NCBI GenBank assembly: GCA_947598485.1
Contig: CANQFJ010000005.1
Span: forward strand, 3,387 to 67,386
Origin: an uncultured Bacilli bacterium
GTDB taxonomy: Bacteria; Bacillota_I; Bacilli_A; RF39; UBA660
Direction: 5' to 3'
DNA length: 64,000 nucleotides
This document shows positions 1-64,000 of the stretch, piece by piece. Both the position numbers and the translations under genes were made by a program. Numbering within the stretch: the stretch's first letter is position 1; every line of letters starts with the position of its first letter. The notes beneath the pieces are model-generated. The model worked only from the letters and a program-made list of their open reading frames with translations. It was not told the origin of the DNA and ran no database searches.

Positions 1-720
1 GGCATTGTTTCTTTATTAGGTTTTAAAGAGTTATTAGATTTAAAAAAGACGCATCATAAAATACCTTTTTGTATGTGCGTTTTAGCAATTCTCTGTTTAA
101 TGCTTATTGTGTTTTCTAATTTTAATGGAGGATCACTTACACAAGGAATAACGTATAAAGCCCTAATATTTACTGTATTTGGTTTACTAACACCCATTAT
201 TATTTATAAAAAAGACCGATATACAGCTCAAGATGCTTTCTTTTTAATAGGAGCGGTTTTATTTCTAGGCTTAGGATTTAGTTCGTTTATTTTGGTTAGA
301 GCAAGATCGGGAGGAAGAGGAGAATTAGGATTATTTATTTATCTTATTCTTATCCCAATTATAACTGATACGTTTGCTTATGTATTAGGAACTCTTTTAG
401 GTAAACATAAAATGGCTCCGATTATTAGTCCCCATAAAAGTTGGGAAGGCTTTGCCTGTGGCTTAATAGCGGGTACCATTATTCCTTCACTTTACTATTT
501 CCTTGCTTTAGATGATTTTACATGGAAAATTATTATTTTAACTGCTATACTATCTTTTGTAGGGCAAATAGGAGATTTAATATTTAGTAAAATAAAAAGA
601 GAAAATGACATTAAGGATTATTCAAAATTGATTCCTGGCCATGGTGGTATTCTTGATCGTTTTGATAGTATGCTTGTTATTTTTGTGACATTTATTTTCT
701 TATCATCAATATTATATTAA
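1..720 (+). CDS. cdsA: phosphatidate cytidylyltransferase (CDP-diglyceride synthase), 5-prime end outside window
   Basis: Frame 1 is open from nt 1, with no stop before the first ATG at 73. Multi-TM protein ending in the CdsA signature SKIKRENDIKDYSKLIPGHGGILDRFDS. Confidence 0.85.
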   Translation, partial: GIVSLLGFKELLDLKKTHHKIPFCMCVLAILCLMLIVFSNFNGGSLTQGITYKALIFTVFGLLTPIIIYKKDRYTAQDAFFLIGAVLFLGLGFSSFILVRARSGGRGELGLFIYLILIPIITDTFAYVLGTLLGKHKMAPIISPHKSWEGFACGLIAGTIIPSLYYFLALDDFTWKIIILTAILSFVGQIGDLIFSKIKRENDIKDYSKLIPGHGGILDRFDSMLVIFVTFIFLSSILY

Positions 721-736
721 AAGGAGATTATTTTAA

Positions 737-1843
737 ATGACATTTATTACTTCAGCAGTTTTATTTATTCTTAAGTTGTTACTATTATTATTTGTATTAG
801 GATTAATTATATTAGTCCATGAATTTGGCCATTTTATGTGGGCCAAAAAATTTAAAGTATATATTTATGAGTTCTCAATAGGTATGGGACCTGTTGCTTT
901 TTCTTGGAAAGGTAAAAAAGATAAAATAACTTATAATATAAGATGGATACCTATTGGTGGTTTTGTTTCTATGGCTGGCGAAGTTTATGACGATGATGAT
1001 AAAATTCCTAAGAAGCAACTACTTTGCAATAAACCGTGGTATCAAAGACTAATTATAATGGTAGCAGGAGTTATGAATAACTTCCTTTTAGCTATTGTAG
1101 GTCTGATTGTTATTGCCTTTATTTGGGGTGGTGATCCCATTAAGCCAGTGATTGATAAAGTTTATCAAAATTCACCTGCAGCTGAAGCTCATTTAGAGTC
1201 CGGAGACGTTATTACTTCTATTAATGGTTATCAAGTTTCTAACTGGGATAAAGCGCGGGTTATCATGGTATATAAAAGCAAAAATGATTACACAACATTT
1301 ACCATTAAGCATCAAAATGGCAAAAGTGAAAAAGTAAAAATTACACCAGGAGAATTTACCGATGAAGATACTGGCGAAAAACTAAATGGTTATGGTATTT
1401 CGATGTCTAAAGAAGATACTTCAGGCTTTTTTAAGCCCATTCTTTATGGCTTTAGACGATTTGGCACAATAATTGATTCATTTGCTTATACCATCTGGGG
1501 ACTAATAAGCGGAAAAATTGGCTTTAATAACTTATCAGGCCCAGTGGGAATGTATAGTATGGTTGGCTCTGCTTTTGAATATTCTGCTGTATCGGAAGCT
1601 ATTTGGTATATTATATTTTTAATTGCCTATTTATCAATTAATGTTGGCTTTATTAATATTTTGCCATTCCCAGCTTTTGATGGAGGTCACGTATTATTTC
1701 TTTTAATCGAAGCTATTTTCCGGCGAAAAGTAGATGCTAAAATTGAAAATATTTGTCATATGATAGGCTTTGTCTTAATATTCCTTCTTATGATAGCGGT
1801 TACTTTTAATGATATAGCTCGAATAATAGGTAAATTGTTCTAG
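737..1843 (+). CDS. rseP: RIP site-2 zinc metalloprotease (M50 family, RseP/YluC-like) with PDZ domain
   Basis: HEFGHF (HExxH) in the first TM helix, central PDZ-like segment, C-terminal NILPFPAFDGGH motif. RBS AAGGAG lies upstream. Conserved position after cdsA. Confidence 0.85.
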   Translation: MTFITSAVLFILKLLLLLFVLGLIILVHEFGHFMWAKKFKVYIYEFSIGMGPVAFSWKGKKDKITYNIRWIPIGGFVSMAGEVYDDDDKIPKKQLLCNKPWYQRLIIMVAGVMNNFLLAIVGLIVIAFIWGGDPIKPVIDKVYQNSPAAEAHLESGDVITSINGYQVSNWDKARVIMVYKSKNDYTTFTIKHQNGKSEKVKITPGEFTDEDTGEKLNGYGISMSKEDTSGFFKPILYGFRRFGTIIDSFAYTIWGLISGKIGFNNLSGPVGMYSMVGSAFEYSAVSEAIWYIIFLIAYLSINVGFINILPFPAFDGGHVLFLLIEAIFRRKVDAKIENICHMIGFVLIFLLMIAVTFNDIARIIGKLF

Positions 1844-1860
1844 TTTGCTTATTTCTTTTT

Positions 1861-1937
1861 GTCCTCGTAGCTCAGTTGGATAGAGTGAATGCCTCCGACG
1901 CATTAGGTCAAGGGTTCGACTCCCTTCGGGGACGCCA
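1861..1937 (+). tRNA. tRNA-Arg (anticodon CCG), CCA encoded
   Basis: Hand-folded cloverleaf: acceptor GTCCTCG/CGGGGAC (one T-G wobble), D arm GCTC-AGTTGGATA-GAGT, anticodon stem AATGC/GCATT, loop CTCCGAC (U33, CCG, A37), T arm AAGGG-TTCGACT-CCCTT, discriminator G, CCA. Confidence 0.85.
1921..1928 (+). repeat. attL core candidate (TCCCTTCG, inside the tRNA T-stem/acceptor)
   Basis: This is the only block identical between the tRNA 3-prime end and the right-end remnant at 39847-39854. Sequences diverge on both sides. Confidence 0.5.
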
Positions 1938-1948
1938 ATATTGCTTTT

Positions 1949-1975
1949 ATCTCCCTAAAATAGGGGATTTTTTAT
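1949..1975 (+). terminator. rho-independent terminator after tRNA-Arg
   Basis: Hairpin ATCTCCCTA-AAA-TAGGGGAT followed by a T-run. Confidence 0.6.
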
Positions 1976-1986
1976 TAGCTAGATAG

Positions 1987-2016
1987 TTTCAAACACACTT
2001 CTAAACACACTTTTTT
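1987..2016 (+). repeat. 30-bp direct repeat TTTCAAACACACTTCTAAACACACTTTTTT (two AAACACACT 9-mers), candidate integrase arm-type site
   Basis: Near-identical 29-bp copy at 39731-39759 in the same orientation. Overlaps the integrase stop codon. Confidence 0.55.
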
Positions 2017-3112
2017 ATAATCTGTTTAATAAATTAGTAACATTATCAAGTTCATTTTTAAACATATGAGTATATGTATTTAAGGTAATAGATATATTGC
2101 TATGGCCTAAATATTTACTAACTAAAGCAATAGTTGCACCTTTATTGATTAAGAGTGATGCACAACTATGTCTAAAATCATGTACTCTTATTCTTTTTAA
2201 ATTTGCATTATCACAATAATTATTTTTTCTTTTTTGAATTGTCGTTTCTTTAAAAGGTTCTGTATTACCAAAAACAAACCAATTGTCAGAATAATCTTTA
2301 TAGCTTATAGCCTTTTTATACATTGTTTTTAAGTCATCGACAACTTTTTTTGTCATAGGCAGTATTCTATTACTTTCTTTAGTTTTTGGACTTGAAATAG
2401 TCCATTTTTCACCCTTAATCTTTGTAGTTAAGGTTTTATTAATATTTATTTCATTGTTTTCAAAATCAATGTCATTCCAGGTTAAGGCTTGAGCCTCTCC
2501 TTGCCGTAACCCATTAAAATAAAGTATTTCAAAAAAAGTATGGTAATCATGGTCTTTAATTACTGCATCAAATTTTAAATATTCTTCATATGTAAAAAAT
2601 AACATTTCTTTTTTTCTCTCGTTAGTATTTTTAAATGGTTCAATATATGTCAATAAAGCTTTACTAGTATTATAGTATTTATTGGAATAAATTATAATTT
2701 GTTTTAGTAATCCTAGAATTTTATTATTATAATCTGTAGTAAAGTTTAAATTTTCAATATAAGTAAGCAACTTTTTATAATCCGCCAGATTTAATTCGTT
2801 TATTTTTTTATTTTTAATAGAAGATAAATGGCCATATAAATAACCATTTTTTATAATAGTTTGCTTTTTGTAAGTTTTAGATTTTGCAAGTGATAATTCT
2901 TGGTATACCTGATCTATCGTAATATTAGCTGTACAAATATCAGAATTAGCAATTTTTATTCTATATCGAGCTTCTTCGCTTGTTGCTTCTTTTAATGTTT
3001 TAAATTTTTGCGATGTATAGTCATGTAATTCTCCAAAAATATCTTTATACTTTATTCTAAAAAAATATTGTCTACCATCTTTTGTAGAAATTTTACTTTT
3101 ATAAACCGCCAT
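2015..3112 (-). CDS. int: tyrosine recombinase / phage integrase
   Basis: 365 aa. C-terminal catalytic region with HDFRHSCASLLI and LGHSNISITLNTYTH (R..HxxR..Y pattern). N-terminal SAM-like/arm-binding region. Adjacent to the tRNA. Confidence 0.9.
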   Translation of the reverse strand: MAVYKSKISTKDGRQYFFRIKYKDIFGELHDYTSQKFKTLKEATSEEARYRIKIANSDICTANITIDQVYQELSLAKSKTYKKQTIIKNGYLYGHLSSIKNKKINELNLADYKKLLTYIENLNFTTDYNNKILGLLKQIIIYSNKYYNTSKALLTYIEPFKNTNERKKEMLFFTYEEYLKFDAVIKDHDYHTFFEILYFNGLRQGEAQALTWNDIDFENNEININKTLTTKIKGEKWTISSPKTKESNRILPMTKKVVDDLKTMYKKAISYKDYSDNWFVFGNTEPFKETTIQKRKNNYCDNANLKRIRVHDFRHSCASLLINKGATIALVSKYLGHSNISITLNTYTHMFKNELDNVTNLLNRL

Positions 3113-3178
3113 AAAATCATCCCTTTCTATTTGATTTTGGGATAATCTATGCTAAAATAATACATGGAAAATCCCATT

Positions 3179-3193
3179 TAGTCGTGTGGTTTT
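3179..3193 (-). repeat. inverted copy of the AAAACCACACGACTA motif, upstream of int
   Basis: The reverse complement of 3179-3193 reads AAAACCACACGACTA, identical to the first 15 nt of the repeats at 5220-5243 and 5960-5983. Confidence 0.6.
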
Positions 3194-3284
3194 CTATTTT
3201 CCCTTACTTGTTCGAGCGAGTAAGGGATTTTTTATTTTAATAAAAATTTTATATATCTATCTGCTTCATCTTCATAATATTGAA

Positions 3285-3587
3285 TTACTTACTATTTTTA
3301 CTTTGCTTATTTATTGAAAGTTTGATTATTATGTAAGCTATTATAATCATAGGTATATTTAATATGATTTGTAACAATATATAATTTTTTATGAATAATG
3401 ATAAAAATGCACAAAATAATATTAAATAAAAGTAAATAACTAAGCCAATTGCAAAAATAAAAATTATAAAAAAATAAAATGTTGAAAAACTAAAATCAAT
3501 TTCTTTTTTAATTGTTATTATAAATGGTATAAGATAAAGCGCTGTATATATAATTGTATAATATAATATTAATTTATCTTGTGTCAT
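3285..3587 (-). CDS. small 3-TM membrane protein co-transcribed with the repressor (candidate superinfection exclusion)
   Basis: 100 aa, three hydrophobic helices and a basic tail. The start overlaps the repressor stop by 4 nt. It lies between int and cI. Confidence 0.5.
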   Translation of the reverse strand: MTQDKLILYYTIIYTALYLIPFIITIKKEIDFSFSTFYFFIIFIFAIGLVIYFYLILFCAFLSLFIKNYILLQIILNIPMIIIAYIIIKLSINKQSKNSK

Positions 3588-4240
3588 AATTTTGTCCTTT
3601 TTTCTCTAGCAATTCCAATAATTTTAACAGGTAAATTAGATATTTGTTCTTTATTATAAAAGGTAGGCAAAAAATTATCTTGATTATTTAAATTTAAAGG
3701 TACTAACGTTATACCAGATTCACTAATTGTTACATTTTTAAAAGTAGCATCAAAACCATTTACCATAACAGCACAATCTTTATTGTTAGCGATTGTATAA
3801 TCGTTTGTTTGCTCGAAAATTACTGTATCGCCTTCGCTATATTTTGGGTACATACTATCTCCACTAATTTTTAAACCGTAGAATTTTTTATTACCTTTAG
3901 TCCATTCTTTCGGAATATCAACATATTCTAATATGTCTTGTTGTGCCTCAATAGCTATTCCGGCTTTAATTGTTCCTAGTACAGGTATTTGTATAGTGTC
4001 TGATGTAGTAGGTATACTTATTGCATTGTCATAAATAATAGAAGAACCTATTAATTTTTCCAATGAAACACCAAAAAAATTTGCTATTTTTATAACATCG
4101 GTCATAATCGGACTTCTTTGGCCTAATTCCCACTTTCCTATGGTAGAGTAATCTTTTCCTAATTTTTCGGCTAGCTCTTGCTGAGTTAATTTTTTTTGCA
4201 ATCTTAATTGTTTAAGATTAAAAGCAAAATTATTTTCCAT
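3584..4240 (-). CDS. CI-like repressor: XRE HTH plus LexA/S24 autopeptidase domain
   Basis: N-terminal HTH LTQQELAEKLGKDYSTIGKWELGQRSP and C-terminal GDSMYPKY S24 motif. The preferred start is the ATG at 4240, preceded by GGAGGGG. The track ORF extends to 4288. Confidence 0.85.
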   Translation of the reverse strand: MENNFAFNLKQLRLQKKLTQQELAEKLGKDYSTIGKWELGQRSPIMTDVIKIANFFGVSLEKLIGSSIIYDNAISIPTTSDTIQIPVLGTIKAGIAIEAQQDILEYVDIPKEWTKGNKKFYGLKISGDSMYPKYSEGDTVIFEQTNDYTIANNKDCAVMVNGFDATFKNVTISESGITLVPLNLNNQDNFLPTFYNKEQISNLPVKIIGIAREKRTKL

Positions 4241-4275
4241 TTCCCCTCCTTTTGATAGTATTATACCCTTTAATT

Positions 4276-4346
4276 GACAAATTATCAATAAAAATAAGAC
4301 AAATTGTCAAAAAACAGTTGACGCAAGACAAATTGTCTTATATAAT
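4276..4346. promoter_or_regulatory. genetic switch: three operators plus divergent promoters
   Basis: Operators: O1 GACAAATTATC at 4276-4286, O2 GACAAATTGTC at 4298-4308, O3 GACAAATTGTC at 4327-4337 (O2 and O3 are perfect palindromes). Plus-strand promoter: TTGACG at 4318-4323, 17-nt spacer, TATAAT at 4341-4346. The minus strand carries TTGACA and GATAAT overlapping O2 and O1. Confidence 0.65.
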
Positions 4347-4366
4347 GGAGACAGATAGGAGGAAAA

Positions 4367-4612
4367 ATGAATACGAATAAAGTTATTAAGAGTATTAGAG
4401 GGCAAAGATTATTAACACAAGATAATATAGCTGAAAAGCTCGGTGTTTCTCGGCAAGTTTACAATAGCTATGAAAATGATTTATTGCATTGTGATTTAGA
4501 CTTAATAATGAAAATTTTAAATGTTTTACAAGCTGATTCAAGTGAAATTGATAGCTTTTTAAATGCTCTTAAACAAGACTATCTGTCTTATAATTTAATT
4601 GAAAAAACATAA
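4367..4612 (+). CDS. Cro-like XRE-family HTH regulator
   Basis: 81 aa with HTH LTQDNIAEKLGVSRQVYNSYEN, RBS AGGAGG, divergent from the repressor. Confidence 0.7.
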   Translation: MNTNKVIKSIRGQRLLTQDNIAEKLGVSRQVYNSYENDLLHCDLDLIMKILNVLQADSSEIDSFLNALKQDYLSYNLIEKT

Positions 4613-4649
4613 ATTTTTTTAACAAGTGATTCTTAAAAAAGGAGAAAAA

Positions 4650-4808
4650 ATGGAAAAGAAAGAACCAACAAATATAGATATATTTCAGTGTATTTTAGAA
4701 TTAAGTAAGAGATTATTTGATCAAAAAAAAATAACTATATGGTTGATAGTTATTTCGATAATAAATTTACTTTTATGCTTAATACAAATGATATTGATTG
4801 TAGTGTAA
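4650..4808 (+). CDS. small membrane peptide (52 aa)
   Basis: ATG at 4650 preceded by AAGGAG. One C-terminal TM helix (IWLIVISIINLLLCLIQMILIVV). Confidence 0.35.
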   Translation: MEKKEPTNIDIFQCILELSKRLFDQKKITIWLIVISIINLLLCLIQMILIVV

Positions 4809-4817
4809 GGAGAAAAA

Positions 4818-4955
4818 ATGGAAAAAATTAGAACGCTTATATTAACCATCTTAAGTGAGTTTGAGGTTTCATATGAAACTTGGTTAATGTTAAAAGACCA
4901 AATTGATATTAGATATAAAAGTGAAAGCTTAAAAACTAAAATAACGAAAGATTAG
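4818..4955 (+). CDS. hypothetical 45-aa protein (below track cutoff)
   Basis: Hand translation: MEKIRTLILTILSEFEVSYETWLMLKDQIDIRYKSESLKTKITKD. It has the same 19-nt AAGGAGAAAAAATGGAAAA start context as the preceding ORF. Confidence 0.3.
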   Translation: MEKIRTLILTILSEFEVSYETWLMLKDQIDIRYKSESLKTKITKD

Positions 4956-5227
4956 AAAATCTTATCGTTATTAAATTCAACGTCTAATTCTGGGATATAT
5001 TGAATGAAAATTGAATTAATATAATATTTCTTACCATTATGAATTATTTCAACAAATTTAGGAGTAGGAAATAATTCTGGGGAAGCAATATTGTAATTCA
5101 TACCATCAATTGTATCTTTATCTTCTAATGTTATCCAAGAGCCGTTGATATGAGCAATAACTTTTATGTTAGTCACCTCCTGATAAAAATTATAAGTTAG
5201 TAGGTAATAATTATCAATTAAAACCAC
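4952..5227 (-). CDS. hypothetical protein, the only minus-strand gene inside the early rightward block
   Basis: 91-aa ORF with a GTG start lying inside the 5221-5243 repeat. No family recognised. Confidence 0.35.
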   Translation of the reverse strand: MVLIDNYYLLTYNFYQEVTNIKVIAHINGSWITLEDKDTIDGMNYNIASPELFPTPKFVEIIHNGKKYYINSIFIQYIPELDVEFNNDKIF

Positions 5228-5243
5228 ACGACTAGAAAGGAGA
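5221..5243 (+). repeat. 23-bp perfect direct repeat AAACCACACGACTAGAAAGGAGA (copy 1)
   Basis: Identical 23-mer at 5961-5983. This copy has no start codon at SD distance. Confidence 0.8.
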
Positions 5244-5286
5244 AGAACAAACTAATCAATCATCAAATGATAGTTAAGGAGAGAAT

Positions 5287-5481
5287 ATGATATCTAATTA
5301 TTTAAAAGAGTACTTTAAAGAAAATGATATTAGCCAATATGAAGTGGAAAGAAGAACAGGAATTAGTCAAAGCAAAATTAATTTATCATTAAATGGCAAA
5401 AGAAAACTTACGGCTGATGAATTAATAAAAATAGCACTAGTATTTGACATAGATTTAAACAAAATAAAAGAAATCATTTAG
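5287..5481 (+). CDS. XRE-family HTH protein (64 aa)
   Basis: HTH ISQYEVERRTGISQSKINLSLNGKR with RBS AAGGAGAG. Confidence 0.65.
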   Translation: MISNYLKEYFKENDISQYEVERRTGISQSKINLSLNGKRKLTADELIKIALVFDIDLNKIKEII

Positions 5482-5960
5482 TCGCTAAACTTACAATGAT
5501 TTCTAATGAGCAATTCACGGAAGGAAACTATCCTAGTAAAATAGTAACCTTACGGTTTAATACTGAATTTATTGCAGATGTTGTTCCGTTACCAGCAATT
5601 TTTTGTAACACGATAATTGTAAACGCGGTCATTGCTTTAATTTACGTGAGGCAATGTACTCACCCATATTTTTACAAGTTTTGCTTCTTAGTTTTGGATT
5701 TTGGCATCCCTACCGTATTACTAGTACGGTAGTTGCAATAACTTAACATTTACGAGTTTTCTCTCTTGTAAGTTAATAAACTTGCCCCATAGCTGTTAAG
5801 ACTTAATCCATCATTAATTAATCTCATTATTAATTAACTTGTTAAGCATTCAGGCAGGGCAAGCGTAAAAATTCTGCTAATTTTAACAATTGGCATCATC
5901 TCCATTTCTTGCCACTAGGGCACTTAAAGTATATCAATTAATAATTAGAAAATCAAATCA

Positions 5961-5983
5961 AAACCACACGACTAGAAAGGAGA
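5961..5983 (+). repeat. 23-bp perfect direct repeat AAACCACACGACTAGAAAGGAGA (copy 2), supplies the SD of the next gene
   Basis: Identical to 5221-5243. The AGGAGA lies 7 nt before the TTG start at 5991. Confidence 0.8.
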
Positions 5984-5990
5984 ATTAATT

Positions 5991-6197
5991 TTGTCAAAAA
6001 CAAAAGAAGAAATATTAAATCAACTTTATATATCATCGAAAGATTTAAAAATATTGATCCCAACATATGGAATTGATAAATGCAGAACCATTATAAAGGA
6101 AGTAAGAGATGAAATGCATGAAAAAAAATATTATGTTCCAATATCAAAGCCTAAATTGGCTTTAACAAGATTAGTTAGAAAAAAACTTGGAATATAG
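5991..6197 (+). CDS. small DNA-binding-like protein resembling DUF3173 proteins found next to integrases (possible excisionase/RDF)
   Basis: 68 aa, TTG start. The pattern SKDLKILIP.YGIDKCRTIIKEVRDEM..KKYYVP....LALTRLVRKKLGI recalls, from memory, the DUF3173 consensus of streptococcal ICEs. Confidence 0.4.
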   Translation: MSKTKEEILNQLYISSKDLKILIPTYGIDKCRTIIKEVRDEMHEKKYYVPISKPKLALTRLVRKKLGI

Positions 6198-6211
6198 GAA
6201 AGGAAATAATT

Positions 6212-6409
6212 ATGAAAAAGATAAACAAGACTAATTTAATTTATGTAGCAGCTATATTATATGGCTCTTTAGTAACTATAGGTAATGCTTTAGTATCCAT
6301 GGCTAACAATATGTATACCATATCAGATTTAGCAATAGATATGCTTTATTTTGTCGGTGTATATATGTTTATTGAAGTTCTACATATGGACACAAAAAAA
6401 GAGAATTAA
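6212..6409 (+). CDS. small 2-TM membrane protein
   Basis: 65 aa with RBS GGAAAGGAA and two hydrophobic helices. Confidence 0.4.
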   Translation: MKKINKTNLIYVAAILYGSLVTIGNALVSMANNMYTISDLAIDMLYFVGVYMFIEVLHMDTKKEN

Positions 6410-6509
6410 TACCACAAAAAAATCAATTCTCTAGAAATAATTATAAACATTTTTAGAGAAAAAATCAAATATTAGGGGGTAGCTTTAGACACTAGAAGAA
6501 AGGAAATAA

Positions 6510-7157
6510 ATGAATAGCTTTACGATTTATGTAGAATATATGGATTTAATAACATTACTGCCTAAAAAAAGAGACCAGGAAGAACTGCTATTCGCTATTT
6601 GCAAATATATGCTTTATGGCGAAGAGCCAAATCTAAATGATGATCAAATGAAAATCTTTAAGAATCTAAAAAGGCCATTAGATAAGAGTAAAAACAAAAG
6701 CAAATTGAAATCAAAACAAAACCAAAATGAAATCAAATCGAAATCAAATGAAAATCAAAACAACAACAACTTCGAAACACATCAAGATGTAGATGTAGAT
6801 GTTAATGTATATGTTAATAATAATTTATTTAATTATATACAAAAAGAATTAAATAGAACTTTATCTAGTAGTGAAATAGAACTTATTAATACCTGGGAAG
6901 ACAATGATATTACAAGACATGCAATAAAAGAAACTGCATTAGCAAGAGCAACAAGTCTAAAGTATACCGAAAGAATTTTAGAAACTTATAAGTCAAAAGG
7001 TTTAAAAACTTTAGCAGAAATTGAAAGGTATGAAAAAGATTTTCGAGAAAAGAAAAGTAATAAAAAGCCAACTTGGTTTGACAAAGACATAAAAGAAGAA
7101 TCTGCTTCAAATGAAGAACAAGAAGAACTCAATGAGTTATTAAGGGAGTTTAAATGA
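6510..7157 (+). CDS. DnaD-domain replisome organiser / replication initiation protein
   Basis: C-terminal segment LSSSEIELINTWEDNDITRHAIKETALARATSLKYTERILETYKSKG is typical of DnaD/phage replisome organiser domains. A central K/N/S low-complexity linker is encoded by iteron-like DNA. Confidence 0.65.
   Translation: MNSFTIYVEYMDLITLLPKKRDQEELLFAICKYMLYGEEPNLNDDQMKIFKNLKRPLDKSKNKSKLKSKQNQNEIKSKSNENQNNNNFETHQDVDVDVNVYVNNNLFNYIQKELNRTLSSSEIELINTWEDNDITRHAIKETALARATSLKYTERILETYKSKGLKTLAEIERYEKDFREKKSNKKPTWFDKDIKEESASNEEQEELNELLREFK
6707..6759 (+). repeat. iteron-like cluster: GAAATCAAA x3 plus GAAAATCAAA
   Basis: Copies at 6707, 6729, 6740 and 6750, followed by GATGTA-type repeats (6785-6815) and an AT-rich stretch. 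Confidence 0.5.
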
Positions 7158-7378
7158 AAACACAAAGAGAGGTAGTATTAGATCATTTGATTAAATTTGG
7201 CAATATATCAACTATCGAGTGTTACGATAAATACAAAATAACGGACTTGCAACATGCAATTATGGAACTTAGAAAAGCAGGATATTTAATAATCGATAAA
7301 TGGGAAAAACCAAAGAATACAAATGGCTACTCAAGAAAATATAAAAGATATTTTTTAGGAAGGAAATATGAAGAATAG
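7154..7378 (+). CDS. small winged-helix-like protein
   Basis: 74 aa. The start overlaps the previous stop (ATGA). Basic C-terminus. Confidence 0.4.
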   Translation: MKTQREVVLDHLIKFGNISTIECYDKYKITDLQHAIMELRKAGYLIIDKWEKPKNTNGYSRKYKRYFLGRKYEE

Positions 7379-7841
7379 AAATTTATCAGGGGAATTTGGT
7401 GTATTTCATTTCATCAAAAGAAGAAGAAAAAAACAAGCTTATGATATGGCAACAGCGGTAAAAATAGAACTTGAAAAGGTTATAGAGCCTTTTAAAAACG
7501 ATTTAGGATTTACGTCAGACACTTTAATTAATAATTGGAATCTAGAAAATGAAATCAGCAACTTAAAGGCAAAAATAAAAGACAAAGATAAACAAATCGA
7601 AATTTTAAAAATCCAATTAGAAGATGCTTTACAAAGTGTAGAGGGTTATAAAGCTAATCAAGAAAAGCTTAATGAATATTTACAAAAAGCAGTTGAGCTT
7701 ATAAAGGGTATCAATGAAAAGCTTTTAGGAGAAGTTAAAGTTACCCGGTTGAAAGATGATAAGACAAAATCAACTCAAAAAATAGAATTAAAAAGCGGAG
7801 CTAGGACTAGCAAAATTATAAAGAAAGTGAAGGATAAATAA
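7368..7841 (+). CDS. coiled-coil protein
   Basis: 157 aa with a long heptad-like K/E/L region. No family recognised. Confidence 0.4.
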   Translation: MKNRNLSGEFGVFHFIKRRRKKQAYDMATAVKIELEKVIEPFKNDLGFTSDTLINNWNLENEISNLKAKIKDKDKQIEILKIQLEDALQSVEGYKANQEKLNEYLQKAVELIKGINEKLLGEVKVTRLKDDKTKSTQKIELKSGARTSKIIKKVKDK

Positions 7842-7843
7842 GA

Positions 7844-8164
7844 ATGAATAATGTTGTTTTAGTAGGTCGAATAGTAAAAGATCTAGAAATTGAAGAAAAC
7901 GAAAGCAAAAAGGTTACCACAGTAACAATTGCAGTAAATAGACCATTTAAAAATGCTGACGGGGAATATGAAACTGATTTTATACCATGTAGATTATGGG
8001 ATAGCATAGCTACTAATACATGTGAATATTGCAAAAAAGGCGATGTTATAGGAGTTAAAGGGAGAATCCAATCTGATGATTCAGGAGCTTATGTAATTGC
8101 AGAAAGAGTAACGTTTTTAAGTAGTAAAAAAGCAGATGAGGAGAAAGCAAATGGAGAAAGTTAA
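7844..8164 (+). CDS. short SSB-like OB-fold protein lacking the acidic DDxPF tip
   Basis: MNNVVLVGRIVKDLE...IPCRLWDSIA...GDVIGVKGRIQS follows the SSB OB-fold pattern. It ends ADEEKANGES, without the C-terminal tip motif. Confidence 0.6.
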   Translation: MNNVVLVGRIVKDLEIEENESKKVTTVTIAVNRPFKNADGEYETDFIPCRLWDSIATNTCEYCKKGDVIGVKGRIQSDDSGAYVIAERVTFLSSKKADEEKANGES

Positions 8165-8873
8165 AGAGCCCACGCCAAAACAAGAAACTGGTATTAATGT
8201 AGAAGACATAAAAAAATTAAATTTATATGAAAAGCTACTTCTAATAACAAATGAAGTTGGAGTAATTGAAAAAAACTTGAATGTTCAAGTGAATAAAAAT
8301 AATAGCTATAAAGCGGTTAGTGAAAGAGATGTACTTGATGCTGTAAAGCCTATTGAACAAAAATACAGAGTATATAGCTATCCATACTCCAGAGAAATTA
8401 TTGATTATGGAACATTACAAAAAGAAACTGAATTTGATGGGAAAATAAGTCGAACAAATACGCTTTATATGAGAGTTCAAATCACATATCGTTTTGTAAA
8501 TATTGATAATCCTGAAGAATTTATTGACGTAGTTAGTTATGGCGATGGATTAGATACAGGAGATAAAGCACCAGGTAAAGCAATGACTTATGCTGATAAA
8601 TATGCACTTTTAAAAGCTTATAAGTTATCAACCGGTGATGATCCTGATAAAGACCCTAGCCCAGAAAACGGCTATTCCAAAACTACTACAAAGAAAATAA
8701 CTAAAGCTACAGCAAGACAAGTTGAAGTTTTGTCGAAAGTTTATGTAGGGGATAACTTAACAAAACTACTTCAAGCAAATAATATTGAAAAATTGGAAGA
8801 TTTAAGTGTGACAAAAGCAAGTGAACTTATAAAAAAATTAAATGAAAGAAATGAGGCAAAAGAAAATGAATAA
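8151..8873 (+). CDS. ERF-family single-strand annealing protein
   Basis: KAVSERDVLDAVKP and GKAMTYADKYALLKAYKL motifs. The preferred ATG at 8151 follows GAGGAG. Confidence 0.7.
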   Translation: MEKVKEPTPKQETGINVEDIKKLNLYEKLLLITNEVGVIEKNLNVQVNKNNSYKAVSERDVLDAVKPIEQKYRVYSYPYSREIIDYGTLQKETEFDGKISRTNTLYMRVQITYRFVNIDNPEEFIDVVSYGDGLDTGDKAPGKAMTYADKYALLKAYKLSTGDDPDKDPSPENGYSKTTTKKITKATARQVEVLSKVYVGDNLTKLLQANNIEKLEDLSVTKASELIKKLNERNEAKENE

Positions 8874-9186
8874 TGAATTAGTAAAAATTGAAGATAACAA
8901 AATAGTTATTGCAGAAGAAGTAATACAACAAATTAAGGATTTTACAAAACTTAAAGAAGAGTTTGATTTAAAAGAAAAAGAACTTAAACAAGATCTAAAA
9001 GAAGCTATGGAAAAATTGGGATTAAAAAAATTTATAGTAAATGGTTTATGTGCGACTATTAAAGAGGCAACTACTAGAAAATCTCTAGATACAACAAGAA
9101 TCAAGAAAGAAATGCCAGATATTTATGAAGAGTATTTAAAGGAAACTCCAGTTTCAAGTTCTATAACTTTAACAATAGCTGACTAA
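8866..9186 (+). CDS. hypothetical coiled-coil protein
   Basis: ORF overlapping the ERF stop. The start is ambiguous (8842, 8851 or 8866). Confidence 0.4.
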   Translation: MNNELVKIEDNKIVIAEEVIQQIKDFTKLKEEFDLKEKELKQDLKEAMEKLGLKKFIVNGLCATIKEATTRKSLDTTRIKKEMPDIYEEYLKETPVSSSITLTIAD

Positions 9187-9770
9187 TGGTTGAATTTATC
9201 GAGGAAGGTCATATTTATTTGATTGATGGAGTGATTGTTCCAAGCGTGAGCGAACTTCTTCACTTCATCTTCCCTAATAAGTATGCAAACATAGACGAAA
9301 AAATTCTTAATAGTAAAGCTAATTATGGATCTATTGTTCATAAAGCCATTGAATGTTATGAGCAAAAAGAAACTTTACCAGAATTAGATTTGAACCAAGA
9401 GTTTAGTTTAAATCAATACGTAAAAATTAAAAGTAAAAATAATCTAAAAGTTCAAGCTCAGGAGCTAATGATTTATTACAAAAAATTATATGCGGGAAGG
9501 CTGGATATGATTGCTATCGTTAATGATGCATTAAGTCTTTTAGATATAAAAACGACCGCTACACTTGATAAGGAGTATTTATCTTGGCAATTAAGCTTTT
9601 ACGAACTCGCTTACATGTCAATGTATGGCACACCACAATTTGAAAAATTATATGCGATATGGTTGCCAAAAAAAGACTATGGACAATTAGTAGAAATTGA
9701 AAGAAAGCCTTTAAATGAACTTTTAAGGGTAATAAAAGAATTTAACGAAAGAAAGGAAAATGAAAAATGA
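9186..9770 (+). CDS. PD-(D/E)XK (RecB/Cas4-like) exonuclease
   Basis: GRLDMIAIV...LSLLDIKTT resembles the D...(D/E)xK nuclease core. It lies in a recombination module next to ERF. Confidence 0.6.
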   Translation: MVEFIEEGHIYLIDGVIVPSVSELLHFIFPNKYANIDEKILNSKANYGSIVHKAIECYEQKETLPELDLNQEFSLNQYVKIKSKNNLKVQAQELMIYYKKLYAGRLDMIAIVNDALSLLDIKTTATLDKEYLSWQLSFYELAYMSMYGTPQFEKLYAIWLPKKDYGQLVEIERKPLNELLRVIKEFNERKENEK

Positions 9771-10018
9771 GAGAAGAAATGGGAAATCAAATAAGAGCTC
9801 TAGCACTTTATTATTTGCTAGATGAAATGAATAAAGAAGAAATAGAGGTGCCTTTTAAATACATAGAAAAGTTAAGGAAAACCGATGAAGATTGTGGAAT
9901 AGGAATTTCTATGAGTAAAGAAGTCGTAATCATTAAAAGAACTTCTAAAGATAAAGATGAAAAAAGTGAAAAAGACAAATTTAAAGAATTTCTTATGGAT
10001 TTAATAAAAGATTTATGA
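9767..10018 (+). CDS. hypothetical protein
   Basis: 83-aa ORF translationally coupled on both sides (ATGA overlaps). Confidence 0.4.
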   Translation: MREEMGNQIRALALYYLLDEMNKEEIEVPFKYIEKLRKTDEDCGIGISMSKEVVIIKRTSKDKDEKSEKDKFKEFLMDLIKDL

Positions 10019-10476
10019 TGACTTTCACAGGAACTAAAGCCGAAATAAACCAATTTTTATATAAACTCGATAAAGATACTGTCTGGGATATAAAAATCGA
10101 TAAGCATAGGGAAAAACGAAGCCTAGAGGCTAATGCGTATAGTTGGGTTTTACAAAATGAAATTAGTAATGTATTAAGACTATCAAAAGAAGAAGTGCAC
10201 TTTCAAATGTTAAAAGACTATGGCCAACGAGATTACATAAGTGCACTTGCTTCTGTAAATATTGCTAACTATTATGACTACTTTGAAGAAAAGAGTACAT
10301 TTAAACAAAACGGCAAACTTTTTAAAAGCTATGTTATCTATCGAGGAACGCATACCTACGATTCGAGAGAAATGAGTATCTTTATAGATGGAGTTGTTCA
10401 AGAAGCTAGAAATTTAGGTATAGAAACTTTAGAAGATAGAGAAATAGAAAAGTTAATAAAGGAGATGGAAAAGTGA
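10015..10476 (+). CDS. NinB-like recombination protein (tentative)
   Basis: HREKRSLEANAYSWVL resembles the RSLDQN..W motif of lambda NinB. Context is between the nuclease and SSB. Confidence 0.4.
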   Translation: MMTFTGTKAEINQFLYKLDKDTVWDIKIDKHREKRSLEANAYSWVLQNEISNVLRLSKEEVHFQMLKDYGQRDYISALASVNIANYYDYFEEKSTFKQNGKLFKSYVIYRGTHTYDSREMSIFIDGVVQEARNLGIETLEDREIEKLIKEMEK

Positions 10477-10895
10477 ACAAAGTTATTTTAACAGGAAGAT
10501 TTACAAAGGATCCTGAATCAAGAATGGCCGGTAATGTTGAAGCATCGACATTTAGACTAGCTTGTGATAATGGATTTGTTGATAAAAATGGAGAGCGAGA
10601 TGTAGAGTTTATTGAGTGTATAGCATTTAATAAAACCGCTGAAATAATCAATAAATATTGCCAAAAAGGTTCATTAATATCAGTACAAGGAAGAATTAAA
10701 AATAGTTCATATGAAAAAGATGGAGTAAAAAAATATTCTTCAAGAATTGTTGTTGAACATCTAGAATTTTTAAGCAGTGCCAAGAGTAACGAATCAGCAT
10801 CAGAACCACCTAAGATAGAAGAAACTGGAGGCGAAGATCCATACGCAGCATTTGGTAATGAGGTTGAAATAGACCCTAACGACTTACCATTTTAG
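10473..10895 (+). CDS. ssb: single-stranded DNA-binding protein (canonical, with acidic tail ending DLPF)
   Basis: OB-fold MNKVILTGRFTKDPE...ISVQGRIKNSSYEKDG with the C-terminal DPNDLPF tip. Confidence 0.85.
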   Translation: MNKVILTGRFTKDPESRMAGNVEASTFRLACDNGFVDKNGERDVEFIECIAFNKTAEIINKYCQKGSLISVQGRIKNSSYEKDGVKKYSSRIVVEHLEFLSSAKSNESASEPPKIEETGGEDPYAAFGNEVEIDPNDLPF

Positions 10896-10903
10896 AGGTA
10901 ATT

Positions 10904-11086
10904 ATGGATAAAGATTATAAACAACTTTATGAATTGGAAAAAAGTAATAATTTAATATTAAATTCTAAATTACAAAAAGAGAAGAAGGATAATCAAAAAA
11001 TTGTTCAAGAACTTAATCGGAAAATAAAAGAGTTAGAGGAGCAAATATATAAACTTAAAAACAAGCAATTATCGATGGAGGAGTAA
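10904..11086 (+). CDS. hypothetical coiled-coil protein (60 aa)
   Basis: ORF with RBS AGAGG. K/E/L-rich. Confidence 0.4.
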   Translation: MDKDYKQLYELEKSNNLILNSKLQKEKKDNQKIVQELNRKIKELEEQIYKLKNKQLSMEE

Positions 11087-11430
11087 TGACAGGTATTGAA
11101 CTTTTAGAAGAAATTAAAAGTGGAAATATAAAAAATGGTACGACAATTGTAGTTTACGCACGACAAGAATTGACAACTAGTTTGGTGTATGATGGCAATT
11201 TGAAATGGAAACCGGGAACCTTTAATACAAGTATGTTATGGGACGAAGAGTTCTTATTTTACCCAATTGTTGATAAAGAAATTGATTGGAAAATAATAAG
11301 AGGAATATCTGATACGGAGATTAAAAGTCTGGCGGATTCTGAATTAATAGAATTACTCATTTTAAATCAAAGAGACATAATTGAAAATCAACGATATTTA
11401 AAAGCTAAAATGGAGGAACTAAATGAGTAA
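11086..11430 (+). CDS. hypothetical protein (114 aa)
   Basis: TAATG overlap with the previous gene. Confidence 0.45.
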   Translation: MTGIELLEEIKSGNIKNGTTIVVYARQELTTSLVYDGNLKWKPGTFNTSMLWDEEFLFYPIVDKEIDWKIIRGISDTEIKSLADSELIELLILNQRDIIENQRYLKAKMEELNE

Positions 11431-11608
11431 TTCCTTTTTAGATTACATACTTACAAAATACAAGCTTGATGAAGATATTGACAACTTTTTAGAGAGATTA
11501 ATAAGAAATGAATTAACCTTAGAAGAAAGAGAAAATGTAGTTAATTACTTGAGATACACTTTAAATGAAGCAAAAAGGTTCATAGAAAGGATAAAAAAGG
11601 ATGAATGA
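11423..11608 (+). CDS. hypothetical protein (61 aa)
   Basis: Overlapping start, RBS GGAGGAA. Confidence 0.4.
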   Translation: MSNSFLDYILTKYKLDEDIDNFLERLIRNELTLEERENVVNYLRYTLNEAKRFIERIKKDE

Positions 11609-11870
11609 AGAAATAAAAAAGGAATTTGAGAAACTATATACTCATGGCATTTGGCTTGAATTTTCGAATGCTGAAGGAAAGATGCTCGATCAATACATCA
11701 AAAATCTTGAAAAGGAAAATAAGCAGTTAAAAGAGCAATTAAGGTTAGATGAGTGGGAGGATATAGAAAAAATAGAATTTAAACCAAGAAAAGTTCAAAA
11801 TGCCATAAATAAACTTATTAAAAACCAAAAATACTTAAAAGAAAGACTAGATAGTAAAAATGAAAATTGA
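11601..11870 (+). CDS. hypothetical protein (89 aa)
   Basis: Overlapping start, RBS AAAGGATGA. Confidence 0.4.
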   Translation: MNEEIKKEFEKLYTHGIWLEFSNAEGKMLDQYIKNLEKENKQLKEQLRLDEWEDIEKIEFKPRKVQNAINKLIKNQKYLKERLDSKNEN

Positions 11871-12123
11871 TTTATTAGAATATATAGGATATTTAATAGG
11901 TGATACAAGTTGGTATGGTGAAACTAATCACGATGATATATCAGCAAGAAATTTAAAAACTTTAGATAATGTTTTATCTGAAATAGAATATATAAGAGAT
12001 TATTTATTAACTAGGTTATATGAACACCGAAATTATAGACAAGGTAATGCTTCTGCCGAACATTTACATAGACTTGCTATGAGTATTTTAGAAAGACACG
12101 GAGAAAAGTTGGAGGAAAAATAA
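11860..12123 (+). CDS. hypothetical protein (87 aa)
   Basis: ORF in a tightly packed early operon. Confidence 0.4.
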   Translation: MKIDLLEYIGYLIGDTSWYGETNHDDISARNLKTLDNVLSEIEYIRDYLLTRLYEHRNYRQGNASAEHLHRLAMSILERHGEKLEEK

Positions 12124-12124
12124 A

Positions 12125-12460
12125 ATGGAAGAATTTCATTCAGTAATAGCTCAAGATGGATTTGGACATGTTGTAGATGAAAATGGGGAATATTACCAAC
12201 CTACAATTAAAACAGCAAGAAATGATAATTCTAAAGTAGAATATGACATCAACATTTATGGTAATTTAATGATTATTGATAATGAAAAGCAAAACATTAA
12301 AGTAGTTGAAGTGCCAAGCATTAAAAAACTATTTGATGAAAAACAGCAACTTATTTCTTTCTTAAAAAATAAAATAAAAGAATACAAACTTTGTTTTCCA
12401 GAAGTTGTAAAGGCACTTCAAGAAGTCATAGATTTCATTAATAAAGGTGGTAAAGAATGA
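12125..12460 (+). CDS. hypothetical protein (111 aa), ends GGKE
   Basis: RBS GGAGGAAAA. The 3-prime end is the conserved junction GGTGGTAAAGAATGA. Confidence 0.45.
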   Translation: MEEFHSVIAQDGFGHVVDENGEYYQPTIKTARNDNSKVEYDINIYGNLMIIDNEKQNIKVVEVPSIKKLFDEKQQLISFLKNKIKEYKLCFPEVVKALQEVIDFINKGGKE

Positions 12461-12717
12461 AAACAAATGGATTAGTTTATGCAATATGTAGAAATAATAT
12501 AGATCCTATGGATGATAAAAATATAGGCTTAATTATAGGAAAGTATTATGTAGTAGATGAAATATGGATAGGGCAAAGTCATTCTTCTATCAAAATAGGC
12601 GATAAATCATATAATTCGATATTATTTGATTATTTTGATTTAAATGGTACACCATTAAATATTTATAAAGAGTATTCTCCATATAAAAATTATGAAATTA
12701 AAGGTTGTAAAGAATGA
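12457..12717 (+). CDS. hypothetical protein (86 aa), ends GCKE
   Basis: It starts in one conserved junction and ends in the next (GGTTGTAAAGAATGA). Confidence 0.45.
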   Translation: MKTNGLVYAICRNNIDPMDDKNIGLIIGKYYVVDEIWIGQSHSSIKIGDKSYNSILFDYFDLNGTPLNIYKEYSPYKNYEIKGCKE

Positions 12718-12923
12718 AAGAAGATCAAGAATATATTAAATTTTTGAAATTAACTAGAGCTTTATTTAACAAATACAATTTAAAGCAAATTAATTTCAAT
12801 ATTTACACAATAAACGATGGAAATGGTAATGAAAAAACTTTATTAGAAGTTAAAATAAAAGACAATAATAATTTAACTTTAGAAGATGGATATTACGATA
12901 TCTTATTAGGTGGTAAAGAATGA
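12714..12923 (+). CDS. hypothetical protein (69 aa), ends GGKE
   Basis: Same junction cassette at both ends. Confidence 0.45.
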   Translation: MKEDQEYIKFLKLTRALFNKYNLKQINFNIYTINDGNGNEKTLLEVKIKDNNNLTLEDGYYDILLGGKE

Positions 12924-13051
12924 AAAAAATATTTAATAATAAAAACTTTATAACAGTTGTAGGTACAATTTTATATATGTTAATTTGGATTTTATGCTTC
13001 GTTGCCAGTTTATTTATTTATAGATGGCTAATTAAATTCATAATATGGTAG
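12920..13051 (+). CDS. 43-aa membrane peptide (below track cutoff)
   Basis: Hand translation: MKKIFNNKNFITVVGTILYMLIWILCFVASLFIYRWLIKFIIW. It starts in the junction ATGA. Confidence 0.3.
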   Translation: MKKIFNNKNFITVVGTILYMLIWILCFVASLFIYRWLIKFIIW

Positions 13052-13060
13052 GTGGTAAAG

Positions 13061-13384
13061 ATGAGTGAAGAAGAGAAAATAAAACAATTTGAAGAAGAAC
13101 AATTAAATAAATTGCTTATAGAGTTAAGAGATATTAATAATTTTAAAGGCTTTGAAAATGGTGCTTTTAAGTATAATTTAGGTAAATATCAAGCTGATTT
13201 ATTATTAGAACACATTAATCAATTACAAAATGAACATAATATTTTAACTGAATTTGAAAAGTGGCTTGAAAAGAAAAAGAAGAAATTAGATACTTCAAAT
13301 GATTTTGATAGATATGCAAGATTAATTATTATTGAGTGTTTAGATAAATTACAAGAATTGAAAGGTGATAAAAATGAACCGTAG
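13061..13384 (+). CDS. hypothetical protein (107 aa)
   Basis: ATG at 13061 preceded by AGGTGGTAAAG (fourth junction copy). The track starts at the GTG at 13052. Confidence 0.45.
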   Translation: MSEEEKIKQFEEEQLNKLLIELRDINNFKGFENGAFKYNLGKYQADLLLEHINQLQNEHNILTEFEKWLEKKKKKLDTSNDFDRYARLIIIECLDKLQELKGDKNEP

Positions 13385-13508
13385 GGCTAAATATGCAAGT
13401 GGTAGTTGGTACCAATATCTTCTACCAAAGAGATTAACAATAGGTAAAGTAAGAATTTATAGATGGTTAAACTTCTTTTGGAGATGGAAAGATAAGGAGT
13501 GATAAATA

Positions 13509-13724
13509 ATGAATAAAGATATTACATTGGAAGATTTAGGATACGAGGAAAGAGAAGAAACAACATCAACTTGTTGTATAAAATCATACATCAACTATAA
13601 TACAATGCAAATTATATATTTTGATTATGATAAGCAAATAGATATTGATAAATGTATTATGACAATAGATTTATTACAAGCAATATATAATAAATGCAAA
13701 GATTTAGGGTGGTTAGATGAATAA
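13509..13724 (+). CDS. hypothetical protein (71 aa)
   Basis: RBS AAGGAG. Confidence 0.4.
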   Translation: MNKDITLEDLGYEEREETTSTCCIKSYINYNTMQIIYFDYDKQIDIDKCIMTIDLLQAIYNKCKDLGWLDE

Positions 13725-14145
13725 AAATGAATTTATAGAAAAATTATCTAGCCTAGAACATGATAGATGGTGTAGCTGGCAAAAATATTTACATAGTTGC
13801 TGTGTTAAAAATGAAGATGGTAGTTTAACTATACCCAAAATTTTAGCAGAACGATGGGAATATGAAATGAACACAAAATATAAAGATTTGCCTTACGAAA
13901 TTCAAGAAAGTGATAGAAAAGAAGTTTATAAGATGTTTTCCACAATTAATGAATATTTACAACACCAATTAGAAGAAGACAAGGTTATTGAAGATATTTT
14001 AAAGAAAACAGAGCATGTATATAATATACTCAACAAATATAAAGAAAATCATATTATTTGCTTTGATAAGGATCTATGGGGACTATATAAACGCATGGAT
14101 AAAGAATTAGCAGAAATATTAGAAAGAGGAAAAAATGGAATCTAG
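13717..14145 (+). CDS. hypothetical protein (142 aa) with EHDRW motif
   Basis: ORF with an overlapping start. No confident family call. Confidence 0.4.
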   Translation: MNKNEFIEKLSSLEHDRWCSWQKYLHSCCVKNEDGSLTIPKILAERWEYEMNTKYKDLPYEIQESDRKEVYKMFSTINEYLQHQLEEDKVIEDILKKTEHVYNILNKYKENHIICFDKDLWGLYKRMDKELAEILERGKNGI

Positions 14146-14323
14146 ATGGTGCTATGGCTGTGGAGAAACTAAACCTCTAATTTCTAAATATTGGGCCTGG
14201 GCTAATAAAGAGCATACTAGATTTAGAACTAAGTGTAGAAAATGTACAAATTATGATAGTAAATTATCTCATGCAATTGCTAGAGCTAGGAAGAAAGATT
14301 TATTGGATAAGAAAGTGAAATAA
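14135..14323 (+). CDS. zinc-ribbon protein (62 aa)
   Basis: CYGC...CRKC paired CxxC motifs. Basic. Confidence 0.45.
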   Translation: MESRWCYGCGETKPLISKYWAWANKEHTRFRTKCRKCTNYDSKLSHAIARARKKDLLDKKVK

Positions 14324-14324
14324 A

Positions 14325-14606
14325 ATGAAGGAAAAATTATTAAAAATAATTAATCATTACGGAGTAATTCCCCAATTAAAATATCTTCAATCAGAAGTGT
14401 TTGAATTAAATGAGGCAATTATTAGGCACGACCAAGAGTGTTATCCTAATGATGAAGCAACAGAACATATAGCCGAAGAAATAACGGATGTTTTGGTTAT
14501 GATTAGACAGTTTAAAGAATACTATGGTATTTCAAATGAAGATTTAAAGAAAATCACAAATTATAAAGTCGAAAGACAACTTAAAAGGATCGAGGAAGAA
14601 AAATGA
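14325..14606 (+). CDS. MazG-like all-alpha NTP pyrophosphohydrolase
   Basis: LQSEVFELNEAI and EHIAEEITDVLVMIRQF fit the ExxE...EExxD metal-binding pattern of small MazG/YpjD-type enzymes. Confidence 0.55.
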   Translation: MKEKLLKIINHYGVIPQLKYLQSEVFELNEAIIRHDQECYPNDEATEHIAEEITDVLVMIRQFKEYYGISNEDLKKITNYKVERQLKRIEEEK

Positions 14607-14688
14607 AGTTAAAAAAAGAAGTTAAAATAGATGGAATTAGATATAATGAACAATTTGAAAATAATTGTTATAAGATAGGAGATTAAAT

Positions 14689-15123
14689 ATGAAAGAAAAT
14701 ATAAAGCAGTTAAAAGATATATACGATATGGAATATTATTTGCAATATGAATGTTATTGCCCAGGAGAAATATATTCATTTGATCGATTCTTTTTCCGAG
14801 TGTTTGATAAAAACGACAAATGTGAATTTATTGGAAAAGCTGATAAAAATAATATTTTAACAAATGGCAATTACAGTGTCATTTTTGTAATTGCCGAACA
14901 TGAAGATGGTGCTCAATTATTAATTATTGCTGTAAACGAAGAGGCCGAGAAAATAGGAGATATAGTAAGAGTTGATCCTACCGAAAATAATATAAAATTA
15001 GTTAAAGAGGTTATAGAGAATAATAAAACAAATTTAAAATGGGATGAATTTAAAGAGGGTGAAACCGAAAAACATTTAAAAGAACTACTAAAATTATCTA
15101 ATGGTTTAGTAATGGTAGATTAA
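14689..15123 (+). CDS. hypothetical protein (144 aa)
   Basis: RBS TAGGAG. Confidence 0.45.
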   Translation: MKENIKQLKDIYDMEYYLQYECYCPGEIYSFDRFFFRVFDKNDKCEFIGKADKNNILTNGNYSVIFVIAEHEDGAQLLIIAVNEEAEKIGDIVRVDPTENNIKLVKEVIENNKTNLKWDEFKEGETEKHLKELLKLSNGLVMVD

Positions 15124-15146
15124 GTGACTATAAGATAGGAGGTTTA

Positions 15147-15557
15147 ATGGAATTAAAAAAAGAACTAACTATAAAAGAAATTTTTGATGAGATGGCATTT
15201 CTTAAAAGTAAGCTAATAAGATTAGCAGAAAAATATAATAGATCATTAATTACAGTATCAGCGGTTACATGGAAGGATATAATCACAAGTGGAGGTAAAA
15301 AGGGAGATATAATGTTAAACAGGACCATAAAAAAAGATAAATTACACGATGAATTTGATATAGTAAAAGAATCATATGATAGTTACAAAGCTGAAGCTAT
15401 AGATAAAATTAAAGATATGCTTTCTAAGAAAAGCACAGGCTATTGTATAGTTTATTTTAGAGACCAGCTAAAGTGGAAATGGAAAGACATCTGTAAGTTA
15501 TTTAATTATAGCTTAAGGCAATGCCACCGATTATATAAAACCGAAAAAGATAAATGA
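15147..15557 (+). CDS. putative late-gene transcriptional activator (sigma region-4-like / ArpU-RinA-type position)
   Basis: Last gene before the packaging module. C-terminal YCIVYFRDQLKWKWKDICKLFNYSLRQCHRLYK resembles a region-4 HTH. Confidence 0.4.
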   Translation: MELKKELTIKEIFDEMAFLKSKLIRLAEKYNRSLITVSAVTWKDIITSGGKKGDIMLNRTIKKDKLHDEFDIVKESYDSYKAEAIDKIKDMLSKKSTGYCIVYFRDQLKWKWKDICKLFNYSLRQCHRLYKTEKDK

Positions 15558-15635
15558 CACATAATGGCACACAATGTCATATTGATTAGTTGTATTATGA
15601 TATTATGAGATAATTATAATCTCATTTTCACTTCC

Positions 15636-15657
15636 GGAACTTAATAGTTCCTTTTTT
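15636..15657 (+). terminator. rho-independent terminator ending the early operon
   Basis: GGAACTTAATAGTTCC followed by TTTTTT. Confidence 0.6.
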
Positions 15658-15863
15658 ATTTGAGGCATAAAGGTTATTAAAAAAAACTTTTCATTTATAA
15701 TATCCGATAGTCTTTATAAAAACCCTAGTATTCTATTTATTATTTTCCTTTATGCCTGAAACAAGAAAGTGATGATATATGAGTTACATAGACTACGATT
15801 GTGGATTAGAAGAAACCATAGATAAAGAAATAGACGAAGATTAACTAGAAAGGAAGCAAGTAT

Positions 15864-16358
15864 ATGGCCCAAGGAGTAAAAACTGATAATAAAAAAATAG
15901 CCGAAATTATAACTAGCTATACACTAACCAACAACTATAATAAGACTGCTAAAGAACTTGGCGTATCTGCTAACACTGTTAAAAATATTATTAATAAGCA
16001 AAAGAAAGAAAATGGTGAAGCTTTTGCGAAACTTTGCGAAGAGAAAAAAGAACTATTTGAAACCAAAGCAAATAGGATCATTGATAAGGCTTTAGAATTA
16101 GTAGAAGATAGAATAGATACTGCTAAAGAGAATCAAGATGCCTTGGAAGAAATAATTCAAATGGTATGGGAACAAGATAAAAAAAATTTAAATGAAACCC
16201 AAAAGAAATCAATTGTAAACAAGATTAGTAAGATGCAATTAAATAGTTTATCAGAGTTAACAACTGCTTTAGGAACACTATACGATAAAATGAGATTAGC
16301 TAAAGGCGAATCAACTGTCAATGATAAGTTTGAGGTAAATATTAAAGTGGTAGACTGA
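15864..16358 (+). CDS. terS: terminase small subunit
   Basis: N-terminal HTH NKTAKELGVSANTVKNIINK. Immediately precedes and overlaps terL (ATGA-type junction). Confidence 0.7.
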   Translation: MAQGVKTDNKKIAEIITSYTLTNNYNKTAKELGVSANTVKNIINKQKKENGEAFAKLCEEKKELFETKANRIIDKALELVEDRIDTAKENQDALEEIIQMVWEQDKKNLNETQKKSIVNKISKMQLNSLSELTTALGTLYDKMRLAKGESTVNDKFEVNIKVVD

Positions 16359-17731
16359 TGGACTTAACAATAACTAAAAAGCAACAATTATTTATTAATT
16401 CTCCTGCATTTGAAACTTTATTCGGAGGTGCAGCAGGTGGAGGTAAGAGCTATGGACAATTAGTCGATAGCTTTTTATATGCATTAAAGTACCCTAAAAG
16501 TAAACAAATTATCTTCCGTAGAACTTTCCCTGACTTAGAGAAAACTCTAGTAAGGGTAAGCCTGGAACTCTATCCAAAGTCAGTTGCTCAATATAACTCA
16601 AGCAAACATACTTGGACATTTAAAAATGGTTCAATTATAGATTTTGGCTATATAGATAGTGAGAAAGATGTTTACCAATATCAATCAGCAGAATACGATG
16701 TTATTAGATTTGATGAATTAACACATTTTACTGAATATATGTATACATATATGATTTCAAGATGCCGTGGAGCAAATGGCTATCCTAAAGCAATAAAAAG
16801 TTCTACTAACCCAGGAGGTATTGGCCATACTTGGGTTAAAAAGAGATTTATTGATATAGGAGCTCCTAATGAAGTTCACGAATGTGAATTAGATAGTGGT
16901 AGTACAGTTACAAGGATATTTATTCCAAGCCTAATAGCAGATAATCCATTTATTCTCAATAATGATCCTGACTATATAAAAAGGCTTGATAACTTATCTG
17001 AAAAAGACCAAAAAGCATTAAAATATGGCGACTGGGATATATACGATGGCCAATACTTTAATGAATTTGCGAGGAGAATACATGTATGCAAGCCATTTGC
17101 TATACCAGAGCATTGGAACAAGTACATATCTATGGATTATGGGCTTGATAAGTTCGCAGTTTTATTTTTTGCAATCGATGAAAAAGGTACAGCCTATATC
17201 TATAACTATATTCATAAAGAGAATCTTATTGTATCTGAAGCTGCTCAAACTTTAAAAAGTTATATGAGAAAAGATAGATTTAGAGATATATATGCTCCAA
17301 GTGATTTGTGGGGAAGAAACCGTGATACAGGTAAAAGTACATACGAAATATTCCTAGATAACGGAATTAACTTAACTCAAGCAAGCCGAGATAGAATACC
17401 TGGATGGTTAGCGGTTAAAGAGTGGCTAAAAGTGTTAAAAGTAAGAGATGAACAAACTGGACAGGTAAAAGAAATTAGCCATTTGGTTATCTTTGACACG
17501 GTAGAGCCATTAATTGAGTATCTACCACAAATACAACACGATGAAAAGAATCCTAATGATTGTGCAATAGAACCGCATGAATTAACACATATATGCGATG
17601 CACTTAGATACTTTTGCATAAGCAGAACTAATGCAGCTAGGCCAATTGTTAATAAAGAAGATACATTTACCGATATATTTAAAGACACTTCTCATTATGT
17701 TGACTATGGGGAAGAAATAAAAGTAATTTAG
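16358..17731 (+). CDS. terL: terminase large subunit
   Basis: Walker A GGAAGGGKS, Walker B-like VIRFDELTH, C-terminal nuclease region with acidic residues. 457 aa. Confidence 0.9.
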   Translation: MDLTITKKQQLFINSPAFETLFGGAAGGGKSYGQLVDSFLYALKYPKSKQIIFRRTFPDLEKTLVRVSLELYPKSVAQYNSSKHTWTFKNGSIIDFGYIDSEKDVYQYQSAEYDVIRFDELTHFTEYMYTYMISRCRGANGYPKAIKSSTNPGGIGHTWVKKRFIDIGAPNEVHECELDSGSTVTRIFIPSLIADNPFILNNDPDYIKRLDNLSEKDQKALKYGDWDIYDGQYFNEFARRIHVCKPFAIPEHWNKYISMDYGLDKFAVLFFAIDEKGTAYIYNYIHKENLIVSEAAQTLKSYMRKDRFRDIYAPSDLWGRNRDTGKSTYEIFLDNGINLTQASRDRIPGWLAVKEWLKVLKVRDEQTGQVKEISHLVIFDTVEPLIEYLPQIQHDEKNPNDCAIEPHELTHICDALRYFCISRTNAARPIVNKEDTFTDIFKDTSHYVDYGEEIKVI

Positions 17732-17745
17732 AAAGGAGTTTATCA

Positions 17746-18018
17746 ATGGAAACAATAATAACATGTGCCTTATTTGGCACTTTTATTTTGCTATCTTTTA
17801 CTCTTGGATTGCATTATGGATCTAAAGTTAAAAACAATCAAACTATAGATCTCCCTAGTGCGTTAAAACCAATAAAAACTATAAAAGAACAAAAAGAGCA
17901 AAAGGAAGTAAAGAAGCAAATAGACATTGAACAGGAAATAGAAAGAATTAATCTGGAGAACATAGAAAATTACAACGGAAGTGAAATAGGGCAACAAGAA
18001 TTTCCAGATAGGAGGTAA
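17746..18018 (+). CDS. small membrane-anchored protein
   Basis: 90 aa with an N-terminal TM helix and RBS AAAGGAG. Confidence 0.4.
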   Translation: METIITCALFGTFILLSFTLGLHYGSKVKNNQTIDLPSALKPIKTIKEQKEQKEVKKQIDIEQEIERINLENIENYNGSEIGQQEFPDRR

Positions 18019-18023
18019 TCATA

Positions 18024-19712
18024 GTGGATACTAAAGAACTGCAAGAAACTAGAATTTGGGATTTATATGAGAAACATGTTAATTTTATGCATCAAAAACA
18101 TATATATTCCGATACTGATTTAAACAACCGTATGTACAATGGCGACCAATGGTATGGATTGAAACTTAAAGATGCTGAAAAGATACAACTAAACTTTATA
18201 AAGCAAGTAGTAAAACAAAAAGTATCTACTATTACTTCTAACTTGTTTGCAATAAATTATAGCCCTGAAAATGTGGAAAACCCAGACTTTTATGATATGG
18301 CTCAAAAGACATGTGATTTGCTTAATAAAAAAGCTTCTAAAGTATGGGACAAGGACTACATGGATAAGAAGATAAAAAAAGTAGCAAAAAAAGCTGCAAT
18401 AAATGATGAAGCTATAATCTATGTTACTTACGATTTTGAAAATAATAGTCCCTTAAATGAAGTCCTTTCAAAAAATGATGTAATGTATGGAAATGAAAAT
18501 GAAGATGAAATCCAATTACAACCTTATATTTTGATTAGACATAGAATGACTTTAATTGAGATAGAAAACATTCTTAAAGAAGAAGGATTATCAGAGGAAC
18601 TTTTAAAACTAGTATCTACTGATAATGACAATTCTACTGCAGCAGGTTTAGATGCTAAATTTGAAGTAGAAGATAAAGTTTGGGTGATTACTAAACTATA
18701 CAGAAAAGATGGAACTATTCACTTTAGCCAAGCTACTAGATATGTAGATCTAAAAAAGGATAGAGATACAGGCTTAACATTATATCCGCTATCTCATTAT
18801 AATTGGGAAGATGAAGAAGGAAATGCTAGAGGAGTAGGAGAAGTAAGGAATCTTATTCCTAACCAATTAGAAGTAAATAAAATAGCAATGAGAAGAGCTA
18901 TTACTTCTAAAAACATTTCTTATCCACAAAGAGTAGTAAACGAAAATGCAGTTGCTGATAAAGGCAGTGTTAATAAAGTTGGTGCAACAGTATGGTTTAA
19001 AGATATGGGGAATACTAAAGCAAGCGATGTGTTTATGACTACTAGCCCTGGCCAAATAGGTGTTGATAGTGAAAAGCTACAAAGTGAACTTATTACCTTA
19101 TCTAGAGATTTAAACAACGCCGGAGATGCTACAACTGGTAATATAGACCCAGAGAGTGCAAGTGGTAGAGCTATTCTAGCTGTACAAAATGCACAAAATC
19201 AACCTTTAACTGAGCAAACAATAGGCCTAAAGTTCTTTATAGAAGATTTAGCCCGAATTTGGTTTGATATGTGGAAAACCTATGCTTCTGATGGCCTTCA
19301 AATTGAAGTGGAAAATACCGATGCTACAACAGGCCAAACTTCTTTAGCACTTCAAACGATTCCAAGTTATATTTTAGAAGAATTAAATGCAAGTGTAAAA
19401 GTAGATATAACACCTAAAGGTGCTTACGATAAATACGCTCAAGAACTTTCATTAGAGAATATGTTTACTAATGGCAAAATAACTTTTGAGGAATATGTTG
19501 ATTCACTAGATCCAGATAGTGTTATGCCAAAGGCAAAACTAGAAAAGATTATGAGAGATAGACAAGAAGCTCAAAGACAAATCGATGAGATAGAACAACA
19601 AGCTCAAGCAATGAAAAACCAATCTCAAATGGAAATGTTTAACCGAAGTGAAATAGAAAATATTGCTAATCAAGGCAATCAGTTAATAAATCAAGCTATG
19701 CAAGAAGCTTAA
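18024..19712 (+). CDS. portal protein
   Basis: 562 aa, directly after terL, with a Q/E-rich coiled C-terminal tail. Called on size and position. Confidence 0.7.
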   Translation: MDTKELQETRIWDLYEKHVNFMHQKHIYSDTDLNNRMYNGDQWYGLKLKDAEKIQLNFIKQVVKQKVSTITSNLFAINYSPENVENPDFYDMAQKTCDLLNKKASKVWDKDYMDKKIKKVAKKAAINDEAIIYVTYDFENNSPLNEVLSKNDVMYGNENEDEIQLQPYILIRHRMTLIEIENILKEEGLSEELLKLVSTDNDNSTAAGLDAKFEVEDKVWVITKLYRKDGTIHFSQATRYVDLKKDRDTGLTLYPLSHYNWEDEEGNARGVGEVRNLIPNQLEVNKIAMRRAITSKNISYPQRVVNENAVADKGSVNKVGATVWFKDMGNTKASDVFMTTSPGQIGVDSEKLQSELITLSRDLNNAGDATTGNIDPESASGRAILAVQNAQNQPLTEQTIGLKFFIEDLARIWFDMWKTYASDGLQIEVENTDATTGQTSLALQTIPSYILEELNASVKVDITPKGAYDKYAQELSLENMFTNGKITFEEYVDSLDPDSVMPKAKLEKIMRDRQEAQRQIDEIEQQAQAMKNQSQMEMFNRSEIENIANQGNQLINQAMQEA

Positions 19713-19936
19713 CACTACTTATGAGTAGTGTATTGATAATGTAGGTATACAAAAACATAATATCTATATTATCAGTACAGTGCTTATAAATAGCACTATC
19801 ATATTGCCAATATCGGCATTATGGTCTGAACTCGATAGAAATATCGGGTTTTATTTTGGTCTAATGCGTGAAGACCTTACCAAAAAAACTGTGAGTAAGT
19901 GAAGCAAAACACTTAACAAAAAAATAGGAGGAAAAT

Positions 19937-20779
19937 ATGGAAGATGAAATCCAAAATGTAGTTGAAGAAACCACTGAAAATACTGTGGAACAACCAGCAG
20001 AAGAAGTTGTTGAAGGTGCGGAGTTATCAAACGCCGCTGAAGCAGAGGAAACAACTGCTGAAGAAACTAAAGAAGATAACAAAGGCCGCTATATGACTGA
20101 GGAAGACATTAATAAGCTAGTAGATCGAAGAGTTGCTAGAAAGATGTCTAAACTTGAGGAAGATTATGATAGGCGAATGGCCGATTATAACGATACCAAA
20201 GCCATATTAGAGGCGGGATTAGGAACTTCTGATATAAAAGAAGCTAATCAAAAGCTAAGAGAGTTTTATCGTGGAGAAGGCTATGAAGTGCCTGACTATA
20301 AACCAACTTATACTAAACGAGAAAATAAAATCTTAGCAGAAGCAGAAGCAAATGAATTTATTGAAGATGGTTACGATGCCATGCTTAATGAAGCTAATAA
20401 GTTAGCTGCAAAAGGCTATGACAATATGGATGAAAGAGAAAAAATCATTTTCACTAAATTAGGAGAAAAGCTTACTGCTGAAAACGATAAAAAAGCTCTT
20501 CGCCAATTAGGTGCTAAAGAAGATTTAATTAATGATGAAAATTTCAAAGAATTTAGAAATCAATTTAAGTCCAATACACCTATGGAAAAAATATATGCCT
20601 TGTATAAAGGCATTCAACCTAAAACAAAGGTTGAAAATCCAGGTAGTATGAAAAATACTCCTACAAAAGAAGCTAAAGATCGATATACCGATGAAGAAAT
20701 AGCAAACCTTACCTTAGATGATCTAGATAAGCCAGGTGTTTTTGAAGCGGTAAGAAAATCAATGACTTCTAACAATTAA
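19937..20779 (+). CDS. scaffolding protein
   Basis: 280 aa with a very acidic N-terminus and helical K/E-rich body, between portal and capsid genes. RBS TAGGAGG. Confidence 0.6.
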   Translation: MEDEIQNVVEETTENTVEQPAEEVVEGAELSNAAEAEETTAEETKEDNKGRYMTEEDINKLVDRRVARKMSKLEEDYDRRMADYNDTKAILEAGLGTSDIKEANQKLREFYRGEGYEVPDYKPTYTKRENKILAEAEANEFIEDGYDAMLNEANKLAAKGYDNMDEREKIIFTKLGEKLTAENDKKALRQLGAKEDLINDENFKEFRNQFKSNTPMEKIYALYKGIQPKTKVENPGSMKNTPTKEAKDRYTDEEIANLTLDDLDKPGVFEAVRKSMTSNN

Positions 20780-20801
20780 AGAAAGAGAGGAAAGATAGCT
20801 C

Positions 20802-21635
20802 ATGGATGGAGCAAAACAAACAATATGGCATAAGGCTTATGAAAGAGCTTTAGAGACCATTACAAGTTTAAGAAATCACTGTGATTTCAAATATGAAAAA
20901 GATAGTAAAAATGCAAAGGAGGTAAAGGTTCTTAACGCAGTAAGACCTACAGTTAAAAAGTATGTACCTGGCACTAAGATTGATAGAGAATCTATTAGTG
21001 CAACTGATATGACTTTAAAACTAGATCAATTCTATTATTTTAATATTTCAATTGATGATGTTGTTAAAGCTCAATCAGTACCTGGTGCTATGGAAGCAAC
21101 TGCACAAGAAGGTGCTATTGCATTATCAGAAGAAGGCGACAAATATGTTGCAGAAGTTGTTAAAACTGGTGTAACTAATGAAGATATTGCTGCAGTAGAT
21201 AGTATTACACCTTCAAAGGCTAATGCTATTGAACATATCGAAAACGGTTTTGCAGTTTTATATGGTAATAACTGCAAAGTTAGTGAAAATTATTGGCTAG
21301 AAGTAGATCCTACTTACTACAAATATATTAGACCATCTATTACAGAGTTATTAACTAACAATGTAGAGATGGCTAAGAAAGGTATTGTTGGTAAGTATGG
21401 TAATGCTAATATCACTATTGAAAACCTATTACCTCACGATGAAACAGATGTTTATAATATCTTAAGAACTGAACATGCTATCGCTTTTGCTGAGCAAATT
21501 AATAAAGTTGAAGCATATAGACCTCAAGATGCATTTGAAGATGCTTTAAAAGGGCTTTATGTTTTCGGTGCATTACTTGCTAGAAAAGAAGAAATCGTAG
21601 TTCTTAAAACTAAGAAACCTGGTTTAACACCCTAG
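20802..21635 (+). CDS. major capsid protein (short, 277-aa form)
   Basis: Position after the scaffold, A/G/V-rich composition with higher-GC codon use. Ends ...KKPGLTP at CCC TAG. Confidence 0.65.
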   Translation: MDGAKQTIWHKAYERALETITSLRNHCDFKYEKDSKNAKEVKVLNAVRPTVKKYVPGTKIDRESISATDMTLKLDQFYYFNISIDDVVKAQSVPGAMEATAQEGAIALSEEGDKYVAEVVKTGVTNEDIAAVDSITPSKANAIEHIENGFAVLYGNNCKVSENYWLEVDPTYYKYIRPSITELLTNNVEMAKKGIVGKYGNANITIENLLPHDETDVYNILRTEHAIAFAEQINKVEAYRPQDAFEDALKGLYVFGALLARKEEIVVLKTKKPGLTP

Positions 21636-22221
21636 TAAGCCCGAAAAGGGCGAAATTAACTCTGTAACAGTTAATGTATCTTCTGGAAATTTAAAAGTTT
21701 CAGAAGCAGTAGCCGATAAGGAAATAGGCTCTATCTCTGTTGATGGCGGAGAGGAGCCTTATTCTTATGAGTTAACTGGTACAGATGCTGATAAGTTTAA
21801 AGTTGAAGAAACTAAAGTAAAAATTAAAGAAGCTTTAACTGAACCAAAAACTTATACAGCAAAAGTAAAGGTTACTGATAAAAACCAAAAAGAAAAAGAA
21901 AGCACTGATTTTAGTGTAGAAGTATCAGCAGATGATCCTGAAATAACTTCAATTACAGTTACTCCTGAACAAGGATTAACGGATCCAGTTACTGTTGATG
22001 CTAAGGTAGCTAGTTTAAGTTGTGAAGGTGGTACACCAGAATACACTTATTCTTTAGCTGGAGGTACTGATGATGAAAAATTTAAAATCGATGGTACTGA
22101 AGTAAAAGCAAGTCAACAACTAACAGAAAATACTTATACAATCAAAGTTAAAGTAACAGATAGTAAGACAAAAGAGAAAACCTCAGATGATGTAACTATA
22201 ACTGTTAGCAGTGCTGAATAG
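21634..22221 (+). CDS. Ig-like double-domain C-terminal extension of the capsid protein, read in the +1 frame (no own start codon)
   Basis: Frame 1 is open from 21628 to the TAG at 22219-22221. All 195 sense codons were checked by hand and none is ATG, GTG or TTG. There are two ~90-aa repeats with the pattern GG.P(Y/E)(S/T)Y.L.G.D..KFK....V......TYT.KVKVTD. Confidence 0.6.
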   Translation, partial: SKPEKGEINSVTVNVSSGNLKVSEAVADKEIGSISVDGGEEPYSYELTGTDADKFKVEETKVKIKEALTEPKTYTAKVKVTDKNQKEKESTDFSVEVSADDPEITSITVTPEQGLTDPVTVDAKVASLSCEGGTPEYTYSLAGGTDDEKFKIDGTEVKASQQLTENTYTIKVKVTDSKTKEKTSDDVTITVSSAE

Positions 22222-22240
22222 AGGCTTAATGCCTCTTTTT
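22221..22240 (+). terminator. rho-independent terminator after the Ig-like extension
   Basis: GAGGC-TTAAT-GCCTC followed by TTTTT. Confidence 0.6.
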
Positions 22241-22300
22241 ATCGTGTAAAAAGTATAATTGGTGCAACTCCAATAACACGACCAAGAAAGGATTTATATT

Positions 22301-22672
22301 ATGGAAAAGATTGAATATTACACTTTAAGACCTAATTTAAAACAAATTTACGGAAAGAAAGTAACAAAAAATACTGCCTTTAATGAAAAAACTGAAGATG
22401 GCACTGTTACTCAAGAATTTAAAAACTTAACATTAACCACAAGAATAAATAAAAAGAATAAAGTAGGGCAATACGAAATAGAAGAAAAGTCCGAAATGAA
22501 AGTAAAAGTGCCCGAAGGAACAATATTAATTTGGGATGAGCAAGAGGGCTTTATAGTTCCTCAATATCAAATGTGTACTTTAGATGAATTACAAAAAGAA
22601 ATAGAAGATATTCAAGACATTTATAAGGGTGATGATAATGACACTAAGGGAAATGAAAATAAAGACATTTAG
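22301..22672 (+). CDS. hypothetical virion protein (123 aa)
   Basis: First gene after the capsid terminator. RBS AAAGGA. Confidence 0.45.
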   Translation: MEKIEYYTLRPNLKQIYGKKVTKNTAFNEKTEDGTVTQEFKNLTLTTRINKKNKVGQYEIEEKSEMKVKVPEGTILIWDEQEGFIVPQYQMCTLDELQKEIEDIQDIYKGDDNDTKGNENKDI

Positions 22673-23234
22673 TCTTATAGAAGAATTTTATCCAGAAGAA
22701 AAAGGTTTAGCAGAAGATGAAGATGTTCTAAATAAAATAAATGGCGTAATAAATCAAATTCAAATGGACTTAATGCCATACAGGAAAATAAATGCTTCAA
22801 CTGAAGTTGAAATTGCCAAAGAAGATGATAAAGAAATCGACTTAACAAGTTTAATTGAAGGACTTTATCAAATAAACAAGATATATTTTGGCAAAGAAAG
22901 TGTTGAGTATGATATGCCTAACGACACTACTTTAATACTTCCTGATGACTACGAGGGAACATTTAAAATTTATTATTATAAATATCCAGAACTTGCTAAG
23001 CTAGAATTTAAAGATGAAGATGAAAAGCAAAAATATGATTCTAAATATGAATTTGAATTAGATCCTGATTTGCTTGAAGTAATGCCTTATGGTGTTGCTG
23101 ATACTCTTTTAAAAATGGATATGATAAGTAATTATGGGCAATATTTTAAAGCAGAATATGATGCAAGAAAGAATCAGCTTGATTCAAGAAGAACAAAAGG
23201 ATTTGCAACTATAACAGGAGGGTGTGATATTTAA
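22638..23234 (+). CDS. putative head-tail adaptor (position-based)
   Basis: About 199 aa. ATG at 22638 preceded by AAGGGTG. The size and position resemble a T7 gp11-type adaptor. No motif support. Confidence 0.35.
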   Translation: MTLREMKIKTFSLIEEFYPEEKGLAEDEDVLNKINGVINQIQMDLMPYRKINASTEVEIAKEDDKEIDLTSLIEGLYQINKIYFGKESVEYDMPNDTTLILPDDYEGTFKIYYYKYPELAKLEFKDEDEKQKYDSKYEFELDPDLLEVMPYGVADTLLKMDMISNYGQYFKAEYDARKNQLDSRRTKGFATITGGCDI

Positions 23235-25012
23235 TGGCAAGTTTATCTAGTATAATTACAAGAGTTTATAGCAATTTTCGTGGTGTTGATTTCTCAAATA
23301 ATGAAGTAGATAGATCTAGGAGCCCTTTTGCTTTGAATATGTGGAAAAATTATAAAGATAGTGAGTGCATTGAAACTAGGCCTGGAACAACATTACTGAA
23401 TAACTTTGGTAATAGAATTCTAGGCCTTTTTTTCTTGAAAAAAGATGATATATTACATGTTTTAGTACATACTGGTACAAAACTATTAAAATGGACTAAT
23501 TATCCGTCTACACCCGCTCAAACAACTGAAATTTTTGGCAGTATGAATGTTAGAGAAAGTAGCAGTTTTGTTTTTAAAGATACTTTATTTATAATGGATG
23601 GAATCAATTATTTAGAATATGATGGAGAAACAATTAAACCGGTAGAAGGTACTATCCCAATGACTTCATATTATAAAAACCCTGATGGTTCTACTTATAT
23701 TGATGAAGATACGGATATAGATTTAGTTTATCAACCAGTAAACTGCTTAACCAATCTTAGAAAAAATGCTTTTATTCCAGATGGAGTTAGTAAAGATTTT
23801 TACTTGGATGCTAAAAATTTAGATAGTTCAGCTATTTATCTTATGACCGCTACAGTTGGAGGTGTTCCTAAAACCGAAGGCGTAGATTTTAGCGTAGATA
23901 GAGAAAATGGAATTGTTACCTTTAATGAAATACCTCCTAAAGAAGAAGACGTTAAATCTGGCAAAGGAGACGTTGTTATTACTTACTCTAAAACAGGCGA
24001 GGGATATAAAGATAGAATTTTAAACTGCACTTTAGTTTGTGAATTCGATAATCGGTTCTTTTATAGTGGTAATCCTGATTATCCTAATACAGTCTTTCAT
24101 TGTGAACTTTATGACCCTAGATACATAAGAGATACAGCTTATTACGAATGTGGCCTTGATTTAGCCCAAGTAAAAGCAATTATCCCTGGTAATGGTGTAT
24201 TATGGGTTCTTAAGGATATTGAACAAAATTCAAGTAGCGTTTACTATTTAACACCAACACTGGACTCAACATATAACAAAATTTATCCTAGTGTTAACGG
24301 TTCGATTGCTTTAGGATGTTTATCTGCAGGAATTAATTTTAATGATGATATAGTATTCTTTTCAATTAAAGGATTAGAAGGCATTTCAAGCGGTTCTATG
24401 TATAGTGAACAATTATTACAACATCGTTCTAGCCTAGTAGATAATAAAATGGTTCACGAAGAAAAATATAAAGAGGTTAAATTAGCCGAATACAATGGCT
24501 ATTTGATGTGTTTTATGGGTAGTAAGGTATATTTAGCCGATAGTAGGAAAAGATACCAAAGTGGGGCTAATTCAATCGAATATGAGTGGTTCTATTGGGA
24601 ACTTCCGTTTGAAGTAAGCTATGTTAAAGAATATCGTCAAAATTTATTCTTAGCTAATGAAGATGGAGATTTATTCATTTTAAAAGGTATAACAGATAAT
24701 GGAGTAGATATTGAAAGTATATGGACTACTACTAAAGATGATTTTGGTTGTCCAGGTTATACTAAAACTACCAATAAAAAAGGAAATGTAGCAGAAGTAA
24801 AAACGATGAATAATGATAACATCCATCTTGATACAATAGTCGATGGTGTCTTAAAAGAAAAGAAAGTATTTTCAGATAAAAAGGGTTACTTCCCTTACAA
24901 AATAAAAGATAAAAAATTTAAAAATATTCAAATAAAAATTAGTTCAAATAAACCATTTGGACTTTTTTCATGTACGTTACAAGGTTTTGTAGCGGGCTAT
25001 ATAAAACGATAG
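23234..25012 (+). CDS. putative tail nozzle/tubular protein (position-based)
   Basis: 592 aa. ATG overlaps the previous stop (TAATG). Beta-rich composition. Confidence 0.35.
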   Translation: MASLSSIITRVYSNFRGVDFSNNEVDRSRSPFALNMWKNYKDSECIETRPGTTLLNNFGNRILGLFFLKKDDILHVLVHTGTKLLKWTNYPSTPAQTTEIFGSMNVRESSSFVFKDTLFIMDGINYLEYDGETIKPVEGTIPMTSYYKNPDGSTYIDEDTDIDLVYQPVNCLTNLRKNAFIPDGVSKDFYLDAKNLDSSAIYLMTATVGGVPKTEGVDFSVDRENGIVTFNEIPPKEEDVKSGKGDVVITYSKTGEGYKDRILNCTLVCEFDNRFFYSGNPDYPNTVFHCELYDPRYIRDTAYYECGLDLAQVKAIIPGNGVLWVLKDIEQNSSSVYYLTPTLDSTYNKIYPSVNGSIALGCLSAGINFNDDIVFFSIKGLEGISSGSMYSEQLLQHRSSLVDNKMVHEEKYKEVKLAEYNGYLMCFMGSKVYLADSRKRYQSGANSIEYEWFYWELPFEVSYVKEYRQNLFLANEDGDLFILKGITDNGVDIESIWTTTKDDFGCPGYTKTTNKKGNVAEVKTMNNDNIHLDTIVDGVLKEKKVFSDKKGYFPYKIKDKKFKNIQIKISSNKPFGLFSCTLQGFVAGYIKR

Positions 25013-25023
25013 GAGGATAAAAA

Positions 25024-26148
25024 ATGACTGATGAAGAAAAATTAGGAAGAATTGAACAAGAAAGACAAAAAGCTTTAACTGAGTCTAATTCTGCTTTTGA
25101 CGAATTAAGTAAAAATAGCCAAGACTTATATGACTTCCAAAATAATAATGCTAACCAATATGAACAACAACAAAATGATATTTTGGATAGAGAACTACAA
25201 TTTAATGAGTCAAAAATTGAACAACAAAAAGAGGAAGCTAGAAAAGCTAAAGAAGTAGAAGAAAAGAAAGCAAGAAATGACTATGCTGAATTTATAAATC
25301 CTTATGGCTATCAAAATGAAAGCTTAGCTGAAAGAGGATTACTTAATTCAGGAGTTTCAGAAACTTCTCAATTAGGAGGTTATAATGCTTATCAAAATAG
25401 ATTGTCTTCTGCTAATAAAGTATTGCAAGATGCTTTAACTCAGTATGATAACGATATAAATGAAGCAAGAGTTAATAATGATGTAGCTAAAGCTCAAAAT
25501 GCTCTAGCAAAACTACAATCCCAAATGCAATTTGCTGAAAATTATTATAATAACAAGTCAAATATTACTCAAAATAGATTAAATGCTAACCAATCATTAG
25601 ATAGTGAATATAATAGCCGTTATCAAAATGAGTTAGATAGGCAAGAAAGTATAAGACAATATAATGAACAAATGGAATTCCAAAGACAACAAGCAGCACA
25701 AGATCAAGCAAATTGGGAAAGAGAATATGCTTTAAGCCAAGCAAAAAATTCAAGTAGTTACTATGGCGGATTAGGTTCAGGTTACTATGGAACTAGTGGA
25801 AGTGAATTAGCTGGAGGTTTATCTGCTAATGGATATGGCATTATAGCTAATCCATATACTGGAACTGTCAATTCGGATGCACAATACGGAGTATTCCAAT
25901 ATAATGAATCCGGAACTGGATATCAACCTAACAATATTAATGGTCAAAAATTAAATAAAACTACTGCGGATGTAAAATCCTACTTTGGTATGACGGGAAA
26001 TGTCGATTCAGGCAAAGCTAATGTTGATAGTCAACATGTATGGGAGCTAAATGGAAGATTCTATATATGGGATGGACATGCTAATGAATATGTAGATGTT
26101 ACTGGTGCAGGAATAATGACGCCTATACCATTAAATAAAATGAAATAG
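25024..26148 (+). CDS. Q/N-rich coiled-coil virion protein with G/Y-rich C-terminal region (possible internal/ejection protein)
   Basis: 374 aa with RBS TAGGAGG. Low-complexity Q/N and SSYYGGLGSGYYG segments. Confidence 0.4.
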   Translation: MTDEEKLGRIEQERQKALTESNSAFDELSKNSQDLYDFQNNNANQYEQQQNDILDRELQFNESKIEQQKEEARKAKEVEEKKARNDYAEFINPYGYQNESLAERGLLNSGVSETSQLGGYNAYQNRLSSANKVLQDALTQYDNDINEARVNNDVAKAQNALAKLQSQMQFAENYYNNKSNITQNRLNANQSLDSEYNSRYQNELDRQESIRQYNEQMEFQRQQAAQDQANWEREYALSQAKNSSSYYGGLGSGYYGTSGSELAGGLSANGYGIIANPYTGTVNSDAQYGVFQYNESGTGYQPNNINGQKLNKTTADVKSYFGMTGNVDSGKANVDSQHVWELNGRFYIWDGHANEYVDVTGAGIMTPIPLNKMK

Positions 26149-26160
26149 AGGAGGATAGTT

Positions 26161-29100
26161 ATGGGTATAAATCTAGGAGAAATACGGCAAAAAAATTTAA
26201 CAACAGGATCAACTAGCCCAAGATTAAGTGGACAAATTACCACCGGTACCACACCATATAAACAATCTTCAAGTCTCAACAGAAATTCAGCGGATTATAA
26301 GAAAACGGTCCTAGATATAAAAAAGAATCAACTTTCTGAGGCCAACTCTAAATTGAGAAATTATATTTCTGAAAATGTCGATAGTCAATTGAAGACTCCG
26401 GGACAAATAAAAACAAAAAACTATAGTGTTCCATTCCAAAAGCCGGTATCTAAAATAGACCTCGTAGATTCAGCAAAAAAATATGATGAGCAATTGAAAA
26501 ATTTATATTCAACAGAGACATATAAATCCTTAAAAGAAAATGTTGATAAACTGAGTAAAGAAGAAAATTTAGCCTATAGAGAATATAAAAAATCTATAGA
26601 AAAAGATGAATTGCCTTGGTATAAAACCATATTACAAACTCCTGAAGCTTTTAAAGATGGTTATGATTTTGGTGATGTAACTAAAACAGTCTTATCTTCC
26701 GCAGGTGATCTTGCGTTAGAAACCATCGGTGGGATAACATCCTTGGGTGATTCAGGTGCAAAACTTATTGCTAGTGCTGGAGCTCAAATAGGTGATTGGT
26801 TAGGCTTTGATGATTGGGCAGATGAAGTTAGATACAAAGTGGCAGGAAAAAGCGAAAATGTCAATAAATTGCTAAAAAAATGGACACCTTCAGGATGGGT
26901 AGATACTGCTAAAGATGAAGTAAATAAGAATAGTGTATTTGGAAATTCGGTGGATGAAGTAATGCAAGGAGCCGGATATTATGCAGGTATGTTGGCTTTA
27001 CAAAGTGTTGGTGTCCCTTGGGAAGCAACCACTGCGGTAAGTGCTGCCGGTAATGAATTATCAGAAGCTTATGCAAACGATGCTACAGACATTGAGGCTT
27101 GGGTTAGTGCGACAAATTCTGCCGCTTGGGAAGTTGCAAGTGAACTACTTTCTGGTGGTATAAAGTTACCCGGTACAGGTAAAGCTTTAGATGGGGTTTT
27201 TTCTAGTCTAACTGAAAACATAAAAAATAAAACTGCTAAATTCCTTTTAGAAGCTGGCTATCAAATGGGTGGCGAAGGTCTAGAAGAAGTGATTTCAGGA
27301 TTAGGCAGTTCAATTGGGAAAAAATTAACCTATATGAGTGATAAAGATTTTGCTGAGATATATTCTAAAGAGGATGCCTTAAAAGATTTTGTCATAGGTG
27401 GAGCGGTTGCAGGATTGACTAATTCAGTTAACCCAGCTACTTGGCATAATATAAGTTCAGGCAAAAGTTTATTAACAGGTAGAACTTCAGAAGAAGCTAA
27501 GAGTAGAAATGAAACAATACAAAAGCTTTCTACTGAAGCTGAACAAAGCAAAGGTAGAAAGTTAAACCCTAAAGAAAAGGCAGATATAGAGGACTATGTC
27601 GATGGAGTGTTGTTAGATAAGCTTTATTCCTTAAAAAATGACTTAGAGGCAGCAGAAGAGGCCACCGAAAAATCTTCTTTAACAAAGGAAATAGAAGATT
27701 TACAAAATAAGATTACGGAAATTGTTTCAAGTACAAAGTCATTAGATATTTTACAATATCAATTGAGTGGCCAAAATCAAGTATCGCAAAATTCTATAAT
27801 GAATACACAAACTTTTACTACGGGTAATGAGAATGCAATTAACTCTATGTTAGTTCAAAATGGTGTTAAGAATAGCATAGCACCTCAACAAAATGTAAAT
27901 CCATCTAATCAAGTATTTCAATTTACGAAAACAGGAAATACTAAAGTAGATAATTTCTTACAATCTGCAGTAAATAGTCGTTTCAATAATACTAAACAAT
28001 CACAAGATTTTTTAAATAGTTATTCAAAGATAATAAAAGATAAAGGATATAATGTCATATTTGATTCTACAATTAATAAAAATGGCAAAAGTGTAAATGG
28101 TCAAATAACTGCTTTAAAAAACGGAGAAGTAGAAATAAGAATAAATCCTAACTCTAATACTTCTGGAGAGTTCTTAATTGTTCACGAAGTTACACATGCC
28201 GTAGAAAATGAAGGATTAACTGACTTTATTATAAAATATGCCGAACATCACGATGATTTTAAAGCTGCACTTCAAGATAAAATGAATCTTTATGGAACTG
28301 ATCAAGTTACAAGTGAAGTTGTAGCGGATATTTCAGCTCAAGTTCTTGGCAATCAAGAATTTATAAACAGCTTAGTTATGGAAAATACTACTCAATCAAA
28401 AACAATAATTAGAAAGATATATGATTCAATAAAGAGATTGGTAAATACTTTTACAAGTGAGGGCAGATACAAAAATTTTGTTCAAGATTTAGAGCAAAAA
28501 TGGAGAGAGGCGTACAGAACAATTACTCAAGAGCAAGCTGTTAGTAATTTAAATAACGAAACTAAATTTGCAACACAATTTAAAGATATTTTGTTGAGAA
28601 ACAAAAATTTAAATAGTAATTCTAGAATTCCTATTGTAAACTCTAACGAAAAAGTAGTTACTACATCACAGAATTCTATAAGATTACAAAATGATTTTAA
28701 AAATAATGTTAAAACTGGTGTTTATAAAAATAAAGCGACAGGTTATGAAACATCCATCGATTCAGATACAAAAGGAAAAATTTTAAGGCCAAATGGTATT
28801 AAGACTGCTACTACCACACAGGATTATATATTAAGAATGATTAGTGCTAATAATTTACCTACATTGTTTGAAAATGCTGTTTACATTGATACTTTAAAAC
28901 CTATGAAAAATAAAGCAAGCAACCCTAATGAATTGGGATATCATCATTTTTTAGCTCCTATTTATATAGACGGAACTTTTTATAGAGCATTAATAACTGG
29001 TAAAGAAAAACAAAATTCAAAAAAGTTATATTCTTTAAATGTTGAAATTTTGACACAAAAAAATGGAAGTACTCCGTTGGCAAACGCAAATAGCGGATAC

Positions 29101-32100
29101 CAATTAAGTGGAATACTTCCAACTGACATGAGTATATCAGATTTAGTTAAAGGTGTCAATATTTTTAATTATGACACCGGTCAATATCAAACATACAATG
29201 ATACTGACATTAAATATTCTATGCAAGAAAGTGTAAATAATACACAAGATAGTCAAGGTAGAGAGTTATCTAAAAACCAACAAGAATATTTTAAAGATAG
29301 TGTATTAAGAGATGAAAACGGAAATTTACAAGTTTATTACAATGGCGGTGGAGATTACACTTCTTTTGATAATACTAAAATGTCAGACCAAAGCAAGTGG
29401 GGAAAAGGAATATACCTTTCTAAATATCAAGAAGTGAGCCAGTTGTATGGGGATAATATAAAAGAAGTATATGCTAATATTACTAATCCTTTAAGTTCAT
29501 CAGAAAAGACAATATCTTTTGAACAATATAACGATTTATATCAGTCATTATTTGAAGGAGAAGAAGCTTATCAAGAGGAATATGATATGTATTCCAATGA
29601 CTTGGACTTATTATGGGATATTACTGATAAAGGAAATTGGGCAGACTATGCTGATGAGATAAAAAAATACACAGGTAAAGATGGAATCGTTATTAATAGT
29701 GAATCTAAAGCAGATGATATGGCTATTGCTTTTCAATCTAATCAAATAAAAAATGTAGATAATACAAGTCCTACAACTAATAATGATATAAGATATTCTC
29801 AAAACTCCAATAAATGGCAACAATATTTAGAAAAACATTATAAAGCAACAGGTACTAGAACTAATATGAACTCTATTAAAGCTCCAACAAGAAATAAAGG
29901 GCTAGATAATAGTTCTTTTTCTTTTGATCAAAAACAATCTAATAAACCTGTTTCAAATGAACAGGTAAAAGCAAATGATACTCCATTAAATCCAAAGCAA
30001 CGTAGATGGGTTAAAACATCTACTGAAAGTAAAACCATTAAAGGGAAAGTTTTAATAGAAAATTTAGACTATGCTAAAACAAATTATGTTGTTAGAAGTA
30101 ATAAAAGCACATTAGAATCCGCTAATTCTAAATTAGAATCTTTAGGATATGAAGATTCAATATCATATATAAGAAGTAAAATGAGTGACAAAAAAATCGA
30201 TTTAGAAGATATAGCTTTAGCAGAAAGGCTAATTCAAGAATCGATAAAAAATGGAGATGCCAAAACTGCTAGTGACTTAATAATGGATGTAGCTATTTTA
30301 GGTACCGAATTAGGACAAAAAGTACAAGCGTTATCTATAATTCAAAAACTAACTCCAGAAGGGCAACTTGCTATGTATCAAAAAATTGTATCAAGAGCAA
30401 AAGCAAAGGGCGAGAAAGCTTACACGGATGTAAATATTACTCAAGATATGACAGATACCATATTAGGTGCTTATAACGAAGATGGCACTTACGATCAAAA
30501 TGATTTAAATGAAAGAGTAGAAATTTTTAAACAACAAGTTGCAGAACAATTAAAAAGTAGTAAGTCCGAAAAAATTAATGAGTGGAGATATTTAAGCATG
30601 TTAGGTAATCCTAAAACTCATATTAGGAATATGGTCTCTAATTTAGCTATGACAGGCACAATTAAAGTTAAAAATGCAATGGCTAGGACAGGAGAGGCTA
30701 TAGCATCAAAATTGACTACAATTGAAAGAACTAAAACCTGGAAGAAATCAAGCGATACTGTAACAAACTTTGCAAAGCAAACGGCTGAAGAGATGAAAAG
30801 TGTTATTTCTGGTGAAAGTAAATATGGTGAAAAAGCTTCAATAGAGTCTAAAAAACAAGTTTTTAAAAGTAAAACTTTAGAGAGAATCAGTGATTTTAAT
30901 AGTAATGCACTTGAAGCAGAAGATTGGTTTTTTAGCAAAAGAGCATTTCAAAATTCTTTTAGTGAGTATTTAACTGCCAATGGAATAGAAACTCAACAAG
31001 ATATAACCAATAATGCAAAACTTATTGAAAAAGCTAAATTATATGCCGTTGAACAAGCAGAAATAGCTACGTTTAGACAATATAGTAAATTAGCTAGCTT
31101 AATTAATAAATTTGAAAGAAATAACAAAGTGGCGGGACTAGCAATAGGAGCTACTATACCTTTTAAGAAAACACCTATTAATGTAGCTAAAGCAGGTGTT
31201 AACTATTCTCCTATTGGTTTAATAAAAAGCATAAGTTACGATGCTTTTCAGTTACATAAAGGGAATATAAATGCAAGTCAATTTATAGACAATGTTTCTC
31301 AAGGAATGACTGGAACAGCATTAACATTGTTGGGGTATGCTCTTGCAAAAGCAGGCTTTGTATCTGGTGCAGGAGATGATGACAAAGAAGGCAAGATGGA
31401 TTACTATTTAGGCAATCAATCATATTCTTTAAAGTTTGGAAAGACAACATTTCCAATAAGTTGGGTTTCACCTGTTGCCATGCCTTTCTTGGTTGGAGCT
31501 AATGCATATGAAAAATTAGAAAATCAAGAAGAATGGGATGCTAATATTGTTATCGATACATTAGCACAAACTTTAGATCCTTTGAGCGAAATGTCTTTCA
31601 TTTCTAGTTTAACAGATGTACTGCAATCTTATAACCAAGGCTCATTTAAGATGCTTTCATCTATGGGTACAAAAGCAGCACAAAGTTACATTGGACAATT
31701 TTTTCCAACTTTATTTAGCCAAATAGCCGCTACCTTTGATGACACAAAAAGATCAACATCAGCATCTAAGAACAGTTCGTTTAAAGTAGCAGAGGAAACT
31801 GTAAGGCAGATAATGTATAAAATACCTGGTTTAAGGAATATGTTGGAGCCAAGCACTAATATATGGGGTGAAGAACAAAAACAATCGGATAACATATTTG
31901 TAAGAGCGTTTAATAACTTTATAAATCCATCTTCTCCTAAAAGCTATGCACCAACGAAATTAGAAAACGAATTAAAAAGAGTTTATAGAGAAACAGGTGA
32001 CTCTAGTGTTATACCTGGCATTCCTTATGGCAACATAAAATACAAAGGAATAAACTATCAAATGTCGTCTGAAGAATATACAAAATACAAAAAAACTTAT

Positions 32101-32898
32101 GGCCAAAATGCTAAACAAAAACTAACAGCATTGATAGATAATGATGATTATAAGAAAGCAACTGATGAACAAAAAGCTAAAATGATAGATCAGGTATTTG
32201 ATTTTTCAAAAGCTATTGCTAATGAGGAATACTTTAAATCAATTAAAATCGACTTTTCTAGTGACAATCTAAAAACGATAAAGGAATTGAAAGAGTTAGG
32301 CTTTAGCGACAAAACTATTATTGATTATACTGCAAAATATGCGATTATTAATTCAATTAAGCAAGACAAAACTTTGACAAGCGAGCAAAAGCAAAAGAAT
32401 ATTGCAAGTGAATTAATAAATAGCAACTTTAATAATAAAGAACTAGCATATATGTATGATAAAGCAGGCTACTCTAAAAAAGAAAAATTAGATGCATTAA
32501 TAACTATGAACATTCCTATTAAAGAATTTATAAAATTGGATAGTTCAGATATTAGCAGTGACTACGATACAAGTACAGGCAAGGCTATAACTAATTCTAA
32601 GAAAAATAAATACATTAAATATGTGGATAGTTTAAAGCTTTCTACACCTCAAAAAGCTATTTTAATAAAAATGCAATATAACTCATATAACAATTACAAT
32701 GATCAAATTGTAAAATACATAGATAGCTTAAAAGAGACAATAAATGATAAAAAAATATTGCTTACTAGGATAGGATTTGATGATTACAGAAAAGAGGTTA
32801 TTAATTATGTGATGTCGAAATACAAAAATCCAGAAGAAAGAATTGAAATGTTGAAACAACTAGGATACACAATTAGAAACGGAAGGGTGTATTGGTAA
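26161..32898 (+). CDS. giant 2245-aa multidomain virion protein with zincin HExxH motif and glycine-rich hydrophobic segments (polyvalent-protein-like / ejection protein)
   Basis: Uninterrupted ORF with RBS AGAGGAGG. HEVTH at nt 28183-28197. Hydrophobic G/A-rich stretches at about 26950-27450 and 31300-31510. Several distinct globular regions. Confidence 0.8.
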   Translation: MGINLGEIRQKNLTTGSTSPRLSGQITTGTTPYKQSSSLNRNSADYKKTVLDIKKNQLSEANSKLRNYISENVDSQLKTPGQIKTKNYSVPFQKPVSKIDLVDSAKKYDEQLKNLYSTETYKSLKENVDKLSKEENLAYREYKKSIEKDELPWYKTILQTPEAFKDGYDFGDVTKTVLSSAGDLALETIGGITSLGDSGAKLIASAGAQIGDWLGFDDWADEVRYKVAGKSENVNKLLKKWTPSGWVDTAKDEVNKNSVFGNSVDEVMQGAGYYAGMLALQSVGVPWEATTAVSAAGNELSEAYANDATDIEAWVSATNSAAWEVASELLSGGIKLPGTGKALDGVFSSLTENIKNKTAKFLLEAGYQMGGEGLEEVISGLGSSIGKKLTYMSDKDFAEIYSKEDALKDFVIGGAVAGLTNSVNPATWHNISSGKSLLTGRTSEEAKSRNETIQKLSTEAEQSKGRKLNPKEKADIEDYVDGVLLDKLYSLKNDLEAAEEATEKSSLTKEIEDLQNKITEIVSSTKSLDILQYQLSGQNQVSQNSIMNTQTFTTGNENAINSMLVQNGVKNSIAPQQNVNPSNQVFQFTKTGNTKVDNFLQSAVNSRFNNTKQSQDFLNSYSKIIKDKGYNVIFDSTINKNGKSVNGQITALKNGEVEIRINPNSNTSGEFLIVHEVTHAVENEGLTDFIIKYAEHHDDFKAALQDKMNLYGTDQVTSEVVADISAQVLGNQEFINSLVMENTTQSKTIIRKIYDSIKRLVNTFTSEGRYKNFVQDLEQKWREAYRTITQEQAVSNLNNETKFATQFKDILLRNKNLNSNSRIPIVNSNEKVVTTSQNSIRLQNDFKNNVKTGVYKNKATGYETSIDSDTKGKILRPNGIKTATTTQDYILRMISANNLPTLFENAVYIDTLKPMKNKASNPNELGYHHFLAPIYIDGTFYRALITGKEKQNSKKLYSLNVEILTQKNGSTPLANANSGYQLSGILPTDMSISDLVKGVNIFNYDTGQYQTYNDTDIKYSMQESVNNTQDSQGRELSKNQQEYFKDSVLRDENGNLQVYYNGGGDYTSFDNTKMSDQSKWGKGIYLSKYQEVSQLYGDNIKEVYANITNPLSSSEKTISFEQYNDLYQSLFEGEEAYQEEYDMYSNDLDLLWDITDKGNWADYADEIKKYTGKDGIVINSESKADDMAIAFQSNQIKNVDNTSPTTNNDIRYSQNSNKWQQYLEKHYKATGTRTNMNSIKAPTRNKGLDNSSFSFDQKQSNKPVSNEQVKANDTPLNPKQRRWVKTSTESKTIKGKVLIENLDYAKTNYVVRSNKSTLESANSKLESLGYEDSISYIRSKMSDKKIDLEDIALAERLIQESIKNGDAKTASDLIMDVAILGTELGQKVQALSIIQKLTPEGQLAMYQKIVSRAKAKGEKAYTDVNITQDMTDTILGAYNEDGTYDQNDLNERVEIFKQQVAEQLKSSKSEKINEWRYLSMLGNPKTHIRNMVSNLAMTGTIKVKNAMARTGEAIASKLTTIERTKTWKKSSDTVTNFAKQTAEEMKSVISGESKYGEKASIESKKQVFKSKTLERISDFNSNALEAEDWFFSKRAFQNSFSEYLTANGIETQQDITNNAKLIEKAKLYAVEQAEIATFRQYSKLASLINKFERNNKVAGLAIGATIPFKKTPINVAKAGVNYSPIGLIKSISYDAFQLHKGNINASQFIDNVSQGMTGTALTLLGYALAKAGFVSGAGDDDKEGKMDYYLGNQSYSLKFGKTTFPISWVSPVAMPFLVGANAYEKLENQEEWDANIVIDTLAQTLDPLSEMSFISSLTDVLQSYNQGSFKMLSSMGTKAAQSYIGQFFPTLFSQIAATFDDTKRSTSASKNSSFKVAEETVRQIMYKIPGLRNMLEPSTNIWGEEQKQSDNIFVRAFNNFINPSSPKSYAPTKLENELKRVYRETGDSSVIPGIPYGNIKYKGINYQMSSEEYTKYKKTYGQNAKQKLTALIDNDDYKKATDEQKAKMIDQVFDFSKAIANEEYFKSIKIDFSSDNLKTIKELKELGFSDKTIIDYTAKYAIINSIKQDKTLTSEQKQKNIASELINSNFNNKELAYMYDKAGYSKKEKLDALITMNIPIKEFIKLDSSDISSDYDTSTGKAITNSKKNKYIKYVDSLKLSTPQKAILIKMQYNSYNNYNDQIVKYIDSLKETINDKKILLTRIGFDDYRKEVINYVMSKYKNPEERIEMLKQLGYTIRNGRVYW

Positions 32899-34376
32899 TG
32901 AATCAAGACAAAACAAGAGCAGTAACTCTTGAAGACTTAATAAGAAGATATGATCTAGAAAATTTAAAAGCTGAAAGAAAAGTCATTAAAACAATGGCTA
33001 CTACAATCGAAAATCAGCATACGATAATAAAACAATTTGTAAAAAATGTTTCAAAGTACACAAAAGACCAGGCTAAATTAACGGCTTGGTTTTTTAGTGG
33101 TGTACCATCACTTGAAAATGAGCCATTTTTAAGCCTTTCAGAAGAAGAAAAACAAAATGTGGAACATTTATACTATGACCGAGAAACTGGGCTTGTGTAC
33201 CACCTAGAAAATGACGGAGAGTATAAATGGACTGTTATCGATGACGATAGCTTAACTCAATCAATGGCAATAGCTAATTCTGATCCTGATTCGCAAGATA
33301 ATAAAAGAAATGTTTTCTATGAACAGCCAACTCCTCCTTATGCGGTTGGAGATATATGGATTGATAATAACATTATTATGCGTTGTCGATGTTCCAGAGA
33401 TGGTGACGAGTTTAAAGACACTGAATGGGTAGAGCAAAAGAACTATTCGGAATCTAATGTACTATTAGATGTGAGAGCAGTTATAGATAGCTTTATTGAA
33501 AATGTTGAAAAGAATTATGTTACAACCTCAAAGCTCGAAACAACTAAAAGTTCTATTGAAGCAGAGGTTAAAGCAAAACTTGAGGGTGTATCAGATGAAG
33601 AAGGCTTTGTAACAGTTGCTAGTTTGATTTTAGCAATTAATGGTGCTGAGTCGTCCGCTAAGATTATGGCTGATAAAATCGCTTTAACTGCTACTGATAT
33701 TCTAGACCTAATTGCGGGCAATGAAATTAACCTTACCAGTAGAAATATCACAATAAAATCAGATAATTTTAGTGTAACCAAAGATGGGGTAGTAACCACT
33801 AATAAACTTAAAGCAACAAATGCTGAGATAATTGGAAAAATAAAAGGTTCAACATTTACTGGTGATAAGGAAAATGTAGTATTACAAATTGGAAGCGACT
33901 CAAATGGAGATTTAAAAGAAGATAATTCTTTACAATTAGTAAAAAAACAAGATAACAGTCTAATAATTGGTTTTTATTTTAGAACATGGACTTCTAATAA
34001 TAAGGTGGTTTATATAGATTCATCGACTAATAAATATTGTTTCTTTAATGATGCTGAAGTTTCTGCCGGCAGATTTAGAATATCTAAAGAACCAGCTAAC
34101 GCAGATGATGCAATGAGAATACAGGATTTCAATACTCAATTGTCCAAACACATCCAAACTGGAACCTGTCAACTTAATCAAGTTGATAATACAGTATATT
34201 TTCCAACATCGTTTAACAGCCCACCGAAGGTGCTTTTGCAGTGTACTGAAGGATATGGTGACGACATGTATGCTGCACATATAGTTTCAGTAACAACTAC
34301 TTATTTTCAAGCCTATGTGCCAGTAAAAGGGTTAAACGAATATAAAAACTTTTATTGGGTTGCAATAGCTGAATAG
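32898..34376 (+). CDS. tail fibre/spike protein with C-terminal H-type-lectin-like domain
   Basis: ATG overlaps the giant ORF stop (TAATG). The C-terminal VYFPTSFNSPPKVLLQCTEGYGDD...VSVTTTYFQAYV resembles the H-type lectin pattern. Confidence 0.5.
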   Translation: MNQDKTRAVTLEDLIRRYDLENLKAERKVIKTMATTIENQHTIIKQFVKNVSKYTKDQAKLTAWFFSGVPSLENEPFLSLSEEEKQNVEHLYYDRETGLVYHLENDGEYKWTVIDDDSLTQSMAIANSDPDSQDNKRNVFYEQPTPPYAVGDIWIDNNIIMRCRCSRDGDEFKDTEWVEQKNYSESNVLLDVRAVIDSFIENVEKNYVTTSKLETTKSSIEAEVKAKLEGVSDEEGFVTVASLILAINGAESSAKIMADKIALTATDILDLIAGNEINLTSRNITIKSDNFSVTKDGVVTTNKLKATNAEIIGKIKGSTFTGDKENVVLQIGSDSNGDLKEDNSLQLVKKQDNSLIIGFYFRTWTSNNKVVYIDSSTNKYCFFNDAEVSAGRFRISKEPANADDAMRIQDFNTQLSKHIQTGTCQLNQVDNTVYFPTSFNSPPKVLLQCTEGYGDDMYAAHIVSVTTTYFQAYVPVKGLNEYKNFYWVAIAE

Positions 34377-34388
34377 GAAGGAGAAAAA

Positions 34389-34676
34389 ATGATAGTAATA
34401 AAATTTATTAAAGACTATTGGACACAAATAGTCTTTTTATTTGGTCTATTTTCAGCTTTTTATGGTCAATATAAAGCCTCTAAGAAAGCGACCTTATGTA
34501 GTTTAAGAAATGATATTTTAGAAATTTATGACAAATGCAAGGCTTCTAAGACAATATCATGCTTTCAAATGGAGAGCTACATAGATAGCAGAGACTTATA
34601 TTTTAAACTTGGCGGAGATGGATTTATTCATAAGCTTGATGACATCATTACTAATGAATTTAAAGTTGTAGATTAG
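34389..34676 (+). CDS. small N-terminally membrane-anchored protein
   Basis: 95 aa with RBS AAGGAG and one N-terminal TM helix. Confidence 0.4.
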   Translation: MIVIKFIKDYWTQIVFLFGLFSAFYGQYKASKKATLCSLRNDILEIYDKCKASKTISCFQMESYIDSRDLYFKLGGDGFIHKLDDIITNEFKVVD

Positions 34677-34688
34677 AAAGGAGTAATA

Positions 34689-37001
34689 ATGAACGAAATA
34701 AAATTAAAAGTAAATTTTGAAAAGCGAACTCTCACAAAAATAGGAGTCGATTTAACAGTTAATGATTATAACTCTACAAAACTAGTTTTTGAATTCGATA
34801 AACCAGAAGGCACAAAAGTTTTTGAAATGACTAATCCTTCTGGTGAATTGATTCTTTTACAAACAATAGAAAATAACGAGGTAATTTTAACAGGCAAAAC
34901 GGAAGAGGGAAAAGATGCATCACTTTTTACCGAAGAAGGACAATATATCTTCGAAATAAGCTTATATGATGGAGATAGTAAACTTACTTCTGCAAGTGGA
35001 AAGTTAAGAGTAAAAGCTGAACAGGTCCAGGTAAACGGTGAGGTAGTAACTCAATACCTCCCAATGTTTGATGAACTGTTATCAAAAGTTAGAGAATCAG
35101 TTCAAGAAGTAAATACTTTAAAAGAAAAAGTAATCGAAGATGTAACAACATTAAAAAATAATGTAGTCGAAGAAGTAAATACATTAAAAGATAATGTTAC
35201 AAAAGATGTAAACGAACTTAAGGATACAACAATTAAAGATTGCGCCTCAGCAAGTGAAAATGCTAATGAAATGGCTAACAAAGCCTCACAAGCAGCAGAA
35301 GGAGCGGAAAGCGCTACTGCATCCGCCAATGATGCCATAAGGCAAATGGAAAACATAGATATTACTGTTGATAAAGTAGATACAACTTCCACTGTCACAA
35401 TCACTGACAAACAAGGTCAGTCAAAATCAGTTGAGATTCTAGATGGAAAAGTTGGTCCCATTGGTCCTCAAGGGATTCAAGGCAATGTAGGTCCAACAGG
35501 CCCGGCACCAATTTTAGACATAGGAAATGTCGAAACAACTCTTCCAAGTGAAAATGCTAAAGTTACCATATCTGGTGGAGAAGGCAAGTATACACTTAAT
35601 TTTTCGATACCACAAGGAATACAAGGTGAAAGAGGAGAAATTGGACCACAAGGGCCTAAAGGCGACCAAGGTTTAGTAGGGCCTCAAGGAGATACTGGCC
35701 CACAAGGCCCACAAGGATTAACAGGTAATGAAGGACCTGTTGGACCACAAGGTGAAAGAGGGTTACAAGGAGATAAAGGAGAAAAAGGGGACAAGGGAGA
35801 TCCTTTTACTTATGATATGTTTACTCCTGAACAATTAGAACTCCTAAAAGGCCCTAAAGGAGATATGGGTGAAACAGGTCCAAAGGGAGATGCAGGTAGT
35901 GCGTTTACTTATGACATGTTTACTGAGGAACAATTAAAAGCTTTAACCGGCCCACAAGGACCTCAAGGTGAACCTGGCGCAACTGGTGTGCAAGGGCCTG
36001 TCGGACCAGAGGGACCAAGGGGTGAACAAGGCCTTCCAGGAGAAGTTGGACCACGAGGAGAAAAAGGAGACGCCTTTACTTATGCAGACTTCACACCTGA
36101 GCAGTTAGAAGCTCTTAAGGGTCCAAAAGGCGACAGAGGTGAAGAGGGCCCACAAGGACCCACTGGACTTCAAGGACCGACTGGCAACCCTGGGGCGGAT
36201 GGAGCACCTGGTAAAGATGGCGTTAGTCCTACAATTTCTACCGAAGATATAGAAAATGGCACAAAAGTCACAATAGTTGATGCTCTAGGCTCAAAAGACT
36301 TTACAGTATTAAATGGTAAAGATGGCGCTCCTGGACCTCAAGGACCTGAAGGACCAGTTCCTAAAAAGGTTTCAGAGTTTGAAAATGATGCAAAATATGT
36401 TGATGAAGATTATGTAAAAGGCTTATCTACAAATCCAATTACCTCAGGTTTATGGACACACGAAGGATTGCCTGGAACTACTGATGCAGTATTGAAAATT
36501 AGGTGTAATAATGACTATCTTTTAGCAGGCGGTGATGTTGCTTCTAATTTCCGTGTTTGGAATAAAGCAGTTGTATTTGCAGAACAACCTATATTTGAAA
36601 AAGGATTTCAATTACAAGGTGTGCAAAGTGAATTAAAAGGTAACATGAGTAGATTGTGGGACTTTCAATATGTCGATGCAACTTCCCCTTGGGCTCCCCA
36701 CTGTGGAGTATTTACAGGCTCAGATTTTAATGATGGTTCTATAACGGATACTAATCATAATTTCGTATGTATAAATACGCAAGTAGATCGAGTAGGTAAT
36801 CCTAATACTCGTTGGTCTTACCAAGCTTTTGATAAAGATGCTGAGGAAAATCTAACTCGTAATTTCGGTGTTAGATGCGATGGTGTTCTTTTCACAAATG
36901 GCAATGTAGTTCCTGCATTTATAGAAGCCCGTAGCGAAGCTGAATTAAAAAGCTTAAGTGCATCTAATCCAAATGCCGTTTACTACACTGCAGAGGAATA
37001 A
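34689..37001 (+). CDS. collagen-like tail fibre
   Basis: 770 aa. Long G-X-Y tracts ([17 protein letters not shown]...) with three conserved FTY.(M/D)FT.EQL..L.GP.G interruptions, an N-terminal 11-residue-type repeats and a globular C-terminus. Confidence 0.8.
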
Positions 37002-37003
37002 TT

Positions 37004-37891
37004 ATGCTAGCAATTAATAACAAAAAAATAAGCAAATTATACATCGGGGGCAAAGAGGTAACTTCTATGTATATCGCGGGGCAAAAAATATATAAATCCG
37101 GTCTAAAAATTGTATCGTTTCACGATGGCACGGATGCAGAAATATCTGCGATGTTAGACGCACACTACAGCGGGCAAATTAACATAAGCGACTATTGGAA
37201 AGTTGGAGATACAAGAGTGATACATATTGATGCAACTAATAGTGGTACCAAGCCCCATGTTGCACAAAATATGACTATAGTTATATATGGATTTGACCAC
37301 GATAATTTGTCTTCTCGTATAGGTAACCGAGAAAAAGCCGCAGTTACGGTTGGGTTTAGAGAGGCTTTAGGGTTTAATGGAAGTAATGAAAATGAATACT
37401 ACTGGGGTAGTTCGCGTAGCCTAGTTAATAATACTGATAATTATCCAGATAGTCCTTTAAGAACTTGGTTAAACGGCAGTTTATTAAATGCTATGCCGAG
37501 TACCTTTAGTTCTTTAATAAAAGAAGTCCAAAAATGGAATTTAGCAATGCACACGGATTATATTCCATTAATATCTTTAGAAAAAATATGGTTATTAAGT
37601 TATCCCGAAGTTTTCGGCCAAGTCATATATACACATTATATAAATGGCGGAAGTGTAGGAGAATGGGAAGGTACTCAATATGATTATATGAAAACTTCTT
37701 CAAATAGAATGAAAAAAGCAAATAATAATGGAGCGCCGGGGTCTAGTGGAGCATACTACTGGTTAAGAAGCCCTAGTTCACGTGGTGATAGTTATGGTGG
37801 ATTTTTTTGGTGTTGTGTGGGTACAGATGGCACCGCCTATAGTTATGGTGGCACCGTAACTAGGGGTTTAGCTCCAGCATTTTGTTTGTAA
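37004..37891 (+). CDS. putative receptor-binding/tail-fibre-associated protein with YWLRSP motif (DUF6273-like, tentative)
   Basis: 295 aa. AYYWLRSPSS motif, G/Y/W-rich C-terminus, and position after the fibre gene. Confidence 0.4.
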   Translation: MLAINNKKISKLYIGGKEVTSMYIAGQKIYKSGLKIVSFHDGTDAEISAMLDAHYSGQINISDYWKVGDTRVIHIDATNSGTKPHVAQNMTIVIYGFDHDNLSSRIGNREKAAVTVGFREALGFNGSNENEYYWGSSRSLVNNTDNYPDSPLRTWLNGSLLNAMPSTFSSLIKEVQKWNLAMHTDYIPLISLEKIWLLSYPEVFGQVIYTHYINGGSVGEWEGTQYDYMKTSSNRMKKANNNGAPGSSGAYYWLRSPSSRGDSYGGFFWCCVGTDGTAYSYGGTVTRGLAPAFCL

Positions 37892-37910
37892 AGAAAGTGA
37901 GGTGATATAG

Positions 37911-38114
37911 ATGAGTAATAAAGTTTATGATGTACTAAAGTTTACAGCTCTAGTTATTTTCCCAGCAGTTACAGCTTGTACAGGAACTATTTTAAAAGCT
38001 TTAAATGTTCCATGTAGTGATGTAGTTGCTATAATAATGACTGCTATAGATACATGTTTTGGTACTATAATTAGCAAATTAAGCTCCGATTATAAAAAGA
38101 AAAATCAAATATAG
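37911..38114 (+). CDS. holin
   Basis: 67 aa with two TM helices and a charged C-terminus (DYKKKNQI), immediately upstream of the endolysin. Confidence 0.7.
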   Translation: MSNKVYDVLKFTALVIFPAVTACTGTILKALNVPCSDVVAIIMTAIDTCFGTIISKLSSDYKKKNQI

Positions 38115-38127
38115 AAAGGAAATTAAT

Positions 38128-39180
38128 ATGAAAGTAAAAGAATTTCTTGATAAACTTGAACTTGCTTATAAAGAACCTAACTACTATAAATCTGGTGGTT
38201 GGGGCATGTGGGACGGCTCTAAATGGGGCTGGGACTGCATATGTATTATTAAAGGCATCCTTTGGGGATGGAATAATGATAAATCTAAGCCTAGAGGTGG
38301 CGGAGCTGTTTATGGCTCTAATGGTGTACCTGATATAGGCGAAGACGGTTTAATTAATTCTTGCAAAAATGTATCATCTGATTTCACTAATTTAACACCA
38401 GGAGAATTATTATACATGCAAGGCCATTGTGGCATCTACATCGGTAACAGAACTGTCATTGAAGCTACCAAAGGTTGGGGAACTGATAAAGTTATTAAAA
38501 CTCAAGTGGATAACCTAGGTAATAGAAGCTACAATGGTCAAATTGAAAGAAAATGGCTAAAGCATGGTTTGCTTCCTTGGATAGATTATGATGACCAAAT
38601 TGAGCCTGTAGGCGAATATTTTGTTGCTAATGGAGAATATGTTTTAGACATTGCAAAATGTATTCATACAATCCCTAGCTTAGGTAATAATGTTATGCAA
38701 GCTGAAAGGGTTGATGATTTTACTAAAACAATTCTTGAATCTACTACTGGTAATGCTATGATAAAGAAAGGCATTGAGCTTCAACCACTTGAGATAAAAA
38801 AAGAAAATGGAAGAACTTGGGGAAGCTATGGCAACTGTTGGATAGAGCTAGAAAACGAATATGGTGAAAAACAAGCTACCAAGACTAATCAAGATAAGGT
38901 AGAAGAATACTTCCTTGAAGGTCAAACTTATAAACTTCTATATGATAAATGTATAAGAACATCTCCTGAACTTGCTAATAATATTTTACAAGCTACAAGA
39001 GTAGATGCTTTCACAAAGACATTACTTGCCTCACAAACAGGAAATGCTATGCTTAGAGCAGGTACTGAAATAACTTGTCTAAAAATAACTAAAGAAAATG
39101 GTCGTATTTGGGGAAGCTATGGCAACTGTTGGATATGCTTATGCAACGATGATGGAACTAAACAAGCTACAAGGATTTAA
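38128..39180 (+). CDS. endolysin: N-terminal cysteine peptidase/amidase (NlpC/P60- or Amidase_5-like) plus two ~90-aa cell-wall-binding repeats
   Basis: GWDCICIIKG (Cys) and MQGHCGIYIG (His). Tandem repeats EYF..G.Y.L....CI.T.P.L.NN..QA.RVD.FTKT.L.S.TGNAM...G.E.....I.KENGR.WGSYGNCWI. Confidence 0.75.
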   Translation: MKVKEFLDKLELAYKEPNYYKSGGWGMWDGSKWGWDCICIIKGILWGWNNDKSKPRGGGAVYGSNGVPDIGEDGLINSCKNVSSDFTNLTPGELLYMQGHCGIYIGNRTVIEATKGWGTDKVIKTQVDNLGNRSYNGQIERKWLKHGLLPWIDYDDQIEPVGEYFVANGEYVLDIAKCIHTIPSLGNNVMQAERVDDFTKTILESTTGNAMIKKGIELQPLEIKKENGRTWGSYGNCWIELENEYGEKQATKTNQDKVEEYFLEGQTYKLLYDKCIRTSPELANNILQATRVDAFTKTLLASQTGNAMLRAGTEITCLKITKENGRIWGSYGNCWICLCNDDGTKQATRI

Positions 39181-39183
39181 AAA

Positions 39184-39216
39184 AGTTAGTCGATTAATTC
39201 GACTAACTCTTTTTTT
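39184..39216 (+). terminator. rho-independent terminator of the late operon
   Basis: AGTTAGTCG-ATTAATT-CGACTAACT followed by a T-run. Confidence 0.75.
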
Positions 39217-39310
39217 ATGCAATTAAATTTTAAACTATTACTTAGGCAAAATGTTGGTTAATTTGCCTAAGTAAGCAAAATGTGATTTTCAAGAAGTAGG
39301 AGGTGAAATC

Positions 39311-39376
39311 GTGATTTTTATCCATATAGTTATCGCAAAACTAGAATTAGAAATAAAAATCTCTCTTCACTCCTAA
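39311..39376 (+). CDS. 21-codon micro-ORF with consensus SD (speculative)
   Basis: TAGGAGGTGA at 39297-39306, then GTG at 39311. Peptide MIFIHIVIAKLELEIKISLHS. Enclosed by the 12-bp inverted repeat 39273-39284 / 39388-39399. Confidence 0.25.
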   Translation: MIFIHIVIAKLELEIKISLHS

Positions 39377-39417
39377 AAAGAGTGTACCACATTTTGCTTG
39401 AATTGAAAACAAAGAAG

Positions 39418-39729
39418 CTATAAAAGGTATTTTTTATAATGAGCTTTATGCTCTGGATATCTTTCTACCATAAAGTTATATATCATTTTTTTAACTACTT
39501 TATTATTTTTAGAATGAATTTCAATGATATGATCTTCATATGATAATGGTACAAGATTCCATACTTCATTATTAGATCTATTTTGGTCTATATGATGATA
39601 ATGTCTTATGTTGAAAACATTTCCTTTTTTAGGTAGATATCTACCCATATAATCAACTACATAATCGGGATTATCCCATGTCTCATAAATAGCATCTAAT
39701 TGCTTTCTTACTTTATTAGGTATTTCCAT
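39418..39729 (-). CDS. HNH endonuclease (small, stand-alone)
   Basis: HHIDQNRSNNEVWNLVPLSYEDHIIEIH fits the H-N-(N)-H beta-beta-alpha-metal motif. 103 aa. Confidence 0.7.
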   Translation of the reverse strand: MEIPNKVRKQLDAIYETWDNPDYVVDYMGRYLPKKGNVFNIRHYHHIDQNRSNNEVWNLVPLSYEDHIIEIHSKNNKVVKKMIYNFMVERYPEHKAHYKKYLL

Positions 39730-39730
39730 T

Positions 39731-39759
39731 TTTCAAACACACTCCAAACACACTTTTTT
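39731..39759 (+). repeat. 29-bp direct repeat TTTCAAACACACTCCAAACACACTTTTTT (partner of 1987-2016)
   Basis: Differs from the left copy only in the 2-3 nt between the two AAACACACT 9-mers. Confidence 0.55.
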
Positions 39760-39846
39760 GTTTTTTTGGTATGTTTATAATGTGTTATGGTTTAATTAAA
39801 AAGCTTTTATGACCAGAAAAAATGCTTATTTAATTTCTATCACGCA

Positions 39847-39863
39847 TCCCTTCGAGGACACCA
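39847..39863 (+). pseudogene. displaced original 3-prime end of tRNA-Arg (attR side): TCCCTTCGAGGACACCA
   Basis: It matches the tRNA 3-prime end at 15 of 17 positions. Its CGAGGAC is the perfect Watson-Crick complement of the tRNA 5-prime acceptor strand GTCCTCG. Confidence 0.6.
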
Positions 39864-39875
39864 GCTTAGCATTTT

Positions 39876-39903
39876 AGTCCCTGAAATTAGGGACTTTATT
39901 TTT
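39876..39903 (+). terminator. terminator following the displaced tRNA end
   Basis: AGTCCCT-GAAATT-AGGGACT followed by TTATTTTT. Homologous in form to the hairpin at 1949-1975. Confidence 0.55.
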
Positions 39904-39994
39904 GGCCTATATAGCTGAGGAGTTTTTGACATAGACCATAAAATATGCTATTATGATTACGCAAATAGAGTTATCGCGATAAAAGGAAATATGT

Positions 39995-41824
39995 ATGAAA
40001 ATATTTAGAAATCTTCTTTTAAGTTTATTAAGTAGTGTAGCTCTTACTACTAGCTTCTATAATATATATGATGGGGGACTTAAACAAGTAAAAACGTTTA
40101 TAAAAATAGACTATTTGCCAAAGTCGGTTTTAATTATTGCTTTTATCGCAATATTTATTCTTATGTTCTTTTTTTATCAAAGAAAGAGTTCGAAAAATAC
40201 TTATAATAATCTTTTAGCAGGGTTGTTTACACTTTTCTTAGTTATTGGTAACGGATATGAATTATATGGCTCTTTTCTTGAATTATTCAAGGGTTATCAT
40301 TTTGTTTTAATGATTGTAAATATTTTTGGTTATTATTTCTTTATCCAAAACTTTATACCTTTGGTAAAGGAATTATTTCTCAAATTAAATGATAAAAACT
40401 TAAAGGAAAATAGAATTGTTAGGCTTTTTAATAGAAACCCATTTTGGTTTTGCTTTATTACCATATTTATATCATGGTCAATATATTATGTAGCTTTTTA
40501 TCCCATTGTTTTATCCCCAGATCCGTCATATCAAATTAAACAGTTCTTAGGTGAAAAAACAAAATATATGGACTATTCAGTACTTATAAATGAAAATGTA
40601 ACAATAACTAATCATCATCCAGTTGTCCATACCGTATTATTAGGCTCTTGTTTAAAATTAGGAAGATATTTAGTTAATGATAATTTTGGCTTATTTATCT
40701 ATAGCTTTATTCAGGGAATATTCCTTGCTCTTACTTTAATAAGGACAATTTTATTTTTAAAAAAAAGAAAGATAAATAATAGATATTTATTATTAACGCT
40801 TATAGGCTACGCTCTAATACCGATATTTCCTCTTTATGCCATAAACGCAAATAAAGATGTTTATTACACGATTATATTTATTAATCTTACGATATGTGTC
40901 TTTGAATTTATTGATATGTATAAAAAAAGGGCTTTGCCTTGGCTTAAGGTTTTAGAAATGTTTACTTTTTCTTTTTTATTATGCTTATTTAGAAATAACG
41001 GAATATTTATTATTATTCCTCTTTACCTAGCTTTAACAATATATAGTAAAACTAATTTAGGTAAATTACTTATTACTGGCATTTGTACAATTGGCCTTTA
41101 TTTTTCTTTTACAAATATTTTGCTTCCTTATCTAGGCATAACCGGAACAAGCATAAGAGAAACAATGAGTTTATTTTTTCAACAGACAGCAAGAGAAATA
41201 AAATATTATGAAAAAGATATAAACGCCAAAGATAAAGCAGCTATAGCTAAAATTATCGATTATGACAACGCTAAAAAGAATTATAATCCTGTTATAGCGG
41301 ACCCTGTTAAAAACACGTTTAATAAGTATGCAACTAAAGAAGATCTTAAAAACTATCTTATGGCTTGGGGAAGGGGACTTATTAAACATCCCTTAGTTTA
41401 TGTTGATGCAACTCTTAATAATACTTATGGCTATCTTGATCCGGAGGAAATATCTTGGTACATTTATGCAAATTATGATAAACGAATTACCCAAAATAAT
41501 TTAGTAGACTATCATTATAATTCTTTAGAGTCCTTGAGAACTTTACTAAAAACATATGGCGCTTTATTTGTCTACATACCTATTGTAGGGCTAAGTTGTA
41601 ACATTGGCCTTAGTACTTGGCTTATTATAGCTTTAGCATTATATTTGTTTAGAAATAATAAAAAGTACTTAATTTTCCTTATCCCTTATGCCATGTCCAT
41701 TCTTATTTGTTTTGCTTCTCCTGTTAATACTTATTTTAGATACGCTATGCCTATTGTTTTTAGTGAGTTTTTCTTAATAGGTATTTGGTTTTTAGTTAAT
41801 AAAGCAAAAAGAGCTAGAGAATAA
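39995..41824 (+). CDS. polytopic membrane protein (GT-C-like glycosyltransferase fold suspected)
   Basis: 609 aa with more than 10 predicted TM helices and one large loop. No catalytic motif verified. Confidence 0.5.
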   Translation: MKIFRNLLLSLLSSVALTTSFYNIYDGGLKQVKTFIKIDYLPKSVLIIAFIAIFILMFFFYQRKSSKNTYNNLLAGLFTLFLVIGNGYELYGSFLELFKGYHFVLMIVNIFGYYFFIQNFIPLVKELFLKLNDKNLKENRIVRLFNRNPFWFCFITIFISWSIYYVAFYPIVLSPDPSYQIKQFLGEKTKYMDYSVLINENVTITNHHPVVHTVLLGSCLKLGRYLVNDNFGLFIYSFIQGIFLALTLIRTILFLKKRKINNRYLLLTLIGYALIPIFPLYAINANKDVYYTIIFINLTICVFEFIDMYKKRALPWLKVLEMFTFSFLLCLFRNNGIFIIIPLYLALTIYSKTNLGKLLITGICTIGLYFSFTNILLPYLGITGTSIRETMSLFFQQTAREIKYYEKDINAKDKAAIAKIIDYDNAKKNYNPVIADPVKNTFNKYATKEDLKNYLMAWGRGLIKHPLVYVDATLNNTYGYLDPEEISWYIYANYDKRITQNNLVDYHYNSLESLRTLLKTYGALFVYIPIVGLSCNIGLSTWLIIALALYLFRNNKKYLIFLIPYAMSILICFASPVNTYFRYAMPIVFSEFFLIGIWFLVNKAKRARE

Positions 41825-42911
41825 CTGGTTTATTTTCTAACTCTTTTTTATATGCATTAGTATTCATTATAAGATCGTATATAAAGGCGGCTTTCTTTTC
41901 CCAATCTCTAAGCTTAGAATCTTTATTATTTTGGGGAATTTCTTTACGAATCTTTTTTAAGTACTTTTGACCTTTTTTATTAAAACCTAAGATATTTAAA
42001 TAATCATTTTCTATTTTAGCATCATCTTTAGTTATCCCAAGTATAATATGAATAAGCATTCGATTTAGCTTATTAAAAGTATACCTTTTTGTTTTTAAAT
42101 TGTTTATTAACTCATCTAAATTATGCGATTTATCTAATGCTTTAATTAAACGATATTCAATGCCCTCATCAACATCTAAGTATTTATCTAAATTGGTATC
42201 TCTTTTAATAATAAGGCTTAAATATTTAAAAAGAATGTCATCATTAAAATCATGAACTTTATCTACTACTTCTTTAGGGACATATTTGCTTATATCTTGT
42301 TTTCCTTTTATTTTGTTACGAATATTGGAAGCGCTAATGATACTATCGTTACTTTCTATATCAAGGTAATCATTTGTTCTTTGAATGGCAACAGGCTCTA
42401 TTTTGGGATTTATTTGTAATATAGCTTTAATATATGATATTGCTAATAAATCATTGGGCTTAAAAGTAAAACTTATATTTAAGCCTTTAGCTAAAGCCGT
42501 TGGATAGTTATAACCCTTATCTAAAAACTCTTTTACTCTTATATCATTTTCTTTGGTAAGCGAAGTTTCAGCTATTAATTTAAGCTTTTGGATGTCACAA
42601 GATTCGGAACCAAAAACAATTTTATTAACCTTTAATTTACTAAGAGATTCAATAGCTCGATAAGCAAATGTATCTGCACTTTGGGTTCCATATATAGATG
42701 GTAGATTAATAACAATATCTACCCCATAAAGTAAAGCAAGGTTAACTTTATCTTCTTTAGTAAGTAGCGATATTTCTCCACGCTGCATAAAATAACTATT
42801 CAAAGCAAGAACTATGATACTATTAGGATATAATTCTTTAATCTTTTTTAAATGATAGACATGACCATTATGAAATGGGTTATATTCGCAAATAATTCCT
42901 ATAATTTCCAT
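41814..42911 (-). CDS. tmcAL: tRNA(Met) cytidine acetate ligase (YlbM/TmcAL family nucleotidyltransferase)
   Basis: N-terminal IICEYNPFHNGHVYHLKK (HxGH-type) motif. Length of 365 aa is typical. Confidence 0.7.
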   Translation of the reverse strand: MEIIGIICEYNPFHNGHVYHLKKIKELYPNSIIVLALNSYFMQRGEISLLTKEDKVNLALLYGVDIVINLPSIYGTQSADTFAYRAIESLSKLKVNKIVFGSESCDIQKLKLIAETSLTKENDIRVKEFLDKGYNYPTALAKGLNISFTFKPNDLLAISYIKAILQINPKIEPVAIQRTNDYLDIESNDSIISASNIRNKIKGKQDISKYVPKEVVDKVHDFNDDILFKYLSLIIKRDTNLDKYLDVDEGIEYRLIKALDKSHNLDELINNLKTKRYTFNKLNRMLIHIILGITKDDAKIENDYLNILGFNKKGQKYLKKIRKEIPQNNKDSKLRDWEKKAAFIYDLIMNTNAYKKELENKPVIL

Positions 42912-42986
42912 GAACTTAATATATTAAATATTATTGTAATTGTCAAATAAAGTAGCTTATAATATAGAAAGTGAAAGAGAGAAGTT

Positions 42987-43841
42987 ATGATTATATGTAT
43001 TGTTGGTCCAAGTGGCATTGGTAAAACCAGACTTTCGATTGATTTAGCTAAAAAATATAAGGTGGAGATTATAAATGCTGATGCAACTCAGATTTATAAA
43101 GAACTTGATATTGGTAGTGCTAAGATAACTAAACAAGAGATGGAAAATATAAAACACTACCTTATTGATATCAAAAGTCCTGATGAAGAATATAGCGTTA
43201 GTGATTATCAAAAAGATGCTCGCGCTATAATCGATAGTAATCCTAAGCAAAACTTTATTGTATGTGGCGGAACGGGGCTTTATATTAATGCTTTATTTTA
43301 TGATTATAACTTTTTAACGAAAGGAAACAATACTTATGATAATTTAACTAATGAAGAGCTTTATGAAAAAGCTTTAGCAAAAGATGCCCATATGAATATT
43401 CATCAAAATAATCGTATCCGACTTATTAATTTTTTAAATAATGAAAATATTTCTAATAATAAAAATGTGCCTTTGTATAAAGATGTTATTTATATTGGCC
43501 TTACTATGAATAGACAAGATATTTATGAACGAGTTAATAAAAGGGTAGATATAATGTTTGAAAAAGGTTTGGTAGGGGAAGTAACTACTCTATATCATAA
43601 ATATCCTAAGAGTATGATCTTAAAAAGAGCTATAGGATATAAAGAAATAATATCTTATCTAAATAAGGAAATAAGTTTAGATGAGGCTAAAGAATTAATC
43701 AAAAAAAATACCAGACATTATGTCAAAAGACAATATACCTGGTTTAATAATCAACTTCCCGTGACTTGGTTTGATGCCACTAACTACGATGTTGCTTTGT
43801 CAGGAATTATAGATTTTATCTCGTCGTTAAATTCTAAGTAA
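42987..43841 (+). CDS. miaA: tRNA dimethylallyltransferase
   Basis: P-loop GPSGIGKT, then ADATQIYKELDIGSAK and CGGTGLY motifs. Confidence 0.85.
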   Translation: MIICIVGPSGIGKTRLSIDLAKKYKVEIINADATQIYKELDIGSAKITKQEMENIKHYLIDIKSPDEEYSVSDYQKDARAIIDSNPKQNFIVCGGTGLYINALFYDYNFLTKGNNTYDNLTNEELYEKALAKDAHMNIHQNNRIRLINFLNNENISNNKNVPLYKDVIYIGLTMNRQDIYERVNKRVDIMFEKGLVGEVTTLYHKYPKSMILKRAIGYKEIISYLNKEISLDEAKELIKKNTRHYVKRQYTWFNNQLPVTWFDATNYDVALSGIIDFISSLNSK

Positions 43842-44791
43842 ACACTAGTGTCAAAGTTATGTTCTTCAATTTTGGTTTCACCTTCGCTATCAACTTTTTT
43901 AATTGCTTCATTATCTACTAAAAAGTACTTATAATAAAGATAATCTTTACCAGTCTTTGACACGGGATCATCCCATGTAAGATCAATATGTAGCCATCTT
44001 GGACCTTTTCCATCATTCATATCAAAGTATACAGCATTCCAGACATGACCGGTTGATTTATAGCTTATTTGGTCAGGAGTTGTAGCTATTTTGTAATTCT
44101 TATAACCAAGCTTAGTTAAAATAATTGCCATTGTGTCAGTGTATCCATTACAAGTTGCATACCCTTCGAATAAAAGCCCCCAGGCAATATTTGATTTATA
44201 TTTGCTGTTACCATTTTCATCAACACTTTGATCATATTTAGAATTATTAATAATGTAGTCATGAATAGCTTTTAAATTATCATATTGTGATTTATCCTGC
44301 GAAGTAACTTGGGCAATAATTTCATCTGTTTTAGCATCAATTTGTTCAATTTGTTCTTGCGAATAAACATGATTAATTTTTATAGATATTTCTCCTGATT
44401 CGTATATTGTTGTAGCAATATTAGTAAAACTATTATAAGGATGAACATAATTATTAATATGAGTTAATACTAAATTATCATTACTAATTTCGCCAATATC
44501 ATCGATACAGCCTTCGTATTCATTCGGACAATAAAAGGTAAAACTAATCCAACCATTATTTATCGCAGAATATAAAATATCTAATAAATCTTGATAAGAG
44601 TAGGGTACAAAATCATCTGTTTTATTGACAAACATAAATCCTTCGTTTTTAGCATAACTATTGCTTTCTGGCACGTATACGTATTGATTAGTAGAAAATT
44701 TATCTTTTAAAAAGTCACTTATTTTATCAGCCAATATAATCGTTTCTCCAATTAGAATAAGGCATAATATAATAATTATTACTTTTTTCAT
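43784..44791 (-). CDS. secreted/membrane-anchored transglutaminase-like cysteine protease domain protein
   Basis: N-terminal signal/TM, and CNGYTDTMAIILTKLGY...GHVWNAVY...D, consistent with a transglutaminase-core Cys-His-Asp. Confidence 0.6.
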   Translation of the reverse strand: MKKVIIIILCLILIGETIILADKISDFLKDKFSTNQYVYVPESNSYAKNEGFMFVNKTDDFVPYSYQDLLDILYSAINNGWISFTFYCPNEYEGCIDDIGEISNDNLVLTHINNYVHPYNSFTNIATTIYESGEISIKINHVYSQEQIEQIDAKTDEIIAQVTSQDKSQYDNLKAIHDYIINNSKYDQSVDENGNSKYKSNIAWGLLFEGYATCNGYTDTMAIILTKLGYKNYKIATTPDQISYKSTGHVWNAVYFDMNDGKGPRWLHIDLTWDDPVSKTGKDYLYYKYFLVDNEAIKKVDSEGETKIEEHNFDTSVYLEFNDEIKSIIPDKATS

Positions 44792-44853
44792 AATATTTTA
44801 GTCTCCTAACTTAATTTTATCATGTTTTAGAGCAATAAAAAAGTAGTCTAACA

Positions 44854-45117
44854 CTACTTCGCATTTTTTATTTTTTGGGCTAATCTTGATTTTTCTCTAT
44901 CAGCAGTATTTTGTTTAATTAATCCCTTGCTAAGTGCTTCATCACAAGCCTTTTGAAAATCCTTATATAAAGTATTTGCAGCTTCAATATTATTTTCGCT
45001 TAGCTCTTTTTCAATATTTTTAATTAAATTTTTAACTTTAGCTTTAGGTTCATGATTGTTTAAAGTTTTTTTGGCAATTACTTTAACTGCTTTTTTTGAA
45101 CTTTTAATATTAGGCAT
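44854..45117 (-). CDS. rpsT: 30S ribosomal protein S20
   Basis: MPNIKSSKKAVKV... after RBS GGGAG. The track ORF is extended upstream to 45177. Confidence 0.85.
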   Translation of the reverse strand: MPNIKSSKKAVKVIAKKTLNNHEPKAKVKNLIKNIEKELSENNIEAANTLYKDFQKACDEALSKGLIKQNTADREKSRLAQKIKNAK

Positions 45118-45267
45118 GTTAAATCTCCCTTCTTTTTTATACGATATCATTTTATCAAAAAGTCCTAAAATAAGCAAGAAAAACTCATCTTATAACTTAT
45201 TTAATTGATGTTTTATTTTTTGACATTTTTTTCATAAGTCATTTTATATACTTATATTGGTGATTAC

Positions 45268-46116
45268 ATGGAAAGGCCCAAGTTTAAAAGAAAACGTTTT
45301 CAATTACTAAAAAAATTCATCATTTTAATTATTTTTTTCACAATTATTTATTTCGTTGGCAGTAAAATAAAGCTTTCAAATGGCTATATTAAGTTTTTAA
45401 CTGATACCTATATAGACACTAGCACTAAAGATAATCCTCTTACGGTGGAAGAAGCATATCCTGTCATAAAAAATGATAAAGATAAGCCTAAAAAATATCA
45501 AGTATACATCTATAATACGCATCCTAAAGAAAATTATTCTTATCAAAAACTTAATAGTTATAATCTTGATTATAGTGTTGTTTATGCGGCAAATATTTTA
45601 AGCTTTTATTTAGAAGATGAGGGAATAAATGCTTTAGTTGAAAATAGTGATCTTACTAGTTATATGAATGAAAATAATATGAACTATTATCAAAGTTATC
45701 TAGCAAGCAGGCATTTTTTAGAACAAAGGGTATCAACATATCCTGAGCTAGAATTATTTATTGACTTACATCGTGATGCGGCCCCATATGAGGCTACAAC
45801 TGTTAATATTGATGGTAAAAGATATGCTCGGGTTTTATTTGTGTTAGGCCTTGAAAATCCCAATTATATAGAAAATAATAAGTTAATGAGTTTTATAAAT
45901 GATAAATTAAAAGATTTTGATTCTTCAATTTCAAGAGGAATTATGGAAAAACAAGGCGATGGTGTAAATGGTGTATATAATCAAGACTTTAATGATAAAG
46001 TAATATTAATTGAAGTAGGAGGACATTATAATTATATTGATGAAGTTGATAATACTTTAAAAGTTCTAGCTAAAATTATTAAAGAATATATAAAATTAGG
46101 TGAACATGAAGTATGA
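45268..46116 (+). CDS. spoIIP: stage II sporulation protein P (SpoIIP-family amidase)
   Basis: N-terminal TM, YIYNTHPKENY and IDLHRDA motifs. Conserved rpsT-spoIIP-yqxA-lepA neighbourhood. Confidence 0.7.
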   Translation: MERPKFKRKRFQLLKKFIILIIFFTIIYFVGSKIKLSNGYIKFLTDTYIDTSTKDNPLTVEEAYPVIKNDKDKPKKYQVYIYNTHPKENYSYQKLNSYNLDYSVVYAANILSFYLEDEGINALVENSDLTSYMNENNMNYYQSYLASRHFLEQRVSTYPELELFIDLHRDAAPYEATTVNIDGKRYARVLFVLGLENPNYIENNKLMSFINDKLKDFDSSISRGIMEKQGDGVNGVYNQDFNDKVILIEVGGHYNYIDEVDNTLKVLAKIIKEYIKLGEHEV

Positions 46117-46439
46117 AAAAGAATAAACTCCATCCTGTTTTAAAAATTTTAATTGTCCTTTTTATCTTTTATGTTATTTTATATACTTTAGCGCAAACAG
46201 GATACTATGATAAAAGAATTAGAGATAAAGCTACCTTCACTCAAGAGCAAATTAATGCTTTTGAAAGTGATGTCGCATCCGGCAACGAAGTGGATGTTGG
46301 TCAGTACTTGCCTAAGGCACAGGACTATTCTAATGTTTTAACCAAAGGAGCTAACGCTATAACTCATAAACTTTCTTTACTTCTTACTAATAATTCCAAA
46401 AATATAATTGATTTTTTAAAAGCTTTGTTTATAGGTTAA
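46113..46439 (+). CDS. YqxA-like small membrane protein
   Basis: 108 aa with an N-terminal TM. Position between spoIIP and lepA, as in Bacillus. Confidence 0.5.
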   Translation: MKKNKLHPVLKILIVLFIFYVILYTLAQTGYYDKRIRDKATFTQEQINAFESDVASGNEVDVGQYLPKAQDYSNVLTKGANAITHKLSLLLTNNSKNIIDFLKALFIG

Positions 46440-46476
46440 CACTTTATTTATGACTTTATTTTAGATATAATATTAA

Positions 46477-48285
46477 GTGGTGATGGAGATGGAAAATTCC
46501 CATATTCGTAATTTTTCAATAATAGCCCATATTGATCACGGAAAAAGTACTTTAGCAGATCGAATTTTGGAAATTTGCCATTTAGTGGACAAAAGACAAA
46601 TGCAAGATCAAATGCTTGACAGTATGGAATTAGAGCGTGAAAGAGGTATTACAATTAAACTTAATACTGTTAAACTTAATTATAACTTTGAAGGGCAAGA
46701 CTATATACTAAACTTAATAGATACTCCCGGACATGTTGATTTTTCTTATGAGGTATCTCGTTCTTTAGCTGCTTGTGAAGGAGCTATTTTAGTCGTTGAC
46801 GCATCACAAGGAATTGAAGCGCAAACCCTTGCCAATTTGTATTTGGCCATGGAAGATGACTTAACAATTATTCCTGTTTTAAATAAGATAGATTTACCTA
46901 ATGCTGATGTTCCTAAAGTAAAAAAGGAATTAATGGATGTTTTAGGTTTTAAAGAAGAAGAAATTCTCTTGGTAAGTGGTAAAACGGGCGAAGGGGTTAA
47001 AGAATTACTAGATGAAGTAGTAAGAAAAATAAATCCTCCGAGGATAGATAAAACATCTCCTTTGAAAGCGCTAATCTTTGATAGTTATTTTGACCCTTAT
47101 AAAGGGGTAGTTCTTTTAGTTAAAATTGTAAGTGGTAAAGTAAAAGTAAAAGATCAAATTAAGATGATGGCTACTTCTTCTGTCTTTGAAGTTACTGAAG
47201 TCGGTGTTCATACGATGACTTATCAAAGCCTTGATACCCTAGAAAGTGGTATGGTTGGCTATATTTGTGCTTCCATTAAAGATATATCTAAAGTGGAAGT
47301 TGGAGATACTATAACTTTAGAGAATAACCCCGCATCTGAACCTTTAAAAGGTTATAAAAAGATGAAACCGATGGTATTTTCAGGAATATTTCCTACGGAG
47401 TCTAGCCGTTATGATGAGTTAAAAGAAGCTTTAGAAAAATTAAAATTAAATGATGCTTCTCTTACAATTGAACCTGAAACGTCAGTTGCTTTAGGCTTTG
47501 GCTTTAGAACAGGTTTTTTGGGCCTTTTACATATGGATATTATACTAACAAGACTGGAAAGAGAATTTAATTTAGATACGATAGCAACTTCACCATCAGT
47601 AATATATCGGGTAACTTTGACGGGCGGTGATGTAATCGAGATTGATTCTCCAAATAAAATGCCTGATAAAACTAAAATTGTTAAAATTGAGGAACCTTAT
47701 ATATACACAAGTATTATTGCTCCAGCCGAGTTTATTGGTCCGATTATGACTTTATGTCAAAATAAAAGAGGGATATATAAGACTACTGACTACATTAATG
47801 AAAATAGAGTTAATATACATTATGAAATTCCTTTAGGAGAAATTGTTTATGACTTTTATGATAAATTAAAAAGCTCTACCAAAGGATATGCTTCTTTTGA
47901 TTATGAAGTAAGTGGCTATAAAGAAAGTAAACTTGTAAAGATGGATATTTTATTAAATGGTGAAGTTGTTGATGCTTTATCAGTTATTGTTCATGAAACG
48001 GAAAGCTATAATAAAGGTAGAGCTATTGTCCAAAAACTTCGTAAATTAATTCCTAGACAAAACTTTGAAGTTCCTATACAAGCTAGCATAGGTTCTAAAG
48101 TTATAGCTAGAGAAAATATCTCTGCGATGCGGAAAAATGTTCTTGCCAAGTGTTATGGTGGAGACGTATCAAGAAAAAGAAAATTATTAGAAAAGCAAAA
48201 AGAAGGTAAGAAGAGAATGAAAATGATTGGTTCAGTTGAAGTTCCTCAGGAAGCTTTTTTAGCAGTTTTAAGTGAGGATGAATAA
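46477..48285 (+). CDS. lepA: translation elongation factor 4 (LepA)
   Basis: [28 protein letters not shown] and NKIDL GTPase motifs, plus the LepA C-terminal domain. The exact start is ambiguous (GTG 46477, ATG 46483 or ATG 46489). Confidence 0.95.
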
Positions 48286-48710
48286 TGAATGAAACTTTTT
48301 TAAACGATTTAATAGAATACATTGTAAATGAACCTTGTCATAATATTAGCGAAGCTGCTAAGCATTTTGGCTGTTCAAGAGCTACTATCAAGAAGTACTT
48401 AGATATGTTATCGGATAATAAAAGCTTATATTTTAATGAATTTAAAGCAATGCGTGTAAAACTTACTTTAAAAAAAGAATTACTGGATTCTCGATCAAAA
48501 GCTGGTAGCATAAGCCGTAAAAAGCCTTGCCTAACGCAAAAAGAAGCTTTAGAGGCTCGTTTTAAAAGTGTATATCAAAAAATACCCCTTCGTAAAATCG
48601 CTAAAGAATATAATTGCTCTCATATGAGTATTGCAAATGCAATTAAAAACTTGCCAGAAAAGCTTATCGAAGCTCAAGATGAGGAAGTTAAAAACATGAT
48701 TCTTCAATAA
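48285..48710 (+). CDS. HTH DNA-binding protein
   Basis: 141 aa with two HTH-like segments (ISEAAKHFGCSRATIKKYL and IAKEYNCSHMSIANAIK). TAATG overlap with lepA. Confidence 0.5.
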   Translation: MNETFLNDLIEYIVNEPCHNISEAAKHFGCSRATIKKYLDMLSDNKSLYFNEFKAMRVKLTLKKELLDSRSKAGSISRKKPCLTQKEALEARFKSVYQKIPLRKIAKEYNCSHMSIANAIKNLPEKLIEAQDEEVKNMILQ

Positions 48711-48723
48711 GAGGGACTAGAAA

Positions 48724-49815
48724 ATGGATGAAATAAAAGCTGTTTATATTCATATTCCTTTTTGTAAACAAATTTGTTCATATTGTGACTTTTGTAAGTT
48801 TTATTATGATCAAAAATGGGTACGAGAATATTTAATGGCTTTAGAAAAAGAGATTAAAGACCGTTATATGGATGAAAAAATATCTAAAATCTATATCGGC
48901 GGTGGAACACCAAGTGCTTTAAATAATGAAGAACTTGATTATCTATTTGCAATTATTAAACTACTTAATTTAGATGATAATATTGAATTTACTTTTGAGT
49001 GTAATCTTTCTGACATTACCGAAGATTTAATAGATAAATTAATAGCTAATAGGGTAAATAGAATCAGTATTGGCATCGAATCTTTTGACCCAGAAAAGTT
49101 AGAATTTTTAGAAAGAAACGCGGATTTTGAAGATGCTCAAAGGAAAATCGAAATGTGTAAAGCTAAGGGCCTTACTAATATTAATGTTGATTTAATGTAC
49201 GCTTTGCAAAACGAAACTTTAAAGATGCTAAAAAAAGATTTAAAACTTTTCTTAAAGCTTGATGTACCTCATATTAGTACTTATAGTTTAATGATAGAGC
49301 CAAATACAAAATTATATAATAAAAAAATCGAGGCTATTGATGAAGATTTAGATGCCAAAATGTATGAAACTATTTGTAAAACCTTAGAAAATGAAGGTTA
49401 TGAACATTATGAAGTTAGTAATTTTGCTAAACCTGGTTTGGCAAGTAAACATAATCTAACTTATTGGGATAATGAGGAATATTATGGTTTTGGTTTAGGA
49501 GCAAGTGGTTATGCTTTTAGGGTAAGATATACTAATACGCGTAGTCTTACTAAATATATTACAGGTAATTATGTTATGGAAAAAGAAATGTTAGGCGAAA
49601 AAGAAATGATGGATTACGAAATAATTTTAGGCTTAAGAAAAACTAAAGGCATTAATTTAAAACATTTTTATGAAAAATTTAATGTTAATTTGCAAAATCA
49701 ATATCCTGTAGATGATTTAGTTAAATCAGGAGATTTAATTTACAAAGATGGTAATATTTTTATAAATCCGGACAAACTATATATTATGAATGAAATATTG
49801 ATTAAATTAGTTTGA
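48724..49815 (+). CDS. hemW: radical SAM heme chaperone HemW (HemN-like, oxygen-independent coproporphyrinogen oxidase family)
   Basis: CxxxCxxC (CKQICSYCDFC), GGGTPS motif, and position after lepA. Confidence 0.85.
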   Translation: MDEIKAVYIHIPFCKQICSYCDFCKFYYDQKWVREYLMALEKEIKDRYMDEKISKIYIGGGTPSALNNEELDYLFAIIKLLNLDDNIEFTFECNLSDITEDLIDKLIANRVNRISIGIESFDPEKLEFLERNADFEDAQRKIEMCKAKGLTNINVDLMYALQNETLKMLKKDLKLFLKLDVPHISTYSLMIEPNTKLYNKKIEAIDEDLDAKMYETICKTLENEGYEHYEVSNFAKPGLASKHNLTYWDNEEYYGFGLGASGYAFRVRYTNTRSLTKYITGNYVMEKEMLGEKEMMDYEIILGLRKTKGINLKHFYEKFNVNLQNQYPVDDLVKSGDLIYKDGNIFINPDKLYIMNEILIKLV

Positions 49816-49826
49816 AGGATGATAGT

Positions 49827-50210
49827 ATGCTTACAGAATTTAATGTCAATAATGGAATTATGACTTCAGAATTTAGTCCTGAAATTTTTTATTATGAAAT
49901 AATGCTTGATGAGGGTGAAGATCATCTAGCTTTTGATTATAAGTCAACAGGTAAGGTTACCATATATGGAAATGAAAATCTTACTTATGGAGATAATCAT
50001 ATTCTAATAGAAGTTTACGATACAAGCGTGGTAACTTATACTTTTATTGTTCATAAAGAGAAAACCGATGAGGCTTTAGCTACGTTTTTAGAGTATGAAG
50101 ATGCGAGCATTAAAAGTAAGATCCTTGATGATATAAAAGCTCCAGGTATAGCGGTTATAACTTTTTTAATTATTATTACATTATTCTGCATTATTTTTAA
50201 AAGAAAATAA
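49827..50210 (+). CDS. C-terminally membrane-anchored beta-rich protein
   Basis: ORF with a C-terminal TM (GIAVITFLIIITLFCIIF). ATG at 49827 is preferred over the TTG at 49812. Confidence 0.4.
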   Translation: MLTEFNVNNGIMTSEFSPEIFYYEIMLDEGEDHLAFDYKSTGKVTIYGNENLTYGDNHILIEVYDTSVVTYTFIVHKEKTDEALATFLEYEDASIKSKILDDIKAPGIAVITFLIIITLFCIIFKRK

Positions 50211-50233
50211 TATCATTTACTAAGGTGATTATA

Positions 50234-50830
50234 ATGCTATACAAACTAATTGCCCACCGGGGTATTACTTCTTTAGCAAAAGAAAATAGTTTAGAGGCAT
50301 TAACAAAAGCTACTCAAAGTGACTATGCAGGCTTTGAATGCGATGTAAGAATAAGTAAGGATAAAAAGCTTGCTATGCATCACAATCCCTTATATAAGGG
50401 GAAACTAGTTATAAATACTAATTATAAAGATATGAAAAAAGATGGTATTATTCTTCTTGATGATGTATTAAATATTAAAACTGATAAAATAATTGTTGTC
50501 GATGTTAAATATCCTTTCATTGATATAGACACTCTTCATGAAAAACTAGAAAAACATTCTGACAAAAAAATCTATGTTATATCTTTTTATGATAATGTTA
50601 TTAGAAAATTATTTGCTAAAAAACGAACTTACAAGGTAGGTATATTAAATTATGTACTTAATACTACTGATGAGGAATTTAGTTATGATTTTGTGTGTTT
50701 ACTAATGAATTTAACTAGTGATAGTCTTATTGAAAGATTTAAATTACTTAGTAAAGAAGTTTTTATTTATGGCGTAGATGATCAAAATAAAATTACTAAT
50801 TTCTATCCTTATTATATTCTTAACTTATAG
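50234..50830 (+). CDS. glycerophosphodiester phosphodiesterase family protein
   Basis: IAHRG...ENSLEAL...ECDVR motif. ATG at 50234 follows AAGGTGA. Confidence 0.65.
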   Translation: MLYKLIAHRGITSLAKENSLEALTKATQSDYAGFECDVRISKDKKLAMHHNPLYKGKLVINTNYKDMKKDGIILLDDVLNIKTDKIIVVDVKYPFIDIDTLHEKLEKHSDKKIYVISFYDNVIRKLFAKKRTYKVGILNYVLNTTDEEFSYDFVCLLMNLTSDSLIERFKLLSKEVFIYGVDDQNKITNFYPYYILNL

Positions 50831-50899
50831 TGTAAATAGTATGGTATTAATTTGTAAAATAAGATGGTTGATATTATAATTAAGATAAGGTGATAAACC

Positions 50900-51985
50900 A
50901 TGAATATCGTTGTTAGTGCTGGAGGGACTGGGGGCCATATTTATCCTGCGGTTGCCATTGTTAATAAAATAAAAGAAAAAGATAAAGATACTAATGTTTT
51001 ATATATTGGAACCCATAATAGAATGGAAAAAGACATTATCCCTAAACTAGGGATTAATTATGAACCTTTAGAAATCTATGGTTTTAGTACAAGACTTATA
51101 GGAAGAGACATAAAAAATCTTTTTTTAATAAATAAAGCCAAAAAAAGATGTTTAAAATTATTTGCGGAGTTTAAGCCTGATGTCGTAATCGGTACCGGGG
51201 GATATGTTACTATGCCCGTGATTGCTGCAGCTCATAAAATGGGAATCCCTGTTGTAATTCATGAACAAAATAGTATTCCTGGTAAAACTAATAGATATCT
51301 TGCAAGTAAAGCTAATTTAGTATTTGTATCTTATGAAAATAGTATTCCATATTTTCATAAAGCTAAGAAAGTAATTTTTAGTGGTAATCCATGTGGTGAA
51401 AACGCTTTAAAAAGTATTCCTGCTAGTAAAAAAGATTTAGGCCTTTCTGATGATAAAAAATTAGTGTTAATAGTCTCAGGATCTTTAGGTAGTAACACGA
51501 TTAATGCCTTTTTTACGAGGGTTTTATCCTGGGTAAAAGATGATGCCAACTATGAAGTTTTATATATAACTGGAAAAGCTTACTACGAAAATTTTATAAA
51601 AAATAAAACTTTTAGTAAAAATGTTAAAATACTTCCTTATGTTGATAATATGACAAGTTTATTAAAAAGTGTTGATTTGGTAATCTCAAGAGCAGGAGCA
51701 GGAACTTTATCCGAGATTTTAGCTCTTCAAATTCCGAGCATTATTATTCCTTCACCATATGTGGCTAATAATCATCAATATTATAATGCTTTGGATTTAA
51801 AAAATAAAAATGTTGGTATTATGATTGAAGAAAAAGATTTGAATGATAAAAAAGTTTTTGAACTTGTTAATGATTTATTAAAAGATAATAATGCCGAATA
51901 TAAAAAAATGAAAGAAAAGCTTCAAAAAATGGGCATGAAGAACTCTTCGGAAATAATATATGAAGAAATAAAGAAGGTGCTATAA
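50900..51985 (+). CDS. murG: UDP-N-acetylglucosamine--N-acetylmuramyl-(pentapeptide) pyrophosphoryl-undecaprenol GlcNAc transferase
   Basis: GGTGGHIYPAVA N-terminal motif and C-terminal SRAGAGTLSE motif. Confidence 0.9.
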   Translation: MNIVVSAGGTGGHIYPAVAIVNKIKEKDKDTNVLYIGTHNRMEKDIIPKLGINYEPLEIYGFSTRLIGRDIKNLFLINKAKKRCLKLFAEFKPDVVIGTGGYVTMPVIAAAHKMGIPVVIHEQNSIPGKTNRYLASKANLVFVSYENSIPYFHKAKKVIFSGNPCGENALKSIPASKKDLGLSDDKKLVLIVSGSLGSNTINAFFTRVLSWVKDDANYEVLYITGKAYYENFIKNKTFSKNVKILPYVDNMTSLLKSVDLVISRAGAGTLSEILALQIPSIIIPSPYVANNHQYYNALDLKNKNVGIMIEEKDLNDKKVFELVNDLLKDNNAEYKKMKEKLQKMGMKNSSEIIYEEIKKVL

Positions 51986-52857
51986 TGGATAAATATGGAA
52001 TAGTTTTAGAAAATGTTAATTTAAAAGAACTTTCAACTATTGGTATTGGCGGTGTAGCTAAATATTTAGTAAGACCATATTCTTATGTTGACCTTACTAA
52101 GCTACTCGATTATTTAGAAGAAAATAATATTAAGTATTATATTCTTGGTAATGCTTCCAATGTTATTATTGATGATGAGTATTTTGATGGAGTCATCATA
52201 AAACTTGATGAATTTAATAACATAGAAATAAATGGCAAAGAAGTTACCGCGGGAGCAGGAGTTATGCTTCCTAAACTTGTAAATGTTTGTCTGCAAAAAG
52301 AACTAGTATCTTTAGCTCCTTTTTCTATGATTCCTGGCACTGTTGGTGGAAGTGTTGTAGGTAATGCCGGAGCATATGGTCATGAAATAATGGAATATGT
52401 TAAGGAAGTTAAGGTAATTGATAAAGAGCATAAGATAAAAACGATTGTTAAAGATGACATTTCTTTTGGTTATCGATATACTTCTTTAAAAAATAATTAT
52501 ATTGTTTTAAGTGCAACATTTATATGTGAAAAAGGTAATCCTATTGAAGTACTTAGTGATATTCAAGCCAGAAATGAAAAAAGAAGAGATACCCAACCTC
52601 TTGATAAGCCGAGTGTAGGAAGTATATTTAGAAATCCCGAAGATATTCCCGCGGGGCATTTGATTGAAGAATTAGGCCTTAAAGGTATGAAAGTCGGAGG
52701 AGCTATGGTTAGTGAAAAACACGCTAATTTTATTATTAATAATGGTAATGCTACTTTCGATGATGTTATTAAATTAATAGATAAAATAAAAAAAGAGGCT
52801 AAAGAGAAAAAAAATATTGATTTAGTACTAGAACCAACAATTATAAAATGGGATTAA
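51985..52857 (+). CDS. murB: UDP-N-acetylenolpyruvoylglucosamine reductase
   Basis: FAD-binding IGGVAKY...LGNASNV and SVGSIFRNP motifs. Confidence 0.9.
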   Translation: MDKYGIVLENVNLKELSTIGIGGVAKYLVRPYSYVDLTKLLDYLEENNIKYYILGNASNVIIDDEYFDGVIIKLDEFNNIEINGKEVTAGAGVMLPKLVNVCLQKELVSLAPFSMIPGTVGGSVVGNAGAYGHEIMEYVKEVKVIDKEHKIKTIVKDDISFGYRYTSLKNNYIVLSATFICEKGNPIEVLSDIQARNEKRRDTQPLDKPSVGSIFRNPEDIPAGHLIEELGLKGMKVGGAMVSEKHANFIINNGNATFDDVIKLIDKIKKEAKEKKNIDLVLEPTIIKWD

Positions 52858-52861
52858 TATC

Positions 52862-53614
52862 ATGAATAAAGAGGTTAAAAAGAAAAGAAGAAAAATACGA
52901 ATAAGTGGTGTTATTTTAATACTTCTTATTCTTTATTTAGTAGCTATGTGTGGTTACTATCTTTTTACTATGAAAATAAAAAGTATTAATGTTAAGGGCC
53001 TTAATTATCTGTCCGAAAATGAGGTGCTTTCTTCTGCAAATATCGATTTAGATACTTCTATTTTTAAAATTTTAACCTCTTCAATAAAAAAGAAAATAGA
53101 AAAAATACCTTTAGTAAAAAGCGCTAAATTTCATATTAATTTAAATGGTGAGCTTATAATTGAGATAAAAGAAAATAAGATATTATTTTTAAATTCTTTA
53201 GACAATAAAATAGTTCTTGAAAAAGGTAAAACTATTGAAAATAAAGATTATAAAGGTGTTCCTGTTTTAGTTAATTATGTTAAATCAGAATCTTATACTA
53301 ATTTAATTGAAGCTTTAGGTAAAATTGATAGTGATATTCTTTTTATGATTAGTGAAATTGAATATAAACCAGATGAATATAATGGGGTTATTTTAGATGA
53401 AGAAAGATTCCTTTTACGAATGAATGATGGTAATTTAGTATTTGTAAATAATGTTAATATGGAAAAACTTAATAGGTATCAATCAATATATGCATCTGTC
53501 GGTAGTGGAGGAGTGTTATATTTAGATAGCAATAGCGATAATTATATTTTCACGATTTATACAGAAGACGGAAATGTTGAAGAGCAGTCAGGGGAGATAA
53601 AAAATGAAGAATAA
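52862..53614 (+). CDS. divIB: cell division protein DivIB/FtsQ
   Basis: Basic N-terminus, single TM, POTRA-like domain. Position after murG-murB. Confidence 0.7.
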   Translation: MNKEVKKKRRKIRISGVILILLILYLVAMCGYYLFTMKIKSINVKGLNYLSENEVLSSANIDLDTSIFKILTSSIKKKIEKIPLVKSAKFHINLNGELIIEIKENKILFLNSLDNKIVLEKGKTIENKDYKGVPVLVNYVKSESYTNLIEALGKIDSDILFMISEIEYKPDEYNGVILDEERFLLRMNDGNLVFVNNVNMEKLNRYQSIYASVGSGGVLYLDSNSDNYIFTIYTEDGNVEEQSGEIKNEE

Positions 53615-54215
53615 TTACAATGAAGAAATGAAAAAGATAATATCATCTTTAGAGGGAGTACCAAAATTACTACTGCATTCTTGCTGTGGGCCATGTTCTA
53701 CAGAGTGTATAGCAAGGCTTACACCTTATTTTGATATTACAATTTTTTATTATAATCCCAATATTGAACCTGAAGAGGAATACTTAAAAAGAAAAAAAGA
53801 ACAAATAAGACTTTTAAATGAAATAAGTCACCAAAATAAACTTGATTTTCTAGACTGTGATTATAGTAATGAAGATTTTAGAAAGGTTGCTATTGGGCTT
53901 GAGCTTGAACCCGAAGGTGGTAGCAGATGTCATCGCTGTTATGAGTTAAGGCTTAAGAAAACAGCGATAGTAGCTAAAGAAAAGGGTTATGATTACTTTG
54001 GAACTACCTTAACGGTAAGTCCATATAAAAATTCTGAAGTGATTAATAGTATTGGAAGTAAGATTGCCGAAGAAGAAAATATAAAGTTTTTATATAGTGA
54101 TTTTAAAAAAGAAGATGGGTATAAAAAGTCAATTGAATACTCTAAGAAATATAAGCTTTATAGACAAAATTATTGCGGTTGCTTATTTAGCAAACAAGCT
54201 GAGATTGAAGAATAA
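53604..54215 (+). CDS. queH: epoxyqueuosine reductase QueH (DUF208)
   Basis: LLLHSCCGPCS, FYYNPNIEPEEEY and YCGC motifs. Confidence 0.8.
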   Translation: MKNNYNEEMKKIISSLEGVPKLLLHSCCGPCSTECIARLTPYFDITIFYYNPNIEPEEEYLKRKKEQIRLLNEISHQNKLDFLDCDYSNEDFRKVAIGLELEPEGGSRCHRCYELRLKKTAIVAKEKGYDYFGTTLTVSPYKNSEVINSIGSKIAEEENIKFLYSDFKKEDGYKKSIEYSKKYKLYRQNYCGCLFSKQAEIEE

Positions 54216-54218
54216 AAT

Positions 54219-54300
54219 TGGAATTTTGTGATAAAATAGCTAAAAATAGCTGGAATTTTGTGATAAAACAGGTTGAAATGGCTGGAATTTTGTGATGAAA
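54219..54300 (+). repeat. three tandem 32-bp-phased repeats of TGGAATTTTGTGAT(A/G)AAA
   Basis: Copies at 54219-54236, 54251-54268 and 54283-54300, separated by 14-nt variable spacers. They lie between the queH stop and the terminator at 54363-54401. Confidence 0.8.
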
Positions 54301-54362
54301 CATATACAAAAGTCTGAAATTAAGCTAAAATATCTTAATATTATTTAACAAATAAAATACTG

Positions 54363-54401
54363 CCCGTATACATAAAATACTTGTATATGGGTATTTTTTT
54401 T
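54363..54401 (+). terminator. strong rho-independent terminator
   Basis: 10-bp stem CCCGTATACA/TGTATATGGG (one G-U pair) followed by T8. Confidence 0.75.
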
Positions 54402-54526
54402 GATACAATACTCGTGGCTCATAAAAGTCAAATAAACATTGATGTGGACTAGGTTTGCGAGTGCACGAAGAGTGTGTAGACTTAGGGTGAAGCGTCAAGG
54501 TGAAATAACGAAGGAGGGATATTTTT

Positions 54527-55513
54527 ATGGCTATAGTTTCTATGAGTTATTTATTAGAAGCTGGAGTTCATTTTGGCCATCAAACAAAAAGATGGAATCC
54601 CAAGATGAAAGAGTATATTTTTAATTCAAGGGATGATATTTATATCATTGATCTTGAAAAGACTCAAGCATTACTTGAGGAAGCATATAATGCAATTAAG
54701 ACCATTGCTGAAAATGGTGGAAAGTTCTTATTTGTTGGAACTAAGAAACAATCTGGAGAAGTATGTATTGAAGAAGCTTTAAGAAGCAATTCATACTATG
54801 TAACAGAAAGATGGTTAGGTGGTACTCTTACTAACTTTAGAACAATAAGAAGAAGAGTTAAAAGACTTGAAGAAATCGAAGAAATGGAAGCAAATGGAAC
54901 ATTTGATGTTCTTCCTAAAAAAGAAGTAATCGGAATTAAGAAAGAATATGAAAAATTAAATCGTTTACTTTGTGGTATTAGAGAAATGGCTAAATTGCCT
55001 CAAGCTCTAATTATTGTTGATCCTAAGAAAGAATATAATGCTATTAAAGAAGCTAGAAAATTAAAGATACCTGTATTTGGCGTTGTAGATACTAATGGTG
55101 ATCCAGATGATGTTGATTATGTAATACCTGGTAATGATGATGCTGTAAGAAGCATTAAAGTATTACTAGGCGTTTTAACTAATGCTATTTGTGAAGCAAA
55201 CGGCTTGGAAATGGTTGATTATGTATCTGAAGATGACAAGAATAAAGGTAAAGAATCAATGGCTGATTTAATGAAAAATGAGCATGTTGATAAAAAGGCT
55301 TTAAAAGCTGAAAAAGAAAATGATGTATATACAATTGAAGATGAAGCTGTTGAAGAGAAAAAGGAAGTTAAGCCTAAAAAAGAAGTAAAAGAAAATAAAA
55401 AAGTTGATTATGAGGCTATGACTTTATCTGAACTTAAAGCTTTAGCTAAAGAAAAAGGCGTTAAAGGTTATTCTTCAATGAAAAAAGAAGAATTAATTGC
55501 GGCTGTAAAGTAG
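54527..55513 (+). CDS. rpsB: 30S ribosomal protein S2 with ~80-aa C-terminal extension
   Basis: [19 protein letters not shown] and conserved S2 core to about aa 235. This is followed by a K/E-rich linker and [30 protein letters not shown] (Rho-N/SAP-like motif). Confidence 0.95.
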
Positions 55514-55520
55514 GTGTGAT

Positions 55521-56399
55521 ATGGAAATTACTGCAAGTTTAGTAAAAGAACTTAGAGAAGTAACTGGTGCTGGTATGATGGATTGTAAAAAGGCGCTAAG
55601 TGAAACTAATGGTAACATGGATGAAGCTGTAAATTGGCTTAGAGAAAAGGGCATAGCTAAATCTGCTAAAAAAGAAAGCCGTATTGCTGCTGAAGGTCTT
55701 GCTAATATTTATGTTGATGGTAATAATGCTGTTATTGTTGAAGTAAATAGTGAAACAGATTTCGTTAGTAAAAATGAAGAATTCGTTTCTATGATTGATA
55801 CTATCGGTAATACAATATTAAAATCAGATGCTACAACTTTAGAAGAAGCAAATGATTTAGATACTGGTGATGGTACTATTGCTGATTTAATAATTGCTAA
55901 AACTGCTAAGATTGGTGAAAAATTATCTTTGAGAAGATTTGTTAAATTAACTAAGAAAGATAATGAAAGCTTTGGGGCATATATCCATATGGGTGGTAAA
56001 ATTGCTGCTTTAACAGTTGTTGCTGATGCTTCTGAAGAAGTTGCTAAAGAAGTTGCAATGCAAGCTGCTGCTATGAGACCTTTATATACTTTTATAGAAG
56101 AGGTTCCCGCAGACCTTCTTGATGCTGAAAAAAATGTTCAAAGAGAACTTGCTATTAATGAAGGAAAACCTGCAGATATAGCGGAAAAAATGGTTGAAGG
56201 TCGTATCAAAAAGTATTATAAAGAAATATGTTTAAATGAACAACCATATATCAAAGATGGCGATATTTCCGTAGGTACTTATGTTAAAAATAATGGTGGT
56301 TCTATTGTTAATATGGTAAGATACGAAGTAGGCGAAGGCATGGAAAAAAGAAATGAAAACTTTGCTGAAGAAGTTATGAACCAAGTAAACGGAAAGTAA
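55521..56399 (+). CDS. tsf: translation elongation factor Ts
   Basis: LVKELREVTGAGMMDCKKAL UBA-like N-terminus and conserved core. Confidence 0.95.
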   Translation: MEITASLVKELREVTGAGMMDCKKALSETNGNMDEAVNWLREKGIAKSAKKESRIAAEGLANIYVDGNNAVIVEVNSETDFVSKNEEFVSMIDTIGNTILKSDATTLEEANDLDTGDGTIADLIIAKTAKIGEKLSLRRFVKLTKKDNESFGAYIHMGGKIAALTVVADASEEVAKEVAMQAAAMRPLYTFIEEVPADLLDAEKNVQRELAINEGKPADIAEKMVEGRIKKYYKEICLNEQPYIKDGDISVGTYVKNNGGSIVNMVRYEVGEGMEKRNENFAEEVMNQVNGK

Positions 56400-56407
56400 T
56401 AAAAAGA

Positions 56408-56429
56408 AAGCCCGCGGAATGCGGGTTTT
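56408..56429 (+). terminator. rho-independent terminator after tsf
   Basis: CCCGC-GGAAT-GCGGG followed by TTTT. Confidence 0.7.
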
Positions 56430-56487
56430 AATTTGACTATTACAAATTATTATGATAAATTATATTGGCTTGTTAAGGGGGATACCA

Positions 56488-58101
56488 ATGCAACTATACA
56501 TGACTGATAAAGCTATTGAATTTAATAGTGAATATGAGAAATTACAAAGAGTTCTTGATGCCTTAAAAGAGGCTCATATGGACGTTTCTAGTGAAAGAAA
56601 AAAAGCTTTAGATTTAAAAAACGAAGTTGATCATGATGCTTTGCATGCTATTAGTACAGTCGGAATTGAAAAGGCATATGACAAAGGGCTAAAAGGTCTA
56701 AGTGAAATTAGTGATAATTTAAAAAAACATGAGGTATATTATAACGCTTATACATCTGCTGGAGATATTGAAACTAAGATTAGTGGCCAAGATGTAAGTC
56801 AAGACCAACTAAAATCTTTTGCGGATATAACTATTAGTCTTTTAAAAAAGATTAATGCTTCCGATACAAGGGTATTCCAAAGTGAAGAAAGCATTGTTGA
56901 TAAAGTATATGATGTAGCTTATAGCATTATCAAACTTGAGTTATTAACATCAGGCACTAGTGAGGTTTTAACTTGGGTTAAATCTGATAGTGTAGCTTCT
57001 AATCTTATTGATACTCGTATTTTTGAAGATATTGCTAAAGTTCCTAAAGACTCTACAGTATATGGTCAAATTAGGACGATGCTTGCGGATATCAATGTTG
57101 GCAGAGTAACTAATGCTAATGATGTTAACTCCGGTTTAAATTATACAGCTTTAAATGAAGGCTTCATATTATTTTTAGCTCTTCAAGATAGCGGTAACGT
57201 TCAAAAAATTCAAAATTATCTTCTTGAAACAATAAATGATATATTAGAAAATGAAAAAGAAGCCAAAAGACAAAAACATGAGAATATTGATCATCAAACC
57301 AATGCTGATATCTTTAAGGAGAAAATTAAAGAATCTCGCTTTTATAAACAAATAGCTTTAGGTCTTGGCTTAATTGCCATTTTAGTAGGCATTAAGCAAG
57401 GTTCTGATGCTTTAGCTAAGACCTTTGGTCATGACGAATTTAGAACACGGGTTGATTATTATTCTTCTGAACAAGGTGAATTACCGGAATATCCTGAATT
57501 TATGAAGAAAATAGATGATTATTCCCAAACGACTCTTAAAGCATATGGGACTTGGAATAGAGAAAATGTCTTTTATGGAGACTATGAAAGAGATGTTGTA
57601 GTATTTGACTTATCGGGTATTGATTTAGATAATCTTGATGATTATGCTTCTATAGATTTTTCACATTTAACACCAACTTCAAAAGCCATTGAAACTTCAG
57701 AAGAATTAGATCCTAGTATGCTATATGATGATGCCATTATCGAAATTACTCGTCTTATTCAGGATCCTAATGACACCGTTTTTGTCCCTAATGAAAAGGC
57801 TCAAAATATTTTTATTACTGTAATTTCTGTTATAGAATGCATTGTTGCAAGTGTAGGATTAGGTTTTCTTCTTGATAAAATGTTTAAAAATATTGCCGAG
57901 ACATTTGCAAGCGGAAAGCTTAGAAAACAAGAACTTAAATTTTTAAAAGAAGGCTTAGAAAAATATAAAATGCTTACCGAAAAAAATGAAGAGTTTAAAA
58001 AACGCTTCTTAGAAAGTTATCAAAAATACTCTAGTATCATTAGTGATAGTAATATTAAAGAACAATGTGAGAGTCTTTTAAAAAGGATAAAAAACGAATA
58101 G
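56488..58101 (+). CDS. large coiled-coil membrane protein (2 TM), unknown function
   Basis: ATG at 56488 preceded by AAGGGGGA. TM helices at IALGLGLIAILVGI and IFITVISVIECIVASVGLGFLL. Confidence 0.5.
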   Translation: MQLYMTDKAIEFNSEYEKLQRVLDALKEAHMDVSSERKKALDLKNEVDHDALHAISTVGIEKAYDKGLKGLSEISDNLKKHEVYYNAYTSAGDIETKISGQDVSQDQLKSFADITISLLKKINASDTRVFQSEESIVDKVYDVAYSIIKLELLTSGTSEVLTWVKSDSVASNLIDTRIFEDIAKVPKDSTVYGQIRTMLADINVGRVTNANDVNSGLNYTALNEGFILFLALQDSGNVQKIQNYLLETINDILENEKEAKRQKHENIDHQTNADIFKEKIKESRFYKQIALGLGLIAILVGIKQGSDALAKTFGHDEFRTRVDYYSSEQGELPEYPEFMKKIDDYSQTTLKAYGTWNRENVFYGDYERDVVVFDLSGIDLDNLDDYASIDFSHLTPTSKAIETSEELDPSMLYDDAIIEITRLIQDPNDTVFVPNEKAQNIFITVISVIECIVASVGLGFLLDKMFKNIAETFASGKLRKQELKFLKEGLEKYKMLTEKNEEFKKRFLESYQKYSSIISDSNIKEQCESLLKRIKNE

Positions 58102-58162
58102 TTTTATTTACATAGCCCTTTGTAAAGGGTTTTTTTATGTAAGAAATTATGTTAAAATTAAG

Positions 58163-58795
58163 ATGGTGAACATAATGAAAAAAAATGAAGCCCATCCAAT
58201 AACAATTAAACTTTTTAAAAACAATGTTCAAGCAGTTATATATATAATTTTATTTTTTGTGTTACTCGCAGGATTTATTTATTTTGGTAATAAAGAGTAT
58301 AAATCTAACGATAACGATAATGAAAAGTTTTCTAGTGAACATAGTGGAGCTAATCAAAATAATGTTTTTAAATATATTAATGTTAAACAGGCTTATAACT
58401 TGGTAAGAAACGATGATTGCCTTTTATTTTTAGGAATGTCGAATAATGAAAATGTAACATATTATGCTAATGTTTTAGATGATGTTGCTAAAGAACTAGG
58501 AATTAGTAATATAAATTATTATGATATTGAAGATGATCGGCAAAATAGAAATGCTACATATGAAAGCATTATTAATTATTTTAAAGATTATATTACCTAT
58601 ACGGACGATGATAATATTGACTTACATGTTCCTACTTTAATTGTTAAAAAAAATGGCGAAGTACTATTATTTGATGATGAAGAAGCATTTAGAAAAGGAA
58701 ATATTTCCAATGAAGAGTATTGGGCTAATATAACTTTTGATAAAAAGACAATTATAACTAGTGCATTAACTGATTATTTGGAAAAGGAGAAGTAA
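58163..58795 (+). CDS. membrane-anchored thioredoxin-fold protein lacking CxxC
   Basis: N-terminal TM. LLFLGMSNNENVTYY...VPTLIVKKNGEVL resembles a thioredoxin fold but has no redox cysteines. The start may be the ATG at 58175. Confidence 0.45.
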   Translation: MVNIMKKNEAHPITIKLFKNNVQAVIYIILFFVLLAGFIYFGNKEYKSNDNDNEKFSSEHSGANQNNVFKYINVKQAYNLVRNDDCLLFLGMSNNENVTYYANVLDDVAKELGISNINYYDIEDDRQNRNATYESIINYFKDYITYTDDDNIDLHVPTLIVKKNGEVLLFDDEEAFRKGNISNEEYWANITFDKKTIITSALTDYLEKEK

Positions 58796-58797
58796 AA

Positions 58798-59547
58798 ATG
58801 GAAGAACGTAATGGTTTTAAATTTGGAATCTTTATTGTTATAGTTTTAATTATTATTATAGGTGGTTTTGTTTTAATGAAAAAAAGCACTAATTTTGGAA
58901 CAAAAGAAGAAACAAAAAAAGATTTCTTTGATAGTGAAACTAAACGCAAAGATATTAGAATTGATAAAGACAAAGATTATATTTATTTTACCGATTATGA
59001 AGTCTATGAAGATAAACTTGATATTGATTTTGAAAAAGTTTATATTAATTTCAAAGATGATAATAATATAGCTAAAACTTTGAATGACGAAAATGCCTCA
59101 TTTAAAGCAAATATCAAAAAAGATAACAATGAAAAAGATGCTCCCTACGATAAGTTAAGTTATGCCAAGTATTCTAAATACGAATTATATACTTATGGTG
59201 ATTACATTACTCTTTTAGTTAAATATTATACTTATACTACGGAAAATTTTATATCTTTTATCTCGTCTAAGGCCTATGTATTTAATTTAAATAATGGTAA
59301 TTTAGTTACAAACGAAGAACTAATTAAAAAATATAATATAACTTTAAATGATATAAATACCAAAATATCTGATTTTGTTGTTGGTCAAGATTTAATTAAG
59401 GATGGCGAGAAACTAGATGCCGATGCTACAGTCGCAGCGAATAAAGATAATTTAGTTTTATATGTTGATAAACTAGGTAAGCTTAATGCCTCAATTCTTG
59501 TCAAAAGTGATAAAAAAGATTATAATGATAATGTAATATTGAGTTAA
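58798..59547 (+). CDS. membrane-anchored extracytoplasmic protein, unknown function
   Basis: N-terminal TM. RBS GGAGAAG. Confidence 0.45.
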   Translation: MEERNGFKFGIFIVIVLIIIIGGFVLMKKSTNFGTKEETKKDFFDSETKRKDIRIDKDKDYIYFTDYEVYEDKLDIDFEKVYINFKDDNNIAKTLNDENASFKANIKKDNNEKDAPYDKLSYAKYSKYELYTYGDYITLLVKYYTYTTENFISFISSKAYVFNLNNGNLVTNEELIKKYNITLNDINTKISDFVVGQDLIKDGEKLDADATVAANKDNLVLYVDKLGKLNASILVKSDKKDYNDNVILS

Positions 59548-59555
59548 GGAGAACA

Positions 59556-60083
59556 ATGAATACTGAAAGTAAAATGAGTAAAACACTTGAAAGTGTTAAA
59601 GAAAGACTTACTACTATTAGAGCAGGAAGAGCTAATCCTGCGATGCTAAATGGCATTATGGTAAGCTATTATGGTACACCTACACCAATCCAAAGTGTAG
59701 CAAACATTACGGTTCCTGAAGCAAGACAACTTTTAATTAAGCCTTTTGATAAATCTTGTATTAAAGATATAGAAAAAGCTATTATTGAGGCTAACTTAGG
59801 AGTAAATCCTACGAATAATGGGGAAATGGTTATTATTACAATTCCTGAGCTTACTGAAGATAGAAGAAGAGAATATGTTAAACTTGCCAAAGGAATTGGT
59901 GAAGAAGGTAAGGTAGCGCTTAGAAATATTCGTCAAGAGGATAAAGATGAAATACTGGCTGCTAAATACCCTGAAGACGAAGAAAAGCTTATGCTTGATG
60001 ATTTGCAAGAAACAATTAATAAATATACAAAATTAATTGATGAAGAAATTAAGATAAAAGAAGAAGAATTAATGAAGGTATAG
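59556..60083 (+). CDS. frr: ribosome recycling factor
   Basis: LTTIRAGRANPAMLNGIMVSYYGTPTPI and LTEDRRREYVKLAK motifs. Confidence 0.95.
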   Translation: MNTESKMSKTLESVKERLTTIRAGRANPAMLNGIMVSYYGTPTPIQSVANITVPEARQLLIKPFDKSCIKDIEKAIIEANLGVNPTNNGEMVIITIPELTEDRRREYVKLAKGIGEEGKVALRNIRQEDKDEILAAKYPEDEEKLMLDDLQETINKYTKLIDEEIKIKEEELMKV

Positions 60084-60084
60084 T

Positions 60085-60621
60085 ATGGATAAAATTACTA
60101 AGATAGTTTTATCCGTTTTAGGAATTCTAATTGCTATTGTTATACTCGTTGTGATAATTGTTAATATTCCTAAGAAGAATGATAATTATGATATATCCAT
60201 GATGCATGAAGTTAATACTCAAGATATACTAGGGATGTTTAATGATAAAGGAACTTATGTAGTCCTTTTTGGCAACGAAACTTGTGATGTATGTGAAAGA
60301 TTACTTCCTAAAATGGCTGAAGCCCAAAAACAGCTTAATTATGTTACCCAATATATAGATGTCCTATCAATTGATTTTGATTCTGAAACATGGAAGGCTT
60401 TATACGATAAGCTAGATATGAAATCAACTCAAACTATGTCTGAAGATGGTAGTGGACCAAAAGTTACGGATACTTATGGTTATTTTATACAGCAAAAAAT
60501 GGCTCCGATTGTTGTAATTATAAAAAATGGTAAACAAACAGGAGGATTCATCGGAGGCGTTGATCAAACAAATTTAATTGGCTGGCTTAAAGTTAAAATA
60601 GCTAATAATACAAATGAATGA
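60085..60621 (+). CDS. membrane-anchored thioredoxin-like protein (CDVC active site)
   Basis: N-terminal TM. VVLFGNETCDVCERLLP and PIVVIIKNGK fit the thioredoxin-fold pattern. Confidence 0.55.
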   Translation: MDKITKIVLSVLGILIAIVILVVIIVNIPKKNDNYDISMMHEVNTQDILGMFNDKGTYVVLFGNETCDVCERLLPKMAEAQKQLNYVTQYIDVLSIDFDSETWKALYDKLDMKSTQTMSEDGSGPKVTDTYGYFIQQKMAPIVVIIKNGKQTGGFIGGVDQTNLIGWLKVKIANNTNE

Positions 60622-60683
60622 TATCAAGACAAAACTTGATATTTTTTTATATATGATATATATTGTTCATAAGGGTGATAGAT

Positions 60684-61439
60684 ATGAAAAAAATCATACT
60701 TATTTTAACTATTCTTCTTCTAGCTACAGGTTGTAATATTTTAAACTCTAAAGATAATAGTGATGCTAAAGAAGAACCATATACTTTAACAAGTGATCAA
60801 GATAAAATTGCAAATAGAATAGTTAATTTATTAGACCCTCAATTTGAAAATAAAGAATTTAATGATCTTACAGATTATTATAAAGTAGAATTATTATATT
60901 ATATTGCCGAAGCAGAAAATGAAGATGTTAATGGTTATCCATTATTTGATAACCCAGAGCTTTATTTAAATAAAAAGAATTTTGAGATGTTAACAAGAAG
61001 ATATTTTGGACCTGAAGCCAAAATTGATATGGTTGATATTTATTGTCCTTTTTGTGATAAAGTATATTACTATTACAATGAACAAAGTGAGTCATATATG
61101 GAAAATACTGAACATTTAGGCCATGGGGCAAGTTTTCCTATTATAAAAAGGAAACAAATGGGAGTATTTAAAAAGGGAAATATGATTAGCATTAAGTATA
61201 AAACTTTATTTTCTAACTATGTTGATATAGGTTCTCCCGAAAAATTTTATAAAAGTATAAACGATGCTATATGGGATAAAAACGCCGTTGCTTCTTTTAG
61301 TGATTATTGCTGGGGTGATGATTTTGATTTTAATTGTGATTATGATAAAATGTTTAATGAAATAGACTTTGACATTTTTAGCTATAATTTTAGACTTGAT
61401 GGGGATAATTTTTACTTTATTAATTATACTATAGAGTGA
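60684..61439 (+). CDS. lipoprotein, unknown function
   Basis: MKKIILILTILLLATGC lipobox. ATG at 60684 follows AAGGGTGA. Confidence 0.55.
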   Translation: MKKIILILTILLLATGCNILNSKDNSDAKEEPYTLTSDQDKIANRIVNLLDPQFENKEFNDLTDYYKVELLYYIAEAENEDVNGYPLFDNPELYLNKKNFEMLTRRYFGPEAKIDMVDIYCPFCDKVYYYYNEQSESYMENTEHLGHGASFPIIKRKQMGVFKKGNMISIKYKTLFSNYVDIGSPEKFYKSINDAIWDKNAVASFSDYCWGDDFDFNCDYDKMFNEIDFDIFSYNFRLDGDNFYFINYTIE

Positions 61440-61444
61440 GGAAT

Positions 61445-61579
61445 ATGAAAAAGATATTAGAATATAAAAATTTAATTATGGCTGTTATAGTATTAATTTT
61501 ATTTGCTGCATGTTTTATGCCTACGAATGAAACTACGGAGCAAAAAGAAACATCTCAATATGTTGAAACGTTAGAATAA
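61445..61579 (+). CDS. 44-aa small lipoprotein-like peptide (below track cutoff)
   Basis: Hand translation: MKKILEYKNLIMAVIVLILFAACFMPTNETTEQKETSQYVETLE. RBS GAGTGAGG. Confidence 0.3.
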   Translation: MKKILEYKNLIMAVIVLILFAACFMPTNETTEQKETSQYVETLE

Positions 61580-61698
61580 TAAAATTGATATTTAAATACA
61601 TTATGCCTACTTAGTAAACTGATTGTTAAGCTGCTTTAAATTGGCTAAAAAAGACATTAATTATGCTAAAATAATTAATGATAATAGGAGTGGACATA

Positions 61699-63927
61699 AT
61701 GAAAGAAGAATGGAAAGAATTTAATGAAGGTTTATGGTGTAATAGCATAAATGTGGCAGATTTTATTAAGTGCAATTATACACCATATGAGGATGATGAA
61801 TCCTTTTTAGAAAAAGCTACGGATAAAACTATAAAAGTATGGAATAAATGTTCTGATTTATTAAAAGAAGAGTTAAAAAAAGGTGTCCTTGATATAGACA
61901 CTGACCATATGTCGGGTATTAATAATTTTGCTCCCGGTTATATTTGTGAGGATGATAATGTAATTGTCGGTCTTCAAACGGATAAACCACTTAAAAGAAT
62001 GATAAATCCATATGGTGGAATAAGAATGGTATACTCATCACTAGAGGCTTATAATTATCAGTTAAATCCTGAAGTAAATCATTACTTTAACGAATTTCGT
62101 AAAACTCATAATCAAGGTGTATTTGATGTCTATACCCCAGAGATAAGAAAGGCTCGTCATGTTGGCTTATTAACAGGGCTTCCTGATGCCTATGGTCGAG
62201 GAAGAATTATTGGCGATTATCGTAGAATTGCACTATATGGCATAGATTTTTTAATGGAACAAAAGAAAAAGGAGTGGGAAGCTCCATGTGGCCGAATGAA
62301 TAATGGTTTAATTCGGCAAAGAGAAGAATTATCTGAACAATATCGGGCCCTAGATAAGATGAAACAAATGGCTCAAAGCTATGGTTTTGACATATCAAGG
62401 CCTGCCGCGAATGCCAAAGAAGCTATTCAATGGACATATTTTGGCTATCTTGCTGCCGTTAAAGAAAATAATGGGGCAGCAATGAGCTTAGGTAGAGTAG
62501 ATGCCTTTTTAGATATTTATATCGAAAGAGATTTAAAAAATGGCCTTATTACCGAAAAAGAGGCTCAAGAATTAATTGACCAATTTGTAATTAAACTTCG
62601 CTTAGTAAGACACTTAAGAACTCCTGAATATGATGAATTATTTTCTGGTGATCCAACGTGGGTAACTTGTTCAATCGGAGGTATGACTACCGAAGGAAGA
62701 AATATGGTTACTAAAACTTCTTATCGGATTTTAAATACTTTATCTAATCTTGATCCTGCGCCAGAGCCTAACATGACCGTATTATGGAGTAATAATTTAC
62801 CTGAAGCTTGGAAAAAATATTGTGCTAAAATGAGTATTGATACTGATTCTATTCAATATGAAAATGATGATTTAATGCGACCAATTTATGGTGATGATTA
62901 TGCTATAGCGTGTTGTGTATCTGCTATGCGCGTAGGTAAAGATATGCAATTTTTTGGTGCTCGCTGTAATCTTGCTAAGTCTTTACTTTATTCTATAAAT
63001 GGGGGAGTAGATGAAAAAACAAATGACCTTGTTTTGGAAAACTTTCCTAAAAATACTGATGAATATTTAGATTATGATAAAGTGAAGGAACAGTATTTTA
63101 AAGTACTGGAAAAAGTAGCGCAAATTTATAGTGATGCGATGAATATTATCCACTATATGCATGATAAATATGCTTATGAAGCTGGACAAATGGCTTTGCA
63201 TGATACTGATGTTCATCGCTATATGGCCTATGGTGTTGCGGGTCTTTCTGTTGTTGCGGATTCTTTATCCGCAATTAAATATGCTAAAGTAAAGCCTGTT
63301 AGAAATGAAGATGGTATCGCGGTTGATTTCGAAGTTGAAGGGGATTTTCCTAAATATGGTAATGATGATGATAGAGTTGATAATATAGCTAAAGAAGTTC
63401 TTAATAAATTTTTTAGTGAACTTAAAAAATATTATTGTTATCGTAAAGCCGAACCTACAATGTCAGTGCTTACAATTACGTCAAATGTTGTGTATGGTTC
63501 AAAAACAGGATCTACTCCAGATGGTCGAAAAGATGGGGAACCTTTTGCTCCAGGCGCTAATCCTATGCATGGCAGAGATGAAAATGGTGCTATTGCTAGT
63601 TTAAATAGTGTTGCTAAGCTTGAATATGCAACTTGCTGTAAAGATGGCATATCTAATACATTTTCAATTGTACCATCGGCTTTAGGAATGGATAAAAATA
63701 ATCAGATTGAAAACTTAGTTACTTTACTTGATGGTTATTTTAAACAAAATGCTCATCATTTAAACGTTAACGTTTTAACAAGAGATACATTAATAGATGC
63801 GATGAATAATCCTGAAAAATATCCTCTTTTGACAATTAGAGTTTCAGGCTATGCCGTAAGATTTAATCGTTTAACTAGAAAACAACAAGAAGAAGTAATT
63901 TCAAGAACGTTTCATGAGAAGATATAA
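61699..63927 (+). CDS. pflB: formate C-acetyltransferase (pyruvate formate-lyase)
   Basis: Glycyl-radical motif RVSGYAVRF and active-site CCVS region. ATG at 61699 follows TAGGAG. Confidence 0.95.
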
Positions 63928-64000
63928 TGACAGGAGCAGTAGATTCTATAGAAACTTTTGGCTTAGTTGATGGACCTGGCATTAGAACAGTAGTTTTTTT
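63927..64000 (+). CDS. pflA: pyruvate formate-lyase activating enzyme, 5-prime fragment (runs off window)
   Basis: [24 protein letters not shown] is the typical PflA N-terminus. TAATG overlap with pflB. Confidence 0.8.
   Translation, partial: MTGAVDSIETFGLVDGPGIRTVVF

Follow-up and report, generated by a model that had tools for sequence, protein, structure and literature searches.

Organization of the capsid locus

The stretch of DNA analysed here (64,000 nucleotides from an uncultured Bacilli bacterium; hereafter the window) carries prophage genes, and the features found in its capsid region are collected in Table 1. The 277-residue protein encoded at the start of this region matched phrog_267 'major head protein' (E = 2.3e-28) and shared 27-32% identity (tblastn) with Clostridium, Streptomyces and Mycobacterium phage proteins that are annotated as major capsid proteins. 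Upstream of its gene lie a P22-like portal gene and then a scaffold-sized ORF, and the gene that precedes the candidate shift site is predicted to encode a major, multi-copy virion protein (capsid). Direct reading of the sequence bore out the gene end ACA CCC TAG given in the initial annotation: the capsid gene closes with ...GGT TTA ACA CCC TAG, in which CCC occupies positions 21630-21632 and TAG positions 21633-21635, and a second in-frame stop (TAA, 21636-21638) follows at once. CCC makes up 4.5% of the proline codons of the prophage, and the capsid gene alone among 54 prophage ORFs ends in CCC followed by a stop. One base forward of this CCC, a CCU is readable in the +1 frame at 21631-21633.

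The +1 frame carries a TAA stop at 21625-21627; from 21628 it is free of stops up to the TAG at 22219-22221, and the 0 and +1 frames overlap by 8 nt at the junction. Because the +1 frame opens just 5 nt before the capsid stop, any shift into it is confined to positions 21628-21635. Around the stop, the -1 frame stays open over 17 codons, closing after 10 codons. The initial annotation had described the +1 frame as a start-less ORF of 195 codons at 21628-22221. Its coordinates and the absence of a start (no ATG, GTG or TTG) hold, but the codon count does not, as the open stretch comprises 197 sense codons and 195 is the number that would be translated after the CCU re-pairing codon. The predicted length of the fusion is 472 aa (277 + 195). 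In all six frames of the window, the extension was the sole stop-free stretch of 150 or more codons to lack an early start; from base composition, the chance of 197 codons remaining open is ~1e-8 and that of finding no start among 197 is ~2e-5.

The extension consists of two repeats of ~95 aa that are 45% identical to each other (E = 5e-20). The Pfam match of repeat 2 to K319L-like_PKD lies above the gathering cut-off of that family (27 bits), a Cadherin match of the same repeat (E = 1e-5) lies slightly under the Pfam cut-off, and 6 of 12 family members matched PF22352. Both the mutual identity and the Pfam match of repeat 2 agree with the two ~90-aa Ig/cadherin-like repeats that had been proposed. 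An AlphaFold2 model of the extension, built from a 12-sequence alignment, was all beta-strand with ~7 strands per repeat at low confidence (mean pLDDT 47), and a PDB profile search with the extension returned non-significant matches only, of which the best related to virions was 5lxk 'Decoration protein' (E = 0.15). The predicted Ig-like fold of the extension rests on the Pfam matches and the strand pattern. Just one terminator-like site (22220-22236 plus a T-run) was detected in 20600-22400, with none at the capsid stop, which fits the earlier placement of the terminator past the extension and not past the short form.

Table 1. Features of the capsid gene, the junction and the extension, in window coordinates.
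Feature	Position	Strand	Remarks
Major capsid protein gene, 0 frame	20802..21635	+	277 aa, C-terminus ...KKPGLTP*
ACA (Thr), predicted E-site codon	21627..21629	+	First conserved junction position; ACA in 16/17 and ACT in 1/17 non-redundant junctions
Candidate shift site CCC_UAG	21630..21635	+	Rare Pro codon in P site, stop in A site
Extension ORF, +1 frame	21631..22221	+	CCU re-pairing codon, 195 codons, TAG stop; without its own start
3-nt spacer	21636..21638	+	Here TAA; doubles as second 0-frame stop
GC mini-hairpin GCCC-GAAAA-GGGC (GCCCGAAAAGGGC)	21639..21651	+	Candidate 3' stimulator, 3 nt past stop
Ig-like repeat 1, shared 'cargo' domain	21649..21933	+	73-88% aa identity to counterpart in 16 other loci
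Possible second hairpin ATTAACT-CTGTAAC-AGTTAAT	21655..21675	+	Weakly supported
Ig-like repeat 2, PKD/cadherin-like	21934..22218	+	Pfam PF22352 K319L-like_PKD, E = 1.3e-8, 35.1 bits
Intrinsic terminator AGAGGC-TTAAT-GCCTCT plus T-run	22220..22241	+	Closes capsid transcription unit, 3' of extension

Conservation of the junction among relatives

Non-redundant loci were gathered by protein homology to the extension, without reference to the junction, and 17 were obtained (16 besides the window). In every one of the 17, the major capsid gene was found to end in AC(A/T) CCC TA(G/A) N3 GCCC-N5-GGGC. The stop is TAG in 15 of these loci and TAA in 2, and the conservation that the initial annotation had proposed to examine in homologues thus took the form CCC_UAR in 17/17. 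The spacer is constant in length and free in sequence (TGA, TAA, CGA, CTT, GGC, TAT, CAA). Within the window the full junction motif occurs once, versus 0.00 occurrences expected.

The genes upstream of the 17 junctions all encode major head proteins (phrog_267, phrog_10, phrog_247 and phrog_544) and fall into at least five groups without mutual BLASTP similarity; the phrog_10 capsids of the set form three subfamilies at <30% identity. Comparison between families gives a nucleotide identity of 35% at -51..-7, 90% at -6..+39 and 81% beyond, and the step falls exactly at ACN CCC. The high nucleotide identity of the junction could derive in part from recent horizontal spread instead of selection at the RNA level. 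Synonymous variation is suppressed at the junction: within the first 14 codons of the extension, all five fourfold-degenerate codons with an invariant amino acid are without synonymous change, versus 3 of 12 later (Fisher estimate p ~0.01).

Over the whole extension, the median dN/dS was 0.35 at a dS of 0.46 (136 pairs), the variable columns were distributed 43/39/68 over the three codon positions, and the other two frames were full of stops in 17/17 loci. These values indicate that the +1 frame is under purifying selection.

Predicted RNA structure around the junction

The hairpin GCCC-GAAAA-GGGC that had been claimed at 21639-21651, 3 nt past the stop, is present as described and has a predicted energy of -6.6 kcal/mol. 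Its stem is invariant in 17/17 loci and its loop is variable (GAAAA, GAAGA, ACAAT); covariation was not detected among the 17 loci, since the stem never varies. The codons that form the stem, CCC (the 4.5% proline codon) and GGC (21% of glycine codons), are likewise unchanged in 17/17. The 64-nt junction region had a fold z-score of -1.07 against shuffles, that is, it folds no better than shuffled sequence. We infer a stimulatory role for the mini-hairpin, a putative element. The mini-hairpin is missing in phage SPP1 and in some junctions of the wider family (e.g., L147, L180 and L189) and may therefore be dispensable or be conserved only as Pro...Gly codons.

The possible second hairpin at 21655-21675 appears in the predicted MFE fold of most relatives, with 91.6% of cells paired. 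Its changes are one-sided with several disruptions, and no covariation was found for it in the 17-locus alignment; CTGTAACAGTTAAT, in the region of this hairpin, is invariant at the nucleotide level across relatives. Two further candidates were rejected by eye. Pairing of the loop with downstream sequence as a pseudoknot (GAAGA with CUUC) is not kept across the 17 loci, among which no conserved pseudoknot was found at the junction, and an upstream Shine-Dalgarno-like stimulator was set aside as such runs are seen in some loci and not in others.

Capsid relatives without the extension

Locus L086, in which the capsid is 95% identical, ends in AGT GCA TAG followed by a terminator and has no extension. 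Similarly, loci L126 and L127, whose capsids share 80% identity with that of L103, end in ...KG TAG without CCC or extension, and both CCC and extension were absent from 80/80 IMG/VR capsid homologues. In the capsid relatives that lack the extension, an equivalent terminator lies directly 3' of the capsid stop. Across these comparisons the presence of CCC tracks that of the extension, the codon being kept with the extension and missing without it.

In the phage GenBank collection, neither blastn of the whole locus nor tblastn of the extension gave a match, and distant relatives were found for the capsid part only; a domain-profile scan of JGI metagenomes gave no relative. Three IMG/VR proteins matched at 40% identity within giant jumbo-phage proteins and are uninformative on the junction. 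Neither an in-frame capsid-Ig fusion nor a conserved separate extension gene was found in the best 120 of 1,962 capsid matches (all capsid-only, 264-282 aa) or in 13 extension matches. One protein from an exhaustive profile search, P0165, has the same length as the predicted fusion (472 aa); this was judged a coincidence, as P0165 has an unrelated N-terminal domain and its gene sits among tail genes, with a lysozyme on one side and a tape-measure gene on the other. When genome contigs were searched with the junction pattern, ~50 of 77 matches were chance occurrences in high-GC genomes behind short upstream ORFs, and the pattern by itself, without gene-end context, is not diagnostic.

Proposed expression of the extension and alternative explanations

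We consider it very probable that a programmed +1 ribosomal frameshift at the shifty stop CCC_UAG gives rise to the extension; the slip from CCC to CCU with UAG in the A site, as put forward in the initial annotation, is supported by the comparative data, and no other route fits the 8-nt overlap between the 0 and +1 frames. By this mechanism, ribosomes on the major capsid mRNA would arrive at ACA CCC UAG, and in a fraction of them the peptidyl-tRNA-Pro on the rare CCC would re-pair on CCU while UAG awaits release factor. Decoding would resume with AGU AAG CCC GAA..., and 195 residues (two PKD/cadherin-like Ig domains) would be added to the capsid C-terminus. The predicted outcome is that subunits of 277 aa and 472 aa coexist, with Ig domains on some capsid positions only. 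The displayed domains are likely to serve in surface adhesion or decoration, the adhesive function being putative. The slip itself and its efficiency are what we infer from the sequence comparisons.

Read-through or reassignment of the stop codon was ruled out, as the 0 frame meets a further stop (TAA) immediately. Transcriptional slippage is unlikely: homopolymer runs at the site are limited to the CCC of the shift codon and the AAAA of the loop (21644-21647), the loop varies among relatives, and slippage would leave the strictly conserved CCC-stop unexplained.

The same fusion might be reached by another type of recoding into the +1 frame, namely a -2 shift, a short hop or tRNA-Pro reading CCCU as a quadruplet, as both the location (21628-21635) and the change of frame, though not the molecular route, are fixed by the sequence. 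Suppressors derived from tRNA-Pro read CCCN quadruplets. P-site slippage from CCC to CCU is, however, the explanation given for the validated SPP1 site (PMC6316719), and for a -2 shift the re-pairing of tRNA-Pro on CAC, or re-pairing of tRNA-Thr, is impossible with standard pairs. We regard these other routes as quite improbable.

Less probable still is that the extension is a separate decoration gene that uses a non-canonical start, such as AUU at 21655 past the purine-rich GAAAAGGG, or an ATG or TTG near the junction in some relatives. The GAAAAGGG stretch (21643-21650) does look like the purine-rich ribosome-binding sites found at adjacent genes, with the ATT 4 nt downstream, gene callers predicted proteins of 222-249 aa in relatives from assorted upstream or junction starts, and an in-frame ATG is found directly past the junction in L109, L110 and L141, where low-level independent initiation may occur. 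Against this, starts near the junction are absent from 6 of the 17 loci (the window and 5 others) and elsewhere shift between inconsistent positions, with a properly spaced Shine-Dalgarno sequence in none. Three loci use ATC for the Ile codon, and the conserved hairpin ties up the Shine-Dalgarno-like bases. A free Ig protein would also be without a capsid-binding part, and a separate gene accounts neither for the constant +1 overlap with a capsid or tail-tube stop preceded by CCC nor for the absence of CCC in extension-less capsids. An ATG-initiated separate gene in homologues, which the initial annotation had named as evidence against frameshifting, was looked for, and no conserved one was present in the 17 loci.

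Of the lowest probability are two readings that we rank equally. One holds that the extension is unexpressed, either as what is left of a once in-frame capsid-Ig fusion after an indel or through a sequencing or assembly error. The two frames would indeed be joined by a single-base indel, the source assembly is probably metagenome-derived, and the capsid gene looks split in the related contig L104; however, the out-of-frame junction recurs across 17 non-redundant loci that come from numerous independent samples and assemblers (several loci are represented by 3 to 8 contigs), the dN/dS cited above points to continuing selection on the +1 frame, and close relatives yielded no in-frame version. 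The other, termination-reinitiation at UAG to yield a separate Ig protein whose synthesis is coupled to that of the capsid, draws on the tight, coupled-gene-like overlap of the stop with the extension ORF, but in the window and 5 other loci no AUG, GUG or UUG overlaps or lies near the stop, the strictly conserved CCC is left without a role, and the product would have no capsid anchor.

Comparison with known frameshift sites

Programmed +1 frameshifting at CCC_UAG would place the window site in a class of CCC_stop sites to which SPP1, tsh of phage PSA and PhiC0139 belong, and the kind is, on this assignment, already known. In SPP1, gp17.1* is produced by a +1 shift at CCC_UAA with a slip to CCU, which adds an Ig-superfamily-type C-terminal surface domain at a sub-stoichiometric ~3:1 ratio and has been experimentally validated (PMC6316719). 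As in the window, the last sense codon of a major virion protein gene is a rare CCC. We read the SPP1 site as GCT CCC TAA TGC GCCCCAGAA; when CCC TAA TGC GCC CCA GAA of SPP1 is set against CCC TAG TAA GCC CGA AAA of the window, the same layout of stop, 3-nt spacer and GCCC is seen, and the two share a +1 peptide of the form x-x-P-(Q/E). The sites differ in that SPP1 extends its tail tube protein with one FN3 domain, whereas the window extends its capsid protein with two PKD/cadherin-like domains. CCC is preceded by GCU in SPP1 and by ACN in the window family, and SPP1 is without the GCCC-N5-GGGC hairpin.

Similarly, the lactococcal 936-group phage PhiC0139 forms MTP-TpeX by a +1 shift at CCC.UAG, and the fusion was seen by western blot and immunogold labelling (PMC4759559). 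Its shifty stop is identical to that of the window, and its host, too, is a low-GC Gram-positive bacterium; the protein extended is, however, a tail protein and the cargo a carbohydrate-binding module, compared to a capsid with Ig-like cargo in the window. The precedent of Listeria phage PSA that had been cited, +1 shifts at proline codons of cps and tsh, checks out in the literature: cps shifts on ACA_CCC and tsh on CCC_UGA, CCC being rare in this low-GC host (PMC5009743). In cps a capsid protein is extended at the same two codons, ACA_CCC, as in the window. The A site of cps, however, holds the sense codon UCC and its stimulator is a pseudoknot, whereas in the window the A-site codon is a stop, and a 4-bp hairpin is the only conserved structure.

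The capsid frameshifts of T7/T3 (10A-10B) and Lactobacillus phage A2 are of the -1 type, with Ig-like extensions in T3 and A2 (PMC5009743). These phages likewise derive two capsid species from one gene, the longer being surface-displayed (in the window the long form is predicted), but they do so by -1 shifts on slippery heptamers, and the -1 frame of the window closes after 10 codons. For prfB (RF2), an autoregulatory CUU_UGA shifty stop depends on a Shine-Dalgarno-like sequence 3 nt upstream. The common point is a +1 slip of the P-site tRNA in competition with termination at an A-site stop; the window family differs in that no upstream element is conserved across its capsid families (35% identity) and in that the stop is UAG or UAA.

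The junction as a possible portable unit

The same junction precedes other cargo domains, and a wider form of it ends major tail protein (tail-tube) genes in several families. The cargo behind the junction includes PKD-like Ig domains, an 'IKVSxPSGETSLNLGEKT' domain, a 'KVTIxLPTG' domain, FN3 domains and short acidic tails. At loci L121, L132, L134 and L135 the FN3 part is split: the capsid has a tail of 20 residues, which may complete a truncated FN3 protein from the gene that follows. What is new here is that the junction appears to be conserved and portable between unrelated phage genes, which would suggest that an expression signal is exchanged together with the Ig-like domain, beyond the domain alone. 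We give an even chance to the further proposal that the ~25-nt junction, ACN-CCC-UAR-N3-GCCC(-N5-GGGC), is a self-sufficient, horizontally moving recoding adaptor that travels with, or is recruited by, different cargo. If so, a capsid or tail-tube gene that acquires the junction at its 3' end would give partial display of the cargo, and the frameshift-expressed Ig-like domains of phages would be a transferable module, not a fresh accident after each non-homologous insertion; a recoding review takes the latter view, in which the frameshift arises anew each time (PMC5009743).

The finding also bears on annotation. The 195-codon ORF is missed by gene callers, or begun at spurious codons, in the window and its relatives, and capsid-displayed adhesin-like domains of gut prophages would therefore be systematically mis-annotated. 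The sharing of this junction by at least five capsid groups that are unrelated by BLASTP and by several tail-tube families amounts to a natural experiment on the sufficiency of a +1 shifty-stop signal, and it suggests that a compact element of ~25 nt may be sufficient for +1 frameshifting. If such an element works, it would provide for sub-stoichiometric phage display in low-GC Gram-positive hosts.

Prophage context and a start-less +1 frame behind the capsid gene

The window region was found to hold a podovirus-like prophage of ~37-38 kb and 30% G+C, spanning about 2000-39500. Its major capsid gene ends ACA CCC TAG TAA. In the +1 frame, a TAA is followed by 197 open sense codons, none of which is ATG, GTG or TTG. 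This is the window's only open run of 150 codons or more that lacks an early start, and the odds of such an open stretch, computed from composition, are ~1e-8. The encoded extension is made up of two repeats sharing 45% identity; repeat 2 exceeds the Pfam cut-off for a K319L-like PKD domain and falls just short of that for Cadherin. Because the AF2 model of the extension was poor (pLDDT 47) and a PDB sequence search with it gave no significant match, the Ig-like assignment rests on Pfam. More distant relatives of the extension domain occur as repeats within large proteins of surface type that carry no annotation. The initial annotation, which had described the capsid gene end, the start-less +1 ORF, the Ig-like repeats and a terminator after the extension, proved accurate for this locus.

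Features of the prophage and its flanks (window positions)
Feature	Position	Strand	Product	Remarks
tRNA-Arg(CCG)	1861-1937			prophage integrated beside it
Tyrosine integrase	2015-3112	minus		
Large terminase	16358-17731			
P22-like portal	18024-19712			
Scaffold-sized ORF	between portal and capsid gene			
Major capsid gene	20802-21635		277 aa	phrog_267, E = 2.3e-28; 27-32% identity to annotated capsid proteins
TAA opening the +1 frame	21625-21627			
Second hairpin	21655-21675			weaker case than the first hairpin
TAG closing the +1 frame	22219-22221			
Terminator-like site	22220-22236			3' of extension; only one in 20600-22400
LPD3 ORF	26161-32898		2245 aa	sole Pfam match LPD3 (large polyvalent protein-associated domain 3); likely to be a virion protein of the ejected internal or polyvalent type
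Collagen-repeat ORF	34689-37001		770 aa	probable tail fibre with collagen triple-helix repeats (E = 1e-25)
DUF6273 protein	37004-37891			directly after collagen-repeat ORF
DUF6020 membrane protein	near 39995			first of the host-like genes, which run from about 40 kb on

A proposed +1 shift at the capsid stop codon

The capsid frame and the +1 frame overlap by only 8 nt. Stop read-through would be useless, as the ribosome would meet another 0-frame stop either at once or within a few codons, and a -1 shift was ruled out by the closed -1 frame. The remaining route would be a +1 shift on CCC_UAR, in which, with the stop codon still awaiting release factor, peptidyl-tRNA-Pro on CCC would re-pair with CCU. 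CCC accounts for 4.5% of the proline codons of the prophage, and the capsid gene is the only one of 54 genes that ends CCC-stop. From its sequence, we propose that the locus carries a +1 shifty-stop frameshift on the capsid gene, which would add two PKD/cadherin-like Ig domains.

Conservation of the junction across capsid families

Relatives were sought with the extension protein as query, and the resulting sample is for this reason unbiased as to junction sequence. These loci were pooled with those of an initial pattern scan (L087, L089 and L091, which the protein search recovered as well, and L090, which carries protein P0126). The pool comprised 17 non-redundant junctions, drawn from MAGs of the rabbit gut ('Lapin', uncultured Bacilli), from ENA assemblies and from Logan runs. 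All 17 were found to read AC[A/T] CCC TA[G/A] NNN GCCC-N5-GGGC GA[A/T] AT[T/C] AA. ... CTGTAACAGTTAAT. The stop codon is TAG in 15 and TAA in 2, the codon before CCC is ACA in 16 and ACT in 1, the spacer takes seven different triplets, and the hairpin loop is GAAGA (9), GAAAA (7) or ACAAT (1).

The upstream gene encodes a major head protein in 16/17 loci (the other, L110, retains 24 upstream codons only), and the families differ: phrog_267 in the window, three subfamilies of phrog_10 with <30% identity, the phrog_10 member L102, phrog_247 and phrog_544. These capsids fall into five groups without mutual detection by BLASTP (E <= 1e-3). Nucleotide identity between members of different families stands at 35% in -51..-7, rises to 90% in -6..+39 and is 81% in the 240 nt after that; thus, the homologous block starts exactly at the shift site.

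Five loci (L097, L102, L103, L106 and L112) have two-domain extensions with an extra C-terminal tail, acidic then basic (...DDNGPQIFDD..KKSKK), which is absent from the window's extension. In L104 (730-1768), the cassette is preceded by a Gp13-like capsid gene called as two pieces (264 + 62 aa), which is a single 349-aa gene in the near-identical contig L103 (1980-3029); the split may stem from an error in assembly or reflect a genuine frameshift.

Probable translation of the +1 frame

Selection on the +1 frame was estimated from 136 pairwise comparisons of 96 aligned codons, with median dS of 0.46, dN of 0.15 and dN/dS of 0.35, and a highest pairwise dN/dS of 0.64. Variable columns at codon positions 1/2/3 numbered 43/39/68, and the two other frames held 135 and 291 stops over the 17 sequences. 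No conserved start codon was found across the 17 loci: six are without any near the junction, and in the remainder start codons are scattered, none with a Shine-Dalgarno sequence. The extension ORF is absent from the gene calls in the window and L085. Where public calls exist, they begin at arbitrary codons upstream of or at the junction (TTG at the junction, ATG/TTG inside the capsid overlap), as observed for L081-L084 (4836-5138 in L081) and proteins P0121-P0133; the called N-termini, e.g., MYYMKVLTTKKLLHPSEPEEG... and MWKALLPSKPEKG..., are spurious.

A candidate stimulatory hairpin

The GCCC-N5-GGGC hairpin (-6.6 kcal/mol) starts 3 nt past the stop in 17/17 loci. Several features speak for a role: its stem is constant while loop and spacer vary, and the stem codons CCC and GGC are unchanged throughout, CCC being rare (4.5% of prophage Pro codons) and GGC making up 21% of prophage Gly codons, whereas Pro/Gly codons elsewhere in the extension domain vary. 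Within the first 14 codons, 5/5 fourfold-degenerate codons with an invariant amino acid lack synonymous change, compared to 3/12 later. Other features speak against a role: no covariation was found in the stem across the 17 loci, the fold z-score of the region is -1.07, and the hairpin is absent from SPP1 and three wider-family junctions. The hairpin is thus a plausible but unproven candidate 3' stimulator, and the case for the second hairpin is weaker still. In the antizyme +1 site, the 3' stimulator likewise lies 3 nt past the stop.

Capsid relatives with and without the extension

Databases hold >1,900 relatives of the capsid protein, and each of the best 120 inspected is a gene call of 264-282 aa that covers the capsid alone. 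In 80 IMG/VR capsid loci (47-77% identity), a terminator hairpin directly follows the capsid stop, and a long +1 ORF was detected behind the stop in 0/80. The nearest relatives form two groups. Those with the extension (L081-L085, capsids 92-94% identical) end ACA CCC TAG NNN GCCCGAAAAGGGC, followed by one Ig domain in +1, whereas L086 (capsid 95% identical) ends AGT GCA TAG and then a terminator, with neither extension nor CCC. When the two forms were aligned, homology was broken over a stretch that starts with the final two codons of the capsid gene and reaches the terminator's T-run. Similarly, phrog_247-type capsid relatives of 80% identity that lack the extension end ...KG TAG, and CCC is absent.

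Comparison with known recoding systems

Sites of this type are experimentally established: the CCC_UAA shift of SPP1 gp17.1*, with a short:long product ratio of 3:1 (PMC6316719); the CCC.UAG shift of lactococcal PhiC0139 MTP-TpeX, demonstrated by western blot and immunogold labelling (PMC4759559); and the shifts of Listeria PSA, on CCC_UGA for tsh and on ACA_CCC for cps (PMC5009743). The SPP1 site, read directly, is GCT CCC TAA TGC GCC CCA GAA, with a +1 peptide NAPQNL... that is an FN3 domain; SPP1 and the window share a stop after CCC, a 3-nt spacer and the GCCC layout. Judged by sequence, the window site is a +1 shifty stop of the SPP1, PSA and PhiC0139 kind. It differs from prfB in having no conserved upstream Shine-Dalgarno and a stop that is UAG or UAA, from T7 in the opposite direction of the proposed shift, and from PSA cps in that the A-site codon there is a sense codon and a pseudoknot is present.

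Wider spread and possible portability of the junction

A scan for ACNCCCTARNNNGCCCGAARA gave 8 IMG/VR matches, 8/8 at the end of a long ORF closing ...TP*. Five of the ORFs are shorter (150-203 aa); the four scanned are major tail proteins (phrog_88, phrog_238), and the remaining one, L130, is very similar to L129. Of the other three, L132 and L134 are ORFs of HK97-like capsid size, and L135, truncated at its 5' end, shares their capsid-like tail. In the genome_contigs scan, ~50/77 matches were due to chance in high-GC genomes. Low-GC rabbit-gut MAGs (Bacilli, Clostridia) add capsid families phrog_422 and phrog_544 and a tail-tube-like protein, with an 'IKVSxPSxETSLNLGEKT' or 'KVTIxLPTG' domain right behind an x-x-P-E-(E/K)-G linker; a Virgibacillus oceani contig has a short acidic tail behind the junction.

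ACN CCC TAR N3 GCCCGAARA also ends major tail protein genes of phrog_88, phrog_238 and phrog_820/3099. Loci with this wider junction (L128-L135, L210 and L216 in IMG/VR; L140, L141, L147, L171, L180, L187, L189, L195 and L200 in genome_contigs) carry cargo of unrelated kinds: FN3 domains, tails that are short and acidic, and a further two domains, each of ~125-135 aa.

In four IMG/VR phages, L121 (stop 1659), L132 (7920), L134 (5132) and L135 (328), two ORFs seem to share the coding sequence of a single FN3 domain. The capsid gene ends in the same junction, CCC TAA N3 GCCCGAAAA, and the +1 ORF has only 20-21 codons, e.g., NKPEKLKASNTTDKQTKLTWD*. A same-frame ORF with Shine-Dalgarno and ATG, beginning (L/T)YN(V/I)Y..., follows 39-42 nt on in L132, L134 and L135; in L121 the gap is ~75 nt and the second ORF starts at TTG. 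Once joined, the two pieces give a match to Pfam fn3 over positions 2-83 (E = 8e-9 and 1e-10), and the second ORF alone matches positions 38-83 only, with a Big_2 domain after them. The split might be explained by strand complementation, with the capsid tail made by frameshifting and the decoration protein made separately, by a further recoding event or by gene fission.

Upstream gene and downstream cargo both vary; thus, the junction is the constant part. A review of recoding reports the view that Ig domains are acquired through non-homologous recombination, with frameshifting a chance development afterwards (PMC5009743), and no description of junction portability was found in the literature searched. 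The conserved junctions suggest instead that the signal may be exchanged together with its cargo.

Follow-up and report, generated by a model that had tools for sequence, protein, structure and literature searches.

A giant late-gene protein of a gut Bacillota prophage carries a swappable LPD3/ART cassette in a conserved frame and is a candidate ejection protein

We describe a 2245-aa prophage-encoded protein in which the recognizable LPD3 and ART domains form a swappable cassette within a conserved, unannotated frame, and we consider it fairly probable that this product acts as an ejection protein inside the virions of a podovirus-like temperate phage and has a polyvalent effector cassette built in. 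The window analyzed here is a 64,000-nucleotide stretch of DNA from an uncultured Bacilli bacterium (GCA_947598485.1 CANQFJ010000005.1:3387-67386), and the host of the phage carrying the giant protein is a low-GC gut Bacillota. At least two domains of unrelated biochemical type (LPD3, ART-PolyVal and an HExxH...ExxxD module) are joined to unannotated N and C modules in a single polypeptide, with the following layout:

22629..26148, + strand: three syntenic virion genes upstream of the giant gene (201 aa, 592 aa, 374 aa)
26149-26155, + strand: ribosome-binding site GAGGAGG of the giant gene, 5 nt upstream of its ATG
26161..32898, + strand: giant ORF, 2245 aa, ATG start
26161..26607, + strand: N-terminal region (aa 1-149), in the closest relatives only (coverage 1-3 of 120 homologs)
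26608..27510, + strand: conserved G/A-rich N module of the frame (aa 150-450), in 90/120 homologs
27853..28560, + strand: zincin-like module (aa 565-800), HExxH and downstream ExxxD
28561..29850, + strand: replaceable cargo cassette (aa ~801-1230), LPD3 and ART-like module
28696..29031, + strand: LPD3 domain (PF18798, aa 846-957), with GYHHFLAPIY; E 2.2e-12, 47.6 bits, cut-off 27
29209..29223, + strand: junction motif 1, I-K-Y-S-M (aa 1017-1021), between LPD3 and ART
29311..29775, + strand: ART-PolyVal domain (PF18760, aa 1051-1205); E 3.1e-14, 54.3 bits, cut-off 31.2
29788..29802, + strand: junction motif 2, I-R-Y-S-Q (aa 1210-1214), at the ART/cassette end
29923..32190, + strand: conserved all-alpha C core (aa 1255-2010), in 117/120 homologs
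32191..32895, + strand: less conserved C-terminal tail (aa 2011-2245), homolog coverage falling from 100 to ~21-70
32898..37001, + strand: downstream tail protein (H-type lectin) and collagen-like tail fibre

The uninterrupted 6.7-kb ORF put forward in the original prediction was recovered in full and, as had been claimed, makes up approximately 18% of the prophage, which spans ~37.5 kb, with the integrase (2015-3112) at one end and a boundary near 39.7 kb at the other. The TAA stop of the giant gene overlaps the ATG of the next gene, and the two are predicted to be translationally coupled. Annotated neighbours agree with the claimed location among virion genes: in the late operon, terminase is followed by a P22-like portal, capsid, the 201-aa, 592-aa and 374-aa genes, the giant gene, a tail protein and the collagen fibre. 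The same order is kept in relatives, where only four genes separate capsid and giant gene and where the giant gene alone is of tape-measure size. Of 158 related loci, 49 retain the 201-aa gene upstream of the giant gene, 69 the 592-aa gene and 54 the 374-aa gene.

The podovirus-type context that had also been proposed is borne out by kinship to the Bacillus podophage Page, the morphology of which was confirmed by electron microscopy (PMC3990757). Page and its relatives are matched by the portal (E 1e-27; about 23% identical), by the 592-aa protein (E 1e-25), a homolog of Page_15 ('virion structural protein'), and by the 201-aa protein (E 4e-12), a homolog of Page_12. From these distant homologs we infer a podovirus-like, short-tailed morphology for the phage described here, and the position of the giant gene fits the slot before the fibre gene. 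Searches on the identity of the 592-aa protein as a nozzle gave no assignment. The Pagevirus phages Page, Pony and Pascal of Bacillus megaterium, which share homologous portal, 201-aa and 592-aa proteins, have genomes of ~40 kb and, in Page, a large protein at the end of the structural module (Page_20, 1679 aa), but their tail-region gene order is different and Page_20 has no detectable similarity to the giant protein.

The N-terminal part of the frame is defined by alignment, with invariant DGY..GD.T.T and EG.EEV motifs in the N module, which matched nothing in Pfam or PHROGs and was modelled by AF2 as helical with low confidence (pLDDT 23-49; 49.6 overall). Of the G/A-rich hydrophobic segments predicted here, the G/A richness stood (24% G+A over aa 201-400), but TM-like hydrophobicity was not reached. 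In the zincin-like module, the predicted HExxH motif is present (HEVTH, aa 675-679, nt 28183-28197; residues H675, E676 and H679, His codons at 28183 and 28195) and is followed by an ExxxD motif (E719 at 28315, D723 at 28327), all five residues being at least 95% conserved among 51 aligned sequences (the query and 50 distinct homologs). This arrangement is gluzincin-like, and the AF2 model (pLDDT ~70-80) places a three-stranded sheet ahead of the HExxH helix, a predicted topology that fits a zincin. No zincin family was matched above threshold: Pfam hits to M91, M48 and Aspzincin were all sub-threshold, Foldseek against the PDB found nothing for the module, and the Pfam MPTase-PolyVal family, which represents the metallopeptidase hub of polyvalent proteins, was not matched.

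Translation confirmed the placement of the motifs listed in the original prediction, with GYHHFLAPIY, LQVYYNGGG, WGKGIYLS and VYANITNPL beginning at aa 926, 1056, 1080 and 1103. Pfam matches were accepted at the curated thresholds (27 bits for LPD3 and 31.2 bits for ART-PolyVal), and the LPD3 segment scanned alone improved to E 2.8e-14 and 53.7 bits. The ART-PolyVal match, which covers profile positions 1-139 of 140, was overlooked by the whole-protein Pfam scan and found by segment scan. It substantiates the suggestion of an ART-like block with a non-canonical substitution, but the substituting residue is Asn and not the predicted Tyr; the triad reads N1061 (29341) for His, Y1085 (29413) within GKGIYLS as the strand-2 Tyr and D1174 (29680) within a conserved (Y)DG(I/V) motif, which the alignment would place in strand 5, and Y1060 aligns with the conserved Tyr just before the catalytic His. 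Among 44 distinct ART copies in the HMM alignment, the catalytic His column holds H in 36, C in 4, N in 3 and D in 1, with Asn confined to the query, its near-identical copy (P0001) and one further copy (P0007). Relative to the H-Y-D active site described for this Tox-ART-HYD2-like clade (PMC5512222), the module lacks the strand-1 catalytic His and carries Asn instead.

The comparison of domain order across homologs that had been proposed revealed a conserved frame, built from the N module, the zincin-like module and the ~750-aa C core, and a variable cassette. One homolog (L001) is 94% identical to the window protein over its C-terminal 1,015 aa (aa 1231-2245) and 65% identical over aa 1-804, with an unalignable middle between aa 804 and 1231 and a nucleotide-level break at 28553-29985; its own cassette combines LPD23 with a SprT-like domain. 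In other homologs the cargo is GNAT, Pol-beta NTase, MuF_C, DUF3990 or several ART copies. A D-I-K/R-Y-S motif brackets the ART module here and, in the sample of 120 homologs that underlies all coverage and motif counts, matches 130 times in cargo regions and once in the N-to-zincin part, with no instance in the C core and tail, which together amount to ~103,000 aa; a longer form of the motif was observed 111 times, versus 6 expected from shuffling. Conserved C-terminal extensions of ART domains account for 42 of the 130 matches, and the motif may have a structural role instead of marking a site of cleavage.

The C core constitutes the most widely shared part of the frame, matching 18,803 protein-cluster representatives and remaining near-constant (~730 profile positions) across 147 retrieved cluster representatives with total lengths of 905 to 3844 aa. 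It contains the invariant motifs WRYLSMLGNPKTHIRN (30583-30630) and PFKKTPIN (31159-), and the amphipathic/TM segments predicted at nt ~31300-31510 correspond to two moderately hydrophobic windows (aa 1720-1738 and 1762-1780; nt 31318-31374 and 31444-31500; Kyte-Doolittle 1.2). The repeat-rich tail of the original prediction found no support, self-BLAST and TRF detecting no repeats in the C-terminal tail. No match to the C core came from Pfam, PHROGs or the PDB, the solved T7 gp15/gp16 included, and AF2 models it as all-alpha with moderate confidence (pLDDT 67.9, pTM 0.56). Foldseek searches against BFVD returned 'Internal virion protein' matches with query TM-scores of 0.34-0.48 (Pelagibacter phage Eyrgjafa, E 1.7e-12; Synechococcus S-CBP2, 3e-10; S-CBP3, 6.7e-10; S-RIP1, 1e-8), the targets being predicted models with some names resting on synteny and size; the P-SSP7 record likewise assigned its own gp15 and gp16 names by synteny and size. 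Two weak, collinear matches to P-SSP7 gp16, neither significant, pair 'SVLSGPKTSVRA' with the invariant 'SMLGNPKTHIRN' and align a G-L-x-G-x-G...I-x-I-G block (hhalign P 0.01). Of the checks recommended beforehand, segment-wise Pfam scans confirmed LPD3 and ART-PolyVal, and modelling followed by Foldseek likened the C core to predicted internal virion proteins.

These structural matches bear on the possibility that the giant protein is instead an external or tail-lumen structural component of the short tail (a plug, needle, knob or wall-degrading protein), with its modules acting outside the cell. Such a role would suit a gene lying directly between tail-side and receptor-binding protein genes, the M23 peptidoglycan peptidase listed for some members among precomputed Pfam hits only, and the 'lytic tail protein' encoded by Page-like phages (PMC3990757). 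We regard it as unlikely, since the targets of ART, GNAT, Pol-beta NTase and MuF_C (PBECR RNase) are intracellular, the C core shares the all-alpha make-up of internal core proteins and is not beta-rich like fibres or knobs, and the BFVD targets that it matches are named as internal virion proteins.

The reading as a polyvalent ejection protein finds its closest parallels in two known systems. As in phage polyvalent proteins (Iyer et al. 2017; PMC5512222), several unrelated domains are combined in one giant polypeptide, LPD3, ART-PolyVal and a putative zincin-type HExxH module are shared, the gene lies among late virion genes and relatives differ widely in domain content. At the level of sequence analysis, profile matches above Pfam thresholds, the conserved HExxH...ExxxD residues and the virion-gene setting uphold the polyvalent-protein interpretation first suggested for this ORF. 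Unlike in the cases described there, the virion part is formed not by MuF or by an N4-type virion RNA polymerase but by an unannotated ~750-aa C core and N module, neither of them in Pfam; PMC5512222 nowhere uses the words 'ejection protein', 'internal virion protein' or 'transmembrane'. The virion-borne ART of T4 Alt, delivered with the DNA in a model cited in the same work, is a small protein of its own from the R-S-E clade, whereas the module in the window is of the H-Y-D clade, without the His.

The internal core proteins of the T7 group, especially gp16, and the gp16 of the cyanopodovirus P-SSP7 provide the second parallel, in a position after putative tail-tube-like genes and before the fibre gene and in a large all-alpha body with two hydrophobic helices. 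In T7 gp16 (PMC8954989), an N-terminal enzyme (lytic transglycosylase) is combined with an alpha-helical body and two predicted TM helices, and the window protein likewise has a putative enzymatic module on its N-terminal side. The likeness may extend to the predicted fold of 'internal virion proteins' in marine T7-like phages and to the sub-significant motif matches in P-SSP7, but neither T7 gp15 nor gp16 showed a significant sequence or solved-structure match to the giant protein. Here a single giant protein stands against the gp14/15/16 set of the T7 group, the host is a monoderm Bacillota and, unlike in T7 ejection proteins, the multi-domain cassette is swappable. Ejection proteins have been listed mainly in phages of Gram-negative hosts, with phi29-like phages lacking them (PMC8954989).

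A precedent for packaging is gp47 of the Stx phage phi24B, a giant polyvalent protein (2811 aa; LPD5, LPD1, LPD38, MuF-C) of a temperate podovirus that was detected in virions by proteomics and proposed as an ejection protein (bioRxiv 10.64898/2026.04.10.717836). It differs in its LPD set, lacks the junction motif and has no detectable sequence similarity to the window protein, whether in BLAST or in searches with N, zincin and C module profiles. This precedent speaks against a late cytoplasmic or head-internal protein that acts in assembly or superinfection exclusion and is never delivered into the cell. Prophage-encoded polyvalent proteins could act in the lysogen; yet the gene sits within the late virion operon, coupled to the next tail gene, and thousands of phage lineages conserve the frame alongside virion genes, making a non-delivered protein decidedly improbable. 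A tape-measure protein of a long-tailed phage with acquired extra domains is highly improbable: the protein is very long and largely helical, with G/A-rich segments and hydrophobic helices, its gene precedes tail-tip and fibre genes, and M23 or lytic domains often occur on tape-measure proteins of Bacillota phages, but Pfam, PHROGs and NCBIfam gave no tape-measure, tail-tube, sheath or chaperone family match, the upstream genes encode 592 and 374 aa and not a small chaperone pair, only four genes lie between capsid and giant gene in relatives, the portal is P22-like and, with the 201-aa and 592-aa proteins, matches podophage Page, the relatives in culture being podophages, and a near-constant C core in proteins of such different total length is unlike a length ruler. 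Profile searches likewise did not return a conventional tape-measure protein devoid of enzymatic modules, the outcome named beforehand as refuting the polyvalent reading.

For the ejection protein that we favour, we infer packaging, ejection, membrane insertion, proteolytic processing and cassette activity as follows. The protein would be made late and packaged in the head in few copies, passing at adsorption through portal and tail ahead of or with the DNA. The ~750-aa all-alpha C core, with its two hydrophobic helices, would stand in for T7/P-SSP7 internal core proteins of the gp16 class and help form the DNA path across wall and membrane, and the N-terminal part would bring a conserved gluzincin-like peptidase and the variable cassette into the cell. 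That cassette, here LPD3 and an ART-PolyVal module without the catalytic His, would act on host targets at entry, in takeover or counter-defence, and the in-cis peptidase may free it by cuts at D-I-[KR]-Y-S junctions.

The general idea behind this arrangement has already been published; the very large family to which the giant protein belongs is undescribed, and its conserved frame probably serves the entry of phage DNA into the cell.

The 2245-aa giant protein (hereafter the query) is encoded in a single uninterrupted frame, with a GAGGAGG ribosome-binding site 5 nt ahead of the ATG and a TAA stop that shares bases with the ATG of the following gene. The genes around it form the virion module of a prophage extending from the integrase to ~39.7 kb, so that the giant gene accounts for ~18% of the element, in agreement with the original prediction. 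The tail protein encoded directly downstream ends in an H-type lectin domain, which was the basis for naming the tail fibre of Bacillus phage Page in the Page genome paper (PMC3990757).

Features of the prophage and its right flank (window coordinates)
2015-3112, minus strand: tyrosine integrase, left prophage limit
3584-4288, minus strand: S24/HTH CI-like repressor, left side of the prophage
16358-17731: large terminase, virion module
18024-19712: P22-like portal, virion module
20802-21635: major capsid protein, virion module
After the capsid gene, ahead of the giant gene: unannotated proteins of 201, 592 and 374 aa
26161-32898, plus strand: giant ORF
Directly after the giant gene: 494-aa tail protein
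Within 34689-37891: 770-aa tail fibre with collagen triple-helix repeats (PF01391, E 1e-25)
Within 34689-37891, next after the collagen-like fibre: 295-aa DUF6273 protein
39995 to 48285: host genes of the right flank (DUF6020 membrane protein, HIGH nucleotidyltransferase, miaA, transglutaminase-like protein, lepA)

All motifs of the original prediction were located in the protein at the positions it had assigned them, and a search for repeats in the C-terminal tail, which had been described as repeat-rich, found none. A Pfam scan with the whole protein returned LPD3 (PF18798) alone (aa 846-957, E 2e-12), within which the GYHHF segment falls, and a PHROGs scan with the whole protein yielded zero matches. 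When the protein was split into ten overlapping segments, phrog_18222 and phrog_21376 were matched, and a full-length ART-PolyVal (PF18760) was recovered (aa 1051-1205, profile positions 1-139 of 140) with E 3e-14 and 54.3 bits, the cut-off being 31.2, which bears out the ART-PolyVal-like pattern noted in the original prediction. Whole-protein hmmscan overlooked this domain, which scores 54 bits from a 261-aa segment alone; routine pipelines probably leave such giant proteins under-annotated. A weak match to DUF6819, present in the query and in no other family member, was treated as chance.

The active site of this ART clade comprises a His in strand 1, a Tyr in strand 2 and an Asp in strand 5 (Iyer et al., PMC5512222). 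In a profile alignment of 44 distinct ART copies from the homologs, the catalytic His column holds His in 36 copies, Cys in four, Asp in one and Asn in three, the last being the query, a near-identical fragment (P0001) and a further homolog (P0007). The query residue in this column is N1061, and Y1060 falls in the column of the conserved Tyr just ahead of the His. The substitution is therefore His to Asn: the loss of the His anticipated in the original prediction holds, and the Tyr proposed as its replacement does not. Y1085 and D1174 are both kept. Since the ART module is more similar to that of P0007 (66% identity) than the C-terminal core is (51%), it looks maintained rather than decaying at the sequence level. 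Two or three ART-PolyVal copies are present in many relatives (homologs P0017-P0041, near aa 960-1130). In some of them the catalytic His of the second copy is replaced by Cys (LKYCAMY) or Asp, so that degenerate ART copies are a recurring feature of the family.

Searching 5.8 billion proteins with the giant protein gave 389 matches, mostly of 1600-3200 aa and from metagenomes. Mapping the best 120 of these onto the query delineates a conserved frame interrupted by a variable middle.

Regions of the query (best 120 of 389 homologs)
aa 1-149: common to the closest relatives only
aa 150-450: conserved G/A-rich N module
aa 451-564: variable linker
aa 565-800: zincin-like module, often conserved
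aa ~800-1250: variable middle
aa 1255-2010: C core, strongly conserved
aa 2011-2245: tail, less conserved

The middles of the homologs combine GNAT with ART, ART with a Pol-beta nucleotidyltransferase, LPD23 with ART, or LPD23 with DUF3990 and two ART copies, or carry MuF_C; an M23 peptidase was seen solely among precomputed Pfam hits. The closest relative (L001), from a rabbit-gut Bacilli genome bin, is 94% identical to the query over aa 1231-2245 and 65% over aa 1-804, and cannot be aligned between them. At the nucleotide level it matches the window with 87% identity upstream, 78% in the N part and 94% across 29985-33830, and the break falls at 28553-29985. Its middle contains LPD23, a SprT-like zincin and ~400 aa without a match. 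Because this relative differs there yet aligns on either side, the domains recognised in the original prediction, LPD3 and ART, constitute a replaceable cassette, as judged from these alignments. The ~400-aa stretch of the relative (L001 8675-9970), which has no Pfam family, is an uncharacterised cargo module.

Within the zincin-like module, H675, E676 and H679 are each at least 95% conserved in 51 aligned sequences (the query and 50 distinct homologs), as are E719 and D723 of an ExxxD motif 40 residues downstream of the HExxH. An HExxH followed by an ExxxD is the gluzincin pattern, exemplified by thermolysin. The AlphaFold2 (AF2) model of the module (pLDDT ~70-80) shows a three-stranded sheet followed by a helix bearing the HExxH. 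Against Pfam, the M91, M48 and Aspzincin families all scored below threshold and no curated family was matched, and a Foldseek search of the PDB with the N-plus-zincin model returned generic helical noise and no match of use. Sequence conservation and model together point to a candidate metallopeptidase outside any named family. The stretch separating it from the N module (aa 440-640, window 27478-28080) has a high content of Asn, Gln, Ser and Thr (48% of aa 501-600), is poorly covered by homologs and looks like a flexible linker.

A short junction motif, [IVTL][RK][YF]S[LMQVFI] and typically D-I-K/R-Y-S-L/Q, recurs in the variable middles of the family, with 130 occurrences (1.43 per 1000 aa) against one in the N-to-zincin part and none in the C cores and tails, which total ~103,000 aa. 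A longer form was observed 111 times, with 6 expected from shuffling. Forty-two of the 130 hits sit at the C-terminal end of an ART domain, 33 come just ahead of one and 55 are elsewhere, for instance behind the zincin module or a GNAT domain. The query has exactly two sites, I-K-Y-S-M at aa 1017-1021 and I-R-Y-S-Q at aa 1210-1214, which flank its ART module, and no further motif occurs in any window ORF of at least 100 aa. At the left edge of the cassette, ETKFAT (aa 800-805, window 28558-28575) contains a degenerate version, T-K-F-A, and relatives have T-K-Y-S at the equivalent point just past the zincin module (e.g. aa 711 of homolog P0010 and aa 685 of P0087). Cleavage in cis by metallopeptidase domains of polyvalent proteins has been proposed in general terms (Iyer et al., PMC5512222), and by analogy the junction motif may be the cleavage site of an in-cis peptidase; a structural linker is an equally good reading.

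In a search of representatives of 50%-identity clusters, the C-core profile has 18,803 hits at E ≤ 1e-3, 7,165 of them at E ≤ 1e-30, and the core is always C-terminal, preceded by ~50 to 3000 aa (best 147 of the 18,803 representatives). It occurs at no fewer than 241 loci in species-representative genomes, mostly of gut Bacillota and including cultured Dielma (D. fastidiosa JC13), Massiliimalia (M. timonensis), Agathobaculum and Ligaoa, and at 580 loci or more in IMG/VR, on contigs mostly of ~20-45 kb and none above 46 kb. Searches of Pfam, PHROGs, NCBIfam and PDB sequences gave no match to the core, and its absence from Pfam and PHROGs despite so many cluster matches constitutes an annotation gap. 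PDB sequence searches with the whole protein, the C-core profile, the N-plus-zincin profile and both upstream neighbours found nothing. In 50,697 GenBank phage records, tblastn with the whole protein recovered one fragment, confined to the LPD3 region, and did not find the frame.

The AF2 model of the C core is nearly all helical (pLDDT 67.9, pTM 0.56). Foldseek against the PDB gave generic helical noise and no match, and the search of predicted viral structures in BFVD returned two tiers of hits: at E 1e-37 to 1e-25, members of this family from phages of gut metagenomes, and behind them proteins that carry the name "internal virion protein" in T7-like marine podoviruses (Pelagibacter phage Eyrgjafa, 1.7e-12; Synechococcus phages S-CBP2, 3e-10, S-CBP3, 6.7e-10, and S-RIP1, 1e-8). 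Among five proteins of phage P-SSP7, the C-core profile favours gp16 through two collinear, sub-significant blocks (hhalign P 0.01). The first pairs SMLGNPKTHIRN, which is the family's most invariant motif, with SVLSGPKTSVRA, and the second lies in the hydrophobic-helix region, each below significance. The same profile found nothing in T7 gp15 and gp16; in the P-SSP7 record, gp15 and gp16 are themselves named from synteny and size.

The neighbouring virion proteins resemble those of Bacillus megaterium phages Page, Pony, Pascal and relatives (portal, E 1e-27; 592-aa protein, 1e-25; 201-aa protein, 4e-12), and Page is a podophage for which electron microscopy has been reported (PMC3990757). That the giant protein is instead a tape measure is very improbable, because of this podophage kinship, because in the contig of a relative just four genes lie between capsid and giant gene and nothing else there qualifies as a tape measure, tube or sheath, and because the near-constant C core amid a fourfold range in total length (best 147 representatives) is a misfit for a length ruler. 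A nozzle identity for the 592-aa neighbour was considered and is not established, its profile having no significant match to gp12 of T7 or P-SSP7. Page itself encodes, at the end of its structural module, a 1679-aa hypothetical protein (Page_20, 19786-24825) that has no detectable similarity to the giant protein and may be its functional counterpart.

Taken with the virion genes around it, LPD3, ART-PolyVal and the conserved HExxH...ExxxD support, at the level of sequence, the polyvalent-protein reading of the original prediction. The giant protein falls within the definition of polyvalent proteins (PMC5512222), but with a virion-associated part other than MuF or an N4-type polymerase. Its position, helical body, hydrophobic helices and N-terminal enzymatic part recall those of T7-type gp16 (PMC8954989), and we term the C core gp16-like, a label short of established membership in that family. 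The 2811-aa polyvalent protein gp47 of phi24B, found in podovirus virions and proposed as an ejection protein (bioRxiv 10.64898/2026.04.10.717836), provides a functional precedent with no detectable sequence in common. The general kind is thus already known; the combination of N module, zincin-like module and gp16-like C core with a recombining, motif-bounded cassette is, from its sequence, a variant, very abundant in podovirus-like phages of gut Bacillota and, within the libraries and literature searched, undescribed. Packaging, ejection, processing and all enzymatic activities of the protein are what we infer.

As a tentative and rather doubtful model, the family would act as a self-processing delivery polyprotein. 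After ejection into the monoderm host, the conserved gluzincin would cut in cis at the D-I-[KR]-Y-S junctions, freeing interchangeable effector modules, and the gp16-like C core would remain at the membrane as a DNA conduit. Recombination among otherwise near-identical phages would swap the cassette between two fixed junctions, and the His-less ART module of the query would serve as a binder or decoy with no catalytic role.

In 2017, Iyer et al. (PMC5512222) predicted that polyvalent proteins enter the host together with phage DNA and that each is then divided into working parts by a metallopeptidase of its own; direct evidence for delivery and self-cutting is still scarce. With a fixed frame, sharp cassette edges, contents that differ between near-identical phages and a junction motif that would predict the cleavage points, this family offers a testable system. 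Should the C core correspond to gp16-type proteins, the ejection-protein class would extend to podoviruses of Gram-positive gut bacteria; and if the model is true, cassette swapping between fixed junctions would turn the locus into a plug-in site for cargo directed against host defences.
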